Made by a program: the position numbers and the translations under genes | Assembly (NCBI GenBank): GCA_046331705.1 | Contig: JAXLQJ010000012.1 | Span: 1 to 64,000, forward strand | Length of the DNA: 64,000 nucleotides | Direction: 5' to 3' | Source: a bacterium | Lineage (GTDB): Bacteria; JADJOY01 | Notes under the pieces: generated by a model | What the model was told of the DNA's origin: nothing | Database searches by the model: none | The model's input: only the letters and a program-made list of their open reading frames with translations | In this document: positions 1 through 64,000 of the stretch, one piece after another | Position numbering within the stretch: the stretch's first letter is position 1 | Layout: the number at the start of each line of letters is the position of its first letter

Positions 1-204
1 GCCGAGATGGCACGCGTAGAGCGGGAACGATCGCTCGCCGCACGGGATGCTCGCGAGGCGCTCGAGACGGATCAGCTCGGGCGCGGACGCGGCGAGCGCC
101 TCCAGCCGATCGAGCTCCGGCAGGGAGCGCAGCGCGAGCAGCTCGCGGATCGTCGCGCGCGAGTGCGGACGGCGCGGTGCGTCCGCCCGGTCGGAATCGG
201 TCAT
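1..204 (-). CDS. N-terminal part of a gene running off the left edge; possibly M14-family zinc carboxypeptidase
   Basis: ATG at 204, open to position 1 (MTDSDRADAP...LPELDRLEAL...GERSFPLYACHLG). The family guess rests on this N-terminal pattern only. Confidence 0.4.
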   Translation of the reverse strand, partial: MTDSDRADAPRRPHSRATIRELLALRSLPELDRLEALAASAPELIRLERLASIPCGERSFPLYACHLG

Positions 205-339
205 GGTCCGCGCCCCCGGAGCGAGCGCGCGGCGATCTCGTCCCTCACGACGGAGCGGGCTTACTCGCTCCGTGTGAAGACCGCGTGTCGGCAGCGAAAC
301 GTCGCGCGCGCCGTGCTCGGCCGCGCCGCGTTCGCGCGC

Positions 340-1548
340 TCAGAACTCGAGCGTCTGCGCGTAGATGTAGGTGGGCGCGAGCTGGCCTTGCAGCCAGAAG
401 ACGTCGGGGCCATCGACGGGGCTCGAGTAATCGTAGAGCCGAAACGTTCGCGCACCGCGCGGCACCACGCTCGGAAAGCAGGTGTCGCCCTTGGAAGGCA
501 GGTCCACGAGAAAGCTCACGGTGAGCGCCTCGCCGTCCACGCTCCACACCGAGCAACGCTTGGGGTGGAACCAATAATCGAGCTCGTAGACGCCCCATTT
601 CAGGATCTCGAGGGGCAGATCGTCGCGCCCGAGATCGTAGTTGCCGGTGTCGGTGACGTTGCGGCGGCCGATCAGGTAGAGCTCGTCGCCGACGCGAAAG
701 AGCAGCGGCGAGTCGTATTTCTTGGGGTCGGTGGCACAGGTCCAGCTCGTGATGTCTTCCTTGGGTGCGCGGCAGATCTTCGAGCCGAAGCCGTCGGAAT
801 CGCCTTCTTCGTTTCGCACCACGGCGTAGAGGTTGCCGGCGCGATCGAACTCGATGGTGGTCTCCGAGGTGCCGCCCTCGAGAACCACCGGCTTGGCGGG
901 ATCGAACGGGCGCCACGTGAGCCCGTCGTCGGTGGTCAGCAACCACACCTGAATCGGATCGCCCGAGAAGTTGTAGATGTTGTCGCCGCCCGTGTAGCCG
1001 ACCAAGAGCGGCACGCCGTCGTGGATCTTGGTGCGCCACGGGATGAACGTGTCCTCGAAGGTGCGCACCGGCTCCGTCCACTCGCCGGCGGCCACGCGCT
1101 TGGTCACGTACATGCCGCCGGGCACGAACGTGAGCGGGTTCTCGCCGAGCTGCGCGAAGTAGAGGAAGAGCTCGCCGTTCCAGGATAGAAAGCGCGGCTC
1201 GCGCAGGTCGCTCCCCATCTGGATCGTGGCCTCGTGGCTCCACGTGACCTCGTCCGTGGTGCTGAGGACGTAGAGCGTGGTGTCCGGCGACGCGAAGTGC
1301 GACGGCGCCGTGCGAAACGCCAGGAAGAGCCGGCCGTCGTGGTCGACGATGTCGAGATTGTTGTTGGACGTCTGATCGTGGACCTGCGGCGGCAATCCCG
1401 CGCTCGGCACCACCTGGGCGAGCGGACCGAGCGTGGGCACGACCGGCCCGGAAGACGACGAGCCCGAATCGCCGCAGGCCGCACCGAGCACCAAGGTGAG
1501 CCACGCGAGGAATGCGGGCGTGAAGCGTTTCGATCCGGTCGATGCCAT
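340..1548 (-). CDS. Secreted lipoprotein, probable beta-propeller (sialidase/BNR-like)
   Basis: ORF 340..1668, likely start ATG 1548. Hydrophobic stretch plus lipobox (LGAAC), and Asp-box-like motifs STTDEVTW and TTDDGLTW. Confidence 0.65.
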   Translation of the reverse strand: MASTGSKRFTPAFLAWLTLVLGAACGDSGSSSSGPVVPTLGPLAQVVPSAGLPPQVHDQTSNNNLDIVDHDGRLFLAFRTAPSHFASPDTTLYVLSTTDEVTWSHEATIQMGSDLREPRFLSWNGELFLYFAQLGENPLTFVPGGMYVTKRVAAGEWTEPVRTFEDTFIPWRTKIHDGVPLLVGYTGGDNIYNFSGDPIQVWLLTTDDGLTWRPFDPAKPVVLEGGTSETTIEFDRAGNLYAVVRNEEGDSDGFGSKICRAPKEDITSWTCATDPKKYDSPLLFRVGDELYLIGRRNVTDTGNYDLGRDDLPLEILKWGVYELDYWFHPKRCSVWSVDGEALTVSFLVDLPSKGDTCFPSVVPRGARTFRLYDYSSPVDGPDVFWLQGQLAPTYIYAQTLEF

Positions 1549-1895
1549 GCGTGCGCTCCCGCACCAGCGGCGGCACGGGAAGCGCGCGAGAGAGCGCCGC
1601 ACCCGCCGCCGCGAACGTCGTTGCCGAAGGTTACGCGTGCACGGCCGCCGCGAGCAACGAATCTCCACCCCGGCTCACGCGCTCGTGTGACGTTCGCGTC
1701 ACATGCACTCCTGGCGACTCAGCCGCGCGCCAGCGAATGCCCAACGAGCCGAAAATGAGGAGCCCCGCTTCGTCTTCGTCGTGTCCGCTGCCGACGGCGT
1801 TTGGTCCCACGAGTGTCCGTGGTGGGACCGTTCGTCGCCGGGTGTAGACTCGTTTTCACCTATCCGCGGCGACGCGCGCCGCACGGGAGCGAGAC

Positions 1896-2351
1896 ATGGA
1901 CACGCAAGCCATTCAGGCCCTCGCGGCGGAGGCCGTGAAGACGGTCGGCCCGTGGCTGCCGGTGCTGGTCAACAAAGCCGTCGAGAAGACCGGTGAGGCG
2001 ATCCCAGGAAGTGTCGCGAGCGCGTGGAAGGCGCTCGTGGTCCGACTCAAGGGCAAGCCCGAGGTGAGCACCGCCGTGGCCGATCTCGCCGCCAGCAAAG
2101 ACGACGCCGACCTGCAAGCCCAGCTCCGCGTCCAGCTCAAGAAGCTCCTGCTCTCGGATCCCGATCTCGTTCGGGAGCTTGGTGCGGCGCTCGGCCAGGC
2201 GGCGCCGCGCCAAACCCATCAGGTCGCCGTCCAGCACTCGCCGGGCGCCACCGTTGCTTCGGGCGACGGCGCGATCGCGGCGGCGCAGGGCGCAACGGTC
2301 ATCGTGGGCGCAGGTGATCGCGCACGCAGCGGGGACGAGCGCGAGCGATGA
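1896..2351 (+). CDS. Small helical protein (Bell/HeLo-like candidate effector) with C-terminal G/A/T/V-rich motif
   Basis: 151 aa, GGGAG upstream of the ATG, stop overlaps the next start (ATGA). About 100-aa amphipathic helical region, then GATVASGDGAIAAAQGATVI, which recurs in the two downstream genes. Confidence 0.75.
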   Translation: MDTQAIQALAAEAVKTVGPWLPVLVNKAVEKTGEAIPGSVASAWKALVVRLKGKPEVSTAVADLAASKDDADLQAQLRVQLKKLLLSDPDLVRELGAALGQAAPRQTHQVAVQHSPGATVASGDGAIAAAQGATVIVGAGDRARSGDERER

Positions 2352-5209
2352 GCGCCGAACGCGACAAGCAGCTCGCCACCGCCAAGAAGCTCTACGCGTC
2401 CGGCAAGATCTCGGCGAAGCAGTATCAGGCGCTCACGGGCACCCCCGTGCCCGCGGGGCTGAAGCGCCGCCCGTCGCCGCGCGTCCGGGCCGGGAAGGGC
2501 GCCACGGTGGCAGCGGGGGACGGTGCCCGAGCAGCCGCCCGCGACGCCACGATCATCGACCAGGTCCACGGCGACGTGTACGTCGGCAAGCCCGCCAAGA
2601 GCGCCCGCGAGGCGCTCAGGATCTATCGAACGGTTCTCGCCGCCACGACCGGTCAGCTTCCGCTCAGGGGCTTGCTGCCCGGCGCGAGCGACCCGTCCTC
2701 GGCACGACCGCTGCCGCTCGCGGACGTGTACGTGGCGCTCGACACGCGAGGCGGCGAGCCGGGACGAGCGGGCACACCCGACGAATCGGAGATCCTCGAG
2801 TCAGCGCGTCCCGGGCGCGAGCGACAGCGGCCGCTCTCGGTGCTCGCAGCGGTCGCCAAGCACCCTCGGCTGGTGCTGCTGGGCGATCCGGGCTCCGGCA
2901 AGTCCACGTTCTCGAATCATCTGGCGCTCGTGCTCTGCATGCACGCGCTCGAGCCGAAGCAGCGCTGGCTCGATCGGCTACCGCGCTGGCCGAAGGGGCT
3001 GGCGAGTTTGGTTCCGGTGTTGGTCGTGCTCAGGGACTTCGCGGCGGCACTTCCCTCGCCGCTTCCCGAGCGCGCGGTGCCCGAGCACCTCGCGAGTTTC
3101 ATTCGGCGCCGCCTGGCCGAGCAGAAGCTCGCGTTCGCCGGCGCGCCGCTCGAGCGCGCGCTCGACGAAGGCGACGCGCTCGTCGTCTTCGACGGCCTCG
3201 ACGAGCTGCCATCCAAGGATCAACGCCTCTTCGTTCGAGACGCGGTGGCCGCGTTCGTCGCTCGCTTTCCGAAGAGTCGCTACCTGGTCACCTGTCGAAC
3301 GCTCTCCTACCAGCCGCCGCCCACGCCCGAGAACGAGGAGGCCGAACCCGAGCCCGAACCCGATCTCAGGCTCGATCCGAAAGACTTCCCGAGCTTCGAG
3401 ATCGCGCCGCTCGACGACGCCAAGATCCACGGCTTCATCGAGCACTGGTATCGAGAGGTCGCGCGGATCGGCGCCATTGCCACCTCGGGGGTCGCGGGCG
3501 GCATCGCCAAGCTCAGGGTGGCGGTTCAGCGTCGCGATCTCGCCCGCCTTGCGCCCAACCCCCTGCTCTTGACGGTGATGGCATTGGTACACACCCATCA
3601 CGGCGAGCTTCCCGACGCACGCGCACGGCTCTACGAGGAGGCCATCAACATCCTCCTCTGGCGCTGGGACCAGACGCGCCAGGGACGCCGTACGCCGCCG
3701 ATCCGCGAGCGCTTGGCGGACGCGCAGTGCACTGAATCAGACCTGCTGGGAGTGCTGTCGCGACTCGCCTTCGATGTGCACGCCAACGTCGCCGACGCCC
3801 CGGACGGGGAAGCGGTTGCCGACATCGGCGAGCTGGATCTCATCAAGGCGTTGGCGCGGCTCAATCACGGCGACCTCAACTGGGCCGAAGGCCTCGTCGA
3901 AGCCATCAAGCTGCGGGCCGGGCTTTTGGTCGAGCGCCGTGCCGGCGTGTTCGCGTTCCCGCACCGAACCTTCCAGGAGTTCCTCGCTGGTTCGCACCTC
4001 GGCGGGCTCCCCGACTTCGCCGAGCGGAGCACTCGGCTCGTGGCAGCATCACCGATCTGGCGAGAGCCCGTGCTACTCGCCGTCGGGCGCCTCGTGCACG
4101 TCGGACGTGACCGAGAACGGCCGCAGGGTCTCATTGCCAATCTCTGCCCCGAGAGAGTGCGAGACGACGAGGCTGGATGGAAAAAAGTGTGGTTCGCTGG
4201 GGACGTGCTCGGCGAGATCGGCGTTGCGCGGATGCGTGGCACCGAGCTCGGGCAGGATCTCGCGGCGCGGGTTCAGGATCGAGTCGTCGCGCTACTTCGC
4301 GGCGGAAAACTCTCACCCCGCGAGCGCGCGGAAGCCGGCGTGACGCTGACTCGGATCGGCGACCCACGGCAGTCGGTGATGAGCGTCGATGGTCTCGAGC
4401 TGATCGAGATCCCCGCAGGGCCGTTCCTCATGGGCGACGAGTACCACCCGCTCGATCTCCCGAGCTTCCAGATCTCCAAGTTCCCGATCAGCAACGCGCA
4501 ATACGCCGAATTCGTGGAGGCGGGTGGGTACGGCGAAGCGCGCTACTGGAAAGAAGCGATCGCGGCCAAGATCTGGAAGAGCGGCCGGGTGACTGGCTGG
4601 GACGGCGAACCGCGTGATCGACCAAGTCGGTACCGCGTCCCATTCGGGCTCGCGAATCACCCGGTGGTCGGTATCACGTGGTACGAGGCGCTGGCCTTCA
4701 CGCGGTGGCTCACCGAGCGTCGCTGCGAGCTCGGCAAGATGGAGCCGGGTTCCGAAGTGCGTCTCCCCTCCGAGGCCGAATGGGAAAAGGCGGCGCGCGG
4801 CGGCCTCGAGCTTCGGCGCGGGGAACGGAACGACGACCCGAAACGCGAGTACCCGTGGCGGGGTGACATCGATCCGCAGCGTGCGAACTACCGCGACGCC
4901 GGAATCGGCGCCACCAGCGCTGTCGGATGTTTTCCGGGTGGCGCCAGCCCCTACGGAGTCGAGGAGATGAGTGGCAACGTCTGGGAATGGACGCGAAGTG
5001 CGTATCGGGACGTCCCGTACGATCCCGCCGACGGACGCGAGAAGCTCGATCAGCCGCGAAACGTGAGCCGCGTTCTTCGTGGCGGCTCGTACTTCCTCGA
5101 AGCTCCCTACGTTCGTGTCGCGGTCCGCGGCAGGTCCGGACCCGGCGGCCTCTACGGCAGCATCGGTTTTCGGGTGATTGTTTCGTCCCCATCCGACTCT
5201 GGACCCTGA
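2348..5209 (+). CDS. NACHT-type NTPase with C-terminal FGE-sulfatase (SUMF1)/C-type lectin-fold domain (NLR-like protein 1)
   Basis: Walker A GDPGSGKST, Walker B LVVFDGLDE, LVTCR, NPLLL, FPHRTFQEFLA. FGE motifs HPVVGITWYEA, RLPSEAEWEKAARG, MSGNVWEWT, RVLRGGS, IGFRV. Confidence 0.92.
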   Translation: MSAERDKQLATAKKLYASGKISAKQYQALTGTPVPAGLKRRPSPRVRAGKGATVAAGDGARAAARDATIIDQVHGDVYVGKPAKSAREALRIYRTVLAATTGQLPLRGLLPGASDPSSARPLPLADVYVALDTRGGEPGRAGTPDESEILESARPGRERQRPLSVLAAVAKHPRLVLLGDPGSGKSTFSNHLALVLCMHALEPKQRWLDRLPRWPKGLASLVPVLVVLRDFAAALPSPLPERAVPEHLASFIRRRLAEQKLAFAGAPLERALDEGDALVVFDGLDELPSKDQRLFVRDAVAAFVARFPKSRYLVTCRTLSYQPPPTPENEEAEPEPEPDLRLDPKDFPSFEIAPLDDAKIHGFIEHWYREVARIGAIATSGVAGGIAKLRVAVQRRDLARLAPNPLLLTVMALVHTHHGELPDARARLYEEAINILLWRWDQTRQGRRTPPIRERLADAQCTESDLLGVLSRLAFDVHANVADAPDGEAVADIGELDLIKALARLNHGDLNWAEGLVEAIKLRAGLLVERRAGVFAFPHRTFQEFLAGSHLGGLPDFAERSTRLVAASPIWREPVLLAVGRLVHVGRDRERPQGLIANLCPERVRDDEAGWKKVWFAGDVLGEIGVARMRGTELGQDLAARVQDRVVALLRGGKLSPRERAEAGVTLTRIGDPRQSVMSVDGLELIEIPAGPFLMGDEYHPLDLPSFQISKFPISNAQYAEFVEAGGYGEARYWKEAIAAKIWKSGRVTGWDGEPRDRPSRYRVPFGLANHPVVGITWYEALAFTRWLTERRCELGKMEPGSEVRLPSEAEWEKAARGGLELRRGERNDDPKREYPWRGDIDPQRANYRDAGIGATSAVGCFPGGASPYGVEEMSGNVWEWTRSAYRDVPYDPADGREKLDQPRNVSRVLRGGSYFLEAPYVRVAVRGRSGPGGLYGSIGFRVIVSSPSDSGP

Positions 5210-5210
5210 C
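4307..5210 (+). repeat. Copy 1 of a ~0.9-kb dispersed repeat (FGE/CLec domain coding sequence)
   Basis: Colinear with 7481-8382, with offset 3174 before about 7908 and 3172 after about 7935. Long identical stretches include 5028-5090 and 5158-5210. Confidence 0.9.
5078..5209 (+). other. Putative DGR variable region (VR1)
   Basis: Differs from 8250-8381 at 14 positions in 10 codons, all of which change amino acid. Flanked by identical sequence, and lies between RGGS and GFR of a CLec-fold domain. Confidence 0.75.
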
Positions 5211-5227
5211 TCGCGCGAGGATGAGCC

Positions 5228-8200
5228 ATGGCGTTCGATCTGGAGCGGTGGAAGGGGGAGCTGCGCGAGGGGCTCCGGGATTGGCCGGCGAGGATGAAGC
5301 TCGCGGGGGTCACCTCGGTGTATTCGTTTCTGTCCGCGTCGGCGTTGTGGCCCGTCGTGGAGGCGCTGGGGAAGGGTGAGTACTCGGCGATGCTCGCGCT
5401 CGCTGGCGTTGCGGGGAGCGTGGGGACGAATCTGCTGGCCAATCGCATCGAGGCTTGGCGAGGGAAGGCCGAGAACGATGTGGCAGGTGATCTGGAGCGT
5501 GCGCCGATCGAGCCCGAGTTGCGTGAGGCGCTCGACGCGATTCTGAATCAGCTCGGTGCGATCGAAGCCGCGCGTGCGGCAGCGCCTCCGTCCGAATGGG
5601 AGCGCCTGGTGGATCGCTTGGTGCAAGAGCTTCGCGAAGCGGGGAGCGGCGACCGCTTCGACGTCACGGTTGGCGATCATTCGACGGTGGCGGTCGGAAC
5701 GAACGCGATTGCGTTGGCCCGGGGCGCGACGCTCGTTCACGTCGACAACATCGGCCCGGGCGGCCGGGCGGATATCCGCATCGAGAACGACGGCGAGACC
5801 TCGCGTGTCGAGCGGGCGCGTGCGCACTACCTGGAGCGGTTGATCGGTTACTGCACCGCACTCCCGCTTCCGGCGCTCGGTGGCAAGGTGGGGGCGGACG
5901 AGGATCTGAGCCTCGACGATGTCTACGTCCAGCTCGATACGACGACGCGGATCGACGCCGACGGGCGGGTCGTGGGCGATCGGCCGATGAGCCCGGAGGA
6001 CGCGTCGCAGGTGCGGGCTCTCAGCGCTCTCGAAGCAGCGGGCCGAGCAACCCGCCTCGCGATCGTCGGTGGGCCGGGTAGCGGCAAGAGCACGTTCGTG
6101 AAGAGCCTCTTGGTCAAGGTCGCCCGCGCCCAGCTCGGACGTGGCGAGCCACTTGCCGAGTATTCCGCGGAAGACACGCCAGTACTCGTGACCTTGCGCG
6201 AGCTCTCCGACCGGCTGCTGGCAGTGAACACCCACGGCATGTCGGGCGATCGCGAGCGCGCCGCGCTGGCGGGAGCGGTGCGTGAGCTGGTGGAGGCGCA
6301 GGCGACGGCGTGGGAAGCGCCCGAGTTCGCAACGCCCCTCGGACGCGCGCTGACGACGGGCAAGTGCTTGCTGGTCCTCGACGGCCTCGACGAAGTGCCC
6401 GAGGTGACGCGACCGCTGGTTCGCAAGGCGGTGGATGCGGTGCTGCGTCTCTACCGGCCGGCGCGGGTGGTGGTGACTTGCCGCACACGGTCGTATCAAG
6501 GGGAAACACAGATCCCCGACTTCGATCGCCACGAGCTCGCGCCCTTCGACGACGAGAAGATCGAGGCCTTCGTCCGTGCTTGGTATCGGGCCCTGGAGAA
6601 GTGCGGGAAGTTTCTCGCCGACGACGCCCACCGGCGCGAAGCGGATCTGATCGCAGCGGCGGTCCACGATCCGAAGCTCCGAGAGCTGGCCGAGAATCCG
6701 ATGATGCTCACGAGCATCGCGATCATCCATCGCCAGAACGTCACGCTGCCCCGTGAGCGCGTGCGTGTGTACGCGCTGCTCGTCGATTTGCTGTTGCGCC
6801 GCTGGGAAGCCGAGCGTACCGGCCTCACGCCAGTGGATGCCGCCGCCGTGCCGGACAGGCTCACGGCGCTCTTGGCGGAGCCGGCCAAGCTGCGCGAGGT
6901 CGTCGAAGAGCTCGCCTTCGCCGCGCACGGCGGCGGCGCCAGCGGCGCACTCGCGGAGCTGACGCGCTCCGCTGCTCGGGAGCTGCTGGAGCGAAAGGAG
7001 TGCCTCGGCGATGTCGCGCTGGCCGAGGCGTTCTTGAGCTACATCGATTTCCGCGCCGGGCTCCTGAGCGGCTTGGGTGGCGAGGCGAGCCAACCGGCCG
7101 TCTATCGCTTCCCCCACCAGACGCTGCAGGAGTATCTGGCCGGCTGTCGGCTGCTGCGGGGGCTCACCAGCACGCGCGTTCGCCAGATCTTCGACAGTGC
7201 CAAGGGTGACGAGCGGTGGCGAATTCCGGTGCGCTTTGCCGCCGAGGAGCTGCTGCACAACACGCCGCGCAACGGCGATCTCGAGCTGATCGAGCTGGCG
7301 CGCTCCCTCGCGGGCACGCGGGAGGATTCGAGCGTCGAGTCACAGCGCGCGCGTCTCTGGGCGGGCGAGATGGTGGCGCTTCTCGGCGCCGAACGCGTCT
7401 CGAGCGACACGTCAGGTCCTGTGGACGGCGCGAAGTTCCTCGGCGAGACCCGGACAAACCTCGTTCGGCTGCTCGGAAGCAAGCTCGGCCCCATCGAGCG
7501 AGCCGACGCTGGCGTTGCTCTGGCGCGAATCGGTGACTCGCGAAGGGCGGTGATGAGCGTCGATCGCCTGGAGCTGGTCGAGGTTCCTGCTGGACCGTTC
7601 CTGATGGGAGACCGGTATCAGCGGCTCGATCTCCCGCGCTTCTGGATCTCCAAGTTCCCCATCACCAACGCGCAGTACGCCGCGTTCGTGGAGGCAGGTG
7701 GATACGGCGACCCGCGCTACTGGAAAGAGGCGATTGCGGCCAAGGCCTGGAAGGACGGACGGGTGACCGGCTGGGATGAGGAGTCACGCGATCGACCACG
7801 TCAGTTCCGCGTCCCATTCGGGCTCGCGAATCACCCGGTGGTCGGTGTGACCTGGTACGAGGCGCTGGCCTTCACGCGGTGGCTCACCGAGCACCGGCGC
7901 GCACTCGGAAGCTCTCACCCGAGGGCGAGGTGCATTGCCATCGGAAGCAGAGTGGGAGAAGGCGGCGCGCGGCGGCCTCGAGCTCGCGCCGGGGAAGCCG
8001 AACGAAGACCCGAAGCGCGAGTTCCCGTGGCTGGGAGCCATCGATCCCCAGCGCGCGAACTACGACGACACCGGAATCGGCGCCACCAGCGCCGCCGGAT
8101 GCTTCCCGGGTGGCGCCAGCCCCTATGGCATCGAAGACCTGAGCGGCAACGTCTGGGAATGGACGCGAAGCGCGTACCGGGGTCTTCCCTACGATCCCAC

Positions 8201-8381
8201 CGACGGACGCGAGAAGCTCGATCAGCCGCGAAACGTGAGCCGCGTTCTTCGTGGCGGCTCGTTCTTCAACGCTGCTCCCTTCGTTCGTGTCGCGGCCCGC
8301 GGCAGGAACGGACCCGCCTACCTCGACGTCAGCATCGGTTTTCGGGTGATTGTTTCGTCCCCATCCGACTCTGGACCCTGA
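5228..8381 (+). CDS. NACHT-type NTPase with N-terminal helical domain and C-terminal FGE/CLec domain (NLR-like protein 2), interrupted by two 1-nt deletions near 7908-7935
   Basis: GGPGSGKST, LLVLDGLDE, VVTCR, NPMML, FPHQTLQEYLA. The FGE domain continues through two frame changes (KLSPEGEV, then LPSEAEWEKAARG...IGFRVIVSSPSDSGP, stop 8381). The tail of the 1200-aa ORF to 8830 is out of frame. Confidence 0.85.
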
Positions 8382-8382
8382 C
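7481..8382 (+). repeat. Copy 2 of the ~0.9-kb dispersed repeat (FGE/CLec domain coding sequence)
   Basis: Colinear with 4307-5210 and 2 nt shorter. Confidence 0.9.
8250..8381 (+). other. Putative DGR variable region (VR2)
   Basis: See VR1. Retains two AAC codons (8268, 8307) where VR1 has CTC and TCC. Confidence 0.75.
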
Positions 8383-8565
8383 CCCTCTGTCCCCTGGCCT
8401 CTGGAGCCTCAGTCCGAGGCGCTTCTGCACCCGTGCGACTCCGCCACGAGGGCAGGTGGCAGGGCGTGCTACTCACGCGCCGCGGGATGGGTGGATGCGC
8501 CGCGCGCGCCGTGATCTACACTGGTCGCGCGACTCAACTCGACGCGACCGCCGCCGAGGACTCTC

Positions 8566-9750
8566 ATGGACGCCGCCGAGCTCCAACGCCTCATCCGAGA
8601 CACCGAGTCGGATCGGTGTGAGCGGACGCGGTCGCTCACCGACACCGACAAGTTCGCGGAAGCCATCTGTGCTTTCGCCAACGACAGGCCGCGGCACAAG
8701 CAGCCCGGCTACCTCTTCGTGGGCGCTCACCCGGACGGGACGGCCACGGGCGCCGAGATCACGGACCAGATCCTTCAGAACCTTGCGGCGATCCGGTCGG
8801 AGGGGCATATCCAGCCCCTTCCGGTCATGAACGTCGAGAAGTGGAACCTGGGCACGGGCGATCTCGCGGTCGTCGAGGTGTTTCCGTCCGACCTGCCGCC
8901 GGTTCGATACAAGGGGCGCATCTACCTGCGGGTGGGACCGCGTCGCGCGATCGCCAGCGAGGCCGATGAACGCGTGCTCAGCGAGCGCCGCGTGGCGCTG
9001 GCACGAACCTGGGACGCGCGACCTCATCCCCTGGCGTCGCTCGGAGATCTTGCGCTGGACATCTTCGCCCTGAGCTACCGGCCGATGGCGGTGGCGCGCG
9101 AGGTGATCGCGGAGAACGAGCGATCGATCGAGGAGCAGCTCGCCGCGCTGCGTTTGCTCGACCCCGCCACCAGCCGACCGACCAACGCAGCGGTCCTGCT
9201 CTTCGGCAAGGACCCCGTGGCGCTCGTGCCCGGCGCATACGTTCAATACGTCCGCTACCGGGGCCTCTCCGCTGCGGACGAACCGATTCGCGAGCGGCGA
9301 ATCTCGGGCGACCTGCTGACCGTGATGCGGGCGCTCGATCAACTCGCGCAGGAGCTCGCCGGGGAACGTCCGGAGCGGCTTGCCTCGCTCTCCGAAAGAA
9401 TCGTGGCTGCCTATCCCGCGGTTGCGCTCCACGAGCTCTTGATGAACGCCGTCATCCACCGCAACTACGATGGTTCGACGACACCGATCTTGCTGAGCGA
9501 GTTCGAGGATCGAATCGAGATTCAGAGCCCTGGCGGGCTTTTCGGTGATCTCACGCTCCGCGACTTTCCGATGCTCACGTCCTATCGCAACCCCATCCTC
9601 GCCGAGGCCGCGAAGGTGCTCGGGTTCGTGAACCGGTTTGGGCGAGGTATTGCGTTGGCGCAAGCGCAGCTCGCGCGGAACGGCTCGCCGCCCGCGCGCT
9701 TCGACGTCGAAGGGAACCACTTTCTCGCGGTGGTCCGGGCGCACGAATGA
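8566..9750 (+). CDS. AlbA_2 (Schlafen-like) domain fused to HATPase_c_4 (RecG C-terminal-like) domain
   Basis: ESDRCE...AICAFAND...GYLFVG at the N-terminus. Later ALHELLMNAVIHRNY, DRIEIQSPGG, YRNPILAE, FGRGI. GAGGA RBS. Confidence 0.85.
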   Translation: MDAAELQRLIRDTESDRCERTRSLTDTDKFAEAICAFANDRPRHKQPGYLFVGAHPDGTATGAEITDQILQNLAAIRSEGHIQPLPVMNVEKWNLGTGDLAVVEVFPSDLPPVRYKGRIYLRVGPRRAIASEADERVLSERRVALARTWDARPHPLASLGDLALDIFALSYRPMAVAREVIAENERSIEEQLAALRLLDPATSRPTNAAVLLFGKDPVALVPGAYVQYVRYRGLSAADEPIRERRISGDLLTVMRALDQLAQELAGERPERLASLSERIVAAYPAVALHELLMNAVIHRNYDGSTTPILLSEFEDRIEIQSPGGLFGDLTLRDFPMLTSYRNPILAEAAKVLGFVNRFGRGIALAQAQLARNGSPPARFDVEGNHFLAVVRAHE

Positions 9751-10757
9751 AGACCGTCGTCTTCTTCAACAACAAGGGTGGCGTGGGCAAGACGTCGCTC
9801 GCGTATCACCTGGCGTGGATGCTCAATCGCCTCGGTCGTCGCGTGCTCGCTCTCGATCTGGATCCGCAGGCGAATCTGTCGAGCGCGTTTCTCGACGAAG
9901 ACCGCCTGGAAGAGCTGTGGCCGGAGTCGGGCACTCGCCGCACGATTCTGGGCGCGCTCGAGCCGTTGCTCGAGCATCTTGGGGACATCGTCCCGCCGCA
10001 CGTCGAAGTGATCGCCGACGGGCTGGGTCTCGTTCCCGGCGACCTCGGTCTCAGCCTCTTCGAGGACCGGCTCGCGGAGGCGTGGCCGAAGTGCCTCACC
10101 GAGAAGGCCGCGGACGCGGCGGATGCATTCCGTGTAACCACGTCGTTCTACCGAATCGCGGCGGCTGCCGCGTTGGAGCTCGGCGCGGAGCTGGTCTTGA
10201 TCGACGTCGCACCGAGCCTCGGCGCCTTGAACCGCGCGGCGCTCGTCGCCGCGGATCACGTCGTCGTGCCGTTGGGGGTAGACCTCTTCTCCCTTCAGGG
10301 GCTGCGGAACCTCGGACCGACGCTGAAGACGTGGCGCGCGGGATGGGCGCGACGCGTGATTCACGCCCCGGCGACCTTGGGTGCGGTCCCCAGCGGCCGG
10401 ATGCACCCCATTGGTTATGTCGTGATGCAGCACGCGGTGCGCGGCGACCGCCCTGTGAAGGCGTACCAGCGCTGGGTAGAGCGGATCCCCGAGGCGTACG
10501 TCACGGAGCTCGGCGAAGACGAGCAGGTGGCTGTCGATCCCGATCCAAATCGCCTCGCGATGCTCAAGCACTATCGAAGCCTGATGCCGCTGGCGCAGGA
10601 CGCGCGGAAGCCGATGTTTGCTCTCACCCCCGCAGATGGGGCGCTGGGCGGTCACACCAAGGCCGTTCAGGACTGCTACGCGGACTTCGAGCGATTGGCG
10701 CGGGAAATCGTCCGCCGCGTGGAGACGGACGCAGCCCGGCACCTGGCGCGACCGTAG
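9747..10757 (+). CDS. ParA/Soj-family ATPase
   Basis: FFNNKGGVGKT deviant Walker A, DLDPQANLS, LIDVAPSLG. ATGA overlap with the upstream gene. Confidence 0.9.
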   Translation: MKTVVFFNNKGGVGKTSLAYHLAWMLNRLGRRVLALDLDPQANLSSAFLDEDRLEELWPESGTRRTILGALEPLLEHLGDIVPPHVEVIADGLGLVPGDLGLSLFEDRLAEAWPKCLTEKAADAADAFRVTTSFYRIAAAAALELGAELVLIDVAPSLGALNRAALVAADHVVVPLGVDLFSLQGLRNLGPTLKTWRAGWARRVIHAPATLGAVPSGRMHPIGYVVMQHAVRGDRPVKAYQRWVERIPEAYVTELGEDEQVAVDPDPNRLAMLKHYRSLMPLAQDARKPMFALTPADGALGGHTKAVQDCYADFERLAREIVRRVETDAARHLARP

Positions 10758-11251
10758 CCGGATGGGATCGCACATCCGCCGAAGTCGAGGCGGATGCCGG
10801 TGCGGCCGGTGAGGGACGGGGTGCCGCTGTTGTCGCCGCAGTCGCCGTGATCGGTGTAGCGCACCTCGACCACCAGGAAGATGTCGCCGATACCCAGATC
10901 GTGGTCGCTCGGCGAGACGACGATGAGCGCGGCCTTGCACCCGTGGAGGGGCTCTTCGGGACGCGAGTGCGTGTTGTGGCAGAGGCGGATGTCCCACACG
11001 ACCTCCGCGCAGTCGACGGTGCCGGTGGTGTGGCACGAACCGCCGCCACCGGCGGCGAGGAGCGCGAGCACTTGCAGCGCCGCAACGTTGCATCGCGTGC
11101 GGGTCGCACGATGTGCGAGGTTGGTACGCAAGGATCGCGCGAAAGCTCGCGGATCGTGAGGTTTCTCGCGGGCGTGATCCAGGTGCCTGTGGTAAGGAAA
11201 CCGAGCGAGCATCCGCGCCCGACGCGCGGAGCCGCGACGCACGAGGACGAG

Positions 11252-11947
11252 TTGAGCAAGCCGCAGGTTCTGCTGGTCGACGACGATCCGAGCCTGCTCG
11301 ACGTGCTGTCGATGGCGTTCGGCGATGCGGGCTACGACGTGGCGACGGCCGAGGACGGCTCCGAGGCGCTCGAGAAGCTCGCCGTCCGCAAGCCGGACTT
11401 GCTCGTCACCGACATCAACATGCCGGTGCTCGATGGTTTCACGCTGCTCAAGCGGCTGCGCGACAAGCGGCTCGAGCTGCCGGTGATCCTGCTCACCTCG
11501 CGCGACAACGAGATCGACGAGAGTCTGGGTCTCGAGCTGGGGGCCGACGATTACGTGGCCAAGCCGTTCAGCACGCGGGTGCTCTTGGCGCGGATGGCGG
11601 CGTTGCTTCGGCGCGAGCGGTTGCGGGCGAGCGGCGAGGAGCCGAGCCCGATGATCGCGTGCGGGGCGCTCGAGCTGCGCGTGGACCACATGCTCGCCCG
11701 CTACGCCGGCCACGCGATCGAGACCACGGTGACCGAGTTCCGGCTGCTGGAGGCGTTCGCGCGGCGTCCCGGCGTGGTGCTCTCGCGCGAGCGGCTCATG
11801 GAGCTGGGGCGCGGCGACGACTCGATCGTGGGCGATCGGATCATCGACACCTACGTGCGCCGCTTGCGCCGCAAGCTCGAGGCGGTGGAGGCCGGCTTCG
11901 ACCGGATCGAGACGGTGATCGGCGCCGGCTATCGCTGGAAGGCGTGA
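11252..11947 (+). CDS. OmpR/PhoB-family response regulator (CreB/ChvI-like)
   Basis: C-terminal part of ORF 9638..11947. TTG start after GAGGA. VLLVDDD, DINMP, GADDYVAKPF, winged-helix end IETVIGAGY. Confidence 0.9.
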   Translation: MSKPQVLLVDDDPSLLDVLSMAFGDAGYDVATAEDGSEALEKLAVRKPDLLVTDINMPVLDGFTLLKRLRDKRLELPVILLTSRDNEIDESLGLELGADDYVAKPFSTRVLLARMAALLRRERLRASGEEPSPMIACGALELRVDHMLARYAGHAIETTVTEFRLLEAFARRPGVVLSRERLMELGRGDDSIVGDRIIDTYVRRLRRKLEAVEAGFDRIETVIGAGYRWKA

Positions 11948-11960
11948 GCGTGCCTCGCTC

Positions 11961-13514
11961 ATGAGCGCCGCTGGCGAGCAGCAGCGATTCGGCGCGCGTA
12001 CGCAGGGTTCCGCGCCGGCCGTCCGTCGCATCCCCCGGGTCCGCTCGCTCCGCACCCGCGCGGTGCTGGTGGTGGTGCTGGTGCTGCTCTGCCCGCCGCT
12101 CTTCGTGACGGTCTCGGCGATCTTCGAGGAGAGCGTCGAGCGGCGGCTCGGCACGCGGGTCGAGGTCGCGGCGCACGAGGCGCTCGCCGAGCTGGGCCCG
12201 TTCGCGAGTGCCGCGCCGCCGGGCGCCGAGGTGCTCGCGCGGCTGGCGCGGAGCCTCGACGCCATCGCCGCGCGTCACGAGGTGTGGCTGCGTGTCGTCG
12301 ACGGCGACGACCGCGTGATCGTCGATGCACGCCACGACCGCGCGTCGAACGCCATCCAGCGCCTCGGCCGCCTCGTCTTCGGCGAGGACGGTGCGCCGAC
12401 GCTCGCGGACTTCGACGCCGCGCAGGGCGCCCTCGCCGCGCGCCCGGAGATCGCGTCGGCCCGCGCCCGCGGGCGCGACGCGGGTTGCCGCACCTCGCCC
12501 GAGGGAAAGCTCCTGGTCTGTCACGCGGCGCTGGTGCCGGCGACGAGCGGGCGGGACGCGTCCGCGGCGCTCGCCATCCACGCGGCCAAGAGCGCGCGCC
12601 GCAGCGTGCGGGCGCTCTACGACCTCGAATACCAGCTCAAGAAGCTCATGCTGCTCGTGCTCCCCGTGGCGCTGGCGCTCGCGTGGTGGCTGGGCCGGCG
12701 CATGGTGCGGCCGATCGAGGAGCTGCGCGAGCAGGTGCTCGCGCAGGCGAGCGCCGCGAGCCCGCGCGCGGAGCTGCACGTGGCTCGCCGCGACGAGCTC
12801 CAGGATCTCGCCGCCGCGTTCAACGCGCTTCTCGCCACGCTCGAGAGCCGCAACCGCGCCAACGAAGCGTTCAGCGCGGACCTCGTCCACGAGCTCAAGA
12901 ACCCCGTGGCGGCGATTCGCACCGCCGCCGAGTCGCTGGCGGCGGGGCCGGTCGACGCCGAGCGCGCGGGACGCCTCGCACGGGTGCTGAGCGACAGCAG
13001 CGCTCGCCTCGATCGGGTGGTGACGCAGTTCCTGGAGCTGGCGCGCGCCGAGGGCGGCATGCGCGACGAGCCTCGCGAGCCCATCGATCTCGCGGCGCTC
13101 GTTGGCGCGCTCGTCGAGCGCGCGCGCGGCGACGAACGCTACGCCGACCGGCGGCTCACGTGCTCGGCGCCCGACCCCGCGCGGGTGATGGGTGTTGCGG
13201 AGCGACTCGAAACCGCGCTACGGAATCTGCTCGACAACGCGCTCGATTTCGCCGGCCCCGGCGGTGAGGTGGACGTGACCATCGAGATGGATGCGAGCGC
13301 GGTGCGGGTGCGCGTCTCGGACGACGGGCCGGGGATCCCGGCGGAGGCGCTGCCACGCGTCTTCGAGCGCTTCTTCACCACCCGTGGCGCCAAGCGCGGC
13401 ACCGGCCTCGGCCTGGCGATGGTGCGCGCCATCGCGGAGGCGCACGGCGGCGGCGTGCGCGTGGATTCCTCGCCGGAGCGCGGCACCACCTTCGAGCTCA
13501 CGGTGCCGCGATGA
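11961..13514 (+). CDS. Sensor histidine kinase with HAMP domain (CreC/ChvG-like)
   Basis: Two TM segments, H-box DLVHELKNP, N-box NLLDNA, DDGPGI, GTGLGL. Confidence 0.92.
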   Translation: MSAAGEQQRFGARTQGSAPAVRRIPRVRSLRTRAVLVVVLVLLCPPLFVTVSAIFEESVERRLGTRVEVAAHEALAELGPFASAAPPGAEVLARLARSLDAIAARHEVWLRVVDGDDRVIVDARHDRASNAIQRLGRLVFGEDGAPTLADFDAAQGALAARPEIASARARGRDAGCRTSPEGKLLVCHAALVPATSGRDASAALAIHAAKSARRSVRALYDLEYQLKKLMLLVLPVALALAWWLGRRMVRPIEELREQVLAQASAASPRAELHVARRDELQDLAAAFNALLATLESRNRANEAFSADLVHELKNPVAAIRTAAESLAAGPVDAERAGRLARVLSDSSARLDRVVTQFLELARAEGGMRDEPREPIDLAALVGALVERARGDERYADRRLTCSAPDPARVMGVAERLETALRNLLDNALDFAGPGGEVDVTIEMDASAVRVRVSDDGPGIPAEALPRVFERFFTTRGAKRGTGLGLAMVRAIAEAHGGGVRVDSSPERGTTFELTVPR

Positions 13515-14749
13515 CGATCGAGGACGCCGACACCGCGCCCAGCCGCTGGCGCGCCGAAGCCGCCGAGCTGCGCGCGGCGTCGTGGCGCGGCTGGCCGCGA
13601 CGTTTCGTGGGCTGGGCGTTTCGCCGTCCGCTGCTCGCCAGCGACGAGGTCACGGACTTCCAGGAATACGCGCAAGGCATGAGCAGCGGGTTCGGGCGGC
13701 TCACGGCGGCGGTGGCGAGCATCCTCTTGATCGGTCTGTGGCCGCTCGATTGGTGGATCTATCCGATGGGCGATCGCCGCGCGTGGCTCTCGGCGGCTTG
13801 GCGGGTGGCGGCCGCGGGCGTGCTGCTCGGCGCGTTGCGCGTCGCCGAGAGTCGCGAGCGCAACCGCAAGAATCCGGTGCCGGCGTGGATCACGGCGTCG
13901 GTGCTCGCGGTGGGGCTCTCGTACCTGGTGGCGGGCGAGCTGGGCGATCCCACCACGCCGTGGATCCACACCTCGCTCCTGGTGCCGCTGCTGAGCGTGC
14001 CGATGCTGCTCGGGCTGGTGGCGCGCGCGGGGCTCACGCTGGCGCTCGCGGGAGCGGCGCAGCTCGCGTACTACGCGCCGCACCCCGCGTATCTCGCGTC
14101 GCCCTACGTGGCGGCGATCTTCGGCTCGCTCACCGCCTCGTGCGTGACCAGCGTGGTCCTCGGGCACGCGCTCTTCGTGATCATCCGGCGCGATTTCCGG
14201 TCGCGCGTGGACCTGCGGCGCTTGAGCCGCACCGACGCGCTCACCGGCGTGTGGAACCGCAGCTATTTCCTGGAACGTGCGGACGTCGAGGTCTTGCGCG
14301 CTCGGCGTAGCGAGACGCCGCTCGCGGTGCTGCTCGTCGACCTCGACCGGTTCAAGTCCGTCAACGACCGTTTCGGCCACGCCACCGGCGACGCCGTGCT
14401 CGCGGACTTCGTCGCCCGCGCGCAGCAGGTCTTGCGTCGCACCGACGTGATGGGACGGCTGGGCGGCGAGGAGTTCGCGGTGCTCCTCACCGACACGCCG
14501 CTCGTCACCGCGGTGGAGGCGGCCGAGCGCTTGCGACGCGAGGTGGAGGAGGAACGCCCGGCGCGCGCGCTGGCTGGCCAGGCGTTGCCCGCCTACACGG
14601 TCAGCATCGGTTGCGCCGCGTTTCACCACGACGATCCCAACGTCGACGCCATCCTGCGGCGCGCGGATCTGGCGCTCTACCAGGCCAAGGGATTCGGCAG
14701 GAACCGCGTCGTGAGCGAGCCCAGCGGCGCGACCTCCGTGCCCGGCTGA
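13511..14749 (+). CDS. Membrane-bound diguanylate cyclase
   Basis: Multiple TM helices, TDALTGVWNR, DLDRFKSVND, RLGGEEF. ATGA-coupled to the kinase gene. Confidence 0.92.
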   Translation: MTIEDADTAPSRWRAEAAELRAASWRGWPRRFVGWAFRRPLLASDEVTDFQEYAQGMSSGFGRLTAAVASILLIGLWPLDWWIYPMGDRRAWLSAAWRVAAAGVLLGALRVAESRERNRKNPVPAWITASVLAVGLSYLVAGELGDPTTPWIHTSLLVPLLSVPMLLGLVARAGLTLALAGAAQLAYYAPHPAYLASPYVAAIFGSLTASCVTSVVLGHALFVIIRRDFRSRVDLRRLSRTDALTGVWNRSYFLERADVEVLRARRSETPLAVLLVDLDRFKSVNDRFGHATGDAVLADFVARAQQVLRRTDVMGRLGGEEFAVLLTDTPLVTAVEAAERLRREVEEERPARALAGQALPAYTVSIGCAAFHHDDPNVDAILRRADLALYQAKGFGRNRVVSEPSGATSVPG

Positions 14750-14779
14750 GCATCGCGCTCGCGCCGTGAGGCGCGACGA

Positions 14780-14818
14780 TTCACCGACGTTTCACCTGGA
14801 GCCACGAACGGGTTTCAC
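14780..14818 (+). promoter_or_regulatory. cre-tag-like direct repeat TTCAC-N6-TTCAC plus a third TTCAC
   Basis: TTCAC at 14780, 14791 and 14814, in the intergenic region directly downstream of a CreBC-like operon. Confidence 0.6.
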
Positions 14819-15210
14819 CTCGCGGCGCGATCTTCCTCCGTGCGCATGACGCGCCACTCACGGAGGAAGCCATGTACGTCGCGATTCGATCGCTGGTTCA
14901 GGTGCTCGTCCTTGCCGGGCTGCTGACGGCCCATTCCTGTCCGGGCTGCTGCCTCGCCGCCGCCGGCTCGTCGCGTGCGATCGGCACGGCGCTGGATCGA
15001 GGCGTGCCGTGACCGCCACGGGCGTTCGAGCGCGCGGCGGCGTCGGCGGCCGCGAGCGCCCTCCGCTCGATTGGCCGCGCCTGCTCGGCAACCTGGCGTT
15101 GCTGCTGCTCTTCGCGGCCTACGTTCTGGCGGCTTGATGGCTGCCGCGCGTGCGGGTCTGCACGAGATCTGCGTGGCTGCTGCACGGGGGCGCCGCGTGT
15201 CGGGAGCTAC

Positions 15211-15942
15211 ATGTCGGCGCTTGCGGCGGAAGCCGCATCGAGCCGATCCCTCGTGTACGCCGACGACCCCCACGATCTCGAGGCGCGGCCTGCGTTGCGC
15301 GCGACCAGCCGCGCGCTGGGGCTCGGGTCGGCGTTTTGCGTCGCCTACGTCGTGGTCCGCGCCAGGGTCGAGGGCGATCTCGCCTTCGTGTTCCTGCTCT
15401 GGAACCTGCTGCTCGCGTGGGTGCCGTGGCGCTGCGCGCTCGCGGCGTCACGCAACTCGGGCTGGCGGCGCGGCGTCTGGCTCGCCGCTTGGCTCGCGTT
15501 CCTGCCGAACTCGTACTACGTCGTGACGGACCTGCGGCACGTCACGCACTCGCCGGAGGCGATCAACTGGGTGGACCTCATGGCGGTGGTGTCGTGCGCG
15601 TGGACCAGCGCGATGTTCGGGTTCGGTTCGGTGGTGGTGGTCCAAGATCGGATCGCTCGCGCCCGCGGCGCCGTGTGGGGTTGGCTGGCGGCGCTCAGCG
15701 CGCTGGCGCTCTCCGGGTTCGGCGTGTACCTGGGGCGCTTCCGGCGCTGGAATAGCTGGGACGCGCTGCTCGATCCGTTCGCGCTGTTCGCGGACGTGTG
15801 GGCCCAGCTGCGCCATCCATTCCGTCACGCCGTGGGCACCAGCTTCTCGATCACGTTCGCGGGCTTCGTGATCACGACGTACGTGGCGATCGTGGCGATC
15901 GCGCGGCTGCGCGCGGATCTCAGCGTGGAACGCGGCGGCTGA
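15211..15942 (+). CDS. DUF1361-family membrane protein
   Basis: FLLWNLLLAWVP, WLAFLPNSYYVVTDL, GVYLGRFRRWNSWD. Confidence 0.85.
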   Translation: MSALAAEAASSRSLVYADDPHDLEARPALRATSRALGLGSAFCVAYVVVRARVEGDLAFVFLLWNLLLAWVPWRCALAASRNSGWRRGVWLAAWLAFLPNSYYVVTDLRHVTHSPEAINWVDLMAVVSCAWTSAMFGFGSVVVVQDRIARARGAVWGWLAALSALALSGFGVYLGRFRRWNSWDALLDPFALFADVWAQLRHPFRHAVGTSFSITFAGFVITTYVAIVAIARLRADLSVERGG

Positions 15943-16106
15943 GTCGGCCGACCCGCGCGGCGCCGCAGGCCCCCCGGGCCGGCGCCGCCACCCGCACTGC
16001 GCTCGGCGCGCTCACCTACCGGCCGTCTGGTTGATTGGCGGAGGTAGCGCTTTCCATAATGGATTTCCGAGCATCGAACCCGCGAGGGAAGGGGAGACCG
16101 CGCCAC

Positions 16107-17258
16107 ATGACGCAGGCCAGCGCCGCAGCATCCAGAAGCTCCGTACCCGTGGTCGATCGCGCCGCTTATCTCGGACAGCAGCTGGCGCTGTGGGCGCAGA
16201 GCCTGGCGCTCACCGAGACCGCGCGGCGCGTGTCGCGTCAGCCTCCGCCGGACATCCCCAAGCACGCCTTTCGCCACGTCAATCGCCGCTTCCTCGGGTT
16301 GCTTCGCGAGGACCTGGAAAACGTCGCCGCCGGCCACTACCCGCGCGACCTGCTGTTCCAGATCCCCGTCCGCCAGTACGCGGCGCGCTTGCCGCTGATC
16401 CTCGCCGACGCCCCCAACATCCTGAAGCGCATCCGGCGCGAGAATTACCGAGATCTGCCGGACGACGTGGACCTGGATCGCTATCCGCCCTATTACCGCC
16501 GCACCTTCCACTGGCAGACCGACGGCTACTTCAGCCGGCGTTCGGCGGAGCTCTACGACGTGGGCGTCGAGATCCTGTTCCGCGGCACCGCCGACATCAT
16601 GCGCCGGCAGGTCATCCCGCCGGTCACGCGCTTCCTGCGCGAGCGCGGCCAGGCGGCTGGCGTCACGCGATTGCTGGATGTCGCGTGCGGCACGGGGCGA
16701 ACGCTGAGTCAGCTCGCGGCGAGTCATCCGGACCTGCGCTATTTCGGGGTCGACCTGAGCCCGTACTACGTGCAGGTCGCCCGCAAGAACCTGAGCGAGG
16801 TGGAGGACGTCTCGTTGCTCGCGGAGAACGCCGAGCACCTGCCGTTCGTGGACGGCTACTTCGACATCGTGACCAGCGTCTATCTCTTCCACGAGCTGCC
16901 GCGGAACGCACGCCGGAACGTGGTGCGCGAGATGCTGCGGGTGCTCGAGCCCGGTGGGCTGCTCGTGATCGAGGACTCGGCGCAGATCTCCGACAGCCCC
17001 GAGCTGGCGCCGGTGCTCGCGGGATTCGCGAAGGAGTTCCACGAGCCCTTCTATCGCGACTACACCGAGGACGACCTCGCGGCGTTGCTCGCGGCCGAGG
17101 GCTTCGAGGTCCTCTCGTCCGACCCGAAGCTGGTGGCGAAAGTGGTGGTGGCGCGGAAGCCCGCCGCGGCGCGCGCCCCGCATTCGTCGAAGGCTCGGCC
17201 GCGTCCCGATGCGAGTCGCAAGCGTCGCGCGCGTGCGCGGCCGGTCGATTCGGTATAG
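16107..17258 (+). CDS. Class I SAM-dependent methyltransferase
   Basis: YYRRTFHWQTDGY, LLDVACGTG, GVDLSPYY, SVYLFHELP. Likely start ATG 16107. Confidence 0.88.
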   Translation: MTQASAAASRSSVPVVDRAAYLGQQLALWAQSLALTETARRVSRQPPPDIPKHAFRHVNRRFLGLLREDLENVAAGHYPRDLLFQIPVRQYAARLPLILADAPNILKRIRRENYRDLPDDVDLDRYPPYYRRTFHWQTDGYFSRRSAELYDVGVEILFRGTADIMRRQVIPPVTRFLRERGQAAGVTRLLDVACGTGRTLSQLAASHPDLRYFGVDLSPYYVQVARKNLSEVEDVSLLAENAEHLPFVDGYFDIVTSVYLFHELPRNARRNVVREMLRVLEPGGLLVIEDSAQISDSPELAPVLAGFAKEFHEPFYRDYTEDDLAALLAAEGFEVLSSDPKLVAKVVVARKPAAARAPHSSKARPRPDASRKRRARARPVDSV

Positions 17259-17334
17259 TCGGTGCACATGTCCCGCCGATGCTCGTTCTCCCCGAGTCGG
17301 TCGACGGGAATTCGTCCATGAAACGGGGAGATCC

Positions 17335-19409
17335 ATGCAACGGAGTCGGCTGCGTCGCCGCGCCACGGCGGCGATTCTCGTCACCCTGATCGGTCTCGCG
17401 GCTTGCAGCGGGGGCAACTCGGCATCGCCGCCTCCGCCTCCCCGCCGACCTCGCTCGCGCTCGACGTGGTCTTCCCTCCGCCGCGCTCGCTTTACGAGGG
17501 CGACCGGATCACGGTTCGCGGAACGACCGTGGGCTCGCCCACGGTGGAGAGCGTCGAGGTGGCCGGGGTGGCGGCCACTTCCAGCGACGCCTTCCGGACG
17601 TGGCAAGCGTCGCTGCCGCTCGAGCAGGGCGACACGACGTTCGAGGTGCGCGCCCGCGGCTCGATCGACGGTGCCCCGCGGGAGGAAAAGGCCGTCCAGG
17701 AGGTGACGGCCCACCCGCTCCTCGACAGCCCGCAGGCAATCGAGGTGGATCGAGCCCACGACGCGTGGGTGGTCCAGACCGGCTCCGGCCTGCTCGTGAT
17801 CGATCGTGCCACCGGCGCGCGCCGCCGAGTGTCGGTCGGAGGCGATCTCACCGGACTCGACGACCTCGGCCAGCGCGCCTTCTTGGTCGGCTGCGGGGGG
17901 CGCGGGAACTTGTGCTCGATCGCCGTGGTCTCGCTTCTCGATGGTTCGCAGCTCTTCGATCTCTTCGTCGGCTGGGCCTCGAGCAGCGTCGCCGTCGACG
18001 AAACGCGAGGTCGCGTCCTCTACCACGACTCGAGCGAGCTGCTGCGTCTCTACGCGACTGACCTCACGAGCGGTGCGACGACGCTGGAGTGGAAGTCGGC
18101 GGACGATCCGGCGTACGGAAGCTACGGACCGATCGCGTTCGATGCGGCCCACGACCGAGTCATCGGCACCGATGGGCATCGCCCCGGACGGTTTCTCGCG
18201 GGCCTCGATCTCAACTCGGGCGTCGAGCAGGTGCTGTCGCCGTCGGGGACCGATGCGGAAGCCGACATCGACAATGCGTCGAAACTCTGCGTCACGGCGG
18301 CCGGCGACCGCGTCTACACCGCGAGCCGTCCCGACGCCGACACGACTGCGCGTACGATCCTCGCCGTGGACCTCGCGACCGGCGAGCGGTACGAGCTGAG
18401 CGGCCCTGCGCGCGGCGCCGGTCCTGCGCTCGGCGAAACCAGTGGTCTCGCCCTCGAGGAGTCGCAGAACCGCCTGCTCGCCGCTCATCCCACCGAGCAG
18501 TCGATCGTCGGGATCGATCTCGCGAGTGGCGATCGGTCGTTCGTGCTGGCGGATCGCATCGGCGAGGGTCCGGCGCTCGCCGGCGGCCCCTTCACCGTGG
18601 ACCGGGACGCGGGGCGCGCTTTCCTCGTGTCGGGACGCCGCGTGCTGGAGATCGACCTCGCGACCGGCGACCGGCGCGTCGTCACCGACGACGCCGACGG
18701 TGCCAAGCCACAAGTGTGCACGCCTTCCGCGATCACCGCAGCGGGCGATCGTCTGTGGGTGGCTGCCTACGGAACGTGCGGGGGGCCCAAGGGCACGATC
18801 CCGCTCGTCGAGGTGGACCGAAAGACCGGCGTGCGCACGCTGATCTCCGCGGATGCGCGAGGGGAAGGTCCTGGCCTGAAAGCGGTGTCCGGGATCGCGT
18901 TCGACGGCGGCGGCCGGCTGTTCGCCGTCGATCCCTCACTTCACGCGCTCTTCGCCATCGACTTCGACACCGGCGATCGGCATCTCGTGACGGACGGCAC
19001 GCGCGGCACCGGGCCTGCCATGGGCGACGTCCGGTCGATCGCGTACGAGCCCAGTCGCGCTCGACCCCTCGTGGGCGCCAGCGACGGGATCTTTGCGATC
19101 GATCCCGCCACCGGCGACCGCGTGCTGCTCGCGGCACCGCCTGTCGGGGACGATGGGAACGCAGTTCGCCCGGGACCGATCGCCGTGGATGCGACAGGCG
19201 AGCGTGCGTGGTTCACGGACACCGAGCGCATCGCCGAAGCGGATCTCACGTCGGGGACGAGCCGGGTGCTGCCCGGACGGTTCAAGAACCTCGACGGCCT
19301 CGGCGCCGTGTCCGGATCGAAAGTCCTGGTGGGCTGGAACGACTACGATCTGCACGCGGTCTTCTGGATCGACCCGGTAACCGCGGAGACCGCCGTGATC
19401 TCCCGCTGA
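17335..19409 (+). CDS. Lipoprotein with Ig-like N-terminal region and repeated beta-propeller blades; apparent frameshift near 17440
   Basis: GGGGAG plus ATG 17335 gives a signal peptide and lipobox LAAC-SGG, then poly-Pro. The body continues in ORF 17403..19409 with many IDLATGDR-like repeats. Confidence 0.7.
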
Positions 19410-19422
19410 AGCGCACGGGAGA

Positions 19423-22029
19423 TCAGTCGTCGTCGAGGTCGTGCGTGACCCGCCGCTCTTCGCGCTCTTCGCGGCCGGGCTCTTCCAGCGTCCGGACGAG
19501 GTCCGGCACCGCGGGCGGCGGCGTGCCCTTTCGGTAGCGCCAGTAGAGCTCGGCCGCCTCGGGATTCTTGTCGATCTCCGACCAGTCGAAGCCGCGCGAC
19601 ATCGCCGTCAGCTCGTTCTCCGGTCCGGTGTAGACCACGTCGGGGAAGCGTCGCGCCTCGCGCACGAAAGGGGTGTCGTCGGGCCGGGTCGTGAAGACGT
19701 CGTACATGCCGGTGGCCTTCGCGTCCCAGCGGTGCATCGGTGCCGAGCCCAGGATCAGCTCGATGGTCTTGTGGATGTTGGGCATGGAGTACTGCACGCT
19801 CGAGGTGTAGTTCCGCTTCACCCATGGCCCCGCGGCCACCATCGGGCAGCGGTGCTTCTCGACGTGGTCGTAGCCGTGCTGCGAGTCGTCCTCGAAGATC
19901 ACCACCAGCGACTCGTTCCACACCGGGCTGTGGGAGATCGTGTCCACGACCATGCCCACGGCCTCGTCGTTGTCCGCCACCCACGCCTCGGGCACGAGCT
20001 GGCCGACCGAAAGGCCGAAGCCGTGGTTGTTGGGCAGGAAGATCCACGAGAAGGCCGGGACCGTGCCGTTGGCGACGCTGGCGCCGAACTCCTTCTGGAA
20101 TTGCAGCGCGCGGTCGTGGTCCTTGAACTGCGAGTCGAGCAGAAACGGGTAATCGAGCAGGATGTTGCCGCGGTAACGGTCGAGGAGGCTGAGCCCGAAG
20201 TTCTCGGCGCCGCCGAAGCCGAAGGCGAAGATGCCTTGCTCGATGAGGTGCGGCATGAAGAAGCGTGATTCGGGGATGGTGCCCGGCGTCAGGCTCACGG
20301 CGGGATCGGAGAGCCCGTAGTCGCCGTAGTCGAGCACCCACACCTTCTCCACCCAGTCGGGCTCGATGCCGGCGGCGGCCCATTGGTGGCCGTCGATCGA
20401 GCTCTCGCTGTCGCAGTAGAAGTTGTCGAAGAGCGTGTACTCACGCGCCAGCTTGCGCTGGTTCGGGATCACGTCCTCGCCCCACAGCGTGTAGCTCGGC
20501 TCGCCGTCGCCCTTGCCGAGATCGCCGTACGCCGAGTCGTAAGAAAAGTTCTCCTTGATGATGAAGAACACGTGCTTGATCGGCGAGCGGCCGCTGGCGT
20601 CCGGGCTCGGCAGCGCCGTGTCGTTGCCCTTCGAGAGGTCGAAGTAGCGCGATTGGCGGTCGTTGTTCTCCGCGACGATCGTGGTGAGCTCCTGGAGCCG
20701 TTCGCTCGAAGGGATCGGCGTCGCGAGCAGCGAGCCGAAGAGCTGGCGTCCCACCGGATCGGTGCTCGCGAAATCGTCGGTGCCGTTCACGAACGTGGTG
20801 GGGCCGTCGCCGCGCCCCTTGCCGTTGAGCACGTAGAGCGTCTTCGAGTCCGGCGAGAGTGCCACGTCGGTTGGATACCACTCGGTGGGAATCGTGCCGC
20901 GCACCGAGCCGGCGGTCACGTCCACCACCGCCACCAGGTTCTCGCCGGCGCCGGCGACGTAGAGCGTCTTGCCGTCGGGCGTGAGCGTCATGAGCGTGGG
21001 ATAGATGCCCTTGAGCGCGGCGCCGTCGTCGTGGAGCGAGATCCGGCGCGTGACGGCGAGCGTGCTGGCGTCGATCTCCACGATCTCGTCGGTCTTGTTG
21101 CACGCGACCAGCACGCGCTTGCCGTTGGGCGTGACCACGATCCCTTCGGGGCCGAGGCCCACGTGGACGGCGCCGATCGAGCGCGCCGCGTCGAGATCGA
21201 GCACGGTCACGGTGTCGCCCTGCGCCGGGTTCGCCACCGTGGAGATGTTCGACGCGAAGAGTCGCTTGCCGTTCGGAGTGAGCGCGAGCGCGTACGGCTC
21301 GGGTCCGGTCGCGATGTCGAGTTGCGCGCCGGTCGCGAGATCGAGCCGCGCGACCTTCTTCTGGATGAAGCAGCTCGTGTAGAGCTGCGATTCGTCGGTC
21401 GAGAGCACGACGTCCGTCGTGTAGCAGTCGTGAAGCTCCCAGAGCCGATCGAAGGTCACGCGCCCGTCGCCATCGAAGCGATAGCGCTGGATGGTTCGGT
21501 CGTAGCCGCCAGCGGCGTAGAGCCGCTCGCCCGCGGCGTCGAAGCGCAATCCCAAGTGCATGGAGCGGCGCTGCATGGGCACTTCCTGCACCACCTGCAT
21601 CGTTCGGAGATCGACGACGCGCAGTCGCTCTTCCTTGTCGCGATGGTCGGCGGGATCCTTGATGGTGCCGAAGCCATTCTCGTTGACGGCGGCGAATCGG
21701 CCGCCCGGGTGGATGGCGATCCGCGTGGGGAACGTCCCGAGGCGCAGCGCGGGAGCGACCGGCCGGATCAGGCGGCCGTTGACGAGGATGTTCGAGTCTC
21801 CAGCGCTGGCGGTGGGACGCGCGAACGCGAGCTCGTTGGCCACCGGAAAGGCTGGTTCGCGGCAATGTCCGGAGGAGCAGACACCGTCCCCCGCGCATTC
21901 GAGCGATGATTGGCAACGCGCGGTACCGCTGTCGCAGCCGGCAGCGGCGCTCAGCACGAGCGCGAGAAGCCATGCGCGTGCAGCGCGCGGGGAAAGCGGC
22001 GCCGGCCGCGACTCTTCCGGAAGTGACAT
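19423..22029 (-). CDS. YncE/YVTN beta-propeller fused to phosphoesterase (alkaline-phosphatase superfamily), lipoprotein
   Basis: Lipobox AAAGC, xTPxGK blades, PIKHVFFIIKEN, FDNFY, S-DGHQW, EDDSQHGYDHV. Confidence 0.85.
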   Translation of the reverse strand: MSLPEESRPAPLSPRAARAWLLALVLSAAAGCDSGTARCQSSLECAGDGVCSSGHCREPAFPVANELAFARPTASAGDSNILVNGRLIRPVAPALRLGTFPTRIAIHPGGRFAAVNENGFGTIKDPADHRDKEERLRVVDLRTMQVVQEVPMQRRSMHLGLRFDAAGERLYAAGGYDRTIQRYRFDGDGRVTFDRLWELHDCYTTDVVLSTDESQLYTSCFIQKKVARLDLATGAQLDIATGPEPYALALTPNGKRLFASNISTVANPAQGDTVTVLDLDAARSIGAVHVGLGPEGIVVTPNGKRVLVACNKTDEIVEIDASTLAVTRRISLHDDGAALKGIYPTLMTLTPDGKTLYVAGAGENLVAVVDVTAGSVRGTIPTEWYPTDVALSPDSKTLYVLNGKGRGDGPTTFVNGTDDFASTDPVGRQLFGSLLATPIPSSERLQELTTIVAENNDRQSRYFDLSKGNDTALPSPDASGRSPIKHVFFIIKENFSYDSAYGDLGKGDGEPSYTLWGEDVIPNQRKLAREYTLFDNFYCDSESSIDGHQWAAAGIEPDWVEKVWVLDYGDYGLSDPAVSLTPGTIPESRFFMPHLIEQGIFAFGFGGAENFGLSLLDRYRGNILLDYPFLLDSQFKDHDRALQFQKEFGASVANGTVPAFSWIFLPNNHGFGLSVGQLVPEAWVADNDEAVGMVVDTISHSPVWNESLVVIFEDDSQHGYDHVEKHRCPMVAAGPWVKRNYTSSVQYSMPNIHKTIELILGSAPMHRWDAKATGMYDVFTTRPDDTPFVREARRFPDVVYTGPENELTAMSRGFDWSEIDKNPEAAELYWRYRKGTPPPAVPDLVRTLEEPGREEREERRVTHDLDDD

Positions 22030-22185
22030 GAGGTGATCCTCGGCGGCCGGACCGAAGTGGCCGCGCCGCCGAGGATGCAACAAATCAGCGCCGAGTGACG
22101 ACCCCGTGACGCCGTGGTCGAGCGTCGGGCATGACGCACGCCTTCGAGCTCTCCCGGTGCCGGTGGCACCGGGAGAGCGTTGCGA

Positions 22186-23055
22186 TCACTCGAGCGGCAG
22201 CGGCTTGCGGCCGAACACGCGCACGCTCGCGATCTTGCCCTCGAGCTGCCTCGCGAGGCCGAGCGCGGTGTCGCGCGTGCGCGGCAGACCGAGCTGCTCG
22301 AGAAGCGCCATCAGCTCGCCCTCGGCGTCCGAGGCGAAGCCCAGGATCGACTCGGCGTCGTAGACGAAGCGATCCCGCACGGCGACGTCGACGAGGCCGG
22401 CGGCGCGCAGCCCACCCAGATACTCGGCCTCCGGAATCGCACCCGCCACGCACGAGACGTAGAGCGAGATGCTGTGCTTCGCCCAATCGGGCATCTCCTC
22501 GGCGACGATGTCGGACACCAGCATCCGTCCGCCGGGCTTGAGCACGCGGGCCACCTCGCCGAAGACCTTCGGCTTCTCGGGCGAGAGGTTGAGGACGCAG
22601 TTCGAGATGATCCAGTCGACGCTGCCGGTCTCGATCGGCAGCGCCTCGATGATGCCCTTGCGGATCTCGACGTTGGCGAGGCCGGCGGCGGCGACGTTCT
22701 GGCGCGCGCGCTCGATCATCGCGTCGGTCATGTCGACGCCGATGACGCGACCGCTGGGGCCGACCTTGCGCGCCGCGAGGATCAGATCGAGCCCGGCGCC
22801 CGAGCCGAGATCGACGACCACGTCGCCGGGGCCGATCTCGGTGAGCGCCGTCGGGTTGCCGCAGCCGAACGTCGTGCCGGTGGCCTCGCTCGGCACGCTG
22901 GCGAGCTCCGCCGCGGAGTAGCCGATCGATTCGGCCTTCTCCGTCGTCGGCGTGCAGGACGTCTGCGATCCGCAGCAAGACGAGCCGCGGGTGACGGCGG
23001 CGGCATAGGCGCGGGAAACGGATTCGCGGACTTCGTTGGGTCGTGCTTCAGTCAT
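22186..23055 (-). CDS. arsM: Arsenite S-adenosylmethionine methyltransferase
   Basis: SCCG, FGCGNP, DLGSGAG, ISNCVLNL, SCVAGA. Directly downstream of an ArsR gene. Confidence 0.85.
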   Translation of the reverse strand: MTEARPNEVRESVSRAYAAAVTRGSSCCGSQTSCTPTTEKAESIGYSAAELASVPSEATGTTFGCGNPTALTEIGPGDVVVDLGSGAGLDLILAARKVGPSGRVIGVDMTDAMIERARQNVAAAGLANVEIRKGIIEALPIETGSVDWIISNCVLNLSPEKPKVFGEVARVLKPGGRMLVSDIVAEEMPDWAKHSISLYVSCVAGAIPEAEYLGGLRAAGLVDVAVRDRFVYDAESILGFASDAEGELMALLEQLGLPRTRDTALGLARQLEGKIASVRVFGRKPLPLE

Positions 23056-23545
23056 GGCTCTTCTCCTTTGCTCGATGGGTTCGTGGCTTCGCGTTGGATC
23101 GAGCGCGGGCGCGCCGCGCGTTGCTCGCGGGCGCCTCGCTCGGAGTGGCCGGCTCCGAGGGAGGCGTGCACGAGACGGCGCAGCAGCTCGGCTGATCGGG
23201 TGGACAGCAGGCTTCGATGGCGTCGGCGATGGCGCGCAGCGTGCGGGCGACCTCGCCGAAGCGCACCGTGTAGCGGACCTCGCGTCCGTTGCGTTCGGCG
23301 GCGAGGATGCCGGCGTCGAGGAGGGTCTTCAGGTGCCGCGACACCACCGAGAGATCGGTGGTGCAGCACGCGGCGACCTCGCTCACCTTGGTGGGCTGAC
23401 CCGCGGTGGCGAGCTGGCTCAGAATGCCGACGCGATTCGGATCGCAGAGCGCCTTGAAGAAGCGCGTCGAGAGGAGCTCGCCCAGGCTCGGGCAGCAGCC
23501 CTCGGCGAGTGCCGCGGGAAGATGAGGATTGCGTGCTTGTGCCAT
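23048..23545 (-). CDS. arsR: ArsR/SmtB-family metalloregulator
   Basis: FKALCDPNR, VSRHLKTL, Cys pairs (GCCP, ACC, ACCP, SCC). Start ATG 23545. Confidence 0.85.
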   Translation of the reverse strand: MAQARNPHLPAALAEGCCPSLGELLSTRFFKALCDPNRVGILSQLATAGQPTKVSEVAACCTTDLSVVSRHLKTLLDAGILAAERNGREVRYTVRFGEVARTLRAIADAIEACCPPDQPSCCAVSCTPPSEPATPSEAPASNARRARARSNAKPRTHRAKEKSHD

Positions 23546-23551
23546 GACGCA

Positions 23552-23580
23552 ATAATTGCTTATTAATGCAACTATGTCAA
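23552..23580 (-). promoter_or_regulatory. Sigma70-like promoter with overlapping ArsR-type inverted repeat
   Basis: TTGACA on the minus strand (23580-23575). TAATTGC-N8-GCAACTA imperfect palindrome at 23553-23574 in an AT-rich patch just upstream of the ATG. Confidence 0.7.
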
Positions 23581-23737
23581 GGCCCACGTTGCCGAAGCGC
23601 GAACGGCACCGCGGCGGTCACGGTCCGCCCGGGCATCGAGCGACCGACGTCGCCGCGCGGACGCGCTCACGCCGAGTGCCGCCCAGTGCCGCCGTGCGCT
23701 TCCGGGCGCACGCGTCGGGGCGCTCTCGGAGTCGCGC

Positions 23738-24469
23738 TCAGCGCGCTTCGGCGCCCGCGAAGATCGGCTCGCCAGCGAGCCAGCGCGCTTCCGCGTCGGG
23801 TGTCTCGAGCGCGACGCGAATCGCGGCGGTGAGCTCGAGGCGCTCACCGTCGAGCCCCGCCGCGCCGATGCCCTCGGCGACGCCCGCCGCAACCGCGCGG
23901 GTGACTTCCCACTGCACGTTCTCGATCTCGAGGTTGCCGCTGCGCGGCCGCTCGTACTCGACCTTGCAGCGCTCGACGTCGAGCGAGCTCCAGCTTCGAC
24001 AGCGCAGCGGACGCACCGGATGGACCGAGCACGAGAAGTCCTCGAGCAGCGCGCAGGGGAGGCGGGTATCGGCGCGCGCCTCCCGTCCGAGTCCGCGCGT
24101 TCGATCGTCGAGGCACGCGAGCTTCTCGCGCACGCGCTCGAGGGACTCGGGCGAGCGGGTTTCGCGCAGGAAGCGCGTCACGCGCAACGCCTCGGCGGCG
24201 CTCACCACCACGTGAACGTGGCAACACCAGCCGCAGCCCGCTTGGCACGCGATGCGCTCGTGGAGCGTGCTCTCGCCCCGCAACGCGTCCGTGAGGCGCA
24301 CGGCGAGCTCGGCGGAATCGCCGAGGAGCGCCTCGAGCGACACGCGCTCGCGCGGTGCCGCGAGCCCCTCGGCGATCGAGCGGCGCGTGGCGTCGCGGAC
24401 GAACGCCGCGAGCCCGCCGGTCGAGTCCTGCGCGTCTGCCTCGTTCATGGGCGTCGCGGGATCGGTCAT
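23738..24469 (-). CDS. YkgJ-family (CxxCxxCC) cysteine-cluster protein
   Basis: CQAGCGWCC, CALL, CSVHPVRPLRCR. Confidence 0.8.
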   Translation of the reverse strand: MTDPATPMNEADAQDSTGGLAAFVRDATRRSIAEGLAAPRERVSLEALLGDSAELAVRLTDALRGESTLHERIACQAGCGWCCHVHVVVSAAEALRVTRFLRETRSPESLERVREKLACLDDRTRGLGREARADTRLPCALLEDFSCSVHPVRPLRCRSWSSLDVERCKVEYERPRSGNLEIENVQWEVTRAVAAGVAEGIGAAGLDGERLELTAAIRVALETPDAEARWLAGEPIFAGAEAR

Positions 24470-24591
24470 CGGTGAAGTCCTCGCGCGTGCAGCGCCGGTG
24501 TCGCGGGCGTGAACAATGGGGCGCGATCGGCTAGCTTCGCGGCAGTGCCGCGCGCCGGCTCGTGGCGGGCGCGTGGCGAGGAGGAGATCCC

Positions 24592-26724
24592 GTGAAGCGA
24601 AGCACGATCGGATGCGTTGTGGTGAGCCTGTGGATCGCTGGCTGCGCGAAGACGGCGCCAGCGCCGGAGGCACCTGCCGTGGCGCCGGCCGTCGCAGCGC
24701 CGGCGCCCGAAGCCGCCACCGACCTCATCCCGCGCGACGTCCTGTTCGGCAATCCCGATCGCGCGTGGCCCATCCTCAGTCCCGACGGGAAATCCCTCGC
24801 GTTCCTGCAGCCGGAGCAAGGCGTTCTCAACGTGTGGGTCGCACCGGTGGGCAAGCTCGAGCAGGCCAAGCCCGTCACGCACGATCGCGGCCGTGGCATC
24901 CACGAGTATTTCTGGGCGTACACCAACAAGCACATCCTCTACTTGCAGGACAAGGACGGCGACGAGAACGACAAGGTCTTCGTGGTCGACATCGTCACCG
25001 GCAAGGAGAAGGTGCTGACGCCCTTCGACGAGATCCTCGGACCCGACGGCAAGGCGATCACCGGCCCGGACGGCAAGCCGCTGCGTCCCAAGGCGCTCAT
25101 CGCCGAGGTGAGCCCCAAGTTCCCGAACGAGATCCTGATCGGTCTCAATCAGCGCAACCCCAGCTTCCACGACATCTATCGCCTCGACATCAAGTCGGGA
25201 GCGTTGCGCCGTGTGCTCAAGAACGACGAGTTCTCGAGCGTGGTCACCGATCGTGATCTGCGCGTGCGATTCGGCATGCGTCCGCTTCCGGAAGGCGGCT
25301 ACGAGCTGGTCGACATCAGCTCGCCGTCCGCGCCCAAGACCTTCACCAAGGTGGACCTCGAGGACGTCATCACCACGCACCCGATCACGCTCGACTCGAC
25401 TGGCCGCATGCTCTACATGCAGGACAGTCGCAAGCGCGACACCGCCGCCCTCGTGGCGTTCGAGCTCGGCTCGGGCAAGAGCCGCGTGCTGGCCGAGGAG
25501 GCGGGCGCGGACCTGAGCGAGATCCTGGTCCATCCCACGCGGTTGCAGGTGCAAGCCGCGGGCTTCGAGCACGCCCGGCTCGCCTGGCGAGCGCTGGACC
25601 CGAGCGTCGAGGCGGACGTGAAGGCGATCTCGGCGATCGGCGACGGCGACTGGCGCGTGCTCAGCCGTTCGCTCGACGACAGGCGCTGGATCGTGTCGTT
25701 CGAGGTCGACGACGGGCCGCGCCGCTTCTATCTCTACGAGCGCGCCACCAAGAAGCCGACGTTCCTGTTCGCGAACCGAACCCGGCTCGAGTCGGTGAAG
25801 CTCGCCAAGCGCCACCCGGTCACGATCAAGAGCCGGGACGGGCTCGACCTGGTGAGCTACTACACGCTGCCGCTCGACGCGGATGCGTCCGGCTCGGGGA
25901 AGGTGACGAAGCCGCTGCCCATGGTGCTCTGGGTCCACGGCGGCCCGTGGTATCGCGATTCGTGGGGCTACGAGCCGATCCACCAGTGGATGGCCAACCG
26001 CGGCTATGCGGTGCTGAGCGTGAACTACCGCGGCTCCACCGGCTTCGGAAAGGCATTCGTGAACGCCGGCAATCGCGAGTGGGCGGGCAAGATGCACGAG
26101 GATCTGCTCGACGCCGTCGACTGGGCCGTGAAGGAGGGAATCGCCGATCCCGCGCGCGTGTGCATCACGGGCGGCAGCTACGGCGGCTTCGCGACGCTCG
26201 TCGGGCTCACGTTCACGCCCAAGACGTTCGCGTGCGGCGTGGACATCGTCGGCCCCTCGAACCTCGTGACGTTCATGCAGACGCTCCCGCCCTATTGGCA
26301 GCCCGAGGTCGACGAGATGCGCAAGCGCATCGGCGACGAGCGCACCGAGGAGGGGCAGGCGTTCCTGAAGAGCCGCTCGCCGATCTCGCGCGTCGCGGAG
26401 ATCGAACGTCCGCTCTTGATCGGCCAGGGCGCCAACGATCCGCGCGTGAAGCAGGCCGAGTCCGATCAGATCGTGAACGCGATGCTCGGCAAGAAGATCC
26501 CCGTGACCTATCTGCTCTATCCCGACGAAGGCCATGGCTTCCAGCGACCGGAAAACCAGCTCTCGTTCTTCGCCGTGATGGAGGCGTTTCTCTCGAAGCA
26601 CCTGGACGGGCGCTACGAGCCGATCGGCAATTCCTTCGCCGGTTCGTCGGTCGAGGTGCTCGAAGGACGCTCGCTCGTTCCCGGTCTCGCCGACGTGAAG
26701 AGCGCGCGCCCGAAGAAGGATTGA
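24592..26724 (+). CDS. S9-family (prolyl oligopeptidase/acylaminoacyl) peptidase, lipoprotein
   Basis: VHGGPW, NYRGSTGFGK, GGSYGG, QGANDPRV, YPDEGHGF. Lipobox IAGC. GTG start after GAGGAG. Confidence 0.93.
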   Translation: MKRSTIGCVVVSLWIAGCAKTAPAPEAPAVAPAVAAPAPEAATDLIPRDVLFGNPDRAWPILSPDGKSLAFLQPEQGVLNVWVAPVGKLEQAKPVTHDRGRGIHEYFWAYTNKHILYLQDKDGDENDKVFVVDIVTGKEKVLTPFDEILGPDGKAITGPDGKPLRPKALIAEVSPKFPNEILIGLNQRNPSFHDIYRLDIKSGALRRVLKNDEFSSVVTDRDLRVRFGMRPLPEGGYELVDISSPSAPKTFTKVDLEDVITTHPITLDSTGRMLYMQDSRKRDTAALVAFELGSGKSRVLAEEAGADLSEILVHPTRLQVQAAGFEHARLAWRALDPSVEADVKAISAIGDGDWRVLSRSLDDRRWIVSFEVDDGPRRFYLYERATKKPTFLFANRTRLESVKLAKRHPVTIKSRDGLDLVSYYTLPLDADASGSGKVTKPLPMVLWVHGGPWYRDSWGYEPIHQWMANRGYAVLSVNYRGSTGFGKAFVNAGNREWAGKMHEDLLDAVDWAVKEGIADPARVCITGGSYGGFATLVGLTFTPKTFACGVDIVGPSNLVTFMQTLPPYWQPEVDEMRKRIGDERTEEGQAFLKSRSPISRVAEIERPLLIGQGANDPRVKQAESDQIVNAMLGKKIPVTYLLYPDEGHGFQRPENQLSFFAVMEAFLSKHLDGRYEPIGNSFAGSSVEVLEGRSLVPGLADVKSARPKKD

Positions 26725-26763
26725 GCGCGCGGACCGCGCGTCCGTCATGCGCCGCGAGGTGAG

Positions 26764-27222
26764 GTGGACGCTCGCCTGGATGTCGCACGCGGAGCCATCG
26801 CCATGCTCGACGGCCTCACGCTCTCACGCGAGTGGATGGTCGGGCTGGTCATCGCTTCCCTCGTCACGCTGATCGCGAGCCCGCTGGTGCTCGCGGCCGT
26901 GCTCGCGTGGATGCCTGCGGACTATTTTCGGAACGACCCGGCGCCGCCCTCGAGCTTCGCCGGCCGGCATCCCGCCGTGCGGATCGCCTTTCACGTCGCC
27001 AAGAACGTGGTGGGGACGCTGCTGTTCGCCGCGGGCGTGGTGATGCTCGTGACGCCGGGGCAGGGGGTGCTCACGATCCTCGCCGGCCTCCTCTTGCTCG
27101 ATCTGCCCGGCAAGCGCGTGGTCGAGCTGCGCATCGTGCGTAACCCGCACGTCCTGCGCGCCGTCAACAAGCTGCGCGCGCGCGCTCACCATCCGCCGCT
27201 CGAGCTGCCGCCGGAGGATTGA
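26764..27222 (+). CDS. PGPGW-domain-like small membrane protein
   Basis: Three hydrophobic segments, KNVVG...MLVTPGQGVLTIL. Start could be ATG 26803. Confidence 0.7.
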   Translation: MDARLDVARGAIAMLDGLTLSREWMVGLVIASLVTLIASPLVLAAVLAWMPADYFRNDPAPPSSFAGRHPAVRIAFHVAKNVVGTLLFAAGVVMLVTPGQGVLTILAGLLLLDLPGKRVVELRIVRNPHVLRAVNKLRARAHHPPLELPPED

Positions 27223-27285
27223 TCCGGGCCCACTTGGCGGGCCGGGATGTTCCTCGCCCCGAAGCCGGTCGCGGGGGCGAAGGGG

Positions 27286-27684
27286 TCACCGGTTCTTCTC
27301 CGCGGCGCGTAGCTCGGCGATTCGCGAACGGATCAAGCGTTTCACGAGCGCGGCCGATGGCTGCGCAGTCAGCGGAAACCGAATCGTGCCCTTCGACGTC
27401 TCGTACGGTTCGAGCGCGGCGGCGTGGGCGCGGCGGATCGACTCGCTCATCGGGTAGAGGCTGGTGTGGTGCTTCCACGCCGCGTACCAAACGAAGGCTC
27501 GGCCGTCGAGCCGGAAGCCGGGGATTCCGTAGCTGAACGCCTCGATGGCATCGGGTGCGGCTGCGCGGATCGCGTCGCGAAGCGCGCGCAGGCTCTTGCG
27601 CGCCTCGGGCGAGAGCGCCGCGAGATAGGCGCGCACCTCGGCTCGAACCCGGGCTGCGTCCTGCTTCGTGGAAGGCTTGCTCAC
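27286..27684 (-). CDS. DUF1801 (YdhG-like) protein
   Basis: C-terminal part of ORF 27286..28188. [30 protein letters not shown]. Confidence 0.85.
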
Positions 27685-27719
27685 GTTCGACTCCCGCCTG
27701 GTGGCTCGATTCGTCGCGG

Positions 27720-28265
27720 TCACTCGGGGCGCGCCGGTGCGGGAAACCCGCGAAACGTCCCCGTCGAGTCGACGGAGTCGGCGAAGTCCTCGATTCCCAT
27801 GTTGCCCACGGAGAGATTGTTCTCGATCACCCACATCTGCGATGGGATCACCCGGAAGGTGCGGTGCTCGTTCCGAAGCTCCACGAAGAGCAGCGCTCGG
27901 TCCTCTCGCTGAAGCGTCTCGGCGTCCACCAAGAAGAGAAAGCCGTGCCGATAGCGGCGGACGTCGAGCGTCAGCACGTCGTCCCGCGACAATCCTTCGA
28001 ACGCGCGATCGTCGAGAAAGCGCACGTAGGCCGTGAAGCCCTCGACGGGATCCGGCCTTTCCACCAGCGCGCGGACGCGTTTCCAGCTCGAATCGTCCGA
28101 GAACACGGTGCGAACGACGAGCGGGTGCTCGGAGCTCGGGAGCCTGGCGCGGCGCGCCCCGTGACCGCCGTCCGCGTCGCGATCGCATCCGAGGAGAGCC
28201 AGGGCGGCGACGAGACCCAACGCCGTGGCCCGGATGCGCGAACGGAGATGGGTCGACGGCTGCAT
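27720..28265 (-). CDS. Hypothetical lipoprotein, DUF6924-like
   Basis: LLGC lipobox, [18 protein letters not shown]...[10 protein letters not shown]...DFAD. Confidence 0.7.
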
Positions 28266-28623
28266 GTCGTGACCCTGCCGCTTCGAAGCGACGCCCATCG
28301 CCGGAGCTCGGAAGCCGATGCGCACCGCGCGCCCGGTGGCGTTGCCGCCGCCCTCCACGGGCGCCCCTCGCGTATCCAGCGCCTGGTGCTCGAGGGTCGA
28401 GGTGAGCGCTCGCTGGTCCAGCGAGAGCGCGATTCGCTCAGTGATCACGATGCGCCTCACGGCGAGCGCCGGATGAACGCATTCCTCCCCTCCTCGCTGG
28501 ACGGGTGGTTGCCCGTCCTCGGATCTCATTCATCGAGTAAGCAGATGTCGAATGACGAAACTATCTATTTTCTGGAATGGCGATCGTCACATAGGTTGCG
28601 GCTCCAAGCCAAGGGGGAAGCCA

Positions 28624-29199
28624 ATGGACACGACGGTACGAACGAATCGCGTTGGGAGTCACGAAGAGGAGTACTTCCTGAAGTTGGAGGCCGAGCGGCT
28701 CGAGGAGCGCAGGATCGAGGCCGATCGCGCGCTGGCGGCGAGCCAGCTCGCACTGGCGCTGGACCGACCGAACTCGGAGTGGATGACTCGGCTCGTCGGA
28801 CTGGGCATCACCGCCGAGAATGCGGCGGCCTTTCGCGTCATGCCGCTGGTGGAGGTGGCGTGGGCCGATGGCGCGGTCGACTCCGCCGAGCGCACGCGTC
28901 TCTTGCAGGGCGCACGTCGCCTCGGGCTCGTGCCCGGCGCCGCGGCGCAGAATCTGCTGGAAAGCTGGCTCGAGGCTCGCCCCAATCGCGCGCTCATCGA
29001 CGCCTGGCACGAGCTCGCCGCCGAGGACCAGCAGCGTGGCGTGTCGTCCGACGAGCGCTGGCGCCTGCTTCAGGACGCGGAAGCCGTCGCGGGCGCATCC
29101 GGCGGACTGCTCGGCATTGCCGCGGTCTCCGCCGCCGAGCGAACGACGCTCGCGGCCATCCGATCGAGCTTGGGCGGCAGCGCCGCGCTCGACGGATGA
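28624..29199 (+). CDS. TerB-like helical protein
   Basis: EEEYF, PLVEVAWADGAVD, VAGASGGLLG. ATG 28624 after GGGGG. Confidence 0.7.
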   Translation: MDTTVRTNRVGSHEEEYFLKLEAERLEERRIEADRALAASQLALALDRPNSEWMTRLVGLGITAENAAAFRVMPLVEVAWADGAVDSAERTRLLQGARRLGLVPGAAAQNLLESWLEARPNRALIDAWHELAAEDQQRGVSSDERWRLLQDAEAVAGASGGLLGIAAVSAAERTTLAAIRSSLGGSAALDG

Positions 29200-29625
29200 C
29201 CGATTCGCGGTGTGAGGTCGAAGGTCGATGGCGGCGTGGTCGTGAAGAGCTCGTACGGCGCCGCGTGGGAGCTTGGTGCGAGCTTGTGTACGCCCCCGTA
29301 GGCCGGGGGCACGGGGGGTGCGTCCCGCCGGCGGCGGGGGACTCGGTGGGAGTCCCCCCCGGCGAGAGCACCTGCCCAACCCAGAGGTCATTCGCCTCCG
29401 CGAACCCCACCGACTCGAATCAGAGCTTCGAAGGCCGTGCGTCGACGACCGCCGCCGACTCGATCGGCTCGACCCGTCCGAGGAGGGCGTAACGCGGCGC
29501 GAGCGCGATCCCCGCGAGCACGCACCGGATCGAATCCACACGCCCGCGTTCCGTGGCCACGGCATGCCGGTGCATCGGATCGCACCGGGAGAGACCGGAG
29601 CGGCGTCTGCTGCCGAGCTGGACAC

Positions 29626-29982
29626 TCACAGCACCTTCACCTCTTGACGGTCCCACAGCTCGAGCAGCGAGAGCATCTCGGCGCCGGTGTACGCACCGAC
29701 CACGCCCACGCGCGCGTGCACGAGCTGAACGCCGACGATCACTTCGACGAACTCCGGATCGACGCGCAATCGCGCGATCGCATCGCGCTCGCCTTTCACG
29801 AGGACGAACCCCTCGAGATCCCCGCCGTGCGGTTCCAGCAAGACCACTTCCACGCTCTCGATCCGGCCCTCGCGCTCGAGCCGCGTCAGATATTGCATCG
29901 CCTCGTCGAGAACGCGGGCGGCCACCTTCTCGCGGCCTGCGATGATCGAACCCCATCCAACGAACAGTGCCCCCTTCGGCAT
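29626..29982 (-). CDS. Conserved hypothetical protein (~118 aa)
   Basis: C-terminal part of ORF 29626..30489 (MPKGALFVGWG...LLEPHGGDLEGF). GAGGGAG upstream. Confidence 0.7.
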   Translation of the reverse strand: MPKGALFVGWGSIIAGREKVAARVLDEAMQYLTRLEREGRIESVEVVLLEPHGGDLEGFVLVKGERDAIARLRVDPEFVEVIVGVQLVHARVGVVGAYTGAEMLSLLELWDRQEVKVL

Positions 29983-30067
29983 GGCGATGATTCTCCCTCG
30001 TCGTACTGCGGAAACGCTCGGTTTCTCTTCGTTCTGGCGCCGATGCCCGCTGCGCGAAGGCGGGGGC

Positions 30068-30796
30068 CTAAGCGGCTCGGCGCAGGTCGGGGCGCTCGTG
30101 CCACTCGTGCTCGATATCGCGCATGAGCAGCGCGCAGTCGAGCTCGACCGAGCCTGCGGGGAACACGGCGCGGTCATCGAAGAAGCTCGAGCGAGCTGCC
30201 GAAACCGCCAGTGGCTCGACTCGCCAGGTCGCGCACCGGAGCTCGAGGCCGTGAAAGCAGCGGGGATCGGTCGTCGCGGAGTAGCCGATGGCGCCAGCTT
30301 CGAAGAACGCCGAAGCCTCCGCGACGGATGCGAACGTCGAGCTCGTCGGCAATTCGTCGGCGATGTCTGCGGCGATCGCCAGTTGCGTGACGCCGTCGTC
30401 CGACGCGACGGCGACCTCGACGTGTCGGGTGCGATCGACCACCGAAAACGCTGCGTGCGCGTGAATTCCCGGGAAGAGTCGACCGCCAACGAGTGTGTTC
30501 AGCCAGGAAGTCGTGTCGCGGCGCCGGATGAAAACCCCTTCCCGTACGGTAGGGCCGTCATCCCACTCGACCGCCGTGCGGTGCGCAGCGTTCTCCGACG
30601 AGATCCCGAGCCATGGGGGCAGCATGCGCGGCCGCACTCGGCTCAGCCCGATGAGACAGATCCCGGCCATGCCGTGTCCTCGATGCAGCTTCGGCCGAAA
30701 CGGCGGCGGAAGCGTGCGCCTGAGCACGGTCGGATCCACGCGGTAGTTCACGAGGATCCGTCGCTCGATCACGCCTCGAACCACCGGTAGCCTCAC
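30068..30796 (-). CDS. DUF2071 (YqjF-like) protein
   Basis: GVIERRILVNYRVDP, GICLI, SENAAHR. Confidence 0.75.
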   Translation of the reverse strand: MRLPVVRGVIERRILVNYRVDPTVLRRTLPPPFRPKLHRGHGMAGICLIGLSRVRPRMLPPWLGISSENAAHRTAVEWDDGPTVREGVFIRRRDTTSWLNTLVGGRLFPGIHAHAAFSVVDRTRHVEVAVASDDGVTQLAIAADIADELPTSSTFASVAEASAFFEAGAIGYSATTDPRCFHGLELRCATWRVEPLAVSAARSSFFDDRAVFPAGSVELDCALLMRDIEHEWHERPDLRRAA

Positions 30797-31029
30797 CTCG
30801 AGCTCCCTCGTCGATGGTGTCTTCGTCCGCGGAGGATCATCTCGCACGCACGGCGGTCGCGATCGCACGCGCCGCATGGGGGCCGGCGGCCGGCGCTCGC
30901 TGTGGGCCTGGAAGGAGCTCGACGGGTCGGCGACGTGGATCGCGCGTTCGCAGCGTCGGCAGGAGTTCTACGATCTTGCGCTCGAGAGCCTGGCGGCATG
31001 CGCGACCGTTCGCCTGTGACCGTCTCGCG

Positions 31030-32487
31030 TCACTCGGTCTTGGTGACGAACTTGTGGTACGCGGCGAGCCAGTAGGCGGCGAGGTAGTCGACGCCGGGGT
31101 TCACGAATCTCGGGTCGGTGGAGCCGCAGGCGTCGACGAGGAAGGGGCTGCGCTGCCACAGGAAGTCGGTGGTGCACTGCTGGTCGACGGGGAACGCCTC
31201 GAGCGCCTGTGGGTGGATCTCCCCCATGAGCTCGATGAGGATCGGGATCTGCTGTTGCAGGTCGTACCACTGCTGGGAGACGGGATCGATGGTGTACGTC
31301 GAGGGATCGCGCGCGGGCAGGAAATAACGGTCGTTGGGGGCGCCACGGAAACGCGTGAGGTCGTCCAGGAGCTGGCTTTCGTAAGGATCGTCCTGGGGCG
31401 CGGGCTGCCATCCGCCTTGGCTCATGTAGATGCCCGTGAACCAGGCGTTGTGGGAGAGCCGCGTGTAGTCGTGGACGGACGAGTTGAAGAAGCTCAGGAA
31501 CCACTGGTAGTCGGCGGATCCGAAATAAACCTTTCCGAGCCGCAGGATGGTGTACCAGAGCTGGTGCCCGAGGTTGTTCGAGTAGTACTGGCTGTAGCGA
31601 TTGAAGATGTCGATGCCGGCGAGCTCGAAGCCGGCGCGGGCGCCGTCGGCAACCAGCTTCTTCACCTCGCCGAGGGCGCGGGCGTCGCCGCTCACGTGGT
31701 AGGCGACGAGCGAGAACACCATTTGCTGCGACGGCAGCATGTTGGGTGCGACGCTGCTCGGTTGCCCGTCCTCGGCGATGATGAGCCAGTTGTTGTCCGC
31801 CAGCATGTTGAAGACTTCGAGGACGTCGGCGGCGATGGTGGCCCGGGTCGCGTCGTCGTCGACGAGGTCGTAGGCCGTGGCCATGCCGAGGATCCAGCCG
31901 GTGTACTGATCGCGGCTGGTCTCGCCCCACCAGAAGTCGCCGGCGTACGGTCCGCTCTCGACGTGGTGGCAGCGCTCCTGCGTCTCGCACCAGGCGTCGC
32001 CCTGATAGATGGTCGAGGTGGCCTGCGTGCCCCAGTATCGCGAGATGTAGCCGGTCGCGCCGGTCACGTGCAGGTGGCCGTCGAGGGTGTCGACCATGCG
32101 GATCGCGTTGGCCTTCGCTTGCGCGTCGCCGGTCACGTGGTAGCGGAACGACTGGCTCGCCAGGTACGTGCCGGTCCAGATCGTGCTGTCGCCGAACTCG
32201 GCGATGTGGTCGAAGGTGGTGCGGTCGGTGTCGGCGAAGTACGCGGTGATCGTGCCGCCGTGATCGGGCTGGTGCCACGCGAGGTGCCACGCGTCGTAAG
32301 CCTCGGCCTTGGCGCGTAGCGCGCCCGCGGCGCCGGACTCGTCGTAGCTGGGCGCTTCGACGTTGGATTGCGGCCAGGGGGCGACGTAATCGTCGGGCTG
32401 GCATTCCTCGGCGCCCATGGTGAACGCGGCGGCGAGGGCGGCGAGGGGTAGCGCGGAGCGAAGACGCAGCGGTTTCATCGGAGACAC
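31030..32487 (-). CDS. Secreted protein, possible (alpha/alpha)-barrel glycoside-hydrolase-like fold
   Basis: Signal peptide, aromatic-rich, DSTIWTGTYLA, TSRDQYTG, PGVDYLAAYW. Function uncertain. Confidence 0.65.
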   Translation of the reverse strand: MSPMKPLRLRSALPLAALAAAFTMGAEECQPDDYVAPWPQSNVEAPSYDESGAAGALRAKAEAYDAWHLAWHQPDHGGTITAYFADTDRTTFDHIAEFGDSTIWTGTYLASQSFRYHVTGDAQAKANAIRMVDTLDGHLHVTGATGYISRYWGTQATSTIYQGDAWCETQERCHHVESGPYAGDFWWGETSRDQYTGWILGMATAYDLVDDDATRATIAADVLEVFNMLADNNWLIIAEDGQPSSVAPNMLPSQQMVFSLVAYHVSGDARALGEVKKLVADGARAGFELAGIDIFNRYSQYYSNNLGHQLWYTILRLGKVYFGSADYQWFLSFFNSSVHDYTRLSHNAWFTGIYMSQGGWQPAPQDDPYESQLLDDLTRFRGAPNDRYFLPARDPSTYTIDPVSQQWYDLQQQIPILIELMGEIHPQALEAFPVDQQCTTDFLWQRSPFLVDACGSTDPRFVNPGVDYLAAYWLAAYHKFVTKTE

Positions 32488-32616
32488 CTCGAGCGGCGCG
32501 AACGGGTCCGCGCGGATCGTCGTCGAGCAGTGTGGAGTGACGAGAAAAATTCTCTCACGCTGCTCGCGCGCGCCGCAAACACGGCGGCGGAGGCGTCACG
32601 ATGCGGGTGCGGGGAG

Positions 32617-33060
32617 TCAGCCGAAGCGCCACGAGGTGAAGCAGGGGAGCTGGCCGTCGTCGCGCAGCTCCTCGGCCTCGTCGGGGTCGCGCGGCACGAC
32701 GCGGCAGACTTCCGGCTTGAGTCCGGTGAAGTGTAGACCGCAGCCGCGGCCCTGCGCGGCCAGAAAGACGCATCCGCGCTCGCCGACCGCCGTGCGGTAG
32801 AGCCAATCGCCGTCCTCGTCCTGCTCGGGGCCGGTGAACTGATGGTCGGCGGCGTGGCCGTGGGCGATGAGCGCCTCGCGCTCGGCGGGCCACACGTCGG
32901 CGCCGTGACTGCAACAGTCCTGAACGCACGGGAACGTCATGCAATCGGGCGCGGCCAGGACCGGTCGGTGCACCAGGTCCTCGAGCGCGGTCACCGGCAG
33001 GCGGCTCGCGGTGGGGCTCGGAGGGATGCGGCCTTCGGAGGGGTTCTCGGGAGTCGTCAC
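32617..33060 (-). CDS. Cys-rich protein (DUF3109/YkgJ-like)
   Basis: CxxxxCxxxCC, GCVFL, GCGLH, KPEVC. GTG start after GGAGG-like context. Confidence 0.6.
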   Translation of the reverse strand: MTTPENPSEGRIPPSPTASRLPVTALEDLVHRPVLAAPDCMTFPCVQDCCSHGADVWPAEREALIAHGHAADHQFTGPEQDEDGDWLYRTAVGERGCVFLAAQGRGCGLHFTGLKPEVCRVVPRDPDEAEELRDDGQLPCFTSWRFG

Positions 33061-33386
33061 GGAGGACCTCGGATCAGCGGTCGGTGCGCGCGCAAGATAG
33101 GCGACCGACCAGCGAAGGCAACTCGTCGCACGAGCGTGCGCGGCTCGCGCGCGAGCATCGCCGAGGGTCGTGACGGGAGCGTGACGTAACGCCACGGCCG
33201 GGCGTTCGACGGAAGGACATCGCGGGGCGGGACCGACTCGCTCCGCACGGTGTGGGGGCGGGCTCGAGCGGCGGGTTCGTTCGGCGGGCCTCGACCCGCT
33301 CGCCGATCGAGTTGCAGGGAGGGGCGGGCGGGCGCTCGCCCCCGCGAACGCCGCGCGCCGAGATCGCGCGGACATCGGAGGCGGTC

Positions 33387-33884
33387 ATGAATCGTTCGAG
33401 CTCGCTCGCATGCCTGACGCTGTCGCTGGCGCTGATGCCGCGGATGGCGTGGGCCGACGAGGACGCGAGCGCCGTGAAGATCGTGTCGGCGCGGGACATG
33501 GCCGCGAATTTCGCGAAGGCGGCGACGATTCGCGAGACCCCGCTCTACAAGGTTCACGCGAGCCACCGGGAGGCGCCCGGGCTGGCGGAGATCCATGCCC
33601 GCGACACGGACGTGATCTACGTCGTCGAGGGCAAGGCCACGCTCGTGACCGGCGGCACGGCGGTCGACGCCAAGGCCACCGCGCCCGACGAGCTGCGCGG
33701 CACCCGCATCGAAGGGGGCGAAGCACATGCCCTCGCGAAGGGTGACGTCGTGATCGTGCCGAGCGGAGTTCCGCATTGGTTCGAGCACGTGAGCGGGCCC
33801 TTCAACTATTTCGTGGTCAAGGTGACGGCGCCGGCACCCGAGGCATCGACGGGTGCCGCCACCGAAGCGGGGAGCGAGCGATGA
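33387..33884 (+). CDS. Secreted cupin-domain protein
   Basis: Signal peptide, EIHARDTDVIYVVEG, GDVVIVPSGVPHWF. Confidence 0.85.
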   Translation: MNRSSSLACLTLSLALMPRMAWADEDASAVKIVSARDMAANFAKAATIRETPLYKVHASHREAPGLAEIHARDTDVIYVVEGKATLVTGGTAVDAKATAPDELRGTRIEGGEAHALAKGDVVIVPSGVPHWFEHVSGPFNYFVVKVTAPAPEASTGAATEAGSER

Positions 33885-35539
33885 GCCGGTGGATTCGAAT
33901 CGTCGGACGTGTGTCCTCCGTCGTGGCGCTGGTCACGGGTTTGCTGGCGTTCGAGCGCCTCGCCTTCGGAGCCAGCGCCGATCGACCGGACCGCACGGCC
34001 AGGGCTGACGCCGTGGTGGATCTGCGCACCGAAGCGGGCGCGTCGCTGGTCGGGGGAGAGTGGCGCTTCCACGACACCAAGATCGTCGAGGTGGAGCACC
34101 ATTGGCCCGGCCCGGATCTCAAGCCCTCGGGTGCCCCGAACCGCACGCACGAGCTGAACCCGCACGCCGCGGTGCCCGACTTCGACGACTCCGGTTGGGA
34201 GAAGATCGCCGCCGAGACGCTCGACGCGCGCCGTTCCACGGGGCGGCTCTCGTTCGCGTGGTATCGGCTCGACCTGGTGCTGCCCGAGAAGGTGGGATCG
34301 CTGCCGGTGGCGGGCTCGACGGTCTTCTTCGAGATCGTGATCGACGACTACGCCGAGGTGAGCGTGGATGGCCGCCAGCCCCTCGTTCTCGGCCAGGTCG
34401 GCGGACCGGTCGTCGCGGGCTTCAACGCCCCCAACCGCGTGCTGCTCACGCGCGACGCCAAACCAGGGCAGCGCTTCCAGCTCGCGGTGCTGGGGATCAA
34501 CGGGCCGCTCTCCGAGCCGCCCGGGAACTTCATCTGGGTGCGGAGCGCGACGCTCGACTTCTACGCGCCGGCGCGCGCGGCGGTCGGGGTGCCCGTGGAC
34601 GCGCGCTTCGAGAAGCGCGATCCCGCATTCGACGAGATCGTTCCGCCGGGCACGCGTGTGGAGCGGCTCGCGAGCGGCTTCGACTTCATCGAGGGTCCTG
34701 TCTGGCACCCGGACGGATACTTGCTCTTCAGCGAGCCCAACAACAACGCCATCTACCGCTGGTCGCCGCTCGACGGCGCCGTGAGCGTCTTCCGCACGCA
34801 CAGCGGCTACGCAGGTGTCGACATCGGCGAGTACGGGCAGCCCGGGTCCAACGGCCTCACGCTCGACGCGAATGGGCGGCTCACGATCTGCGAGCACGGC
34901 AATCACCGCATCTCGCGACTCGAGAAGAACGGGCAGCTCACCGTGCTCGCCGACCGCTACGACGGAAAGCGCCTCAACAGCCCCAACGACCTCGTCTACC
35001 AAGCCAGTGGCGCGCTCTACTTCACCGATCCGCCGTTCGGGTTGCCCAAGTTCTACGACGATCCGCGCCGCGAGCTCGACGTCTACGGCGTCTATCGCTA
35101 CGCCGATGGAAAGCTCACGCTCGTCGACGATTCGTTGCGCGGACCCAACGGGCTGGCGTTCTCGCCGGACGAGCGATACCTCTACGTCGACAACTGGGAC
35201 GAACGGGCGAAGATCGTCAAACGTTTCGAGGTGAAGCCCGACGGCACGCTCACGAACGGGAGCGTGTTCTTCGACATGGGCGGTGCCCCCGGGGCGGAAG
35301 CGCTCGACGGGCTCAAGGTCGACCAGCAGGGAAATCTCTACGTCTCCGGTCCCGGCGGGCTGTGGGTGATCTCGCCGCAAGGAAAGCATCTCGGCACGAT
35401 CTCGCTCCCCGATCTACCCGCGAACTTCGCGTGGGGGGATGACGACGGCCGCACGCTCTACCTGACCGCCCGATCGAACCTCTATCGGGTGCGTCTCGGC
35501 ATCCCGGGCATTCGCCCGCCGCTCGCCGCACCGCGCTGA
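33881..35539 (+). CDS. SMP-30/gluconolactonase family protein with N-terminal jelly-roll-like domain
   Basis: EGPVW, GSNGLT, LNSPNDL, FTDPPFG, PNGLAFSPDE, DGLKVD. ATGA-coupled to the cupin gene. Confidence 0.9.
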   Translation: MSRWIRIVGRVSSVVALVTGLLAFERLAFGASADRPDRTARADAVVDLRTEAGASLVGGEWRFHDTKIVEVEHHWPGPDLKPSGAPNRTHELNPHAAVPDFDDSGWEKIAAETLDARRSTGRLSFAWYRLDLVLPEKVGSLPVAGSTVFFEIVIDDYAEVSVDGRQPLVLGQVGGPVVAGFNAPNRVLLTRDAKPGQRFQLAVLGINGPLSEPPGNFIWVRSATLDFYAPARAAVGVPVDARFEKRDPAFDEIVPPGTRVERLASGFDFIEGPVWHPDGYLLFSEPNNNAIYRWSPLDGAVSVFRTHSGYAGVDIGEYGQPGSNGLTLDANGRLTICEHGNHRISRLEKNGQLTVLADRYDGKRLNSPNDLVYQASGALYFTDPPFGLPKFYDDPRRELDVYGVYRYADGKLTLVDDSLRGPNGLAFSPDERYLYVDNWDERAKIVKRFEVKPDGTLTNGSVFFDMGGAPGAEALDGLKVDQQGNLYVSGPGGLWVISPQGKHLGTISLPDLPANFAWGDDDGRTLYLTARSNLYRVRLGIPGIRPPLAAPR

Positions 35540-35578
35540 GTCTCGTCCCCGAGTGTCGAGAGCGCGGTGAGTCGCTCG

Positions 35579-35609
35579 CCGCCCGCCACGGGCTCACCGT
35601 GGCGGGCGG
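35579..35609 (+). terminator. Perfect 13-bp GC-rich hairpin after the gluconolactonase gene
   Basis: CCGCCCGCCACGG-gctca-CCGTGGCGGGCGG. No clear U-tract, so the terminator role is uncertain. Confidence 0.45.
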
Positions 35610-35804
35610 TCGTGCTCCGCCTGACGCGTCGACCCGTCCGGTGTCCTCGCTCGCACCGCCGTCGAACCGCGGCTGGTTGAAACGTTTCCTGCCTTCGCTC
35701 GACTGCACCGCGGAGGCAATCATGAACACCGGAAAGAGCTGGAGTTCCCGCCCGGTCCTCGGGCTTTCCGCCTGGCTCGCGTACGCGGGCGCGACGGCCG
35801 TCCG

Positions 35805-36752
35805 ATGACGACGCGGCCGGCGGCGGACCAACGGCGCGTCCCGGTGCGGATCGCTCTCGACGGGCCGCGACTGGAAAGCTGTGGGATCGGGCTGCGCAAG
35901 GAGTTCTTCGACGAGATCCTCGACGAGCACCCGCCGGTGCCGTGGTTCGAGATCATCTCCGAGAACTTCATGGTCGCGGGCGGACGCCCGCGCTTCGTGC
36001 TCGAGCGCGTGCGGCGCGACTATCCGATCGCATGCCACGGTGTGTCGCTCTCGATCGGATCCGCGGAGCCCCTCGACCGCGACCATCTGCGGCGACTCGC
36101 CGAGCTGATCGAGTGGCTCCAGCCGACGGTCGTCTCCGATCACTTGTGCTGGTCGTCCGCGGGTGGTCATTCGAGCCACGACCTGCTGCCGCTGGCGCGC
36201 ACCGAGGAGATGGTGCGTCGGGTGGCGGCGAAGGTGCGCGTGGTCCAGGACGTGCTCGGGCGCCGGATCCTGCTCGAGAACGTGTCGAGCTACGTCGAGT
36301 GGGCCGAATCCACGCTCGACGAGGCGGAGTTCGTGGCGGCGGTGGCCGAGGAAGCGGACTGTGGGCTGCTGCTCGACGTCAACAACCTCTACGTCAACGC
36401 GCGCAATCACGGCCTCGATCCGTACCGCTACTTGGAGCGGATTCCGCGCGAGCGCGTGCGGCAGTTTCACCTCGCTGGCCACGAGGACCACGACGACTTC
36501 GTCATCGACACCCACGATCGCGCCGTGCGGGACGAGGTCTGGTCGCTCTACGCCGCCGCCGTGCGCCGCTTCGGCGCGCTGCCGAGTCTCGTCGAATGGG
36601 ACGCGCGGATCCCGAGCCTGGAAGCGGTGTGGGTGGAGTCGCGGAAAGCGGAGGCGATCGCTCGGCACGCACTCGCGGGGCGCGATGGCCAAGGTCGGCC
36701 GAGGGCGCGCGCGATGCCGGAGCCGCGCGCTCGCGCGTTCGCGGGGGTGTGA
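35805..36752 (+). CDS. DUF692 multinuclear non-heme iron-dependent oxidase (MNIO, BufB-like)
   Basis: GIGLR, WFEIISENF, HGVSLSIG, SDHLCW, HDLLP, LENVSSY, LLDVNN, HLAGH, IDTH, EWD. Confidence 0.93.
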   Translation: MTTRPAADQRRVPVRIALDGPRLESCGIGLRKEFFDEILDEHPPVPWFEIISENFMVAGGRPRFVLERVRRDYPIACHGVSLSIGSAEPLDRDHLRRLAELIEWLQPTVVSDHLCWSSAGGHSSHDLLPLARTEEMVRRVAAKVRVVQDVLGRRILLENVSSYVEWAESTLDEAEFVAAVAEEADCGLLLDVNNLYVNARNHGLDPYRYLERIPRERVRQFHLAGHEDHDDFVIDTHDRAVRDEVWSLYAAAVRRFGALPSLVEWDARIPSLEAVWVESRKAEAIARHALAGRDGQGRPRARAMPEPRARAFAGV

Positions 36753-36755
36753 TCG

Positions 36756-37583
36756 ATGCACGCCACCCAGCGAGCGGTGATCGGTCATCTCGCGTTCCAG
36801 CGCGTGCTCGGCGTTGCCGAGCGCGACGGCCTGATTCGCCAGCCCCCGCGGGGGAGCAAGGCCGCGCGCTGGCACGTCTACGAGCACGGCTACCTGGCGC
36901 GCATCGTGGATGCGTTGCAGCTCGAGTACCCGGCGCTGGTGAGGATCGTCGGGGAAGGGCCGTTTCGTGCGCTGATTCGCCGCTACCTCGCGCGCTGTGT
37001 GCCGCGTTCCTTCGACCTCGGTCACGCGGGCGATCGTCTCGCCGAGTTCCTGCGCGACGACGAGCTGACGGGCGCGCTGCCCTTTCTCCCCGATCTGGCG
37101 CGCGCCGAGCGCCATCTCGCGGAGGCGTTCGTGGCGGCCGACGCCGAGCCGGTCACGTGGAGCGCGCTGTGTCGTCTGGAGCCCGCTCGGGTGCTCGAGC
37201 TCGGGGTGCGCGCGCGTCCGGGCACGGCGTTGTTGCGTTCCGCGTGGCCGATCGCCGACCTGTGGCGCCTGCGCGACGAGCCGGACGATGCGGTCGGCGT
37301 CGAGCTCGTGGGCCGAGGGCAGATCGTGCTCATCCACCGCGTGGGCTTCGCGGTGCGACTCACGACGGTCGGGGCGCTCGAGGCCGTGCTCGTCGACCGC
37401 GCGCTGGCAGCCGAGACCTCGCTTGCCGATGCGTACGAGCACACGGCGGAAGGGGTGGACGAAGCCTCGGACGTGACCGACTGGATCGCGGCATTTCGCT
37501 CGCTGGTCGAGCTGGAAGTCTTCACACCAACCGCGGCGCGTTCCTCGGAAGCGGAGCGCCGCTTCGAGGAGGACGTGCGATGA
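36756..37583 (+). CDS. DUF2063-family MNIO partner protein (BufC-like)
   Basis: VYEHGYLARIVDAL...YP, LPDLARAE, SAWPIADLW. Adjacent to DUF692. Confidence 0.85.
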   Translation: MHATQRAVIGHLAFQRVLGVAERDGLIRQPPRGSKAARWHVYEHGYLARIVDALQLEYPALVRIVGEGPFRALIRRYLARCVPRSFDLGHAGDRLAEFLRDDELTGALPFLPDLARAERHLAEAFVAADAEPVTWSALCRLEPARVLELGVRARPGTALLRSAWPIADLWRLRDEPDDAVGVELVGRGQIVLIHRVGFAVRLTTVGALEAVLVDRALAAETSLADAYEHTAEGVDEASDVTDWIAAFRSLVELEVFTPTAARSSEAERRFEEDVR

Positions 37584-37873
37584 ACCTGAGATCGAAGACG
37601 ATGCTCGCCGCGGCGCTCGCGGGCGCCATGGCCGTGCCCATGCTCGCCAAGGCGGCGTCCGCGCCCAAGGACGACGCCGGCAAGGTGCCGTGCTGGGGAA
37701 TCAACAAGTGCAAGGGGACGGGCGATTGCAGCGCCGACGGCTGCCGGGCCCACGGTTGCCACGGCACCAACGAGTGCAGCGGTCAGGGCTTCATCCGCCA
37801 GGAAAAGGAAGTGTGTCTTCGCATCACCAACGGCCGGCTGGAAAAGGCCCCGGTGGCCGAACCCGCGAAGTGA
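37580..37873 (+). CDS. Secreted Cys-rich RiPP precursor (bufferin BufA2-like)
   Basis: 97 aa, GAGGAGG RBS, Sec signal, CWGINKCKGTGDC...CHGTNECSGQG...C. ATGA-coupled to DUF2063. Confidence 0.8.
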   Translation: MNLRSKTMLAAALAGAMAVPMLAKAASAPKDDAGKVPCWGINKCKGTGDCSADGCRAHGCHGTNECSGQGFIRQEKEVCLRITNGRLEKAPVAEPAK

Positions 37874-37966
37874 GCGTCCGCGCGAGATCGCACGCTCGGG
37901 ATGGACGGCGAGCCGGGCACCGAGCTCGGCCCGCCGCTCCTCCTCCGTCCGACGTGGGCGTGCTGC

Positions 37967-38014
37967 TTGACTTCGCGAGTGCGTAAGCCAATACTTACAT
38001 AAGTCATGGCTTAC
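37967..38014 (+). promoter_or_regulatory. Promoter with tandem inverted-repeat operator
   Basis: TTGACT (37967), AATACT 17 nt later, GTAAG-N6-CTTAC (37983-37998) and ATAAG-N6-CTTAC (37999-38014). Confidence 0.7.
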
Positions 38015-38401
38015 GCGGAGGCGCTCGCCGCCTTGGCCGATCCCACCCGTCGCGCCGTCTTCGAGCGGCTTCGCGACGGCCCACTCACCGTCGGCGAGAT
38101 CGCCGACGGCATACCGGTGTCGCGTCCCGCGGTCTCGCAGCACCTCAAGGTCCTGGAAGGCGCGAGGCTCGTCGCGGCGCGCCAGTCGGGCACGCGGCGG
38201 ATCTATCGCGTCGACCGAGCGGGACTGGCGCTGCTGCGCGGCTACCTCGACTCGTTCTGGGGCGACGTGCTGGACGCGTTTCGCGCCGAGGCCGAGGCGC
38301 AAGCGGCGGCCGAGCGCACCGCCACCATCGCCGCCGCCACGTCCCGAACGAACCGCGCCGCGGCGCGTGGAGCGCGCCGACCCTCGGGGAGGAAGCGATG
38401 A
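38006..38401 (+). CDS. ArsR-family HTH regulator
   Basis: ALADPTRR, VSRPAVSQHLKVL. Confidence 0.9.
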   Translation: MAYAEALAALADPTRRAVFERLRDGPLTVGEIADGIPVSRPAVSQHLKVLEGARLVAARQSGTRRIYRVDRAGLALLRGYLDSFWGDVLDAFRAEAEAQAAAERTATIAAATSRTNRAAARGARRPSGRKR

Positions 38402-38910
38402 GCAGCGTGATCCCGTTTCCAAGGCCCATCGAACCGGTGCGGAAATCCGTGGTGGTGCCGCTCGCGCCGGCGCGGGCGTTTCGACTCTTCACCGAGGGCA
38501 TGGGCCGATGGTGGCCGCTCCTCGGCCACTCGATCTCCGCCGAGCGCGCGGTTTCCTGCTGCATCGAGCCCCGCGTGGGCGGTCTCGTCTACGAGGTTCG
38601 CGACGACGGCGAGCGCTTCCGGTGGGGCGAGATCCGGGCGTGGGCGCCGCCTGCACGCTTCGTGATGTCGTGGCACCCGGGGCGCGACGTTTCGTCCGCG
38701 CAGGAGGTGGAGATCTCGTTCACCGCGGTGCCCGAGGGGACGCGCGTGGACATCGAGCACCGCCACTGGGAGCGGCTGCTGGAGCGCGCGGAGGCGGCAC
38801 GCACGTCCTACGACGAAGGCTGGAACACCGTGCTCGGGCGCTCGTTCGTCGAGGCTTGCAGGGCCGAGGCGGGCTCGGAGCCATCGACGCTCACCTCGGA
38901 GGCACCATGA
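38398..38910 (+). CDS. SRPBCC (AHSA1/START-like) protein
   Basis: AFRLFTEGMGRWWP, EPRVGG, TRVDIEHRHWE, GW. Confidence 0.85.
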   Translation: MSSVIPFPRPIEPVRKSVVVPLAPARAFRLFTEGMGRWWPLLGHSISAERAVSCCIEPRVGGLVYEVRDDGERFRWGEIRAWAPPARFVMSWHPGRDVSSAQEVEISFTAVPEGTRVDIEHRHWERLLERAEAARTSYDEGWNTVLGRSFVEACRAEAGSEPSTLTSEAP

Positions 38911-39509
38911 AACGATGGCTGCGAGGGGTGGTGATCGCCGCTGGGCTGCTTGCATGGACGATCACGCAGCCGGGCTCGGCGCGCGCGGGCGATCGGGTGC
39001 TGCGCGGTGAGATCGTCGTCGACGCGCCCTTGGCGGCGGTCTGGCACGCGTGGACCACCACCGAGGGTGCCACCACGTTCTTCGCGCCCGAGGCCCGCAT
39101 CGAGCCACGTGTCGACGGCGCGTACGAGCTCTATTTCAAGCCCGATGCGCCAGCGGGACTGCGTGGCTCGGAGGGGATGCGAATCCTGAGCTTCGAGCCT
39201 GAGAAGCGGCTGTCCTACAGCTGGAACGCACCGCCGGAGATTCCCGAGATCCGCGGCCAGCGCACCCTGGTCATCGTGGACCTCGAGTCGGTGGCGCCGA
39301 GCCGCACACGGGTGCGGATCACGCACCTCGGCTGGGGAACGGGTGAAGCGTGGGATCGGGCCTACGCGTACTTCGACCGCGCGTGGGGGAAGATCGTGCT
39401 GCCGCGGTTGGTGGCGCGCTTCGCGAGCGGTCCCATCGATTGGAGCGATCCGCCTGGCGCCGACGCGAGCGCACCGTCGCTCGTGCTCGACCTGGCCCCG
39501 GCGTCGTAG
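38907..39509 (+). CDS. SRPBCC protein with signal peptide
   Basis: VWHAWTT, LSYSWNAPP, TRVRITHLGWG. ATG 38907. Confidence 0.85.
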   Translation: MKRWLRGVVIAAGLLAWTITQPGSARAGDRVLRGEIVVDAPLAAVWHAWTTTEGATTFFAPEARIEPRVDGAYELYFKPDAPAGLRGSEGMRILSFEPEKRLSYSWNAPPEIPEIRGQRTLVIVDLESVAPSRTRVRITHLGWGTGEAWDRAYAYFDRAWGKIVLPRLVARFASGPIDWSDPPGADASAPSLVLDLAPAS

Positions 39510-39531
39510 GGCTCGCCGCCAGGCGAACCGT

Positions 39532-40335
39532 TCAACCGAGGGCGGCGCGCGCCCGGGCCACGAGGTCCACCAGCTCGCGGCGAGCGTCCTCGGCGGTGCG
39601 CACCTCGGACGAGAACGCGAGACGGATCGGACGCGGTCCCGCGGCGGTGGTGGCGGACATCTCGAATCCGTAGCGATCCACGGCCGTCATCGTCGCGGCG
39701 GAGGTGTCGGTCGCTCTCGAGAAGGCGCGGCAATAGAGCGCCAGCGCGTCGGCGTGATCGGCGTTCATGTGATCGAGGATGCGCGCCGCGTGGGCGGCGA
39801 GCGGATCGCACTCGGCGGCGAGAAAGGCCGCGGCGTCCACCCACGACATGCGACCGTAGCCGCCGATGTAGCGGACGGCGGACACGTCGAGTCGCCAGAA
39901 TCCGAAATCGCCGAAGTCGGCGTAGTAGGCCGAGTTGGGGTGCGCGGCCAGAAAGGCCGTGCGAGCTCGCTCGCATTCCGAGGCGTCCGTGACCCGGCGG
40001 CAGTCGCCGATCAGCGTCACGCGGCCGTTCGCCAGCGGGTCCGCTTGGCGGGATTCCGCGATCAGCAGCGAAGCTCGCGGATCACCGCGCAGGTTGCGGG
40101 TGTGCTCGGCGAGGTCGGAGATCAAGAAGACCGGATGGCCCTCATCGAGGGCGAACGTGACGAACGAGCCGTAGGGGTAGCCCGCCGGGTCCGCGGCGAT
40201 CGTGGCGAGTGTCGCGGTTCGGATCGTCGCCGCCAGCGTGCGCGCCCGCTCCCCATGGCTCGGCGTCGGTACGCTCGTGTCGTAGAGAGCTTCTTGCGAG
40301 ACGCCGCGCCGTGGCACTCCGTGTCCACTCGTCAT
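39532..40335 (-). CDS. HugZ-like pyridoxamine 5'-phosphate oxidase-fold protein with DUF2470
   Basis: GYPYGS, ISDLAEHTRNL, RYIGGYGRMSWV, ILDHMNADH. Confidence 0.88.
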   Translation of the reverse strand: MTSGHGVPRRGVSQEALYDTSVPTPSHGERARTLAATIRTATLATIAADPAGYPYGSFVTFALDEGHPVFLISDLAEHTRNLRGDPRASLLIAESRQADPLANGRVTLIGDCRRVTDASECERARTAFLAAHPNSAYYADFGDFGFWRLDVSAVRYIGGYGRMSWVDAAAFLAAECDPLAAHAARILDHMNADHADALALYCRAFSRATDTSAATMTAVDRYGFEMSATTAAGPRPIRLAFSSEVRTAEDARRELVDLVARARAALG

Positions 40336-40402
40336 GGGCGCAGCATCCGCCGCGCTCGCGCTCGCTGCAAGCGCACCGGGCAACGGCTCGGCATGGCTCG
40401 GA

Positions 40403-41507
40403 TCACTTCAGCGACGACGGGGACGTGCTCGCGAGCGCCGCGCACGGACGCGGCTCCGCCGTGATCGCGAGCACGTCGTCGTTCGCGGGGTCGCCGCCGT
40501 CGTCCTCGCCATCCTCGCCCGCGCTCCACACCAGGAACGAGCCGTCGGCGCTCGGGCGGTAACCGAGCGCGGCGCGGTCGGTCCGAAACGGATCGCGCGG
40601 CACCGATCCCAGCCAACTGGGCACGAGCGCGTCGAGCGAATCGGGCAGCGAGCCGGTCGCGAGGCGGTGGCTGCGTATGGCGAGCGCGACGCTCGCGCGG
40701 GAGGCCGCGCTCAGCACTCGCCCAGCCGCCGTCGCGATACCGGGCTGCAGTTCGGCGCGCGCTTGCTCGCCTCGCTCGTCCGCGCGGGCGCGCAGCCACG
40801 CGTATCCGGGCAGCACGACCTCCACGGCGTGATCGGCGGCGCGGCTTCTCGTCTCGTCGCGCACGATGGCGTTCGCATCGAAGGCTTCGGACCAGGTGGA
40901 GACGTTCTTCGCCAGCTCCCCGGCCAAGCGCCGTAGCAATGTTTCGTCGTTCGGTGCCATGCGCGCCTCGCAGAGCAACCCCGGACCGGCGTATTGCGCG
41001 ATCGCAATCCCGGCGAGGGCGCGAACGACCAATCGGCGAGAATGATTCGCGTCGGCGTCGGATTGGACACGATGACGTCGAGACAAGCCTCCGCGCCGTC
41101 ATCGCTCATCCGCAGATTCCACACCTCGAGCGGGATCTCGTCGCGAGGGTGACTCGCAACTCCGATCGAGACGAGCGTGACCAGCACGGCGACGCCGAGC
41201 AGCAGCGGATCGCTCCGGCTCACCACGGGCTCACCCGGGCGAAGGGCGGCCACCACAGCGCGACGTTGCACACGTCGATCAACGCGAGCCACGCGAGCAG
41301 CACAGGCCAGAGCGTGCCAAGCGCGTCATTCGCTCGAAAGGCCGGAGTCCAGTCCGCGTACGCCTCACGTCGCGCGGCCGCCATGCGCCACGCGATCACG
41401 CCGATCGCGGTGTCACTGAGCGCGTACGCGCAGACGATCGCGAAGGGCAGCGGAAGCCGGGTGCGAGGTTCCGGCGAGCCGAGCGGCGGCGCGTCGTCCG
41501 AGCTCAC
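40403..41507 (-). pseudogene. Fragmented membrane-protein gene(s) with a GspG-like C-terminal motif
   Basis: Protein-like segments in three successive frames (41220..41507, 40711..41292, 40403..41086). The last ends ATGSLPDSLDALVP...PRDPF...WSAGEDGEDDGG. Confidence 0.4.
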
Positions 41508-41556
41508 GAGCCGAGACTACGAAGCCGATCGCGACGACGCAATCACGGCACGTGGC

Positions 41557-42753
41557 TCACGGATTCCCGGGATCGAACTCGATCGCGAGTCGCTCGATTC
41601 CGCGCACGAAGTTGGACGGTCGGTAGGAGATCTCGGCATCGGGCGCGAGCGCGAAGTCGGGGATGCGCCTGAGCAGCTCCTCGAACGTCACGCGGATCTC
41701 GAGGCGCGCGAGGTTGGCGCCCAGGCAATGGTGGGCGCCGTGACCGCCGAAGGCGACGTGCGGGTTGGGGTCGCGCTCGACGTCGAAGCGGTCGGGATCG
41801 GCGAAGACGTCCTCGTCGCGGTTGGCGGAGGGGTAGAGCAGGAGCAGCTTGTCGCCGGCACGGATGGTCTTGCCGCCGAGCGCCAGGTCCCGAGTGGCGG
41901 TGCGGTTCATGTTCACGATCGGCGATCCCCAGCGCAGGAACTCCTCGACGGCCACCGGGATCTTGTGTGGCTGCTCGACGAGCTTCCGGCGTTGCTCGGG
42001 CTGTCGGGCGAGCTCGGCCATCGCCGCGGACAGCACGTTGCGTGTCGTCTCGTTGCCGCCGATCAAGAGCAGCAGGGATTCGTGGAGCAGCGCGTAGTCG
42101 TCGAGCGGTGCGCCGCTCTCGTCGGTCGCGTTGGCGAGGATGCTCATGAGATCGTCGCGCGGGCTGGCGCGACGATCGGCGACGATCGCGTCGAACGCCT
42201 CGCGGTACTCGACGAGTGCGATCGCGGCGGCGGCGGCGACGTCGTCCGGTGCGCTCGCGGCGCTACCCGCGACCATGTCGTCGGACCATCGCTGAAGCTG
42301 GTCGCGATCCTCGGCGCGAAAGCCGAGCAGCGTACCGATCATGATCATCGGTAGCGGTGCAGCGAGCGCCTCCACGAAGTCGCACCGTCCGAGCGGCAGC
42401 ACCGCGTCGATCAAGCGATTCACCGTGGCGCGCAGGAAGGGCTCGTGCTGTGCCACGCGTCGCGGCGTGAAGCCCTTGTTCACCAGCGAGCGCCGCAGAT
42501 TGTGCTGCGGATTGTCCATGTTGATCATCGTCGGAAACGGCTCGGCATCGGGACGCGAGCCGCTCGCGGACGAGAAGAGCTCGGGATGCGCCGACACGTG
42601 CATAACGTCGCCGTGGCGGGTGATTCCCCAGACCTGCCCCAGCTCGTCCCAGTGGACCGGGTCGTGGCGGCGCAGCCAGCGGAACGCGGCGAACGGGTCC
42701 GCCGCGTAGAACGCGCCGTCCAGCAGTCGAATCGGGGGTTTGGTGTGGGGCAT
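41557..42753 (-). CDS. Cytochrome P450 (CYP125/142-like)
   Basis: GGNETT, EEFLR, HVAFGGHGAHHCLG heme-binding Cys. Confidence 0.93.
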   Translation of the reverse strand: MPHTKPPIRLLDGAFYAADPFAAFRWLRRHDPVHWDELGQVWGITRHGDVMHVSAHPELFSSASGSRPDAEPFPTMINMDNPQHNLRRSLVNKGFTPRRVAQHEPFLRATVNRLIDAVLPLGRCDFVEALAAPLPMIMIGTLLGFRAEDRDQLQRWSDDMVAGSAASAPDDVAAAAAIALVEYREAFDAIVADRRASPRDDLMSILANATDESGAPLDDYALLHESLLLLIGGNETTRNVLSAAMAELARQPEQRRKLVEQPHKIPVAVEEFLRWGSPIVNMNRTATRDLALGGKTIRAGDKLLLLYPSANRDEDVFADPDRFDVERDPNPHVAFGGHGAHHCLGANLARLEIRVTFEELLRRIPDFALAPDAEISYRPSNFVRGIERLAIEFDPGNP

Positions 42754-42875
42754 GGGTTCGCCTCGGCTCGAATCCAACATTCGCTCGATGGTGGGTGCGA
42801 GCGTTTGCCTACGATACTTCCCCGGTCGACTGCAACGAGCGCTCGCGCGCCTCGGCTCGCAGCGCGCACCCGCTC

Positions 42876-44117
42876 ATGGACGTTCGAACCTCATCGCTCG
42901 GCACCGCGACGCGCTTGCGCGATCGCCGCCGCGCGCCCTGGCTCGCACGCACGGCGACGCTCGGCGCGCTCTGGCTCGTCGGCTGTGGCGGTGGTGGTGG
43001 CGGCGCCGCGCCGATCCCGACAGGGCTCGTGGACGGGCCGATCGTCGGACGCGTGAGCGCCAGCTCCGCGACGATCGCGTGGCGCACGGGAGCCCCCGAG
43101 GTCGGCCGCGTCGAGCTCGGCCTCGATGCGACCTACGGTGACACGGCGAGCGAGGTGTCGGCGACCACCGAGCATCGCGTGGTGCTGGAAGGGCTCGGCG
43201 CCGACACGACCCATCACTACCGAATCGCAGTGGCTGGCGGAGGCGATCCCGAGGCGCTCGCCGATCACACCGTCCACACCGCGCCGCGCGACAGCGGCGA
43301 GCACTTCCGGTTCGCGGTCGTCGGCGATTCGGGCTCGGGGTCTCCCGAGGAGTCCGCGATCGTCGAGCTCATCGACGCAGCGCAGCCGGAGCTCGTTCTC
43401 CACACGGGCGACATCGCGTACGGCGCCGGCACGAACGCGCAGGTGGAGGCGCGCTTCTTGGCGCCCTACGAGCCGCTTCTCGACCACGTGCCGGTCTACG
43501 CCTCGCTCGGCAATCACGACGCCGCCACCGACGGTGGCGCGCCGCTGCTCGCGGCCACCGTTCTCCCCACCAACGACGTCGACGGCAGCTCGCACTTCTA
43601 CTCCTACGATTGGGGCGGCGTTCACTTCGTGGCGCTCGACTCGAACCAGTCCCTCGCGCCTGGCAGCGCCCAGCTCGCTTGGCTCGACGCCGATCTCGCT
43701 GCCAGCAGCGCGGACTGGCGCGTGCTCTTCTTCCATCACCCGCCCTACAGCTCGTCGAAGCACGGCAGCAACGAGGCGCTGCGGGCGGCGCTCACGCCGG
43801 TCCTCGATCGCCATCACGTCGACCTCGTCTTCAACGGTCACGATCACGACTACGAGCGCACGCTGCCGATGGCGAGCGGCGCCGTCGCCGATCCCAGCCT
43901 CGGCCCCGACTACGTGGATGCCGCCGGCACGGTGTTCGTGGTCACGGGCGGCGGCGGCCAGGCGCTCTACGCCGCCGGCGCGAGTGCCTTCACCGCCTCG
44001 TCGGAGTCGAGCTTCCACTTCGTCCAGGTGGACGTGGACGGCCGCGCGCTCGCCGTCACCGCGATCCGGATCGACGGCTCGGTCCTCGACCGGTTCTCGC
44101 TCGCGAAGGCCGGCTGA
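42876..44117 (+). CDS. Purple-acid-phosphatase-type metallophosphoesterase with N-terminal FN3-like domain, lipoprotein
   Basis: GDSG, TGDIAY, GNHD, HHPPY, GHDHDYER. LVGC lipobox. Confidence 0.9.
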   Translation: MDVRTSSLGTATRLRDRRRAPWLARTATLGALWLVGCGGGGGGAAPIPTGLVDGPIVGRVSASSATIAWRTGAPEVGRVELGLDATYGDTASEVSATTEHRVVLEGLGADTTHHYRIAVAGGGDPEALADHTVHTAPRDSGEHFRFAVVGDSGSGSPEESAIVELIDAAQPELVLHTGDIAYGAGTNAQVEARFLAPYEPLLDHVPVYASLGNHDAATDGGAPLLAATVLPTNDVDGSSHFYSYDWGGVHFVALDSNQSLAPGSAQLAWLDADLAASSADWRVLFFHHPPYSSSKHGSNEALRAALTPVLDRHHVDLVFNGHDHDYERTLPMASGAVADPSLGPDYVDAAGTVFVVTGGGGQALYAAGASAFTASSESSFHFVQVDVDGRALAVTAIRIDGSVLDRFSLAKAG

Positions 44118-44154
44118 GCCGCGCAGCGTCCGCGCACGCTCTTCCGCATCACGG

Positions 44155-44190
44155 CGTCGGCATCGCGCCGTCGGCATCGCGCCGTCGGCA
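44155..44190 (+). repeat. Short tandem repeat, 14-bp unit, about 2.6 copies
   Basis: CGTCGGCATCGCGC twice plus CGTCGGCA, intergenic. Confidence 0.7.
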
Positions 44191-44234
44191 CCCCCGTGCC
44201 GAACCGAATCGGGTGGCTTACGCTTGCCGTCACC

Positions 44235-44669
44235 ATGGATCCGGTGCTGAAAGCCGCGTTTCCGCGCCTCACGGACGCGGATCTCGAGCGCCTCGCGGCG
44301 CTGGCCGAGCGCGCGTTCCTCCGCGCCGGCGAGGTCGTCCTGGCCGAAGGCGAGCTCAACCGCACGCTCTTCCTGGTACGCGAAGGCCGGCTGCGGGTGG
44401 AGAAGGACGCCGACGGCAGGCGCGTGGAGGTCGCGCAGCTCGCGCCCGGCGAGCTCTTCGGCGACGTGTCGTTCGTGGCGGGTGGGGCCGTCACCGCGAG
44501 CGTCGTCGTCGACCAGGCCGCCGCGCTCGACCGCATCGACGGCGCGAGCCTCGATGCGCTCTTGGCCGCCGACGCCGCCCTCGCGGCGCGCTTCTACCAC
44601 TCGGTGGCGCAAGGCCTCGCCGAGCGCTTGCGCGATCGCACCGAGGCGTTCGCGGTCGGGATCTTCTGA
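44235..44669 (+). CDS. Stand-alone cyclic-nucleotide-binding domain protein
   Basis: LFLVREGRLRV, PGELFGDVSF. Confidence 0.85.
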   Translation: MDPVLKAAFPRLTDADLERLAALAERAFLRAGEVVLAEGELNRTLFLVREGRLRVEKDADGRRVEVAQLAPGELFGDVSFVAGGAVTASVVVDQAAALDRIDGASLDALLAADAALAARFYHSVAQGLAERLRDRTEAFAVGIF

Positions 44670-44673
44670 TCGC

Positions 44674-45627
44674 TCAGGCGAGTCGCGCGCGCGACCGCTC
44701 GAGCCGCTCGCGGTCGCGTTCGTCCTGCTCGTGACGCGCGAGCGCCAGCGCGCCCGACACTTGCAGCGCCGTCGCATTGGCGAGCTTCTGCTGGTCGTCG
44801 CCGAACGAGTCCGCGCGATCGGTGGCGAAGACCAGCACGCCGAGGCCCTCGTTCTCCTGGTAGAGCGGCACCACGATGCTGGCGCGACCCGACCACGGCT
44901 GGTTCGCGGCATGCTCGTCGTCGTGCCCCGTGAGGACGGCTTCGCCGCTCTCGAACGCGGCGGCGATTCGCGAGTCGTCGGCGGCGAGCGGCTCGATGCC
45001 CTCGTGCCGCTCGGCCGCGGGTCCTTCGACGGCGAGCCATTCGTAGCTCTCGGAGAACCGGTTCCAGAGCCCGATCGCGGAGCGCGTGGCGCCGAGCCCC
45101 GAGTGGAGCCGGGTGAGGACCTCGCGAGCGAGGACCTGCGGGTCGCGCACCGTGCCCGCGATCTTGCCGGTCTCGTAGACGGTGACGAGGTTCTGCGTCG
45201 CGCGTCGCAGCGAGCCGCTCAGGTTGGCGACGATCGCCACCAGGAGCCGCGCCAGATCGGCAGGGCGCTCACCGAGGAGCCGCCGCAGCTCGTCTCTGCC
45301 GATGGCCACCAAGCGAGTGGCGCCGTCCGCGACCGCGCCCGCCGAGCGCGGCCGATCGTCGAACACCGACATCTCGCCGAACGAGCTGCCGGGTCCGAGC
45401 GCCGTGAGCACCAACGTGCCGCCGTCGTCGAGCTGGCGGACGATCCGCACCGAGCCCTCGGCAACCAGGTACCACGCGTCCCCGGGATCGCCCTCGCGAA
45501 ACACCGTGGCGCCGTCGTCGAACGAGCGCTCCACGGCGAGCGCCGCGAGCTGGCCGAGGATCTCGCTCGGCAACGCCTGGAACATCGGCAGCCGCCCGAG
45601 CACGTGGACGATCGCGTCGTTGCTCAT
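44674..45627 (-). CDS. cNMP-binding plus GAF domain protein
   Basis: VFREGDPG, FGEMS, PRSA. C-terminal GAF (SIVVPL, GVL, F...QQKL). Confidence 0.88.
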   Translation of the reverse strand: MSNDAIVHVLGRLPMFQALPSEILGQLAALAVERSFDDGATVFREGDPGDAWYLVAEGSVRIVRQLDDGGTLVLTALGPGSSFGEMSVFDDRPRSAGAVADGATRLVAIGRDELRRLLGERPADLARLLVAIVANLSGSLRRATQNLVTVYETGKIAGTVRDPQVLAREVLTRLHSGLGATRSAIGLWNRFSESYEWLAVEGPAAERHEGIEPLAADDSRIAAAFESGEAVLTGHDDEHAANQPWSGRASIVVPLYQENEGLGVLVFATDRADSFGDDQQKLANATALQVSGALALARHEQDERDRERLERSRARLA

Positions 45628-45672
45628 GCCTCGCTCCTGGCGTTCGACGGATGGCTCGACATCGCGAGAGCG

Positions 45673-46842
45673 TCAGCGATTGAAGAAGCCTTTGCCGCCA
45701 GGCGGCGGCGGTCGCGTGCCGGGACCGGCAGGCGCCCCGGGCGCGACGGGGCGCGCGCCGGGAGCGGCGGAAGGCGCCGCGCCGATGGCCGCCGCGGTGG
45801 TGGCCGCCTGCGCCTGGTTCGAGCCGTACTTCTGCGCCTCCTCCTGCGAGATGAGGCCGCGCGCAGCGAGATCGGCGAGGGCCTTGTCGAGCGACACCAT
45901 GCCGTAGCGCGCACCCGATTCGATGGCGCTGTAGAGCTGATGGGTCTTCCCCTCGCGAATCAGGTTCGCGATGGCATTGGTGACCACCATGACCTCGCGC
46001 GCGGCGACGCGGCCCTTGCCGTCGGCGCGCGGGATGAGCTGCTGGCACACGACGCCTTTCAGCGACGACGAGAGCTGCATGCGGATCTGTTGCTGTTGGT
46101 ACGCCGGAAAGACGTCGATGATGCGGTCGACGGTGTGCGGCGCGTCGGTGGTGTGCAGCGTTCCGAACACCAGGTGCCCGGTCTCCGCCACGGTCACCGC
46201 GATCTGGATCGTCTCCAGGTCGCGCATCTCGCCGATCAAGATCACGTCCGGGTCCTGGCGCAGCGCGGACTTGAGGGCGTTGGCGAAGCTCTTGGTGTGG
46301 GGGCCGACCTGGCGCTGCGAGATCACGCTCTGGGCGCTCGTGTACTCGAACTCGATCGGATCCTCGACGGTGAGTATGTGGGCGCGGCGAGTCTGGTTCA
46401 CGACCTGCAACAAGCAGGCGAGGGTCGTGGATTTGCCCGAGCCCGTGGGGCCGGTCACCAGCACCAAGCCGCGATGAAGGCCCGCGAAGCTCAGGATGGT
46501 GTCGTCGAGCGCGATGTCCCGGGGCTCGGGGATCTTGCTCGGGATGACGCGCAGCACCGAGCACACGCCCGCTTTCTGCACGAAGGCGTTGGCGCGGAAG
46601 CGCCCCACGTCGGGCACGACCAGCGCGAAGTCGAGCTCGCGGCGCTCGTCGAGCTCCCGCCGTTGCTCGGCGTCCATGACCTCCAGGATCAGGCGCCGCG
46701 TGGTGTCCGCGTCGAGAGCTGGAAAGCCTTCGATCGGCGTCAGCTCGCCCTTCACGCGCACCATCGGCGGCTTGCCGATGGTGACGTGGATGTCGGAGGC
46801 ACCGCCGCTCACGGCCTTGGCGAGAATCGATGCGATCTGCAT
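45673..46842 (-). CDS. pilT: Type IV pilus retraction ATPase
   Basis: ASDIH, GPTGSGKSTT, TVEDPIE, LRQDPDVILIGEMRD, TLHT, AIANLIRE. Confidence 0.93.
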   Translation of the reverse strand: MQIASILAKAVSGGASDIHVTIGKPPMVRVKGELTPIEGFPALDADTTRRLILEVMDAEQRRELDERRELDFALVVPDVGRFRANAFVQKAGVCSVLRVIPSKIPEPRDIALDDTILSFAGLHRGLVLVTGPTGSGKSTTLACLLQVVNQTRRAHILTVEDPIEFEYTSAQSVISQRQVGPHTKSFANALKSALRQDPDVILIGEMRDLETIQIAVTVAETGHLVFGTLHTTDAPHTVDRIIDVFPAYQQQQIRMQLSSSLKGVVCQQLIPRADGKGRVAAREVMVVTNAIANLIREGKTHQLYSAIESGARYGMVSLDKALADLAARGLISQEEAQKYGSNQAQAATTAAAIGAAPSAAPGARPVAPGAPAGPGTRPPPPGGKGFFNR

Positions 46843-47018
46843 GAGCTCCCTGGCCTCCCGAGCGCTCGCTCGAGGCGCGCTCGCCGCTCGCCAGCCGCAT
46901 CCGGGCCGGCGCCGCGGCCGAGACTACACCAATCGCCCCTCGCGACGCTGCGTGGCGCGCCTGCCGTCGCGGCGATCGGAGATAGTCTCTCGCGCGGCGG
47001 GAGCCCGCCGCGGAAACC

Positions 47019-48839
47019 ATGGACGAAGTCGGCTCGATCCTGAGCGAGTGGCGCTACCCGCTCGCGTTCCTCGCGGTGATCGCGCTGGGCGTGCTGCTCC
47101 GGCGCTTCCTCGCCTTTCAGAACCTTCTCAAGCTCCGGGTGCGGCCGTTCGGCTACCGCGTCGTGGCCGCCGACGAGATCCCGGTGTGGCTGCCGGAGAC
47201 GCTCGAGCCCGCGCTGCGCGAGCTCTCGAACCTCGGGCTCGCGCCGGCGGCGTGGCTCGAGGTCACGCCGATCGTCGATCTCGAGCCGTCGCGCTACCCC
47301 GCGCTGTTGCTGCGCGATGGGAACGGCGCCTCGTGGGCGGTGCTGAGCATGGCCTCGGTGCCCGAGCCCGCCGCGGCGATCAGCGTCGAGCTCTTCTCGT
47401 TCCGGAGCGACGGCCGCTGCCTCTTCAGCACCAACGGCTGGTCGCACAGCATCGTCGGGGACCTGCCGGATACCGACGTCGACGATCCCTACGCCGAGAC
47501 GCTCGCCGAGCTGTGGACATCGCACCAGACCAAGCTGGGCGCGGGCGCGGCGGCGCTCGCGCTCGAGCGCGACGAGATGGTGCGCCGGGTCAACGAAGGC
47601 TTCGCGCGCTATCTGGAGGCGTTGATCGCCAAGGGCGCGGTGAAGCCTGGCGAAGCGCCGGAGCGCTGGGCGCTCACGGCGCGCGCGGCGTGGGCGATGT
47701 CGGCGCGGGCGGTTGCCAGCGCCAGCCGCATGCAGCGCTTGTTGGCGCGGCGCATGGCGCGGATGCGGATGCGCGCTCGTGCCATCGCGCGCGGCGAGCT
47801 CTCGCCACTGCGCGGCGGCAACGCCTACACGGACACCGAGGTGCCGGCGGGCGTCGAGGCGAGCGCGTTCCTGCGCGGCGAGGATCTGACGCGCCGCCCG
47901 AGCAGACGCGGCCTGGCTGGATGGGCGCTGGCGCTCACGGCGATCGCGTTCGTGCTCTCGTTCGCGCATCTGGTCGAGCCGCTCAGGCTCGCGCTGCTGG
48001 TGGCCGCCGTCACCTTTCACGAGCTCGGTCATCTGGTGGCGATGCGGCTGCGCGGCTACCGCGACACCAGCATCTTCTTCATTCCGTTCTTCGGCGCCGC
48101 CGCGACCGGACGCAAGCAGGACGCGACGCTGGCCGACGAGCTGATCGTCCTCCTGGCTGGACCGGTGCCCGGCCTGCTCGCGGCGCTCGCGCTCGCCGCG
48201 GCGCCGCTGGGCGCGCCACGCGCCGCGGGGCTCGACGAGGCGATCGTGCTCTTGATCGGGCTCAATGGCTTCAACTTGCTCCCGGTCCCGCCGCTCGACG
48301 GCGGGCGCGTCGTGCAGGCCTTGCTCGCGTCGCGCGCGCCGGCCGTGGATCTGGTGTTCCGCTTGTTCGCGGCGGGTGCGCTGCTGATGCTCGGCCTGGC
48401 CGCGGACTCGGTGGTGCTGCAGGCGCTCGCGGTGCTCCAGGGGACGGCGATTCCCGGTGCGTTGCGGGAGGCGCGGCTCGGCAACGAGGTCCGCGCCGAG
48501 ATCGCGCGACTGGGCGTGCTACCCACGAGCCCCGCGGCGCTCGTCTTCCGCGTGCTCAACGCGCACGGTGGGCGCCTGCTGCCCTTCAACCGCAAGTCCC
48601 AGCTGGTGCGTCCGGTGTACCGCAGGCTCTTGACGCCGCCGCCGACGCGTGGCGCGAGCGCGGCGGGGTGGTTCGCGTACGTCGCGGCGTGGGTGGTGGT
48701 CGTGGTGGCGCTGGTGCTCTTCGTCCGCACCGCCCCGGCCGACTCGCGTGGCGGTGGTTCCGCGCCGCCGCGACTCGAGGAGACGCCGTCCGCGCTGGAC
48801 GCTCATTTCCTGCGCGAGCGTCGAACCCACGTCTGGTAG
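47019..48839 (+). CDS. Site-2 protease (M50) family protein with long N-terminal extension
   Basis: HELGH, AGP, NLLPVPPLDGG. Confidence 0.85.
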   Translation: MDEVGSILSEWRYPLAFLAVIALGVLLRRFLAFQNLLKLRVRPFGYRVVAADEIPVWLPETLEPALRELSNLGLAPAAWLEVTPIVDLEPSRYPALLLRDGNGASWAVLSMASVPEPAAAISVELFSFRSDGRCLFSTNGWSHSIVGDLPDTDVDDPYAETLAELWTSHQTKLGAGAAALALERDEMVRRVNEGFARYLEALIAKGAVKPGEAPERWALTARAAWAMSARAVASASRMQRLLARRMARMRMRARAIARGELSPLRGGNAYTDTEVPAGVEASAFLRGEDLTRRPSRRGLAGWALALTAIAFVLSFAHLVEPLRLALLVAAVTFHELGHLVAMRLRGYRDTSIFFIPFFGAAATGRKQDATLADELIVLLAGPVPGLLAALALAAAPLGAPRAAGLDEAIVLLIGLNGFNLLPVPPLDGGRVVQALLASRAPAVDLVFRLFAAGALLMLGLAADSVVLQALAVLQGTAIPGALREARLGNEVRAEIARLGVLPTSPAALVFRVLNAHGGRLLPFNRKSQLVRPVYRRLLTPPPTRGASAAGWFAYVAAWVVVVVALVLFVRTAPADSRGGGSAPPRLEETPSALDAHFLRERRTHVW

Positions 48840-49387
48840 AGATCGAGGTGGCTCGCCGTTGCGCCGGCGGCCACCTCGCGGACGCGGCGCACGTCCTCGA
48901 CGGTACAGAAGGCGAACGGATCGGCCTTCTCGATCAGCGCGACCAGGCGCGCCAGATTGCGGCGCTTGGTGACCACGAACAGCACCTCCACGGGCAGCGC
49001 CTTCTCGCCGTGGCCCTCGAGATCCGTCACGAAGTAGTCGGCGGTGCGCAGCACCTGCGCCAGGTGCACCTCGCGATTGGGCGAGATGACGCGCACCACG
49101 GCATCGCCCATGGCGAGCGCCGCCTCCACCGCGATGCCCACGATGTTCCCCGCCGCGAAGCCGCCCGCGTAGGCGATCACCAGGTACCAGTGATCGAGGT
49201 GCCCGAGCACCTGCCCCACGGCGGTGAGCCAGATCAGCACCTCGAAGAAGCCGATGAAGGCCGCCAGCACGCGATGGCCGCGGAAGATCGAGATCGTCCG
49301 CACCGTGCCCAGCGACACGTCGCCGATGCGGAGCAGGAAGATCGCGAGCGCCAGCCAGTGCGGATGCGCGTGCAGCCAGTCGAGCAT
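48803..49387 (-). CDS. DUF5698/DUF2179 (UPF0316-like) membrane protein
   Basis: RIGDVSLGTVR, GFFEVLIW, YAGGFAAGN. Confidence 0.85.
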   Translation of the reverse strand: MLDWLHAHPHWLALAIFLLRIGDVSLGTVRTISIFRGHRVLAAFIGFFEVLIWLTAVGQVLGHLDHWYLVIAYAGGFAAGNIVGIAVEAALAMGDAVVRVISPNREVHLAQVLRTADYFVTDLEGHGEKALPVEVLFVVTKRRNLARLVALIEKADPFAFCTVEDVRRVREVAAGATASHLDLYQTWVRRSRRK

Positions 49388-49395
49388 CGGTGCGC

Positions 49396-50547
49396 TCAGT
49401 CGAGCAGCGCGGCGCACACGCGCGCGGCCTCGAAATGCTCGACGGCGAGCGAAGCGGCGCGGCGGCGTTGACGAGCGGGATCGGCCAGGCAGGCCTCCAC
49501 GGCGGCCACCGCTTCGTCGAGGGTGCGGAACGAGAAGAGCCCCTCGCCGGTGGGAACGAAGCGGCCGAAGCCGGTGTCCTGCGCGATCACCGGCCGGCCG
49601 GCGGCCAGGTAGCAGACCGCGCGATCACTGAACCAGCCGGAGGCGAGGTGGATGTTCATGTCCTTGGCGACGGTGAACTCGCCCGCCGAGTCGCGGATGA
49701 ACGTGCGATAGCGCTCGAGATCGGACGAGACGTAGCGCGGCGCCACGAATTCCCAACCCCGCGCCTCCATGGCGCCGCGGGCCTCGTCGTCGGGTCCCGC
49801 GGCGAGCAAGAAGCGCGCGCGCACCCGCTGCGGCAGCTCGGCGATCGCGAGCCATTCGGGGCGCTTGCTCCAGGTCATGAGCCTGCCGTCGAAGACGAGA
49901 TCGCGATGCGTTTCGTGGAACTTCCCGATGGTGGTGAAGGGTGCGTCGGGCTTGGCGGGCGGCGCGTCTCGCCACCACGAAGTCGCCACCGGCGGGCGCG
50001 TGGGCTTCCACTCGATTCCCGCGCTCGGAACCGGGGAGCTCGGACCGGCGAGCGCTTCGCCGAGCGTGAAGAAGCGATCGTGCTCCCGCACGAACGCGAG
50101 GTACTTGGCGTTGCGATCCACGGCGAGCTGGGTCCACACCGGGTCGAGGTCCACGTAGACCGCGCGGCGCCCTCGCCGCAGCCGTTCGTCGAAGCGCGCC
50201 ACGCCGCCGAGATTCACCAGCACGTCCGCATGCTCGAGCACGCGCTCCAAGCGACCCGCGCCTCCGCCCCAGGTGCGCTCGCCGTGGACGTCGCGAAACG
50301 CCCAGTCCTCGCGAAATCCGTGGGCGCGGAAGAATCGATCGACCGTCACGAGGTTCGACGCGTATTCCTGTGTGGTCACGTCGTGGATCGGATCGTAAGC
50401 GGTGGGGTCGTACTCGGTTCCCTCGTAGAAGAAGACCTCGTGACCCGCGTCGCGGAAGCCCTGCAAGTAGTGGAGGACCTGCCACGCGTAGCCGCCCATC
50501 GGGCAGCGCACGAAGTAGCCGGCGACGACGACGCGCTGGCGCTTCAC
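49396..50547 (-). CDS. Putative glycosyltransferase (GT-B-like)
   Basis: GGYAW...YLQGF...GHEV, GEFTVAK, SGWFSDR, YLAAGRPVIAQDTGF. Confidence 0.7.
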   Translation of the reverse strand: MKRQRVVVAGYFVRCPMGGYAWQVLHYLQGFRDAGHEVFFYEGTEYDPTAYDPIHDVTTQEYASNLVTVDRFFRAHGFREDWAFRDVHGERTWGGGAGRLERVLEHADVLVNLGGVARFDERLRRGRRAVYVDLDPVWTQLAVDRNAKYLAFVREHDRFFTLGEALAGPSSPVPSAGIEWKPTRPPVATSWWRDAPPAKPDAPFTTIGKFHETHRDLVFDGRLMTWSKRPEWLAIAELPQRVRARFLLAAGPDDEARGAMEARGWEFVAPRYVSSDLERYRTFIRDSAGEFTVAKDMNIHLASGWFSDRAVCYLAAGRPVIAQDTGFGRFVPTGEGLFSFRTLDEAVAAVEACLADPARQRRRAASLAVEHFEAARVCAALLD

Positions 50548-51761
50548 GACGCGGTGCCTCGTATGGCTCGCGCGCCGAGGGCGTGCGCGAGGAGCTGCCC
50601 GAGGACGAGGTTCGAGTCGAAGTGGGAGCGGGCGATCGCGAGCGCCGCCGCCGAATGGCGCTCGGGCTCGCGGGCCACCCGTGCGATCGCGTCCGCGGCC
50701 TCGTCGAGGGTGGAGAAGGGCAGCACGCCCTCGCCGGTGGGTATGGCGTGGCCGAAGCCGGTGTCTTGCACGATCACCGGCACGCCGAGCGCCAAGTAGC
50801 AGCTACTGCGGCACGAGAACCAGCCACTTCGACTCGCGGCGTACGCGTGTTTGGCGACGCTCCACTCGCCCAACGAATCGGCCAGGTAGTCGCGATAGCG
50901 CCAGCCGTCACCGGACACGCTGGCGGGATCGATCAGCACGAAGCCTGCCTCGCGCAGTCGTTCGCGCGGCGCGGGACCGGAAAGCGCCACCTCGATGGGC
51001 ACGGCGCTTCGCGACGGCAACGCGAGGAAGCGCTCGAACTCGCTGCTCTTGCCGAAATAGCGCACGCCGTCCACCACCAGCGGCTTCGCGTGCGGCTCCC
51101 AGCTCGCGACGGTCGTGAGCACGCGCCGTCGCGCGGCGAGCGGCCGGCTCGCGGGAGTGAAGCAGTCGAGGACCATCGGCTGGCGCGTCGGAATCCAGTC
51201 GAAGAGCGCCGTCGGCACCGTCGAGCCCGGCCGGCCGACGTTCTCACCGAACGTGAAGTGGACGTGATGGCGCTTCAGCATGTCCACGCGCTGCCGCTCC
51301 CCTTGGTCGGCGGTGCCCGCCACGTAGGCCGGCACCGAGGCCTGCGTGTACATCGGATCGGAGTCCACGAACGCCACGACGGCGGACGCCCAGTATTCGT
51401 CCCGCATCCAGCACGATGCCGAGATGTGCAGGAAGAGATCGGCCTCGCGCACGAAGCGTGTGACGTCGTTCCAATCACGGCCGAAGGTCGCGCCGGTCGC
51501 ATCGCGGAAGAACCAGCGGTCGGCGAGCGCCGGTTCGAGGCGCGCGATCTCGCATGCGAGGTGGCGGGCGTTGGCCGCGCCCGCCTCCACGAAGGTCTGC
51601 GCCGCCGCGTCGTAACACCAGCGGCCAGTGTCCTCGAGGTAGAGCACCTCGTGACCGAGCCGCTGAAAGCCGAGCGGGTACTGGAGGTAATCCCAGAACA
51701 CGCCGCCCAGCGGATAGGTGGCGGCGAGCCCGGTGGTGACGATGCGGAGCGGCCGCGCCAT
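50544..51761 (-). CDS. Putative glycosyltransferase (GT-B-like), paralogue of the adjacent gene
   Basis: GGVFW...Y...GF...GHEV, GEWSVAK, SGWFSCR, YLALGVPVIVQDTGF. Confidence 0.7.
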   Translation of the reverse strand: MARPLRIVTTGLAATYPLGGVFWDYLQYPLGFQRLGHEVLYLEDTGRWCYDAAAQTFVEAGAANARHLACEIARLEPALADRWFFRDATGATFGRDWNDVTRFVREADLFLHISASCWMRDEYWASAVVAFVDSDPMYTQASVPAYVAGTADQGERQRVDMLKRHHVHFTFGENVGRPGSTVPTALFDWIPTRQPMVLDCFTPASRPLAARRRVLTTVASWEPHAKPLVVDGVRYFGKSSEFERFLALPSRSAVPIEVALSGPAPRERLREAGFVLIDPASVSGDGWRYRDYLADSLGEWSVAKHAYAASRSGWFSCRSSCYLALGVPVIVQDTGFGHAIPTGEGVLPFSTLDEAADAIARVAREPERHSAAALAIARSHFDSNLVLGQLLAHALGARAIRGTAS

Positions 51762-51851
51762 GGCGGCCGAGAGTCTGGCTGAGCGTCGCGCTTGCGCCGA
51801 GCGGAGGGCGCTCGCGCCGCACGCCTGCGCGCGCGGCGGCGGAACGTGGGG

Positions 51852-52799
51852 TCAGGCGCTCGCGCGCGGGATGGTGCAGTGCACCTCGTTGCCCGCTCCC
51901 ACGTACTCGAGCAACGGGAACGCCACCTGACGCGCCAGCGCGATGCCGCGACCGTTGGGGTCCATGGCGCGCGCGGGATCGAAGTCGAGATAGGCGCCCC
52001 AGTCGAAGCCCGGGCCCTGATCGCGAATCGTGATCTCCACCGAGCGGGCGTCGCCGCGGAACTCGAGCTCGGCGAAGCGGGAGCGGTATTCGGGAAGCGC
52101 GAGACGCTTCTCGACCTCGCTCTCCCAGCGCCCGGCGAGAACGAGCGCGGTCTTCTCCTCGTACGCAATGCCGAGGTTGCCGTGCTCGACGGCGTTGATC
52201 GCGAGCTCCACCAGACCGCACACGATCACTTCCGGCGTGGGGCATTGGCTCGCGATCAAGCGCGCCAGGTTCCGCGCCTCGGCGAGGCTCTGGAACGAGA
52301 ACCGGCCGTGCACCATCCGCCCGATCGGCGGCAGCGCCACCGCCTCGCGGTCGCGAATCCAGCGGTTCCCGAGCGGACCGAGCAACGCGGACCGGACGAC
52401 CGCCAGCAGCATCGAGGATTTGTAGGGCTTGGTCAGGTAGTAGTAGACGCCGGCGCCGATCCCCTCGGTCACGTCCGCCACCGACGACCGACCGGTCTGG
52501 ATCACCACCGGGATGCGTCGCCACCGTGGGTCCTTGCTCATCGCTTGCGCGACGACCAGGCCATCCATCCCCGGCATGTTGCGGTCCAGCACGGCGACGT
52601 CGACGTCGGGGTGCTCCTCGAGCATCGCGAGCACCATGTCACCGCGCGTGGCCTCGACCACCTCGAGCCCCGAGCGAGTCAGCGCGCGCTGGATGAGCTT
52701 GAGGCACGCCGGCTCGTCGTCGACCGCGAGGATCTTGCCGCGGAGCTGAGGCGCGACGGGGGTGGGCAGCCCGTTCGGTGGCTGTACCAGGTCGATCAT
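51852..52799 (-). CDS. Response regulator receiver fused to HATPase (anti-sigma/Ser kinase-like) domain
   Basis: ILAVDD, DRNMP, KP. Later ELAINAVEHGN, DQGPGF, GRGI. Confidence 0.85.
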   Translation of the reverse strand: MIDLVQPPNGLPTPVAPQLRGKILAVDDEPACLKLIQRALTRSGLEVVEATRGDMVLAMLEEHPDVDVAVLDRNMPGMDGLVVAQAMSKDPRWRRIPVVIQTGRSSVADVTEGIGAGVYYYLTKPYKSSMLLAVVRSALLGPLGNRWIRDREAVALPPIGRMVHGRFSFQSLAEARNLARLIASQCPTPEVIVCGLVELAINAVEHGNLGIAYEEKTALVLAGRWESEVEKRLALPEYRSRFAELEFRGDARSVEITIRDQGPGFDWGAYLDFDPARAMDPNGRGIALARQVAFPLLEYVGAGNEVHCTIPRASA

Positions 52800-54025
52800 G
52801 CCGCACCTCGCATGTGGCCAGCGCGAGAGCCTGTCGTCCAGTCCAGGAGGGCGCGGTCGCACGAGACCTCGAGCAGCGCGATGTCGTCGTGCTGACGGTG
52901 CTCGCCGAGGAAGGCTTTCACCGCCTCCTGGGCGCGCACCAGCGCGAGGTCGAACGGTGCGCCGTCCACGATCGCGGCCTCCAGGCGATCGACACCGAAC
53001 TCCTCGCCTGTCGCATTGCTCGCTTCGACGAGCCCGTCGGACACCAGGAACACCCGATCGCGCGCGTCGACCTCGATGGCATCCAGCGAGTCGTCGAAGT
53101 CGCTCGGATCCAGGATGCCGAGCGCCAGGTGACGCGATGGGAAGCGATGCCTCACCCCGCCCGCCGCGCGGGTCACGAGCACGTCCGGCAGCCCGCCGTT
53201 CCACACCTGCAGACAACGGTGCTCGGCGTCCAGCGCGGCGATGGCTGCGGCGCAAAAGAGATTGCTCGGCAGCAGGACGTGCATCTCGCGGTTGATCTCG
53301 CGTACCAGCTCCTGCGGCGACGCATCGCCGGTGACCGCGCTGAAGAACACGTGCGCCGTGGGGACGGCGGCCACGGCGGCGGAGAGGCCGTGGCCGGTGA
53401 AGTCGCCGAGCATGACCATGAGGCCGCCGCTCGGCCGTGCCGCGGCGAGGATCAGGTCGCCGCTCACCGAGCTGATCGCGCTGCGCCAGTGGCGGACCGC
53501 GGGGCTGTCCAATCGGCCGTGGTCGAGGATGCGCGCGAAGATCGACTCCGCGAGCGTCACTTGCTCTTGGAGCTGCCGGTGCAGGCTGGTCACTTCCGCG
53601 CGTTGCGCGTCCAGGGTCGCGTGGATGTCGCGGATGCGCAGCATCGCGGAGACCTTGGCCTTCAGCACCGCGGGGGTGCAGGGCTTCGACACGAAGTCGT
53701 CGGCGCCCGCCTCGATGGCTCGCACCAGGTCACGGTCGTCGCTGAGGGAGGTCAGGAACAGCACCGGGACGAAACGATTGCCGGCGAGCGCCTTGATCCG
53801 GCGCGTGGTCTCGAAGCCGTCGGCATCGGGCAGCACCGCATCCATCAGCACGAAGTCGACGGGCTGGCGCTCGAAGAGCGCGATCGCCTGCGCGCTCGTG
53901 GACGCGGCCACCACCTCGAGCCCGTACGCCTGGACCATCTGCGAGACGAGCGTGCGCCAGATCGGATTGTCGTCGACCACCAGCGCCAGGGGTCGACCTC
54001 CGGGTGCGTGGGTCGTTCCCGACAT
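52796..54025 (-). CDS. Response regulator receiver fused to SpoIIE/PP2C phosphatase
   Basis: VVDD, FVLMD, KP. Later SGD, GDFTGHGLSAA, SDGL, DDIA. Confidence 0.9.
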   Translation of the reverse strand: MSGTTHAPGGRPLALVVDDNPIWRTLVSQMVQAYGLEVVAASTSAQAIALFERQPVDFVLMDAVLPDADGFETTRRIKALAGNRFVPVLFLTSLSDDRDLVRAIEAGADDFVSKPCTPAVLKAKVSAMLRIRDIHATLDAQRAEVTSLHRQLQEQVTLAESIFARILDHGRLDSPAVRHWRSAISSVSGDLILAAARPSGGLMVMLGDFTGHGLSAAVAAVPTAHVFFSAVTGDASPQELVREINREMHVLLPSNLFCAAAIAALDAEHRCLQVWNGGLPDVLVTRAAGGVRHRFPSRHLALGILDPSDFDDSLDAIEVDARDRVFLVSDGLVEASNATGEEFGVDRLEAAIVDGAPFDLALVRAQEAVKAFLGEHRQHDDIALLEVSCDRALLDWTTGSRAGHMRGAA

Positions 54026-54026
54026 G

Positions 54027-54332
54027 TCAACGCAGCTCGAACAGGCGCTCGAAGTGCGCCATCCGCAGGATCGACGAAACACGCGGGTTGGCGCCCTCGA
54101 TCACCACGTGGCTGTGGTCGGCGCCCGCGTGATCGCGAAGGAGCAGCAGCATGCCCAGCGCCGAGCTGTCGAGGTACTCGGTCCGCGACAAGTCGACGAC
54201 GAAGCTCGTTGCGGGGCCCGGCAGCTCGCGGTAGGCGCCGCGGAAGTCGTTGTGGGAGGCGAAGTCGAAGCGCCCCACGACCTGGATGCGGACGGTGTGG
54301 CCGTCGGGCGAGCGTTGGGATGCGACGGACAT
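54027..54332 (-). CDS. STAS-domain anti-sigma factor antagonist
   Basis: GRFDF, VDLSRTEYLDSSALGMLL. Confidence 0.92.
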   Translation of the reverse strand: MSVASQRSPDGHTVRIQVVGRFDFASHNDFRGAYRELPGPATSFVVDLSRTEYLDSSALGMLLLLRDHAGADHSHVVIEGANPRVSSILRMAHFERLFELR

Positions 54333-54350
54333 GGACGAATCCTCCTGGCC

Positions 54351-55607
54351 TCAGAACAGATCGATCTCGCCTGCGGCCATGTTTTCCTGGCGCACCGCCC
54401 GATGCTCTTCCCGCACGCATTCGGCGGCGGTCTCCTCGCTCCAGCGAATCAGCTCGTCGCAGGCGTGATCTTCCGCGCTCACGCGTTGGCTCGCGCCGTT
54501 CAGGTACTCGGACAAGCGCTGGACGTCGCGCAGCCGGTGATCGAGGAGCTGGGTGAGGATGTCCTCGAACTGCAGCGAGCGGACCGCGTCCGCGACCCCG
54601 CGCTCGATGTCCTGCGTGATGCTGGAGACGTCGTCGAGCCCGGAGGCGACGCGCGTGTTGGTCTCGGCGAGATCGCCCATCATGCGGTTGACGGTCTCGC
54701 GCGACTCCACCGCGGTGTTGAGGTCGCGCGACGCGAACTCGCGTACCAGTCGCGTCACGTCGTGGGTGATGGCGCGCGCTTCCCGAACCGCGTCGCCGAT
54801 CTGGGTGCCGAACTGATTCGAGCGACGCGAGAGCTCGCGCACCTCGTTGGCGACGATCTTGAACCCGGCGCCAGCCTCCCCCGCGCGTGCCGCCTCGATG
54901 GTGGCGTTGAGCGCGAGCAGGTTGGTCTTCTTGGCGATGTCGGCCTGGTCCTTCAGCAGCCGCTCGACGCGGTCCATGCTCGCGCCGATCTCCTGGATGC
55001 GGTGCACGATCTCCATGCTGTTCTTGCTGACCACCACGATGTGATCGACGAACGAGCCGAGGATGTCGTCGGTCTTGCGGATGAACGCCTGCAAGCCCGC
55101 GTTCTCGTCGCCGGGCCGGTCGTTCTCGCCGTGCCCCAGCCTGCTCACCAGATCGCGTACCAGCGACTCCTGCGCGACGACCTGGTTGCGGATCTGCTCG
55201 AACCCGGAATAGAGCGTGGCGATCGCGTCGCGCAGGATGCCGCGCACCTGCACGAGGTCGCCGTCGGTGCGCGTGAGCACGACCACGCTGGTGCGGGCCA
55301 GATCGTCGATCACGCGCACGCGGGTGTCGGTCACGACGGGTGCGGCGGGAGTCGCCCCCGGCCGCCGCCACGCGGCCCGCAACGACGTGCCGATCCAGGT
55401 CGCGAGCGCCGCGCCGAGCGCCACCGGCGCGAAGGCGGGCGCCGCGGCGGCGAGCGCGACGGCGACCACGGAGACGGTCAGCGCCGGGGCGTTCACGCGC
55501 GCCCACTCCGGCAGCGGTCCGGCCACGAGCCGCTCGCGCGCGGAACGCACGAGCCGCGAGATTGCCGCTGCGCCGGTCGGTGGGGCGATGGGCTCGATCA
55601 TGTCCAT
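54351..55607 (-). CDS. Methyl-accepting chemotaxis protein (short, McpA-like)
   Basis: [26 protein letters not shown]-terminal GEIDLF. Confidence 0.9.
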
Positions 55608-55698
55608 GCGTGACTCTCCGTCGCCGAGGGGCCAGGTCGGCCCGTTCGAGCTGACCCCGGTGGACCCAGGTGCCCAGCGAGTGGCGTGCGGCAGCGCA

Positions 55699-56823
55699 TC
55701 AGCGGACCAGTGCCAGCACGGATCGTGCCACCTGAGAGAGCGGTACCACGGCGTCCACGGCGCCGCGTTTGACCGCTTCGCCGGGCATTCCCCAGACGAC
55801 GCTCGAAGCCTGGTCCTGGGCCAGGGTCTTGGCGCCGTTCTCCCGCATCTCGAGCAACCCCTGGGCGCCGTCGGCGCCCATGCCCGTGAGGATCACGCCG
55901 ATCGCGTTGGGGCCGGCGCTTTGCGCCACCGAGCGGAACATCACGTCCACCGAGGGGCGGTGGCGGTTCACGGGTGGGCCATCGCTGAGCTCGCACACGT
56001 ACTGGGCGCCGTTTCGACGCAGCAGCAGATGGCTGTGGCCCGGCGCGATGTACACGTGGCCCGGCAGAACTTGCTGCCCGTGCTCCGCTTCGCGCACCGA
56101 CATCGGCGAGGTGGTGTCGAGCCGCCTCGCGAACGGGCCGCTGAAGGCCTCGGGGATGTGCTGCGAGATCAGGATGCCGGGGGCGTCCGCGGGCAGCTGG
56201 TCGAGCACCTCGCGAATCGCCTCGGTGCCGCCGGTGGAGGCGCCGATGGCGATCACTCGATCGGTGGTGCGGAAATGGCCGCGCGCGGCCGCGCGCTGGA
56301 TCACCGCGTCCGCGGAGAGCTTTCCCTCGATCGGCGCGGGGGCGGCGCGCGCCGCGCGGTCGCGCGTGGTCACCCGGGCGCCGGCGGCGCTGCGTACCTT
56401 GGCGATGATCTCCTCGGCGCACGCTTCCAGGCCGCGTGCTTGGTCGATCTTGGGCTTGGAGACGAAGTCGACGGCGCCCAGCGAGAGCGCCTCGAGCGTC
56501 ACGTCCGCGCCCTTCTCGGTCAGCGACGACACCATCACCACGGGCATGGGTCGCAAGCGCATGAGATTGGACAGGAACTTGAGGCCGTCCATCCGCGGCA
56601 TCTCGACGTCGAGGGTGAGGACGTCGGGATCGAGCTCCTTGATCTTGTCGCGCGCGATGAACGGATCGGACGCCGTGCCCACGACCTCGAGATCCCGCGC
56701 CGAGCCGAGGATCTCGGTCAGGAGCCTGCGCATCAGCGCCGAGTCGTCGACGATCAGGACGCGGGTTCGGCGCTTCACGTCGTCGGTGGCGCGGGCGCGC
56801 GTCACGGTGGCGGTGATTGGCAT
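55699..56823 (-). CDS. cheB: Chemotaxis methylesterase
   Basis: Receiver domain plus [24 protein letters not shown]. Confidence 0.96.
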
Positions 56824-56838
56824 GGTGAGATCGACCTC

Positions 56839-57498
56839 TCAGAAGAGCTCGACCGCTCCGCGCTGCGGCTTGGCTCGGAGCGTCGTGGCGTAGGCTCGTT
56901 CGCGTTGGAAGATCGTGTCGTTGGCGAGCTTCTTGAGCTTGAGGACGCGGACCCGCCCGGTCAGCGGCTGGTAGTAGACCTTGCGCGGATAGACGTCCTC
57001 GACGTCCTCGCCCAGCACCGCGAGCCCCTCGGCCTTCAGGAACTCGCGAGCGAACGCCACGTTCATCTTCCCGACGTTGGTCATCCCCGCGAGCACCGCG
57101 CCGCCGCCGGTGATCTTGATCTCGAGGTCCTTGCGGCGCGAGCCGCGCTTGATGAGCTCGTTCAGGAGCGTTTCGATCGCGAAGCTCCCGTAGCGCGTCG
57201 CTTGCGAGGGATCGTCCACCTCCCAGCCGCCGCCGTTGGTGGCGTGGGTCGGCAGCATGAAGTGGTTCATGCCGCCGATCCGCCGCACCGGATCGCGCAC
57301 GCACACCGAGACGCAACTGCCGAGCACCGTGACGATGAGCTCGTCGTTGCGCGTGACGTAGTACTCGCCGGGCAGGATCTTGGCCGCGTACGTGCCGTGC
57401 AGCGGGTCCCAGTAGCGCGTGATGTGGCCGAAGCCGGCCAGCGGCTCGGGCAACGAGCTGCCGCGCGGCTCGGGGATGCGTGGCGCCGCGCTCAACAT
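56839..57498 (-). CDS. cheD: Chemoreceptor glutamine deamidase
   Basis: KILPGEYY, TVLGSCVS, GGMNHFMLP. ATG 57498. Confidence 0.94.
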   Translation of the reverse strand: MLSAAPRIPEPRGSSLPEPLAGFGHITRYWDPLHGTYAAKILPGEYYVTRNDELIVTVLGSCVSVCVRDPVRRIGGMNHFMLPTHATNGGGWEVDDPSQATRYGSFAIETLLNELIKRGSRRKDLEIKITGGGAVLAGMTNVGKMNVAFAREFLKAEGLAVLGEDVEDVYPRKVYYQPLTGRVRVLKLKKLANDTIFQRERAYATTLRAKPQRGAVELF

Positions 57499-58343
57499 GC
57501 TCGTCGGTAGATCGTGTTGCCGCAGGGCTTGAACACGTCCTGCAGCGTCGCCAGGGATTCGGAGTGGCCGATCAGCAGATGTCCGTGCTGCGGATCGAGC
57601 AGCTCCCAGAAACGACGGAACAAGCGGTCCTGGGTCATCCGGTCGAAGTAGATCGCGACGTTGCGGCAGAAGATGAAGTCGAACGGCCCCTTCATCGGCC
57701 AGCTGCCCATGAGATTCAGCTGGCGGAAGGTGATGAGCTCGCGGATCTCTCGGCGCACGCGACGTGAGCCCTCGTTGGGGCCGGAGCCGCGCAGGAACCA
57801 GCGCCGCTCGTGGTCGGCCGTGATCCCCTCCATCTTGCTGTGCACGTAGATGCCTTCGGCGGCGCGGGCCAGGATGTCCGTGTCGATGTCGGTCGCGAGC
57901 ACCTTCACGTCCCAGCCGCGATCGAGGATGCCGCTCTCCGCGAGGGTGATCGCGAGCGAGTAGGGCTCCTCGCCGCTCGAGCAGCCCGCGGACCACACCC
58001 GCAGCCGGCGCTCCCGCTTGGTGGCGGAGATGAGCGGGAGCAGCTCCTCGAGCAGGAAGTCGAAGTGGTGCCGCTCGCGGAAGAACGAGGTCACGTTGGT
58101 GGTGATGGCGTTGACGAGCTGCTCGATCTCGCCGCTCGCCTTCCCCTCGACCATGTCGCAGTAGGGCCCGAACGCCGGCAGCCCGAGCGCGCGCAGGCGA
58201 CGCACCACGCGGTTGTAGACGAGGTCGCGCTTCTGATCGCTGAGGCGGATGCCGGTCTCGCTGTAGACGACCTTTCGCAGGCGATCGAAGTCGCGCGACG
58301 AGAGGACGTAGTCGCTGCCGGACGCGGTCTGGGTGGCGTTCAT
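57492..58343 (-). CDS. cheR: Chemotaxis methyltransferase
   Basis: TTNVTSFFRE, WSAGCSSGEEPYS, ATDID, IFCRNV. Confidence 0.96.
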   Translation of the reverse strand: MNATQTASGSDYVLSSRDFDRLRKVVYSETGIRLSDQKRDLVYNRVVRRLRALGLPAFGPYCDMVEGKASGEIEQLVNAITTNVTSFFRERHHFDFLLEELLPLISATKRERRLRVWSAGCSSGEEPYSLAITLAESGILDRGWDVKVLATDIDTDILARAAEGIYVHSKMEGITADHERRWFLRGSGPNEGSRRVRREIRELITFRQLNLMGSWPMKGPFDFIFCRNVAIYFDRMTQDRLFRRFWELLDPQHGHLLIGHSESLATLQDVFKPCGNTIYRRAC

Positions 58344-58446
58344 CGAACGAGGTCCTCGATGGGGAGGGGCTGCGGCGGCGCGGCGTGGGTCGGTTCACGT
58401 CGCGCCGAGACGAGCCGGTGGCGCGACACGCTCGAACGAGCTCGGC

Positions 58447-60558
58447 TCAGAACGTCTCCCATCGATCGTCGCCGGCGCCGTTGCCGTTGCCGCGGATCGG
58501 CGGCGCGTGGGAGACGGTGCGCACGGGGGGACGCGCCGCGGGATCGCTCGCCCCGGGCGGATCCGGCGGGGCCACGTGCGTGGCACGCGCTGGCGTCGCG
58601 GGCGCTGGACGAGCGGCGACGTTGCTCGTCGCGCTCTCGCTCACGCGAAAGAAGGCCATCAGTCGATCCAGCCTCTGCGCCTGGTCGGCCATCGCGGCGC
58701 TCGCCGCCGCCGCCTCTTCCACGAGGGTCGCGTTCTCCTGGGTGGTCGTGTCCATGTGAACCACCGTCTTGCCGACCTGATCGATCCCCGTGGCTTGCTC
58801 GGCGCTGGCGGCAGCGATCTCCGCGACGATGTCGCTCACTCGCCCGATGCTCGTGAGGATCGCCTGCAGGCTCTCGCCCGATTGATCGACGAGCTTGCGG
58901 CCCTCGGCCACCCTCGCGACGCTGTCGCGGATGAGCGTCTTGATCTCCTTGGCCGCGTCGGCCGAGCGCTGGGCCAGGTTGCGAACCTCGGCGGCCACCA
59001 CGGCGAATCCGCGCCCTTGCTCGCCGGCACGGGCCGCCTCGACCGCGGCGTTGAGCGCCAGCAAGTTGGTCTGAAAGGCGATCCCGTCGATGACGCCGAT
59101 GATCTCGGCGATCTTCTTGCTCGCGGTGTCGATGCCCGCCATGGCGCACATCGCCTCGCGCACGATCATGCCGCCCTTCTCGGCGACCACCCGAGCGCCG
59201 GTGGCGAGCTGATTCGCTTGCTGGGCGTTCCCGGCGTTGTGCTTCACCGAGCTCGTCATCTCCTCGAACGTCGCCGCGGTCTCCGCCAAGGCGGTGGCCT
59301 GCTCGCGGGTGCGCTGGTTCAGCTCGGCGTTGTCGGTCGAGATCGCGTTCGCGCCGCGCGTGATCGCCACGGCAGCGCCGTTGATCTCGTGGACCATGTC
59401 GCGGAGCCTCTCGATGGCGGTGTTGAGCGCCCGTCCCATCAAGCCGATCTCGTCGGACGATCGCACCTCCACTTGATTGCGGAGATCTCCGTCGGCGACG
59501 CCTTCCAGCACCCGCTCGGTCGCGATCAGGGGGTGCGAGATGCGGCGCGCGAGCACGATCGCCGCCAGCGCGATCACGAGGCACACGGCGAGCGCCGTCT
59601 CGACGAGATAGTTGCGCAGCGCCGTCGCGGCGGCGGTGGCCGCGCCGAGGTCCTGACGAACCAGCGCGATCCAGCCGTGCCCGGCGTACCCGTCCACGCC
59701 GCGTTCCTGGGCGTAGCCGTTGACCTGCAATCGACCGGTTCGCAAGTGCCGCTCGACCACGTAGCCCGCGTTCCCGCGGGCGGCCTGCTCGGCCGCCGCG
59801 AGCCCGCTCTCGAGCAGGTTGAGCTTCCCTTCCGCCGCGGCGTCCACGTCGTCGAGAACCAGGCCGGCGCGATTCAGGAGCTGCGTCTCCACGCCCTCGA
59901 TTCCGCGTTGCTCGAGGTTGGCGCGCAGGTGCGTCATCGCCGCCATGGCGACGCGGTCGTACGCGACCCGGTTCGACCAGACGCGAGCGACCTGGCCGCT
60001 CGCGTCACGAACCGGCGCCGCGAAATTCAGTGCGAAACCATTCGAGTGATAGACGTCGACGATCCAAGGATCGACGTAGAAGTCGCTGCTTCGGATCGCG
60101 TCGCCGGACGTCGCCGCGTCGAGCGCGCCCTGAAACCAGCTCTCGCCCTGGACGTTTCGGCCGAGGATCGCGGCGGTATCGATGGGCTTGCCTTGCGGAT
60201 CGACGGTGTTCACCGCGATCACGGTGCCGGTGCGATCGGCGACCACGACGAGGTCGTAGCAGCCGTACGCCTGCACGTGAGCGTTCGCCGCGACGGTGAG
60301 CTCGGCGGGACTGCCCGACGCCGTCGGGGACGACACCATGGCGAGGAGGTCCGCGCCACGGTCGGCGAGGTTGCGGTCGATCAGCTCGAGGACGTTCTCG
60401 GCATCGGCGCGCAGCGCGACGCCGGCCCTCTCGAGCAACGCGCGCTGGCTGTGGCGAAAAGCGAGGACGGCGATGACGGACATCGCGCCGATGCCCATGG
60501 CGAGGAAGCTGAGCACGAGCTTGGATTGCACGCTCCGAAAGGTCGCCCGTTTCCACAT
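58447..60558 (-). CDS. Transmembrane MCP with Cache-like sensor, HAMP and C-terminal pentapeptide
   Basis: Two TM segments, [20 protein letters not shown], ends RWETF. Confidence 0.93.
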
Positions 60559-60626
60559 GGTCCACTACCTCGTCGCATCGTGCAGGCTTCCTCGACTGGG
60601 CATCGACTGCGGTTCGCCAGCGCGCG

Positions 60627-62549
60627 TCAGAATTCCTCCCAATGCTCCTCGTGGGTCACCGCCGCCGCCTTGGGCGCCGGTCGGCGCGGCTCCGCGGCGC
60701 GTACCACGGTGCGCTGCGGTTGCGGCGTGGGCTTCGCGGCGGCGGGCTTCACCGCGGCTCCGCCCCGATCCGCGGCGGCCGCGGCGGCGAGCTCGGTGCG
60801 GAAGAACTCCATCAGGCGGTCGAGGCCACGTGCTTGGTCCGCCATCGACTCGCTGGCCGCAGCCGATTCCTCGACCAGCGCCGCGTTCTCCTGCGTCGCC
60901 TTGTCCATCTGCATGACGGCCTTGTTCACCTGCTCGATCCCGCTCGCCTGCTCCTCGCTGGCGGCGGCGATCTCCGCGATGATGTCGCTCACCTTCTTCA
61001 CGCCGGCGACGATCTCACCGAGCGTCTCGCCCGATCGATTCACCAGCTTGCTGCCTTCGTCGACCTTGCCGACGCTCTCGTTGATGAGCGTCTTGATCTC
61101 CTTCGCCGCCGCCGCCGAGCGCTGGGCGAGGTTGCGGACCTCCGCGGCGACGACCGCGAACCCGCGGCCCTGATCGCCGGCGCGCGCCGCTTCCACGGCC
61201 GCGTTCAAGGCGAGCAGGTTGGTCTGGAACGCGATCTCGTCGATGACGCCGATGATCTCGGCGATCTTCTTGCTGGACGCGTTGATCTCGGCCATCGCCG
61301 AGATCGCCTGACCGACCACCGCGCCGCCCTTCTCGGCCACCTCGCGCGCGCTGGCGGCGAGCTGGTTGGCTTGCTGGGCGTTGTCCGCGTTCTGCTTGAC
61401 CGTGCTGGTCATCTCCTCGACGCTCGCGGCGGTCTCCTCGAGAGCCGAAGCCTGCTGCTGAGTGCGGTCGTTCAGGTTCGAGTTGCCGGCGGAGATCTCG
61501 TTCGAGCCCTTGGTGATGGCGCTCGACGCCTCGTTGATCTGGCCCACCATGTTCTTCAGATTGTCGATGCAGGCGTTGATCGCCGCGCTCAAGAGCTGGA
61601 ACTCACCGACGTAGTTGCCGTCCATGCGGTCCAGGAGGTTGCCCTCGGCCATGCTCTGCATGACGCGGACGCTGTCGGCGATGGCGAGCTTCTTGTCGGT
61701 GATCTCGGTGGCGTACTTCACGACCTTGAACGGCTTCCCGTTCAAGTCGAGGATCGGGTTGTAGGAGGCTTGGATCCAGACTTCCTTGCCGCCCTTGCCG
61801 ATGCGCTTGTACTCGGCGGCGTCGTACTCGCCGCGGTTGAGCTTCTCCCAGAAGGCGCGGTAGTCGGGGCTCGAGCGATAGACCGGGTCCACGAACAGGC
61901 TGTGGTGCTGACCCTTGATCTCGTCGAGCCGGTAGCCGAGCGCGTTCAGGAAGTTGTCGTTCGCGGTGATGACCGTGCCGTCCATGTTGAACTCGATGAC
62001 GGCCTGCGATTTCCCGATCGCCTCCGCGGCGGCCTTGAACGCGGCGTTTTGCTGCTCGACCTCGCGCGCCGAGGTGATGTCCTGCCACTCGAGCGTGCTG
62101 CCGGCGTAGTTGCCGGCCGCGTCGAACACCGCGCTCACGTGCTGGCGGATGCGCAGCGGGCCGATGTTGATCTCGCCGACGTGGGGGAGGTTCTTGGGGT
62201 CGCCGAGCAGCCGGCGCTGGCGCTCCGGGTTCGCGTGGAACGCGTCGATGCAGCTTCCCAGCACCCGATCGGCGGCGAAGCCCGGGTAGACCTTCTGGAG
62301 GACGGGTTCGAGCCCGCGCAGGAGCTCGAGCGACGACTTGTTGACGAAGGTCACGACCAGATCGCGGTCGACTGCCATGATCGCGGTCTTGACCCCGTCG
62401 AGCGCGGAACGCAGGCGAGCCACCTCGTGACTCCGTTCGTCCGCCTTCGCGGCGCGCGGCGCGCGGCGACTCGCGTCGTAAGCCGCGCTCGGCGTCTTGG
62501 TCTTGGCCTTGGCCCTGGCGGCAGTCACGCGTCGTTTCGCGGTCGGCAT
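60627..62549 (-). CDS. Cytoplasmic PAS-domain MCP (Aer2-like)
   Basis: No TM segments, two PAS domains ([16 protein letters not shown]...WIQASYNPI), MCP signature, ends HWEEF. Confidence 0.92.
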
Positions 62550-62596
62550 TTCGTGCTTCTCCTTCCGGCCCGCGCTCGCTTGGCGCGGGTCTGATG

Positions 62597-63115
62597 TCAG
62601 TGGGTTTGGGCGTCCAATGAGATGAGCTCGCGCTCGTTCAGCAGCCGATCGATGTCGAGGAGGATGATCATCTTCTTGTCCACGGTCGCGAGGCCCTTGG
62701 CGAACTGCGCGTCCAACGCGGTCCCGAAATCCGGTGTTTCCTTGATCTCGTTCTCGGGCAGGTTGTAGACGTCGGAGACCGCGTCCACGACCACGCCCAT
62801 CACGCGGCTCTGCTCCCCGCGCTCGACCTTCACCACCACCACCACCGTGGTGCGGCCGTAGTCGGCGGAATCGAGCCCGAAGCGCTCGCGCAGGTCGATG
62901 ATCGGCACGATGGTGCCGCGCAGGTTGATGACGCCCTTCACGAACGTGGGCGTGTTCGGGAGCCGGGTCGCGCGCTCCCAGCCGCGGATCTCCTGCACCC
63001 GCAGGATGTCCACGCCGTATTCCTCGCCGGCGAGGATGAAGGTGAGGTATTGGCCGCCGTTCTCCGGCGATCCGCTGATGGTTCGATCGATCTCGGTCGT
63101 TTGTGCGGTGTTCAT
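62597..63115 (-). CDS. cheW: Chemotaxis coupling protein
   Basis: [26 protein letters not shown] 63115. Confidence 0.95.
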
Positions 63116-63125
63116 GATGGGTTCC

Positions 63126-64000
63126 TCAGGCCGCGGCGGCCATCTCTCCACGAGCCTCGGGCTCGTAGCCAGAAGTGGTGGCACGATGTCGTGAGATTTG
63201 AACGAGACCGGCGATGTCGAGGATCAACGCCACGACGCCGTTCCCCAGGATCGTGGCGCCCGAGACCCCCTCGAGCCGCCGGAAATTGGTTTCCAGGCTC
63301 TTGATGACGACTTGCTGCTGACCCAAGAGCTCGTCGACCACCAGCCCGAGCTTCTGGCCGTCGTTCTCGACCACCACCGTGAGCTGGCCCGAGAGCGAGC
63401 GGTGGCCGCCCGCCAAGCCGAAGAGCTCGTGCAGGCGCAGCACCGGGATGATCTCGTTGCGCAGGCGATAGACCTCGGCGCGCCCGGCGATCGAGTTGAG
63501 CAGCGCGCCCTGGATCTGCAGCGACTCGACGATCGAGACCAGCGGGATGATGTAGGTCTCTTGACCGACGCGCACGAGCTGGCCGTCGAGGATCGCGAGC
63601 GTCAGGGGCAGGCGGATGGCGAACGTGGTGCCGACGCCGGCTTCGGAGCGCACCGACACCGTGCCGCCCAGGTCCTGGATGTTGCGTCGCACCACGTCCA
63701 TGCCGACGCCGCGGCCCGAGACGTCGCTCACTTCCTTCGCGGTGGAGAGCCCGGGCAGGAAGATCAAGTCGAAGATCTGCTCGTCCGGGACGTCGCCGTC
63801 ACCGCCGATGAAGCCCTTCTTGCGGGCGGACTCGAGGATCCGGGCACGGTCGAGCCCGGCGCCGTCGTCGCGCACCTCGATCACCACGCTGCTGCCCTGG
63901 TGGAACGCGTTGAGGTGCACCACGCCGACCTCGGGCTTGCCGGCAGCGCGACGTTGCTCGGGCGGCTCCACGCCGTGGTCGATCGAGTTGCGGATCAGGT
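63126..64000 (-). CDS. cheA: Chemotaxis histidine kinase, C-terminal part (runs off the right edge)
   Basis: LIRNSIDHG, DDGAG, SGRGVGMDVV, LPLTLAI, P5 domain GQQQVVIK. Confidence 0.96.
   Translation of the reverse strand, partial: LIRNSIDHGVEPPEQRRAAGKPEVGVVHLNAFHQGSSVVIEVRDDGAGLDRARILESARKKGFIGGDGDVPDEQIFDLIFLPGLSTAKEVSDVSGRGVGMDVVRRNIQDLGGTVSVRSEAGVGTTFAIRLPLTLAILDGQLVRVGQETYIIPLVSIVESLQIQGALLNSIAGRAEVYRLRNEIIPVLRLHELFGLAGGHRSLSGQLTVVVENDGQKLGLVVDELLGQQQVVIKSLETNFRRLEGVSGATILGNGVVALILDIAGLVQISRHRATTSGYEPEARGEMAAAA

Follow-up and report, generated by a model that had tools for sequence, protein, structure and literature searches.

A three-gene NLR-type operon with a Bell-like small protein and a DGR-type footprint at its sensor ends in an uncultured activated-sludge bacterium

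What kind of system is encoded by three tightly packed genes, in which a small helical protein precedes two NLR-type receptors whose C-terminal ends look diversified? The genes lie at positions 1896–8381, on the forward strand, of the window (the whole 64,000-nt stretch of contig JAXLQJ010000012.1 that was analysed), which comes from an uncultured activated-sludge bacterium with an assembly that is 95.7% complete, has 68% G+C and is divided into 118 contigs. The answer proposed here, which we regard as probable, is that they form an NLR-type conflict operon, employed either in defence or in self/non-self recognition, the full form of this best explanation including a relay from the receptors to the small protein and sensor tips written by a DGR.

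The packing of the operon, as described in the initial annotation, was borne out: the open reading frames 1896–2351 (P0001, 151 aa) and 2348–5209 (gene 1, encoding P0002, 953 aa) were confirmed together with a third one starting at 5228 (gene 2), P0001 and gene 1 overlapping by 4 nt (2348–2351), gene 1 and gene 2 being separated by 18 nt (5210–5227); GC3 periodicity backs all three frames, the GC3 of P0001 being 0.82. A Shine-Dalgarno-like GGGAG is found at 1885–1889 on the forward strand, 6 nt 5' of the P0001 ATG, while no sigma-70-like promoter was found in the region 1500–9000, where 0.3 would be expected. The assignment of both receptors as NACHT-FGE proteins has the support of Pfam, the NACHT domain of gene 1 (26.0 bits) falling slightly below the Pfam cut-off (26.7 bits) and that of gene 2 (residues 277–454) scoring 38.3 bits. 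Gene 1 comprises a short N-terminus, a motif shared with its neighbours (see below), a NACHT-type STAND NTPase, the translation of which shows a Walker A (GSGKST) and a Walker B (DGLDE), and an FGE/C-lectin-fold sensor; the latter corresponds to an FGE-sulfatase domain of C-type-lectin fold at 4397–5179 (residues 684–944, Pfam E 4.2e-49), whose relatives of solved structure include FGE, ToxD, EgtB and the DGR variable protein TvpA (2y3c, E 3.1e-8). The fusion of a STAND NTPase to a C-terminal FGS/CLec domain is thus present as two tandem genes; the gene 1 protein is 42% identical to that of gene 2, and 49% identical to a TIR-NACHT-FGE protein encoded on another contig of the same genome (C43).

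Gene 2 had been taken as a single reading frame running to 8381, a description that has to be abandoned. Its first frame (P0003; 5228–7891), defined by Pfam and GC3, encodes an N-domain of about 150 aa, helical and hydrophobic, followed by the motif, the NACHT domain and the N-terminal half of the FGE domain (profile positions 4–110 only); GC3 backs this frame to about 7800, and the frame itself exits the FGE domain near 7892 and continues as junk to 8830. The second FGE half (P0004; Pfam profile positions 112–254, E 1.2e-26) is encoded in another frame, at 7935–8381. The two halves are joined by a frameshift zone (7892–7934), over which the GC3 frame switches; there, the WLTE..LPSEAEW spacing, which measures 45 nt (15 aa) in gene 1 and likewise in the two C43 genes, is shortened to 43 nt in gene 2, and a MAFFT alignment places two 1-nt gaps at columns 446 and 474. 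The assembled sequence of gene 2 is interrupted by a frameshift at about 7892–7934.

The protein encoded by the first gene (1896–2351) had been described as helical, in agreement with its AF2 model, in which helices are predicted at residues 3–98 (block-mean pLDDT 63–84), forming a bundle over approximately residues 1–100, and are followed by a putatively disordered tail (residues 102–151, pLDDT about 40). P0001 has no match among Pfam, NCBIfam or PADLOC families, and no Pfam EAD was matched in P0001, P0002 or P0003. Its family counts 2276 representatives at E<=1e-3, mostly of 130–160 aa, found in Nostocales, Streptomyces, Nonomuraea, Chloroflexota and Acidobacteriota. P0001 begins with MD, and the Asp at position 2 is invariant in one alignment of the family and the consensus residue in two others. 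Among ten matches scanned for fusions, eight of which were chosen from the longer ones, the family domain is fused N-terminally to NACHT-FGE in two, to NB-ARC-TPR in two and to NACHT alone in two.

The claim that one short motif is common to the three proteins withstood closer scrutiny. The motif, of about 20–30 residues, is beta-prone and rich in Gly, Ala, Val and Thr, and in each ATPase it stands N-terminal to the NACHT domain. Its first copy, GATVASGDGAIAAAQGATVI, delimited by alignment and Smith-Waterman comparison, occupies P0001 residues 117–136 (2244–2303); the second one, P0002 residues 51–70 (2498–2557), is identical to it at 15 of 20 positions; the third, P0003 residues 152–181 (5681–5770), shares 15 of 30 positions with the P0001 tail (BLASTP E 0.002). 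The Smith-Waterman scores of the P0001 tail, 75 with P0002 and 60 with P0003, exceed the 99.9th percentile (54) of a null built from 6000 open frames, taken from the 12524 in this genome that reach 300 aa or more, and the shared motif is far beyond chance within this genome; the composition-adjusted BLASTP score of the P0001/P0002 pair is only 12.3 bits (E 26), because the motif is of low complexity. Of 77 related loci, 38 have a same-strand open reading frame of at least 300 aa immediately after the small gene. When 21 non-redundant tails were compared with such partners, which carry TPR in 15 cases and NB-ARC in 13, the cognate partner outscored every non-cognate one for nine tails, at most two non-cognates reached its score for 15, and no tail/partner match was seen in six (including an Anaerolineales locus, L053, whose tail segment was mis-set). 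The survey of homologous loci, a check proposed in the initial annotation, thus finds the motif conserved and co-varying between the tail of the small protein and the next gene.

Since the tails of related loci match the beginning of the gene that follows, P0001 is best regarded as a Bell-like protein carrying a BASS-type tag, the likeness to Bell being one of size, layout and taxa as published. [quoted passage not shown] Indeed, P0001 combines an acidic residue at position 2–3 with an N-terminal hydrophobic helix, and its C-terminal motif recurs in the adjacent, collinear P0002. The difference lies in the sensor of the partner, which is here an FGE/CLec domain with a DGR footprint rather than TPR or WD repeats.

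The sensor ends were initially said to differ only at clustered sites, and this holds for their last 183 nt, which form homogenised tracts at 5027–5209 in gene 1 and at 8199–8381 in gene 2 (offset 3172); upstream, the FGE domains show 43 differences in 261 nt (about 16%), 27 of them at codon position 3. Within the tracts, the differences are concentrated in a VR-like variable block (5090–5158 in gene 1, 8262–8330 in gene 2), placed 51–120 nt ahead of the stop codon, at the extreme C-terminus of the C-lectin/FGE fold. The block differs at 14 of 69 nt; 13 of the differences are at codon position 1 or 2 (Fisher p = 4e-4 against the upstream region), and they fall in ten codons, all of them non-synonymous with no synonymous change. 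Changed codons are often altered at both positions 1 and 2, retaining C at the third. The flanks show one difference in 63 nt before the block and none in 51 nt after it, the variation being confined to the first two positions of scattered codons in an otherwise invariant repeat. These features argue strongly, at the level of sequence, for a DGR-type footprint at the sensor ends. Adenine is present at four of the 14 variable sites in one copy and at five in the other, which implies that neither copy can be the other's template; the 63-nt block preceding the variable one holds 11 adenines unchanged in both copies and should therefore either lie beyond the template or owe its form to gene conversion. 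In public runs, contigs are seen to break at the paralogous ends.

The DGR-type nature of the sensors, as first proposed, stands as far as this footprint is concerned, but not with respect to a cognate template or a linked RT. No DGR RT or accessory gene (Avd or HRDC) occurs near the operon within the window; no cognate template repeat was found in the 95.7%-complete assembly, which does not imply its absence from the organism, nor in five other genomes of the phylum (G001–G005), and a degenerate pattern for the template gave no match in JGI metagenome contigs. The genome-wide search suggested by the initial annotation did reveal a genuine DGR on contig C10, the only one of the genome, with RT, HRDC accessory gene, template and two FGE targets; this DGR looks functional, and every mismatch inspected in its TR-VR alignment is at a template adenine. 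Its RT is the only DGR-type RT in the assembly (the other RT being retron-type), but its template is about 60% identical to the operon ends and is not cognate to them. With template and RT neither linked nor assembled, diversification of the operon would either proceed in trans, from unassembled DNA, or have stopped. Contig C43 carries a second receptor pair, one member of which has a TIR, with the same footprint. The four ends of this type, found on C43 and in G002 and thus in two species, vary at 23 sites in 96 nt, 22 of them at codon position 1 or 2, with 79% A+T at the variable sites and identity at all other positions, the paralogues being only 70–72% identical upstream. In the Anaerolineales MAG locus L053, a full cassette is found (FGE target, Bell-like gene, NACHT-FGE, RT, Avd-like ORF and template), with two repeats of the motif in the Bell-like gene and one in the NACHT-FGE gene.

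How the ends came to differ, and whether they still change, can be accounted for in more than one way. An origin without any retroelement, by gene conversion between tandem paralogues combined with positive selection on binding residues, would be favoured by the 3.17-kb distance between the two genes and by the identical tract, which runs about 40 nt past a typical template start with its 11 adenines kept; it is nevertheless highly improbable, in view of the almost exclusive use of codon positions 1 and 2 (often both), the lack of synonymous changes, the A/T-richness of variable sites in a 68% G+C genome, the variation of the same sites in four C43-type ends from two species with every other position fixed, and the occurrence, on C10 and in L053, of bona fide templates built in the same way. 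Much more weight, albeit still on the doubtful side, is due to the view that the operon is a relic which has lost its DGR, its ends being frozen alleles and gene 2 decaying, to leave at most an NLR pair of fixed specificity: the source assembly and G001–G005 yielded no cognate template, gene 2 is frameshifted, and degenerate DGR loci with key machinery missing or pseudogenised appear in the account of Doré 2024 (PNAS, PMC10907252). Drift, however, should have eroded the identity of the non-variable positions between paralogues (and, for the C43 type, between two species), which extends to synonymous sites; the assemblies are in many pieces (118 and about 750 contigs) and the DGR-type RT of G002 sits on a 3.3-kb contig, from which it follows that DGR cassettes are easily lost from bins; and diversification was seen, according to the same account, at all but one of the loci that were incomplete or had remote targets.

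The role of the small protein is likewise open to another interpretation, to be considered rather unlikely, by which the motif would serve as an ordinary homotypic adaptor, or belong to the structure of the NLR N-terminus, and P0001 would be an adaptor, a decoy or an assembly regulator instead of an executioner. In its favour, protein P0005 of C43 holds a P0001-like domain and the motif in line between TIR and NACHT (E 2e-12), so that the free N-terminus expected of a HeLo/Bell-type membrane helix is not always present; effector-associated adaptor domains are used in exactly this way in the systems reported by Kaur 2020/2021; Pfam EAD10 is matched by two of 71 family members (best E 1.5e-6) and EAD7 by one of 62; and the Gly/Ala-rich motif lacks the Asn/Gln seen in many tails of the family. 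P0001 itself, on the other hand, matches no Pfam EAD, and its size, Asp2, helical bundle with disordered tail, taxa, overlapping collinear genes and tail-to-N-terminus matching are those of the Bell/BASS description, to which L053 adds a two-plus-one repeat layout like that given for BASS1, BASS6 and HET-s (Dyrka 2020).

In the conflict-operon reading that we prefer, the sensor tips (the last 40 codons or so, putatively ligand-binding) would have been written by a DGR, which may still be active, through mutagenic retrohoming from a template common to both. Binding of a ligand to the tip would lead the NACHT modules to oligomerise, gathering their N-terminal motifs; the clustered motifs would template, or recruit, the identical tail of P0001, and the helical domain of the latter would then act, probably on a membrane, in the manner proposed for Bell and demonstrated for Bab/Agp. 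By analogy with these systems, the motif may form amyloid and the small protein may be a death effector. Gene 1, having no effector domain of its own, would rely on the relay; gene 2 itself encodes a helical domain at its N-terminus. Bab/Agp, an amyloid-signalling abortive-infection system of E. coli whose function was shown experimentally (Ibarlosa 2024, bioRxiv 10.1101/2024.11.07.622273), similarly consists of two adjacent genes with a common motif (amyloid in that case), the sensor activating a helical, membrane-acting executioner; for the present operon, such a function is proposed by analogy, the likeness being one of layout. A more elaborate version, put forward tentatively and judged rather improbable, invokes an unassembled set of trans-acting DGR templates, maybe on a separate replicon, rewriting four receptors at two loci, together with a prion-like relay to a Bell-type executioner; the effector-less P0002 and P0006 would in this case use domain-bearing paralogues or P0001 as helpers.

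The design principle of the operon is not new, and comparative genomics has already described the kinds of system of which it is a genuine example. Kaur, Iyer, Burroughs and Aravind (eLife 2021, PMC8195603) describe STAND NTPase-FGS sensors whose N-terminal adaptors also occur in separate effectors, with DGRs nearby or elsewhere, and propose them as analogues of hypermutating adaptive receptors. The present genes resemble these systems, in the portion of that work considered, in joining a STAND/NACHT to a C-terminal FGS/FGE domain, in having an N-terminal module common to a separate partner and in occurring as several copies per genome; they differ in that the shared module consists of a short beta-prone motif following a Bell-like helical domain, in place of a named globular EAD/Death-like domain (Pfam finds no named EAD or Death-like adaptor common to NTPase and effector in P0001–P0003), and in that no DGR template was found for the ends. 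Clade 5D DGR loci with two STAND-CLec targets, such as DGR 3 and DGR 6 of Thiohalocapsa PB-PSB1 (Doré 2024), are also comparable, in what is described of them, by their duplicated targets, each combining one diversified CLec end with a central NACHT or nSTAND1 module, by variable positions confined almost entirely to codon positions 1 and 2, and by a neighbouring effector coupled through a shared adaptor (EAD8 in DGR 6); the clade likewise includes incomplete loci and remote targets. Unlike here, RT and template are identified in clade 5D, diversification is shown in metagenomes, and the effector is a peptidase rather than a small helical protein.

The combination was initially thought to be uncharacterised, which must be restricted: DGR-linked STAND-FGS/CLec sensors with adaptor-coupled effectors are on record in both works, while a Bell/BASS-type tag in such a system was not found described in the literature consulted, nor was hypermutated recognition coupled to amyloid signal amplification. 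For CLec-sensor systems of either class, no experimental test is reported in the part of Doré 2024 (PMC10907252) considered here. The operon offers compact material for such tests, with a putative effector of 151 aa, an effector-less gene 1 and a natural full cassette, L053, for comparison; its host phylum is barely sampled (six genomes in the set examined) and recurs in activated-sludge metagenomes. If the preferred reading is true, retroelement-diversified 'antigen sensor' NLRs and an amyloid-tag relay to a Bell-type executioner would be joined in one operon; should the trans-acting DGR also prove real, hypermutated recognition would be coupled to amyloid signal amplification.

The window covers the first 64 kb of contig C12, and the three-gene operon lies near the edge of that contig, whose end is only 1.9 kb from the operon start, in an assembly of 8.17 Mb, 118 contigs and 95.7% completeness; its tight packing, as described in the initial annotation, is confirmed. 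ORF calls backed by GC3 periodicity place P0001, a small helical protein of 151 aa, at 1896-2351, gene 1 (P0002, 953 aa) at 2348-5209 and the long ORF of gene 2 from 5228 onwards, all on the plus strand, with a 4-nt overlap between the first two genes and an 18-nt gap before the third. On inspection of the sequence, GGGAG is found on the plus strand 6 nt before the first ATG, that of P0001, while the upstream neighbour is a divergent gene (340-1668, minus strand) recognized by its GC3 periodicity. Scans of 1500-9000 returned no promoter-like sites and one terminator-like site, within gene 1, which is fewer than expected by chance. GC3 is 0.81-0.83 across the operon and its next two genes, compared to 0.88-0.92 in the flanking genes, a drop that may point to the acquisition of a ~10-kb island. 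The two downstream genes (8566-10757, GC3 0.82-0.83, overlapping by 4 nt) encode a 394-aa protein with Schlafen AlbA_2 and HATPase_c_4 domains, whose PADLOC matches are N-terminal domains of Argonaute-associated proteins, and a 336-aa ParA-like ATPase. Farther along the window, at 54819-61239, two families of direct repeats (D3 and D4; 69-74% identical, spaced by 2153 and 4144 nt) point to paralogous genes in tandem.

According to Pfam, P0002 carries an FGE-sulfatase domain at residues 684-944 (E 4.2e-49) and a NACHT domain scoring 26.0 bits, slightly below the 26.7-bit cut-off; in the first frame of gene 2 (P0003) NACHT scores 38.3 bits and the FGE profile is matched in its first half only, the remaining half being found in another frame at 7935-8381 (P0004; E 1.2e-26). 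The translations of both P0002 and P0003 contain Walker A (GSGKST) and Walker B (DGLDE) motifs, and the structures resembling the FGE domain are those of solved FGE, ToxD, EgtB and the variable protein TvpA of a diversity-generating retroelement (DGR). The earlier reading of gene 2 as 5228-8381 had overlooked the necessary change of frame: two 1-nt gaps open in gene 2 when it is aligned to gene 1 (MAFFT), the spacer from WLTE to LPSEAEW measures 43 nt in gene 2 versus 45 nt in each of gene 1 and the two paralogues on contig C43, and the coding signal (GC3) tracks the frame change. Gene 2 is frameshifted as assembled, which may reflect decay, strain variation or an assembly error; in the DGR on contig C10 of the same genome, one variable repeat (VR), that of the second target, likewise lacks 1 nt of the template. 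Residues ~1-150 of gene 2 (5228-5680) constitute a helical domain of their own, which includes two hydrophobic stretches rich in Gly and shows no relation to the P0001 family profile (hhalign probability 0.3%); its leads in the ESM Atlas, all below 0.9 and weak, are hypothetical proteins of short length and helical N-terminal domains of NACHT proteins.

The claim that one short motif is common to all three proteins holds. Residues 117-136 of P0001 and 51-70 of P0002 are identical at 15 of 20 positions, and residues 152-181 of P0003 match the motif at 15 of 30 (E 0.002). Because the motif is of low complexity, the P0001/P0002 match reaches only 12.3 bits in BLAST, and the P0001 tail was therefore scored against a background drawn from the genome itself, using the leading 180 aa of 6000 open frames out of the 12524 that reach 300 aa; P0002 (75, equal to the maximum of 75) and P0003 (60) both exceed the 99.9th percentile of 54.

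P0001 itself is modelled by AF2 as helical over residues 3-98 (block-mean pLDDT 63-84), with a disordered tail. It matches no family in Pfam, NCBIfam or PADLOC, and scans of its relatives against the same collections gave no consistent family (EAD10 in 2/71 members, EAD7 in 1/62, GapS6a in 2/71); Foldseek comparison of the model with the PDB yielded 0/141 matches at E≤0.001 and generic helical bundles only, and the best hit of a sequence profile search of the PDB had an E of 0.065. A profile search gave 2276 representatives of the family at E≤1e-3, of which 992 reach E≤1e-10, mostly of 130-160 aa. Its members open with a conserved MD, followed by ~100 aa of helical domain and by a tail of 25-30 aa that varies. 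Ten members, eight of them longer ones, were scanned for domains: two are NACHT-FGE proteins, two NB-ARC-TPR, two NACHT only, one has a weak CHAT match and three have nothing.

A genome scan for relatives of P0001 collected 79 loci from Nostocales, Streptomyces, Nonomuraea, Streptosporangium, Chloroflexota, Acidobacteriota and others; a P0001-like ORF is present in 77 of them, and in 38 of these 77 it is accompanied on the same strand by an ORF of 300 aa or more whose start lies between -60 and +900 nt. When each of 21 non-redundant tails was compared with its cognate partner and with 20 non-cognates, the cognate scored above all the others in 9/21 and was equalled by at most two in 15/21, with no signal in 6/21, so that the tail motif co-varies with the next gene in related loci, as the initial annotation had proposed to check; TPR repeats occur in 15/21 of the partner genes and NB-ARC in 13/21. 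Bell-domain proteins have been described (Dyrka 2020, 10.1101/2020.01.06.895854) as short and helical with an acidic residue at position 2-3, their genes being collinear with the next NLR gene, often overlapping it, and sharing a motif with the NLR N-terminus. The P0001 family resembles these Bell/BASS proteins in occurring in the same taxa and in having a tail motif that matches the next NLR gene; judged by the published description, P0001 is likely, though not proven, to be a member.

The C-terminal sensor ends of the two receptors (4766-5209 in gene 1, 7938-8381 in gene 2) align without gaps, and their differences are unevenly distributed. The initial annotation had stated that they differ only at clustered non-synonymous sites, which is correct for the last 183 nt and fails upstream, where the FGE core has 43 differences in 261 nt, 27 of them at codon position 3. 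There follow a near-identical block of 63 nt (one difference; 11 adenines unchanged in both copies), a variable block of 69 nt (5090-5158) with 14 differences, 13 at position 1 or 2, affecting 10 codons, all non-synonymously, and an identical block of 51 nt extending to the stop codon; the excess at positions 1 and 2 over position 3 in the variable block relative to the upstream core is significant (Fisher test, p = 4e-4). Pooled over both copies, the bases at the 14 variable sites are A9, T9, C5 and G5; adenine occupies 4/14 in gene 1 and 5/14 in gene 2, and therefore neither end is the template of the other. The gene 2 end as a template in its own right is ruled out by the same 5/14. With adenine at all 14 sites, the encoded peptide would presumably look like the Asn-rich templates found elsewhere (on C10 and on the Anaerolineales contig described below).

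The same DGR-type footprint is seen at both ends of the second NACHT-FGE pair of this genome (C43, 7174-13716, minus strand), composed of P0005 (1201 aa: TIR, P0001-like domain, motif, NACHT, FGE) and P0006 (947 aa: motif, NACHT, FGE). In P0005, residues 183-316, between TIR and NACHT, are homologous to P0001 (E 2e-12). Orthologues of the pair lie on contig C90 of the congeneric genome G002, and the four ends, whose paralogues are 70-72% identical upstream, vary at 23 sites across 96 nt and are identical at every other position; all but one of the variable sites fall at codon position 1 or 2, and the sites are 79% A+T. Homogenised ends combined with site-restricted scrambling are the expected product of templated mutagenic homing.

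The search for the responsible machinery bore out the proposal of a DGR in this genome, on C10, and gave no cognate template in it or in the five other genomes available for the phylum: sequence searches and a six-frame inventory of the former detected neither repeat type in a third copy, none was found in the latter, and JGI metagenome contigs gave 0 matches to the degenerate repeat pattern. The genome has two RVT_1 genes. One belongs to the C10 DGR (179735-183322), an element of classical type in which a 117-aa HRDC protein, a 336-aa reverse transcriptase (RT) and an Asn-rich template lie between two FGE targets, the second of 304 aa; all inspected template-VR mismatches fall at template adenines, and the template is only ~60% identical to the sensor ends of the operon. 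The other (C2, 162756-166454, 453 aa) is rejected as a second DGR RT, being retron-type (PADLOC RT_other, E 4.5e-157). DGR-type RTs are also present in two relatives, G001 and G002, in the latter next to a STAND-FGE gene on a contig of 3.3 kb; the genus therefore has such elements, poorly assembled. The window stretch occurs in 20 of the 24 public metagenome entries listed (from 13 studies, chiefly of activated sludge and wastewater), and in the four runs examined all Logan contigs break at 4799-5181 and ~7700-8353, where the paralogues share 31-mers; one public-run contig (X7) covers 7591-7958 with two gaps. Near-identical relatives of the gene 2 end are lacking among the 120 listed of 171 proteins at E≤1e-30, with identities of at most 66%.

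A complete cassette is found in an Anaerolineales MAG, on a 7.6-kb contig (L053, 1-7595) that carries, in order, the end of an FGE gene with a VR (448-582), a P0001-like gene (712-1590) with a hydrophobic C-terminal stretch and two pseudo-repeats of a motif differing from that of the window, a NACHT-FGE gene (1591-4866) with one copy of the L053 motif (2125-2181) and a VR (4727-4861), a DGR RT (4903-6054), a putative Avd-like ORF recognized by eye and an Asn-rich template (6428-6562). All of these elements thus do occur together in nature.

The interpretation of the operon as a diversified NLR module is partly supported: in its favour are the architecture, the motif statistics and co-variation and the DGR footprint, all of which are observed; against it count the cognate template not found and the frameshift of gene 2 as assembled. 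In the proposed relay the sensor ends would promote NACHT clustering, and the clustered motif would template P0001, which would have a death function; the sensors may still be undergoing diversification. In each of the two loci an effector-less receptor (P0002; P0006) is accompanied by one with an N-terminal domain (P0003; P0005), a pairing which suggests that sensors and helpers assemble together through the motif.

Several of these features have precedents in the literature. STAND-FGS proteins have been reported to share N-terminal adaptors with effector genes, to occur in several copies per genome and to have DGR parts nearby or elsewhere, and have been likened to hypermutating adaptive receptors (Kaur et al. 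2021, PMC8195603); clade 5D DGRs are described with paired STAND-CLec targets, with effectors coupled through adaptors and with loci that may be remote or incomplete (Doré et al. 2024, PMC10907252). Bell/BASS gene pairs are described in Dyrka et al. 2020, and a Bell/BASS-like pair is reported, by experiment, to be an abortive-infection system (Ibarlosa et al. 2024, 10.1101/2024.11.07.622273). The explicit pairing of an amyloid tag with a DGR-diversified NLR was not found in the literature searched, whose supplements, such as the gene pairs of Dyrka Table S2, may contain it, and neither was a Bell domain together with a formylglycine-type domain; the only papers that came up for amyloid, DGR and NLR together were Kaur 2021 and Doré 2024, in which the word amyloid appears once each, in the latter within the reference list. 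The operon of the window is a further example of already described kinds of system; it looks like the L053 design without the linked retroelement, and L053 would be the better model locus.

Follow-up and report, generated by a model that had tools for sequence, protein, structure and literature searches.

A small Bell-like protein and two adjacent NACHT receptors with FGE-sulfatase C termini share a candidate signaling tag

Near the start of a 64,000-nt stretch of bacterial DNA (herein the window), a small protein carries close to its C terminus a short motif that recurs ahead of the NACHT domains of both receptors encoded directly downstream. The question raised by this locus is whether the shared tag joins the three genes into one signaling unit, in which receptors switch on an effector through an amyloid-type motif, or whether the likeness has some other origin. 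On balance, we read the locus as a three-gene NLR-type conflict operon of the Bell/BASS kind, a rather likely assignment, and one with a probable role in anti-phage defense or regulated cell death.

The three genes are collinear on the forward strand and closely coupled, in the order small gene, NACHT1, NACHT2. The stop codon of the small gene overlaps the NACHT1 start codon (ATGA), and 18 nt separate the NACHT1 stop from the NACHT2 ATG, which has GAGGA ahead of it. The small gene itself has GGGAG 6 nt ahead of its ATG, and GC3 is maximal in the 1896..2351 frame. Scans for tRNAs, promoters, and terminators gave no useful result. The features of the locus, with the evidence for each, are as follows:

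1896..2351, + strand: small gene, 151 aa (P0001); open reading frame, GC3, 96% identical twin, family clusters
1896..2195, + strand: predicted helical domain, small-protein residues 1 through 100; AlphaFold2, residue conservation
2229..2315 (core 2244-2303), + strand: tag copy 1, small-protein residues ~112 through 140; sequence, profiles, genome scan
2348..5209, + strand: NACHT1 gene, 953 aa (P0002), with 50-aa leader, tag, linker, NACHT NTPase, and FGE-sulfatase; Pfam
2498..2587, + strand: tag copy 2, NACHT1 residues 51 through 80, including DQVHGDVYVG; alignment, profiles, genome scan
5228..8381, + strand: NACHT2 gene (P0003), with N-terminal domain, tag, NACHT, and FGE-sulfatase, frame broken; Pfam, paralogy
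5228..5677, + strand: NACHT2 N-terminal domain, 150 aa, belonging to no known family; GC3
5678..5767 (20-residue core 5678-5737), + strand: tag copy 3, NACHT2 residues 151 through 180; alignment to the small-protein tail, paralog alignment
7906..7935, + strand: frame breaks inside the NACHT2 FGE domain; frame switch from 5228 to 7851

The small protein belongs to an unnamed family of 2276 representative clusters. A 151-aa protein in another assembly is 96% identical to it, the next-closest homologs are 39 to 45% identical, and searches of Pfam, NCBIfam, and PADLOC returned zero matches. AlphaFold2, run with a 67-sequence alignment, predicts five helices (residues 3-25, 38-51, 55-66, 71-87, and 89-99) with a pLDDT of ~64 to 86 over residues 1 through 100; the tail is given no structure and is disordered in the monomer model (pLDDT <50 for residues 102 through 146). 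Compared with the PDB, the model had 0 matches at E ≤ 0.001 and resembled generic helical bundles alone. The protein starts MD(TQ)AIQALAAEAV... and its first helix is hydrophobic; across 5 close homologs neither M1 nor D2 varies, and most of the 67 aligned sequences likewise begin with "MD". Conserved positions in the family are M1/D2, P19, L21, P22, L24, and W44, and within the tag G123 is kept in at least 90% of the 67 members. Bell proteins are described in print as short (~120 to 140 aa) with a ~100-residue, five-helix N-terminal domain, whose hydrophobic N-terminal helix has a negative residue at position 2 or 3; the 151-aa protein shows both traits. A Bell-type assignment is supported by published hallmarks and gene context, rather than by comparison with the seed ONI86675.1 (HMMER family).

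In both receptors (P0002 and P0003), a NACHT P-loop NTPase precedes an FGE-sulfatase (FGS) domain. For NACHT1, Pfam finds FGE-sulfatase at 4.2e-49 (residues 684 through 944) and NACHT at 9.1e-6; the 26.0 bits of the latter lie slightly below the 26.7-bit gathering cut-off, and the call is backed by a match to AAA_16 and by a GDPGSGKST P-loop. The NACHT1 tag occupies residues 51 through 70, behind a 50-residue leader. No recognizable effector domain emerged from the Pfam search of NACHT1, and its first 170 residues have no other match among 5.8 billion proteins. NACHT2 is a paralog of NACHT1 (40% protein identity overall; NACHT at 1.6e-9), and its reading frame is broken in the present assembly. 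Its FGE domain is split over two frames (3.5e-16 and 5.9e-27): the first half (profile positions 4-110) lies in the 5228 frame and the second (110-254) in the frame of 7851-8378, and between them the third frame reads like NACHT1. Contigs X1 and X7, from two other runs, have one extra G behind 7906, with one further indel not displayed; against the two single-base breaks of the present assembly, they suggest that the gene is intact.

The tag reads GATVASGDGAIAAAQGATVI in the small protein (2244-2303), GATVAAGDGARAAARDATII in NACHT1 (2498-2557), and HSTVAVGTNAIALARGATLV in NACHT2 (5678-5737). Translations and a scripted comparison bear out the preliminary description, which had placed three 20-residue copies here and counted 15/20 identities between the small protein and NACHT1 and 11/20 between the small protein and NACHT2; the two receptor copies agree at 10/20. 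The decapeptide DQVHGDVYVG that it reported directly after the NACHT1 tag is likewise present in the translation. A Val five residues ahead of the motif is common to all three copies, each of which holds an internal half-repeat, [GDH][AS]T[VIL].. twice. Judged from its sequence, the tag is somewhat longer than the 20 residues first described, with ~24 to 30 residues in the model proposed below. That the small-protein and NACHT1 copies are conserved at the protein level, as also stated earlier, agrees with their DNA: 12 of the 18 base differences fall in third codon positions (binomial P of at least 12/18 at an expectation of 1/3, 0.004).

Sharing of the tag is above chance. A scan of every 20-mer in 77,480 six-frame open reading frames of at least 50 aa (8.17-Mb genome, 70% GC) found a single site matching the small-protein tag at 15/20, namely that in NACHT1. 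Matches at 11/20 occur at four sites genome-wide (NACHT2, the pre-NACHT motif of a TIR-NACHT-FGE protein on another contig, C43, and two Ala/Gly-rich frames), so the 11/20 of NACHT2 alone is within chance. The NACHT2 tag does sit at the position homologous to the NACHT1 tag in a BLASTP alignment of the two paralogs, and it aligns to the small-protein tail with a z-score of 7.2 against shuffles (7 to 8 overall for the tag matches). Local alignment to that tail scores 75 for NACHT1 and 60 for NACHT2, whereas 56 foreign N termini, taken from NLRs that adjoin homologous small proteins in other loci, average 24 and do not exceed 39. Among leave-one-out profiles, that built from both receptors recovered the small protein as the best nontraining match (E 1.2e-4) and that built from the small protein and NACHT2 recovered NACHT1 as the best (E 0.059); with the profile from the small protein and NACHT1, NACHT2 was outside the top 6. 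By BLASTP with composition adjustment, the small protein–NACHT1 match is worth 12.3 bits.

The preliminary description had proposed a candidate new motif, and this part of it is only partly borne out. Tails from other genomes, 44 of type A and 9 of type B, were made into gapless profiles as a proxy for the published BASS1-11 profiles, and these miss the tag: the three copies reach 2 to 9.5 bits over the whole sequence, the small protein holds both of the best single stretches (7.1 and 8.1 bits), and in a genome search with these profiles the small protein ranks 56 of 185 matches (E = 25). A gapped alignment, by contrast, ties the tag to the commonest tail of the small-protein family, ASG[DE]RSVAIGG..GSTIxTGD, once a single gap of 3 residues is allowed (score 64; 0/60 shuffles scored as high). 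From these sequences, the most suitable reading of the tag is as an Ala-rich derivative of that tail, shortened by three residues. Motif letters for BASS1, 2, and 4-11 are absent from the accessible portions of the 2020 preprint and of the PCFG, Prion review, ASMscan, and fungal NLR texts, and literature searches with six-letter words of the tail, or for BASS6, yielded nothing relevant.

The family was located in 79 genome loci, including Nostoc, Streptomyces, Nonomuraea, and Chloroflexota. Among the 71 of these with a usable tail, 44 share the tail motif with a Walker-A open reading frame of at least 300 aa within ~7 kb; 37 of these 44 partners are NB-ARC proteins and 38 have TPRs, and the match on the receptor side mostly begins at offset 4-26 (0-based) of the reading frame, nearer the start than the tags of NACHT1 and NACHT2, a difference that speaks against the present assignment. 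The 37 NB-ARC partners (Walker A at ~85-100) have no effector of their own beyond the short tag-bearing N terminus, which leaves the small protein as the only candidate output in such pairs. A search from a Streptomyces homolog, aimed at the BASS1 protein of S. coelicolor, yielded 15 proteins, all of them from outside that species; a cluster look-up of ten representatives (134 to 151 aa) gave no names. With homologs adjoining motif-sharing NB-ARC/TPR genes, the arrangement of effector C terminus and receptor N terminus is, as originally suggested, that of published Bell/BASS-NLR pairs; here, too, the motif is shared by the C terminus of an effector candidate and the N-terminal region of an adjacent, collinear NLR.

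Such pairs have been described from Actinobacteria, Cyanobacteria, Chloroflexota, and some Archaea (Dyrka et al. 2020, bioRxiv 10.1101/2020.01.06.895854). To judge from the available part of that preprint, the present locus resembles them in its small protein (~120 to 150 aa) with a ~100-residue helical domain, acidic position 2, and hydrophobic helix, and in a 20- to 30-residue C-terminal motif that is repeated before the NOD of an overlapping collinear gene. [quoted passage not shown] Two receptors face one effector, an arrangement found in 0/44 related pairs; the tag is Ala-rich and falls ~3 residues short of the common tail related to it; and the host is uncultured and comes from a lineage whose phylum-level search set comprises six genomes. 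The NACHT-FGE receptors, the ratio of one effector to two receptors, and the separate domain of NACHT2 ahead of its tag are what is unusual here.

We propose that the 151-aa protein would be the executioner, with a ~100-residue, five-helix, Bell-like domain and a disordered, tagged tail, and that the two NACHT proteins would be its receptors, with the lectin-fold, "antigen-receptor-type" FGE-sulfatase C terminus as sensor. A ligand on the FGE sensor would cause the NACHT modules to oligomerize, gathering several receptor tags; these could then adopt a stacked β (cross-β, β-arch) fold and template the tag of the small protein. Its conversion would free helix 1 of the Bell-like domain for attack on the membrane, leading to cell death.

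A characterized system close to this scheme is Bab/Agp (BASS11) of E. coli ECOR25, for which the accessible text of a preprint reports abortive infection through amyloid signaling by a Bell-related protein (Ibarlosa et al. 2024, bioRxiv 10.1101/2024.11.07.622273). [quoted passage not shown] On that account, Bab/Agp provides an experimental precedent for phage defense. In the fungal pairs HET-S/NWD2 and HELLP/PNT1 (summarized in PMC7889193), a helical, membrane-targeting executioner encoded next to an NLR has a prion-forming motif at its C terminus that is templated by the N-terminal motif of the NLR, as is proposed here. The fungal signalosomes have no known sequence relation to the present tag, and HRAM effectors carry two full pseudo-repeats where there is here one tag with an internal half-repeat.

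The alternative that survives best, although we consider it unlikely, is that the tag is a nonamyloid homotypic docking peptide: the partners would be the same, but the small protein would be recruited stoichiometrically without templating, for instance by a strand or helix added to the oligomerized receptor N termini, as with the effector-associated adaptor domains of other STAND systems. The three 20-mers together contain 20/60 Ala, 10/60 Gly, 2/60 Asn plus Gln, 2 Leu, and 0 Lys or Pro, whereas the composition described for BASS motifs is rich in Q, N, G, V, and I and poor in K, P, and L. This Ala-rich, N/Q-poor composition departs from the described one, and the Ala-rich center could equally be helical, as docking would allow; the tail of the monomer model, however, is disordered and not helical, and the pattern of five-residue hydrophobic segments alternating with G/D/N turns, together with the half-repeat, fits a β-arch. 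Docking would also suit the linker-like retention of the tag between domains in NACHT2 and the TIR-fused paralog, both with N-terminal domains of their own, and its fixed distance from the P-loop in all four paralogs (see below). Yet the nearest related tails come from a family for which the available literature excerpts report, for some motif classes, prion behavior and fibrils. Complex prediction with two copies each of NACHT1 residues 36-95 and small-protein residues 100-151, a run without controls, scored 0.02, which counts neither for nor against either reading.

A second alternative turns on NACHT2, whose 150-residue N-terminal domain (coding by GC3) precedes the tag and has neither a Pfam match nor, within the phylum set, a homolog in any of the 5 remaining genomes. 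Among atlas feature leads, 141-aa proteins score 0.97 and NNH2/NNH5 clusters below 0.9; it is possibly a helical effector-type domain. Its identification as a Bell domain was tried and rejected (hhalign against a Bell profile, probability 7%). With such a domain in NACHT2, and with the toxicity and executioner role of the small protein being predictions, the latter might instead be a regulator or decoy, its tag and those of the NLRs capping each other to hold the NLRs off, while another killer, such as the NACHT2 N-terminal domain, acts; the absence of a recognizable effector domain from NACHT1 would agree. We judge this improbable in view of the Bell hallmarks of the small protein (Met-Asp hydrophobic helix 1, five-helix domain) and of its position as sole candidate output in 37/44 related pairs.

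Sequence has passed between the two receptor genes: over the final 890 nt they are 84% identical, compared with 40% identity of the proteins overall, which shows that recombination is active at the locus. The tag could accordingly have no part in signaling and be left over from an event of recombination or partial duplication that involved the 5' part of an NLR gene together with the small gene's 3' end. This is highly improbable, because the small-protein and NACHT1 tags are identical at only 42/60 bases and their codon differences are 10 synonymous and 5 nonsynonymous, pointing to long divergence under purifying selection, and because sharing between effector tail and receptor head recurs in the 44 related loci with quite different tags. 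Least credible of all is that, in a genome of 70% GC, low-complexity stretches rich in Ala and Gly match by chance. The low composition-adjusted score and the two unrelated frames equaling NACHT2 could be cited for this reading, but against it stand the uniqueness of the 15/20 match, the leave-one-out E values, the z-scores, and the tag's position, which is consistent in four paralogs when measured from the domain borders.

These four paralogs are all the NACHT-FGE proteins of the genome; in 4/4 the tag lies at a fixed distance ahead of Walker A, which follows ~120 to 135 residues downstream. Two of them are encoded on contig C43, where the small-protein tail scores 55 and 49, below its own receptors, and one of these is the TIR-NACHT-FGE protein, with TIR fused ahead of the tag. 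A more distant NACHT protein on contig C66 has no tag. A diversity-generating retroelement acting on the FGE ends was considered and rejected, the search for a template repeat matching the four paralogs alone. As a bolder extension of the signaling model, and one we hold to be doubtful, the tag may be a shared "bus", a private, shortened, Ala-rich BASS-like family linking four NACHT-FGE sensors to three outputs, so that activating any one sensor could template the rest and trigger several effectors at once. Besides the stand-alone Bell protein, the outputs would be the N-terminal domain of NACHT2 (150 aa) and the TIR of the C43 paralog.

Bacterial NACHT proteins with FGS/FGE-sulfatase C termini of "antigen-receptor-type" have been described (Kibby et al. 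2022, 10.1101/2022.07.19.500537; PMC13581612), and the present receptors are like them in having NACHT followed by an FGE-sulfatase-type sensor; in the accessible text of these two sources, the words "amyloid" and "Bell" occur 0 times, with no Bell partner or shared amyloid-type tag given for NACHT-FGS proteins. The locus opens no new kind of mechanism; what it illustrates is that known tags, in shortened and GC-biased variants, escape catalogues built on profiles. Should templating between the tags occur, amyloid-type NLR signaling would reach NACHT receptors with lectin-fold (FGE) sensors and would extend to a barely known lineage that is common in activated sludge; the "bus", if true, would be a multireceptor, multieffector amyloid network in a candidate phylum for which six genomes, and no case of multicellularity, are known. 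Templating would also make these near-identical sensors, with differing N-terminal modules and one executioner, a natural case for the specificity of such signaling and for cross-talk within it.

Three genes run head to tail on the plus strand, and two further genes follow directly:

1896-2351, plus strand: small gene, ORF of 151 aa
2348-5209, plus strand: NACHT1 gene, ORF of 953 aa
from 5228, plus strand: NACHT2 gene, long ORF
8566-9750: Schlafen/AlbA_2 + HATPase_c_4 protein, directly downstream of NACHT2
9747-10757: ParA/AAA_31-type ATPase, 4-nt overlap with the Schlafen/AlbA_2 gene

GGGAG lies 6 bases upstream of the small gene's ATG, the small gene's TGA overlaps the NACHT1 ATG, and 18 nt separate the NACHT1 stop from the NACHT2 start, which is preceded by GAGGA. 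GC3 backs all three reading frames, the first 150 codons of NACHT2 included. NACHT1 has an FGE-sulfatase domain (Pfam, 4.2e-49) and a NACHT match (9.1e-6) that at 26.0 bits is slightly below the Pfam cut-off of 26.7 bits; the assignment is backed by AAA_16 and the P-loop. NACHT1 residues 8-29 (2369-2434; KLYASGKISAKQYQAL), within the 50-residue leader before the tag, resemble by eye the short SHOCT-type oligomerisation motif; Pfam gave no match to this region at E ≤ 1. NACHT2 matches NACHT at 1.6e-9 (Pfam), and its 5228 frame covers only the first half of FGE-sulfatase (profile 4-110), the second (profile 110-254) lying in a different frame at 7851-8378. Since a third frame at ~7906-7935 resembles NACHT1, two single bases seem to be missing from the FGE domain there in this assembly; one additional G after 7906 is seen in contigs of two further public runs, X1 and X7. 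The population probably has an intact NACHT2; the frame break could stem from an assembly error or mark a pseudogene specific to one strain.

The small protein and both receptors share a tag of about 20 residues, near the C terminus of the former and ahead of NACHT in the latter. The preliminary description had placed the copies at 2244-2303, 2498-2557, and 5678-5737, with 15/20 and 11/20 identities to the small-protein copy, and these values were confirmed exactly. A half-repeat can be read inside each tag (GATVASGD ... GATVIVGAGD in the small protein, 2244-2315; GATVAAGD ... DATIIDQVHGD in NACHT1, 2498-2575; HSTVAVGTN ... GATLVHVDN in NACHT2, 5678-5767), which suggests that a tag may fold as a hairpin or as a pair of short rungs.

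The small protein has no matching model in Pfam, NCBIfam, or PADLOC, and no family model matches any of its 67 aligned relatives. Searching 1.84 billion representatives with a profile nevertheless gives a family of 2276 clusters (E ≤ 0.001), mostly of 130-160 aa, with a few fused in 548-1030-aa proteins; its members conserve a Met-Asp start and, next to it, a hydrophobic helix. In the AlphaFold2 prediction (67 sequences), residues 3-99 form five helices at a pLDDT of about 64-86 and the tail is disordered; a PDB fold search with this model returned nothing specific. The Bell domain, as described by Dyrka et al. (bioRxiv 10.1101/2020.01.06.895854), is a five-helix bundle with an acidic residue at position 2-3 in proteins of 120-140 aa, and in Bab helix 1 is reported to be cupped by four helices (Ibarlosa et al., bioRxiv 10.1101/2024.11.07.622273). 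The small protein shares the described Bell features: five predicted helices, an acidic position 2, and a hydrophobic first helix. At 2119-2124 in the small gene, contigs of runs X1 and X7 gain a G and, close by, lose one base; these indels compensate, altering one or two codons, and match a Q-to-A difference in P0004, a 151-aa protein of another assembly that is 96% identical.

The locus has the wiring of a Bell/BASS-type operon, and its small protein is homologous to proteins of such gene pairs. We favor, with moderate confidence, a receptor-executioner function extending from ligand sensing to Bell helix release: the sensor would bind its ligand, the NACHT modules would then oligomerise, the receptor tags would stack and template the tag of the small protein, and the converted tag would release the Bell helix. 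We infer the amyloid step on the basis of relatives together with the strand/turn pattern of the tags; their Ala-rich, N/Q-poor composition speaks against it. A non-amyloid docking peptide is an unlikely but serious alternative, one that would keep the same partners and wiring but involve no templating. That the small protein is a regulator or decoy we regard as improbable, given its Bell features.

Searching a single genome for each species gave small-protein homologs at 79 loci, spread over Nostoc and other Cyanobacteria, Streptomyces, Nonomuraea, Chloroflexota, Acidobacteriota, and others. The preliminary description had suggested looking for motif pairs among neighboring genes; among the 71 loci with usable tails, 44 have a tail motif in common with the pre-P-loop region of a Walker-A ORF (≥300 aa, within about 7 kb, score ≥40). 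These partners carry NB-ARC (37) and TPR (38), FGE-sulfatase is absent from their 25 commonest families, and none of the 44 loci has two tag-sharing Walker-A ORFs. Tail motifs vary across lineages yet match within loci: loci with a unique motif place their cognate partner in one of the top two ranks out of 57, and numerous Nostoc loci have one motif in common. For one set of Nostoc-type tails, no match to the neighbor is seen. With its own receptors the window's small tail reaches 75 and 60; with the 56 foreign receptor N termini its scores average 24 and peak at 39. The proposed layout of effector and receptor motifs in adjacent genes matches the published Bell/BASS-NLR situation. Tails of the SLNAQSYDESIQINTAG... 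type occur on homologs at L054, L057, L061, L065-L068, L070, L076, and L078 (Nostoc, Nodularia, Calothrix), where the Walker-A protein encoded downstream lacks a tag match and its P-loop lies at residue 29-53.

The small-protein and NACHT1 tags have 42/60 bases in common, with 10 synonymous and 5 nonsynonymous codon differences; 12 of 18 base differences are at third codon positions (binomial p 0.004), bearing out the claim of conservation at the protein level. The NACHT2 copy occupies the homologous position in an alignment of both paralogs. The 3' 890 nt of NACHT1 (4321-5209) and NACHT2 (7495-8381) are 84% identical in DNA, far above the remaining receptor sequence (the proteins are 40% identical overall), which suggests that the sensor domain may have been exchanged recently by gene conversion; no additional DGR-type template copy for the receptor 3' ends was found in the genome. 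Even with such exchange at the 3' ends, that the tag is a recombination remnant is very doubtful. Chance similarity is the least credible reading: among 77,480 six-frame ORFs of ≥50 aa (8.17 Mb, 70% GC, the organism's own composition), only NACHT1 matches the small-protein copy at 15/20. A match of 11/20 is reached at four places, namely NACHT2, two frames rich in Ala and Gly, and the pre-NACHT region of a paralog on contig C43. In leave-one-out tests, the profile of both receptor copies recovered the small protein (E 1.2e-4) and that of the small-protein and NACHT2 copies recovered NACHT1 (E 0.059), each as the top nontraining match; with the profile of the small-protein and NACHT1 copies, NACHT2 was absent from the top six. 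Composition-adjusted BLASTP rates the small-protein/NACHT1 match low (12.3 bits), and the case for tag sharing therefore rests on the genome-wide scans and context.

The suggestion of a candidate new motif held in part. In a census of 149 family representatives, the commonest tail, which we label type A (ASG[DE]RSVAIGG..GSTIxTGD), fits 39 under a strict pattern, and a loose anchor that includes type B (GxGAIAQGxGAVAAG) fits 58; the G of "ASG" is G123 in the small protein and is conserved in ≥90% of 67 aligned members. Gapless profiles from 44 type-A and 9 type-B tails miss the window's copies (whole-sequence 2-9.5 bits; in the genome search, place 56 among 185 hits for the small protein), and the type-B profile finds the C43 paralog (E 0.011). 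Gapped alignment, however, matches the small tail to a type-A tail with a score of 64 and one three-residue gap (60 query shuffles: mean maximum 44, top 59, none at 64). NACHT1 aligns best to type-B tails (56, equaled by 1/60 shuffles) and NACHT2 to type-A tails (49, equaled by 4/60). The tag may thus be read as deriving from the family's common tail, shortened and rich in Ala. Since the first 170 residues of NACHT1 match only themselves among 5.8 billion proteins, the tag appears private to this organism.

Four NACHT-FGE paralogs in the genome each have a related tag about 120-135 residues ahead of Walker A, which is missing from the one remaining NACHT, a more distant fifth protein. Two adjoin each other on C43:

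about 7177-13782 (locus L090: 1175-4018 and 4112-7717), minus strand: C43 cluster, a second one with shared tags
TIR_2-NACHT-FGE-sulfatase protein, 1201 aa: weak Bell-profile match, GSGVIAQGKGAIAAGPGAVVIGG-type tag ahead of NACHT
NACHT-FGE protein, 947 aa, following the 1201-aa protein: related tag near the N terminus

The cluster also occurs on contig C90 of a relative (G005). The small tail is nearer to NACHT1 and NACHT2 than to the C43 tags (55, 49). Separately, contig C56 (about 37716-38549; locus L089: 7717-8550, minus) encodes a protein of 277 aa that combines an MshEN domain (1.1e-15) with a Bell-like region at the C terminus and lacks a tag-bearing tail, a putative Bell-like domain in a non-NLR context; this protein type occurs in 6/6 genomes of the phylum-level set and at loci L003, L004, L006, and L009.

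The class- and phylum-level search sets hold six genomes each, placing the organism in a very sparsely sampled lineage. The locus is absent from the other five phylum-level genomes (74-100% complete), where DNA matches stay at the level of paralogs, with about 70% identity. The stretch is present in 20 activated-sludge, wastewater, or digester runs from 13 studies; contigs of one metatranscriptome partly cover the small gene and NACHT1 as well as the NACHT2 end, at most a weak hint of expression. GC is about 0.66-0.72 over 1-11000 and 0.71-0.76 beyond. An OmpR-like regulator region (by eye) and a HAMP-HisKA-HATPase_c kinase (11961-13514) follow the ParA/AAA_31-type gene.

NACHT proteins with FGS/FGE sensors (10.1101/2022.07.19.500537; PMC13581612) and Bell/BASS gene pairs (bioRxiv 10.1101/2020.01.06.895854) have both been described. 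The present operon is particular in having one effector and two receptors, one receptor with an N-terminal domain of its own before the tag, and a shortened, Ala-rich tag, and in its lineage.

Follow-up and report, generated by a model that had tools for sequence, protein, structure and literature searches.

The question raised by this locus is whether two short, nearly identical stretches at the 3' ends of a tandem gene pair are the work of a DGR and, if so, where the template (TR) and reverse transcriptase (RT) that wrote them reside. The window, meaning the whole stretch of DNA analysed, comprises 64,000 nt of contig JAXLQJ010000012.1 (assembly GCA_046331705.1). Probably the two stretches are DGR-written variable regions (VRs) at the C-terminal tips of tandem NLR-like sensor genes, in what would be a degenerate or remote target locus, because the cognate TR and RT are missing from the assembly. 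A sequence-only reading had proposed adenine-directed mutagenesis from a template acting in trans; its assignment to DGR-type VRs is borne out by the class of gene, the TR codon positions, the downstream motif and a sister pair in two species, whereas no template acting in trans was found and the argument from counting adenines does not hold.

The tandem genes and the small upstream ORF

Gene 1 (2348-5209, forward strand, 953 aa) is intact and encodes a STAND/NACHT NTPase that ends in an FGE-sulfatase domain (C-lectin fold), placed by Pfam at residues 684-944 of 953 (E = 4.2e-49); Pfam matches to NACHT, AAA_16 and nSTAND3 all fall below cut-off, and a weak NCBIfam match is to the NACHT antiphage protein EruA. 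Gene 2 follows after a spacer of 18 nt, and the two targets abut. Its N-terminal part in frame (5228-7930, forward) carries a NACHT NTPase (Pfam E = 8.7e-10) and the first half of the FGE domain, spanning FGE-sulfatase profile positions 4-110, and the second half with VR2 (7935-8381, forward; profile positions 112-254) lies in another frame. In the assembly gene 2 is thus frameshifted, being 2 nt shorter than gene 1 with 1-nt gaps near 7908 and 7936 in the DNA alignment. One X1 contig has a net gain of 2 nt at 7901-7932; two of its deletions recur in gene 1 as aligned there, its insertions are different, and it may stem from an allele of gene 2 that is intact or from a further paralogue. The gene 1 protein forms a singleton cluster, gene 2 products are absent from the record, and a search of protein databases for population variants turned up no fragment sharing more than 64% identity with the final 150 aa.

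By tblastn the N-terminal 680 residues of the two genes are about 33% identical and the C-terminal 270 aa about 80%, and in the last 183 nt identity is complete outside the variable sites; such a rise toward the 3' end is expected from repeated 3'-end overwriting. The idea that gene 2 is a pseudogene serving as a silent cassette, donating to gene 1, was set aside: adenines are present in each copy at sites where the other has none, and both genes of a sister pair on contig C43 are intact.

Upstream of gene 1 the ORF list gives a small ORF (1896-2351, forward, 151 aa) whose stop overlaps the gene 1 start, with homologues upstream of the C43 sister gene and also on contig C56. Pfam gives no match for it, and an Atlas feature search points, as a lead only, to HetE-N-containing clusters (0.93). 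Its C-terminal 20 residues line up with residues 51-70 of gene 1, 15 positions being identical and 18 similar, a match not significant alone (BLASTP E = 0.65), and a stretch similar to this motif can be read by eye in both gene 2 and the C43 sister gene. The small ORF may encode a cell-death effector partner of the sensors, in which the variable lectin face would likely sense a ligand and the NTPase oligomerise, with a death or defence output downstream. DGR-diversified sensors may signal via an amyloid-type motif held in common with the small upstream protein, and this is compatible with the mobile DGR core considered below.

The variable block and what could have produced it

At the end of gene 1 a near-identical block (5028-5210, forward) matches 8200-8382 over 183 nt save at 14 sites, all of which fall inside 67 nt, the flanking 116 nt having none. 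From first to last differing base the VR1 core covers 5091-5157 (forward, ten codons), and its counterpart, the VR2 core, covers 8263-8329 (forward); the VR1 core corresponds to codons 915-937 of gene 1, which places it at the C-terminal end of the C-type-lectin/FGE fold. The codon pairs listed by the sequence-only reading are reproduced exactly (TAC/TTC, CTC/AAC, GAA/GCT, TAC/TTC, GTC/GCC, TCC/AAC, GGC/GCC, GGC/TAC, TAC/GAC, GGC/GTC), and so are the sameness of the flanks 5028-5090 and 5158-5210 and the tally of 14 substitutions, 13 of which fall at codon position 1 or 2 and all of which change the amino acid. The variation is thus of the kind confined to the first two positions of AAC-type codons, the other 169 nt of the repeat being free of differences, and both copies have NNC at nine of the ten variable codons, as had also been claimed, where 427 of the 953 codons of gene 1 overall end in C. 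Ordinary divergence of the paralogues further upstream is likewise confirmed: in the control stretch directly upstream of the block (4770-5027 versus 7942-8199) 43 of 258 nt differ, 26 of them at position 3, with 19 synonymous and 16 non-synonymous codons, and the codon-position bias separates block from control (Fisher p = 5e-4).

In the proposed mechanism a TR RNA would be copied by an adenine-error-prone RT, the cDNA would overwrite the last ~100-140 nt of each target gene, and the outcome would be non-adenine positions identical in both genes and AAC-type codons randomised. Unlikely, but the best surviving of the rivals, is an account with no retroelement at all, in which ordinary gene conversion swaps the 3' ends of the two paralogues while the ligand-contact codons are kept apart by diversifying selection. 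It gains from the failure to find a TR or cognate RT, and from the variable positions being the fold's binding face, which is also a target of selection. It gains too from the extent of the copy identity, which as read from the alignment begins 39 nt before the A-free stretch and takes in many unchanged adenines there; these imply either that gene conversion between the paralogues contributes or that the TR adenines in those 39 nt are under selection. Nor does the share of sites with an A in one copy, on which the earlier reading had leaned, discriminate, being 9 of 14 in the block and 19 of 43 in the control (p = 0.23). Two copies mutagenised independently would be expected to show an A in one copy at about 50% of sites anyway. 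However, conversion tracts would wipe out differences in the middle of a block of 183 identical nt, and the contrast between a block free of synonymous change and a neighbouring 258 nt with 19 synonymous codons, together with the NNC form of nine in ten variable codons, also tells against this account.

Further evidence on the choice between gene conversion and a DGR comes from the C43 pair and the orthologues of that pair in a second species (G002), for which the surrounding DNA is ~84% identical. Across a 160-column block of these pairs 133 columns are invariant and 27 variable, 23 of the 27 lying at codon position 1 or 2 and eight having three or more bases, and upstream of the block 63 of 153 columns vary. 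Single sites with three or four bases, and 133 of 160 columns held invariant between flanks only ~84% identical, speak against gene conversion, and the invariance of the non-variable VR bases across species argues for a template that was active after the species split. DNA searches found no third copy of the C43-type VR in G002, and none in G001-G005 either.

Close homologues are moreover demonstrable DGR targets, which again counts against gene conversion. Among the 80 nearest FGE-domain loci of the GTDB species genomes, eight have repeat pairs in which at least 80% of mismatches fall at an A of one copy; six of these eight hold an RT, five of the six RTs show the IGxxTSQ motif, and in such homologous loci RT, TR and VR stand side by side. 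The 31 aa of the VR from GGS to GFR align gap-free with six canonical TR peptides, whose codons opposite the ten variable ones carry an A at either of the first two positions in 87% of cases, and those opposite the 21 invariant ones in 38% (p = 0.003). The variable positions are at the same time ligand-binding positions of the fold, and so their coincidence with TR adenines is compatible with selection as well.

The homologues also have in common with the window a target-side repeat motif. A run of short CTCTGG-like units (8350-8434, forward) straddles the end of gene 2, starting within its final codons and extending beyond the stop, and the first part of this run is also found after VR1 (5178-5210). 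Counted as [CT]CTG[GAT] per 85 nt, there are five units after VR2 and three after VR1, where the window background has a mean of 0.29 and a 99th percentile of 2. The same count is 2-7 for nine VRs of five canonical DGR loci, with a sixth locus (L097) scoring 1, and 0-1 in the TRs of five of the six canonical loci, the TR of L073 having 3. To judge from these counts, the CTCTGG-like repeat after the window VRs is a target-side motif common to canonical targets and mostly absent from their TRs. In the Bordetella phage model, as outlined in part of PMC5758913, an IMH and then a GC-rich inverted repeat lie downstream of the VR; folding of 126 nt after each window VR found no stable inverted repeat (z = -0.25 and +1.82), VR2 being followed by a 5-bp stem only.

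Where the template and reverse transcriptase may be

The source genome assembly has 118 contigs, 8.17 Mb and an estimated 95.67% completeness, and absence from it does not prove absence from the organism. That the window holds neither a third copy nor an RT, as first noted, is correct, and the third copy is absent from the whole assembly as well; the statement on the RT holds within the window but not assembly-wide, one DGR RT lying on another contig (C10). For the template supposed to act in trans, nothing was found in the assembly: blastn and blastn-short with both VRs returned no template copy, and beyond VR1 and VR2 no further copy of the CGTGGCGGCTCG...GGTTTTCGGGTG type was seen in the 118 contigs. 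An ungapped scan of the same contigs with N at the variable sites gave as its best non-self match 60/79, which is a paralogue, and a six-frame scan of the assembly for Asn-rich TR-like peptides returned the C10 TR only. DNA searches of the five other genomes of the phylum (six in the set examined, with the source) and of 35 further genomes found no cognate TR, and blastn against plasmid and phage collections found no template. IUPAC scans of genome, metagenome and viral contig collections gave 0 matches for a TR, these being exact patterns that miss any TR with further adenines and the public collections being ones that may omit records of the source genome or its near relatives. In all collections searched, then, no TR was seen that differs from the VRs only at adenines. 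Searches for RT remnants by tblastn with five DGR RTs match C10 only, and no Avd homologue (PF05635) was found.

The C10 element looks active by its own sequences. Its RT (C10 181022-182029), with LPIGALTSQ and YMDD motifs, is the sole DGR-type RT in the assembly, and its TR (C10 182069-182196) has two VRs of its own, with mismatches at TR adenines in 16 of 17 cases for VRa and 14 of 16 for VRb. Together with the remote targets more than 100 kb away that are documented for cellular DGRs in part of PMC5758913, these properties are what commends the idea that this DGR writes the window VRs in trans. Yet retrohoming keeps non-adenine positions faithfully, and because of this the C10 TR cannot be the source: it agrees with the fixed VR positions at 51 of 79, fewer than a mere paralogue, and blastn shows no similarity between it and the window VRs. 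Its own targets lack a CTCTGG-like motif (0 and 0), and no second TR stands beside the C10 RT. The prospect of C10 serving the window is thus very remote, and on these comparisons may be taken as effectively refuted. The C10 TR was also compared with FGE genes on contigs C14, C111, C1 and C66, none of which was accepted as a remote target of it; for C14, only 15 of 36 mismatches fall at TR adenines.

Most improbable of all is that the identical block arose in assembly, as a repeat collapsed or made chimeric in a metagenome-assembled genome: the assembly is in 118 contigs, and Logan contigs of four runs (80% likeness, positions 1-9000) stop at 5181-5183 and 8353-8355, where the 3' flank common to both copies has its k-mer edge, but each copy is bordered on either side by flanks of its own and 14 differences lie inside the block, contigs from four studies cover both unique flanks, and the architecture recurs on C43 and in the independent assembly of G002.

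If the two stretches are indeed DGR-written VRs, their writer could still be present in the population, unassembled, strain-variable or mobile, a tentative view to which we give slightly less than an even chance. That the writer was instead lost recently, leaving the tips frozen, is possible though rather doubtful. More specifically, a DGR core of RT and at least two TRs might sit on a mobile or strain-variable element and service chromosomal NLR-like pairs in trans, a speculative arrangement that we hold to be improbable. A mobile core of this kind would explain why both VR families occur here, and the C43-type family in a second species, with no template in independent assemblies, and also why the non-variable bases are identical across species whose flanks have diverged by ~16%.

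Relation to known systems and wider meaning

Were the DGR reading correct, a little-sampled activated-sludge phylum would carry hypermutable NLR-like sensors of a type known from multicellular and aggregate-forming bacteria, and the range of a proposed form of adaptive immunity would be extended. Of the 24 runs listed for this locus, 20 are activated-sludge samples, from 13 studies. Taken alone, the locus is an unremarkable case of a class already published. The source genome has two VR families and the sister species one, with no template in the assembly, and the argument for a template active after the species split makes the missing core worth hunting in long-read data. For annotation, RT-first DGR finders miss such targets.

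Among published arrangements, the Bell/BASS NLR pairs (Dyrka et al., bioRxiv 10.1101/2020.01.06.895854) resemble the window, in the part of that account available, in having an upstream small protein and an NLR-like protein that hold in common, at the C-terminus of the one and in the N-terminal region of the other, a ~20-residue G/A/V/T-rich motif. The window motif differs in being a weak match (E = 0.65) not assigned to BASS1-10, with the Bell domain not confirmed by Pfam, and in the available text of Dyrka et al. 'sulfatase', for a sulfatase/FGE sensor domain, has 0 occurrences. The remote DGR targets of Treponema and Lineage 4 (Wu et al. 2018, NAR, PMC5758913), so far as the accessible part describes them, are likewise chromosomal, in a non-phage setting and far from the RT, but there a target counts as remote through a TR at another place in the genome that differs from it only at adenines, and for the window VRs no such TR was found.

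A closer likeness is with L032, a canonical DGR in a Nitrospirales MAG (VR 5377-5503, TR 6062-6188, RT 6344-7456, second VR 11797-11921). It is the second-closest match, with an FGE domain 49% identical, the VR length and frame as in the window, and a CTCTG-type repeat run downstream of its VRs, again as in the window. Mismatches of its VRs fall at TR adenines in 21 of 21 and 24 of 25 cases, and mutual identity of the VRs continues ~50 nt past the end of TR homology. In L032 a TR and an IGxxTSQ RT lie within 1 kb of a VR, both absent from the window, and in L032, L038 and L040 the RT and TR sit between two targets where those of the window abut.

Closest in class are the clade 5D cellular DGRs, described in the available part of Dore 2024 (PNAS, PMC10907252) as STAND-NTPase/C-lectin 'putative antigen sensors', commonly with two STAND-CLec targets whose N-terminal extensions have no known domain. 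The window differs in having no cognate RT or TR to place in the RT tree, in the frameshift of one target and in its host, which belongs to a phylum of six genomes in the set examined. By Pfam and tblastn the window pair nevertheless has the features by which that source defines a clade 5D-type STAND-CLec locus, and the same source describes 'degenerate' loci with neither RT nor TR. Structural variants that carry an RT/TR cassette are reported for DGR 7 of Thiohalocapsa PB-PSB1. No TR in the reference genome matches the VRs of DGR 7, and PB-PSB1 also has degenerate loci whose VRs lack a TR in that reference.

The variable 3' ends of two tandem genes

We hold with good confidence that the variable stretches of two tandem NLR-like sensor genes are variable regions (VRs) written by a diversity-generating retroelement (DGR), the writer being absent from the assembly. 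Gene 1 (2348-5209, 953 aa) encodes a STAND/NACHT-type NTPase whose last 260 residues make up an FGE-sulfatase domain (E = 4.2e-49), a domain with the C-type-lectin fold. Gene 2 follows after an 18-nt spacer, and its first frame, from 5228, contains a clearer NACHT than that of gene 1 (E = 8.7e-10). The FGE domain of gene 2 is split, with only its first half in this frame and its second half in a different one, at 7935-8381. Relative to gene 1 one base is absent near 7908 and one near 7936 (2 nt short within about 30 nt), and so the frame of gene 2 is broken in this assembly. One contig from run X1, which differs from gene 1 in sequence, has a net +2 nt in the 7900-7940 region, and so an intact gene 2 allele may exist. 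Identity between the two genes is about 33% over the N-terminal 680 residues and about 80% over the C-terminal 270, and the last 183 nt show no difference outside the variable sites; judging from this gradient they are old paralogues with 3' ends kept alike.

Between 5028-5210 and 8200-8382 (183 nt each) ten codons differ by 14 substitutions, just as the sequence-only reading had counted them; 13 of these fall at codon position 1 or 2, and each of the ten codons changes its amino acid. The flanks it described as identical are without difference over 63 nt and 53 nt, the 169 non-variable bases all agree between copies, and further upstream, where it saw ordinary synonymous differences, the preceding 258 nt differ at 43 sites, with 19 codons differing synonymously. 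Third positions account for 26 of the 43 differing sites in that upstream control, and the contrast in codon position with the variable block is significant (p = 5e-4). Its count of C-ending codons also holds, with nine of the ten variable codons ending so in both copies as compared with 45% of gene 1 codons overall. However, the presence of A in one copy at 9 of the 14 sites, which had been thought telling, does not differ significantly from the control (19 of 43, p = 0.23); were two copies mutagenised independently, no more than about half of the sites at which they differ would be expected to have A in one copy. No stable inverted repeat was found after VR1 (the gene 1 copy) or VR2 (the gene 2 copy), which, like the broken frame of gene 2, counts against an uncomplicated DGR account. 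No near variants of the window proteins were found in protein databases.

Homologous loci and a sister pair

The comparison drew on GTDB species genomes, whose 80 closest FGE domains are 30-49% identical and belong to Chloroflexota, Nitrospirota, Proteobacteria and other groups, Thiohalocapsa among them. With a simple finder of template repeats (TRs) and VRs, set to accept two repeats when 80% or more of their mismatches lay at adenines of one of them, such pairs were recovered at 8 of the 80 loci, a lower bound since many of the 80 are short contigs, and a reverse transcriptase (RT) is also present in 6 of these 8. The second-best match, L032, has a VR (5377-5503), a TR (6062-6188), an RT (6344-7456) and a second VR (11797-11921), with 21/21 and 24/25 mismatches at TR adenines. 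Five of the six RTs carry the LPIGN(L/Q)TSQ and Y(V/M)DD motifs, that of L033 being unmatched by the regular expression used. The window VR peptide GGS-GFR (31 residues) lines up gap-free with the peptides of six canonical TRs. At the codons lying under the ten variable ones 87% of the TRs have A in the first or second position, versus 38% under the 21 invariant codons (p = 0.003). This overlap fits DGR writing, although selection on the binding face would predict the same. The earlier proposal of adenine-directed retrohoming from a template in trans is supported as to the DGR type of the VRs, but not as to the template, no cognate one having been found in the assembly, the relatives or the public collections scanned.

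Runs of a roughly 7-nt CTCTG-/TTCTGA-like unit stand downstream of the VRs of L032, L033, L038, L040 and L073, from several phyla, and have no counterpart at the TR in four of those five loci, the exception being L073. Counted as [CT]CTG[GAT] per 85 nt, the nine VRs of these loci score 2-7, the single VR of L097 (RT and TR present, no repeat run) scores 1, and five of six TRs are followed by 0-1, the TR of L073 by 3. The window VRs score 3 (VR1, units at 5178-5210) and 5 (VR2, 8350-8434) against a window background with mean 0.29 and 99th percentile 2, and the VRs of the DGR that the genome carries on contig C10 score 0. Such a run may serve in target recognition or in recombination. A limited literature text search turned up no published description of a VR-side run, and the passage on 'tandem repeats' in excerpts of PMC5758913 concerns AAC runs inside TRs.

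A second tandem STAND-FGE pair, with intact genes and its own VR-like pair, lies on contig C43 of the same genome (G000:C43:7137-13170, minus strand), and the orthologous pair is found in another species of the genus (G002:C90:12880-21632, DNA about 84% identical). The four copies form a block of 160 columns, 133 invariant, including about 40 nt beyond the stop, and 27 variable; in the upstream stretch 63 of 153 columns vary. Codon positions 1 and 2 account for 23 of the 27 variable columns, 8 of the 27 have three or more bases, and at least one A occurs in 19 of the 23 variable columns of the core as counted from the alignment. No third copy of this VR type was found in either genome.

These four copies bear on the strongest rival, that ordinary selection and gene conversion explain the VRs. 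Identity of the window copies starts at 5028, 39 nt before an A-free stretch that resembles a canonical TR 5' end, and runs through many adenines unchanged in both copies, and so gene conversion between the neighbouring genes probably contributes to the shared 3' ends. As a full account, however, this explanation is distinctly improbable: the two sister pairs vary at the same codons, with up to four bases at single sites in a block otherwise frozen across species, a pattern that point mutation and selection would be hard put to produce.

The search for a writer

The assembly holds two RT genes. One, on contig C2 (G000:C2:163545-165164, a 540-aa open frame), is retron-like (LPQGAPTS, YADD) and unrelated to the window VRs. 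The other (C10, 181022-182029; LPIGALTSQ, YMDD) belongs to a complete, apparently active DGR (G000:C10:180147-183232), with a TR of 26 adenines 40 nt downstream of the RT (182069-182196) and two VRs, 180147-180274 and 183106-183232, with 16/17 and 14/16 mismatches at TR adenines; its targets are small FGE-domain paralogues. That it writes the window VRs in trans is very improbable, and its TR is ruled out as their template, agreeing at only 51 of the 79 fixed window-VR positions where even the C43 paralogue agrees at 60. That the window pair is an artefact is hardly credible.

In agreement with the earlier failure to find a third copy, a scan of the whole assembly gave no window-type TR, nor was any further TR-like sequence, RT remnant or Avd homologue found in it. 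No window-type VR copy was found in the other genomes of the phylum (six in total in the GTDB set used, in two genera and one family), and a window-type template had no match in public collections. DGR-type RTs of relatives sit on very short stretches (G002:C611, at most 2.5 kb; G001:C270, 3.6 kb examined), which suggests that DGR cores are hard to assemble in this group. If the VRs are DGR-written, the tentatively preferred possibility is that the writer persists, being unassembled, strain-variable or mobile, as suggested by the perfect identity of the non-variable bases and the C43/G002 invariance across species. Recent loss of the writer is somewhat less likely, and is favoured by the frameshifted gene 2 and by the template missing from two independent assemblies.

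Setting of the locus and known systems

The window covers the initial 64 kb of its contig (C12), in an assembly of 8.17 Mb (118 contigs, 69% G+C), and the contig has 2.3 kb ahead of gene 1. Window 1-131 overlaps, with 2 mismatches, the final 131 nt of contig C77, and so C77 probably precedes the window. Near this end the plus-strand ORFs 7-1188 and 1234-1758 look spurious, and a minus-strand ORF (340-1668, 442 aa) looks like the real gene at that place. Of the 24 listed runs, 20 contain the locus or part of it; they come from 13 studies, for the most part on metagenomes of activated sludge, wastewater or sludge. Directly downstream of gene 2, window 8566-10757 holds a Schlafen AlbA_2 / HATPase_c_4 protein, with PADLOC matches to pAgo-associated PNTD-type proteins (E = 2.5e-18), and a ParA/MinD-like ATPase, after which come a response regulator, a histidine kinase and a GGDEF protein; the neighbourhood may be a defence-island context.

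Directly upstream, a 151-aa ORF (1896-2351), whose stop overlaps the start of gene 1, ends in GATVASGDGAIAAAQGATVI, to which residues 51-70 of gene 1, GATVAAGDGARAAARDATII, are identical at 15 of 20 positions, a statistically weak match (E = 0.65). The shared motif, about 20 residues and G/A/V/T-rich, falls in the N-terminal region of gene 1 (window 2348-2560), and like stretches occur in gene 2 (window 5650-5760) and in the C43 gene. The ORF has no match in Pfam and an Atlas lead to HetE-N (0.93). In the function proposed for genes 1 and 2 the variable lectin face would bind ligand and the NACHT module would oligomerise. As a lead, the ORF and gene 1 might be an amyloid-type signalling pair. 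The motif common to the ORF and the gene 1 N-terminus resembles the effector/NLR amyloid-motif (Bell/BASS) pairs in excerpts of Dyrka et al. (10.1101/2020.01.06.895854).

As to the variable regions themselves, excerpts of Dore et al. 2024 (PMC10907252) describe clade 5D DGRs as commonly having a pair of targets that combine a central STAND NTPase with a single CLec domain. They also describe 'degenerate' loci without machinery in PB-PSB1, and some targets for which a matching TR at another locus acts in trans; for DGR 7 no TR in the reference matched the VRs, and long reads showed variants with an intact RT and TR. Remote targets, over 100 kb away from the RT, are documented in excerpts of Wu et al. 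2018 (PMC5758913). Since two-target STAND-CLec, degenerate and remote loci are thus published, so far as these excerpts go, the window locus belongs to an already described kind.
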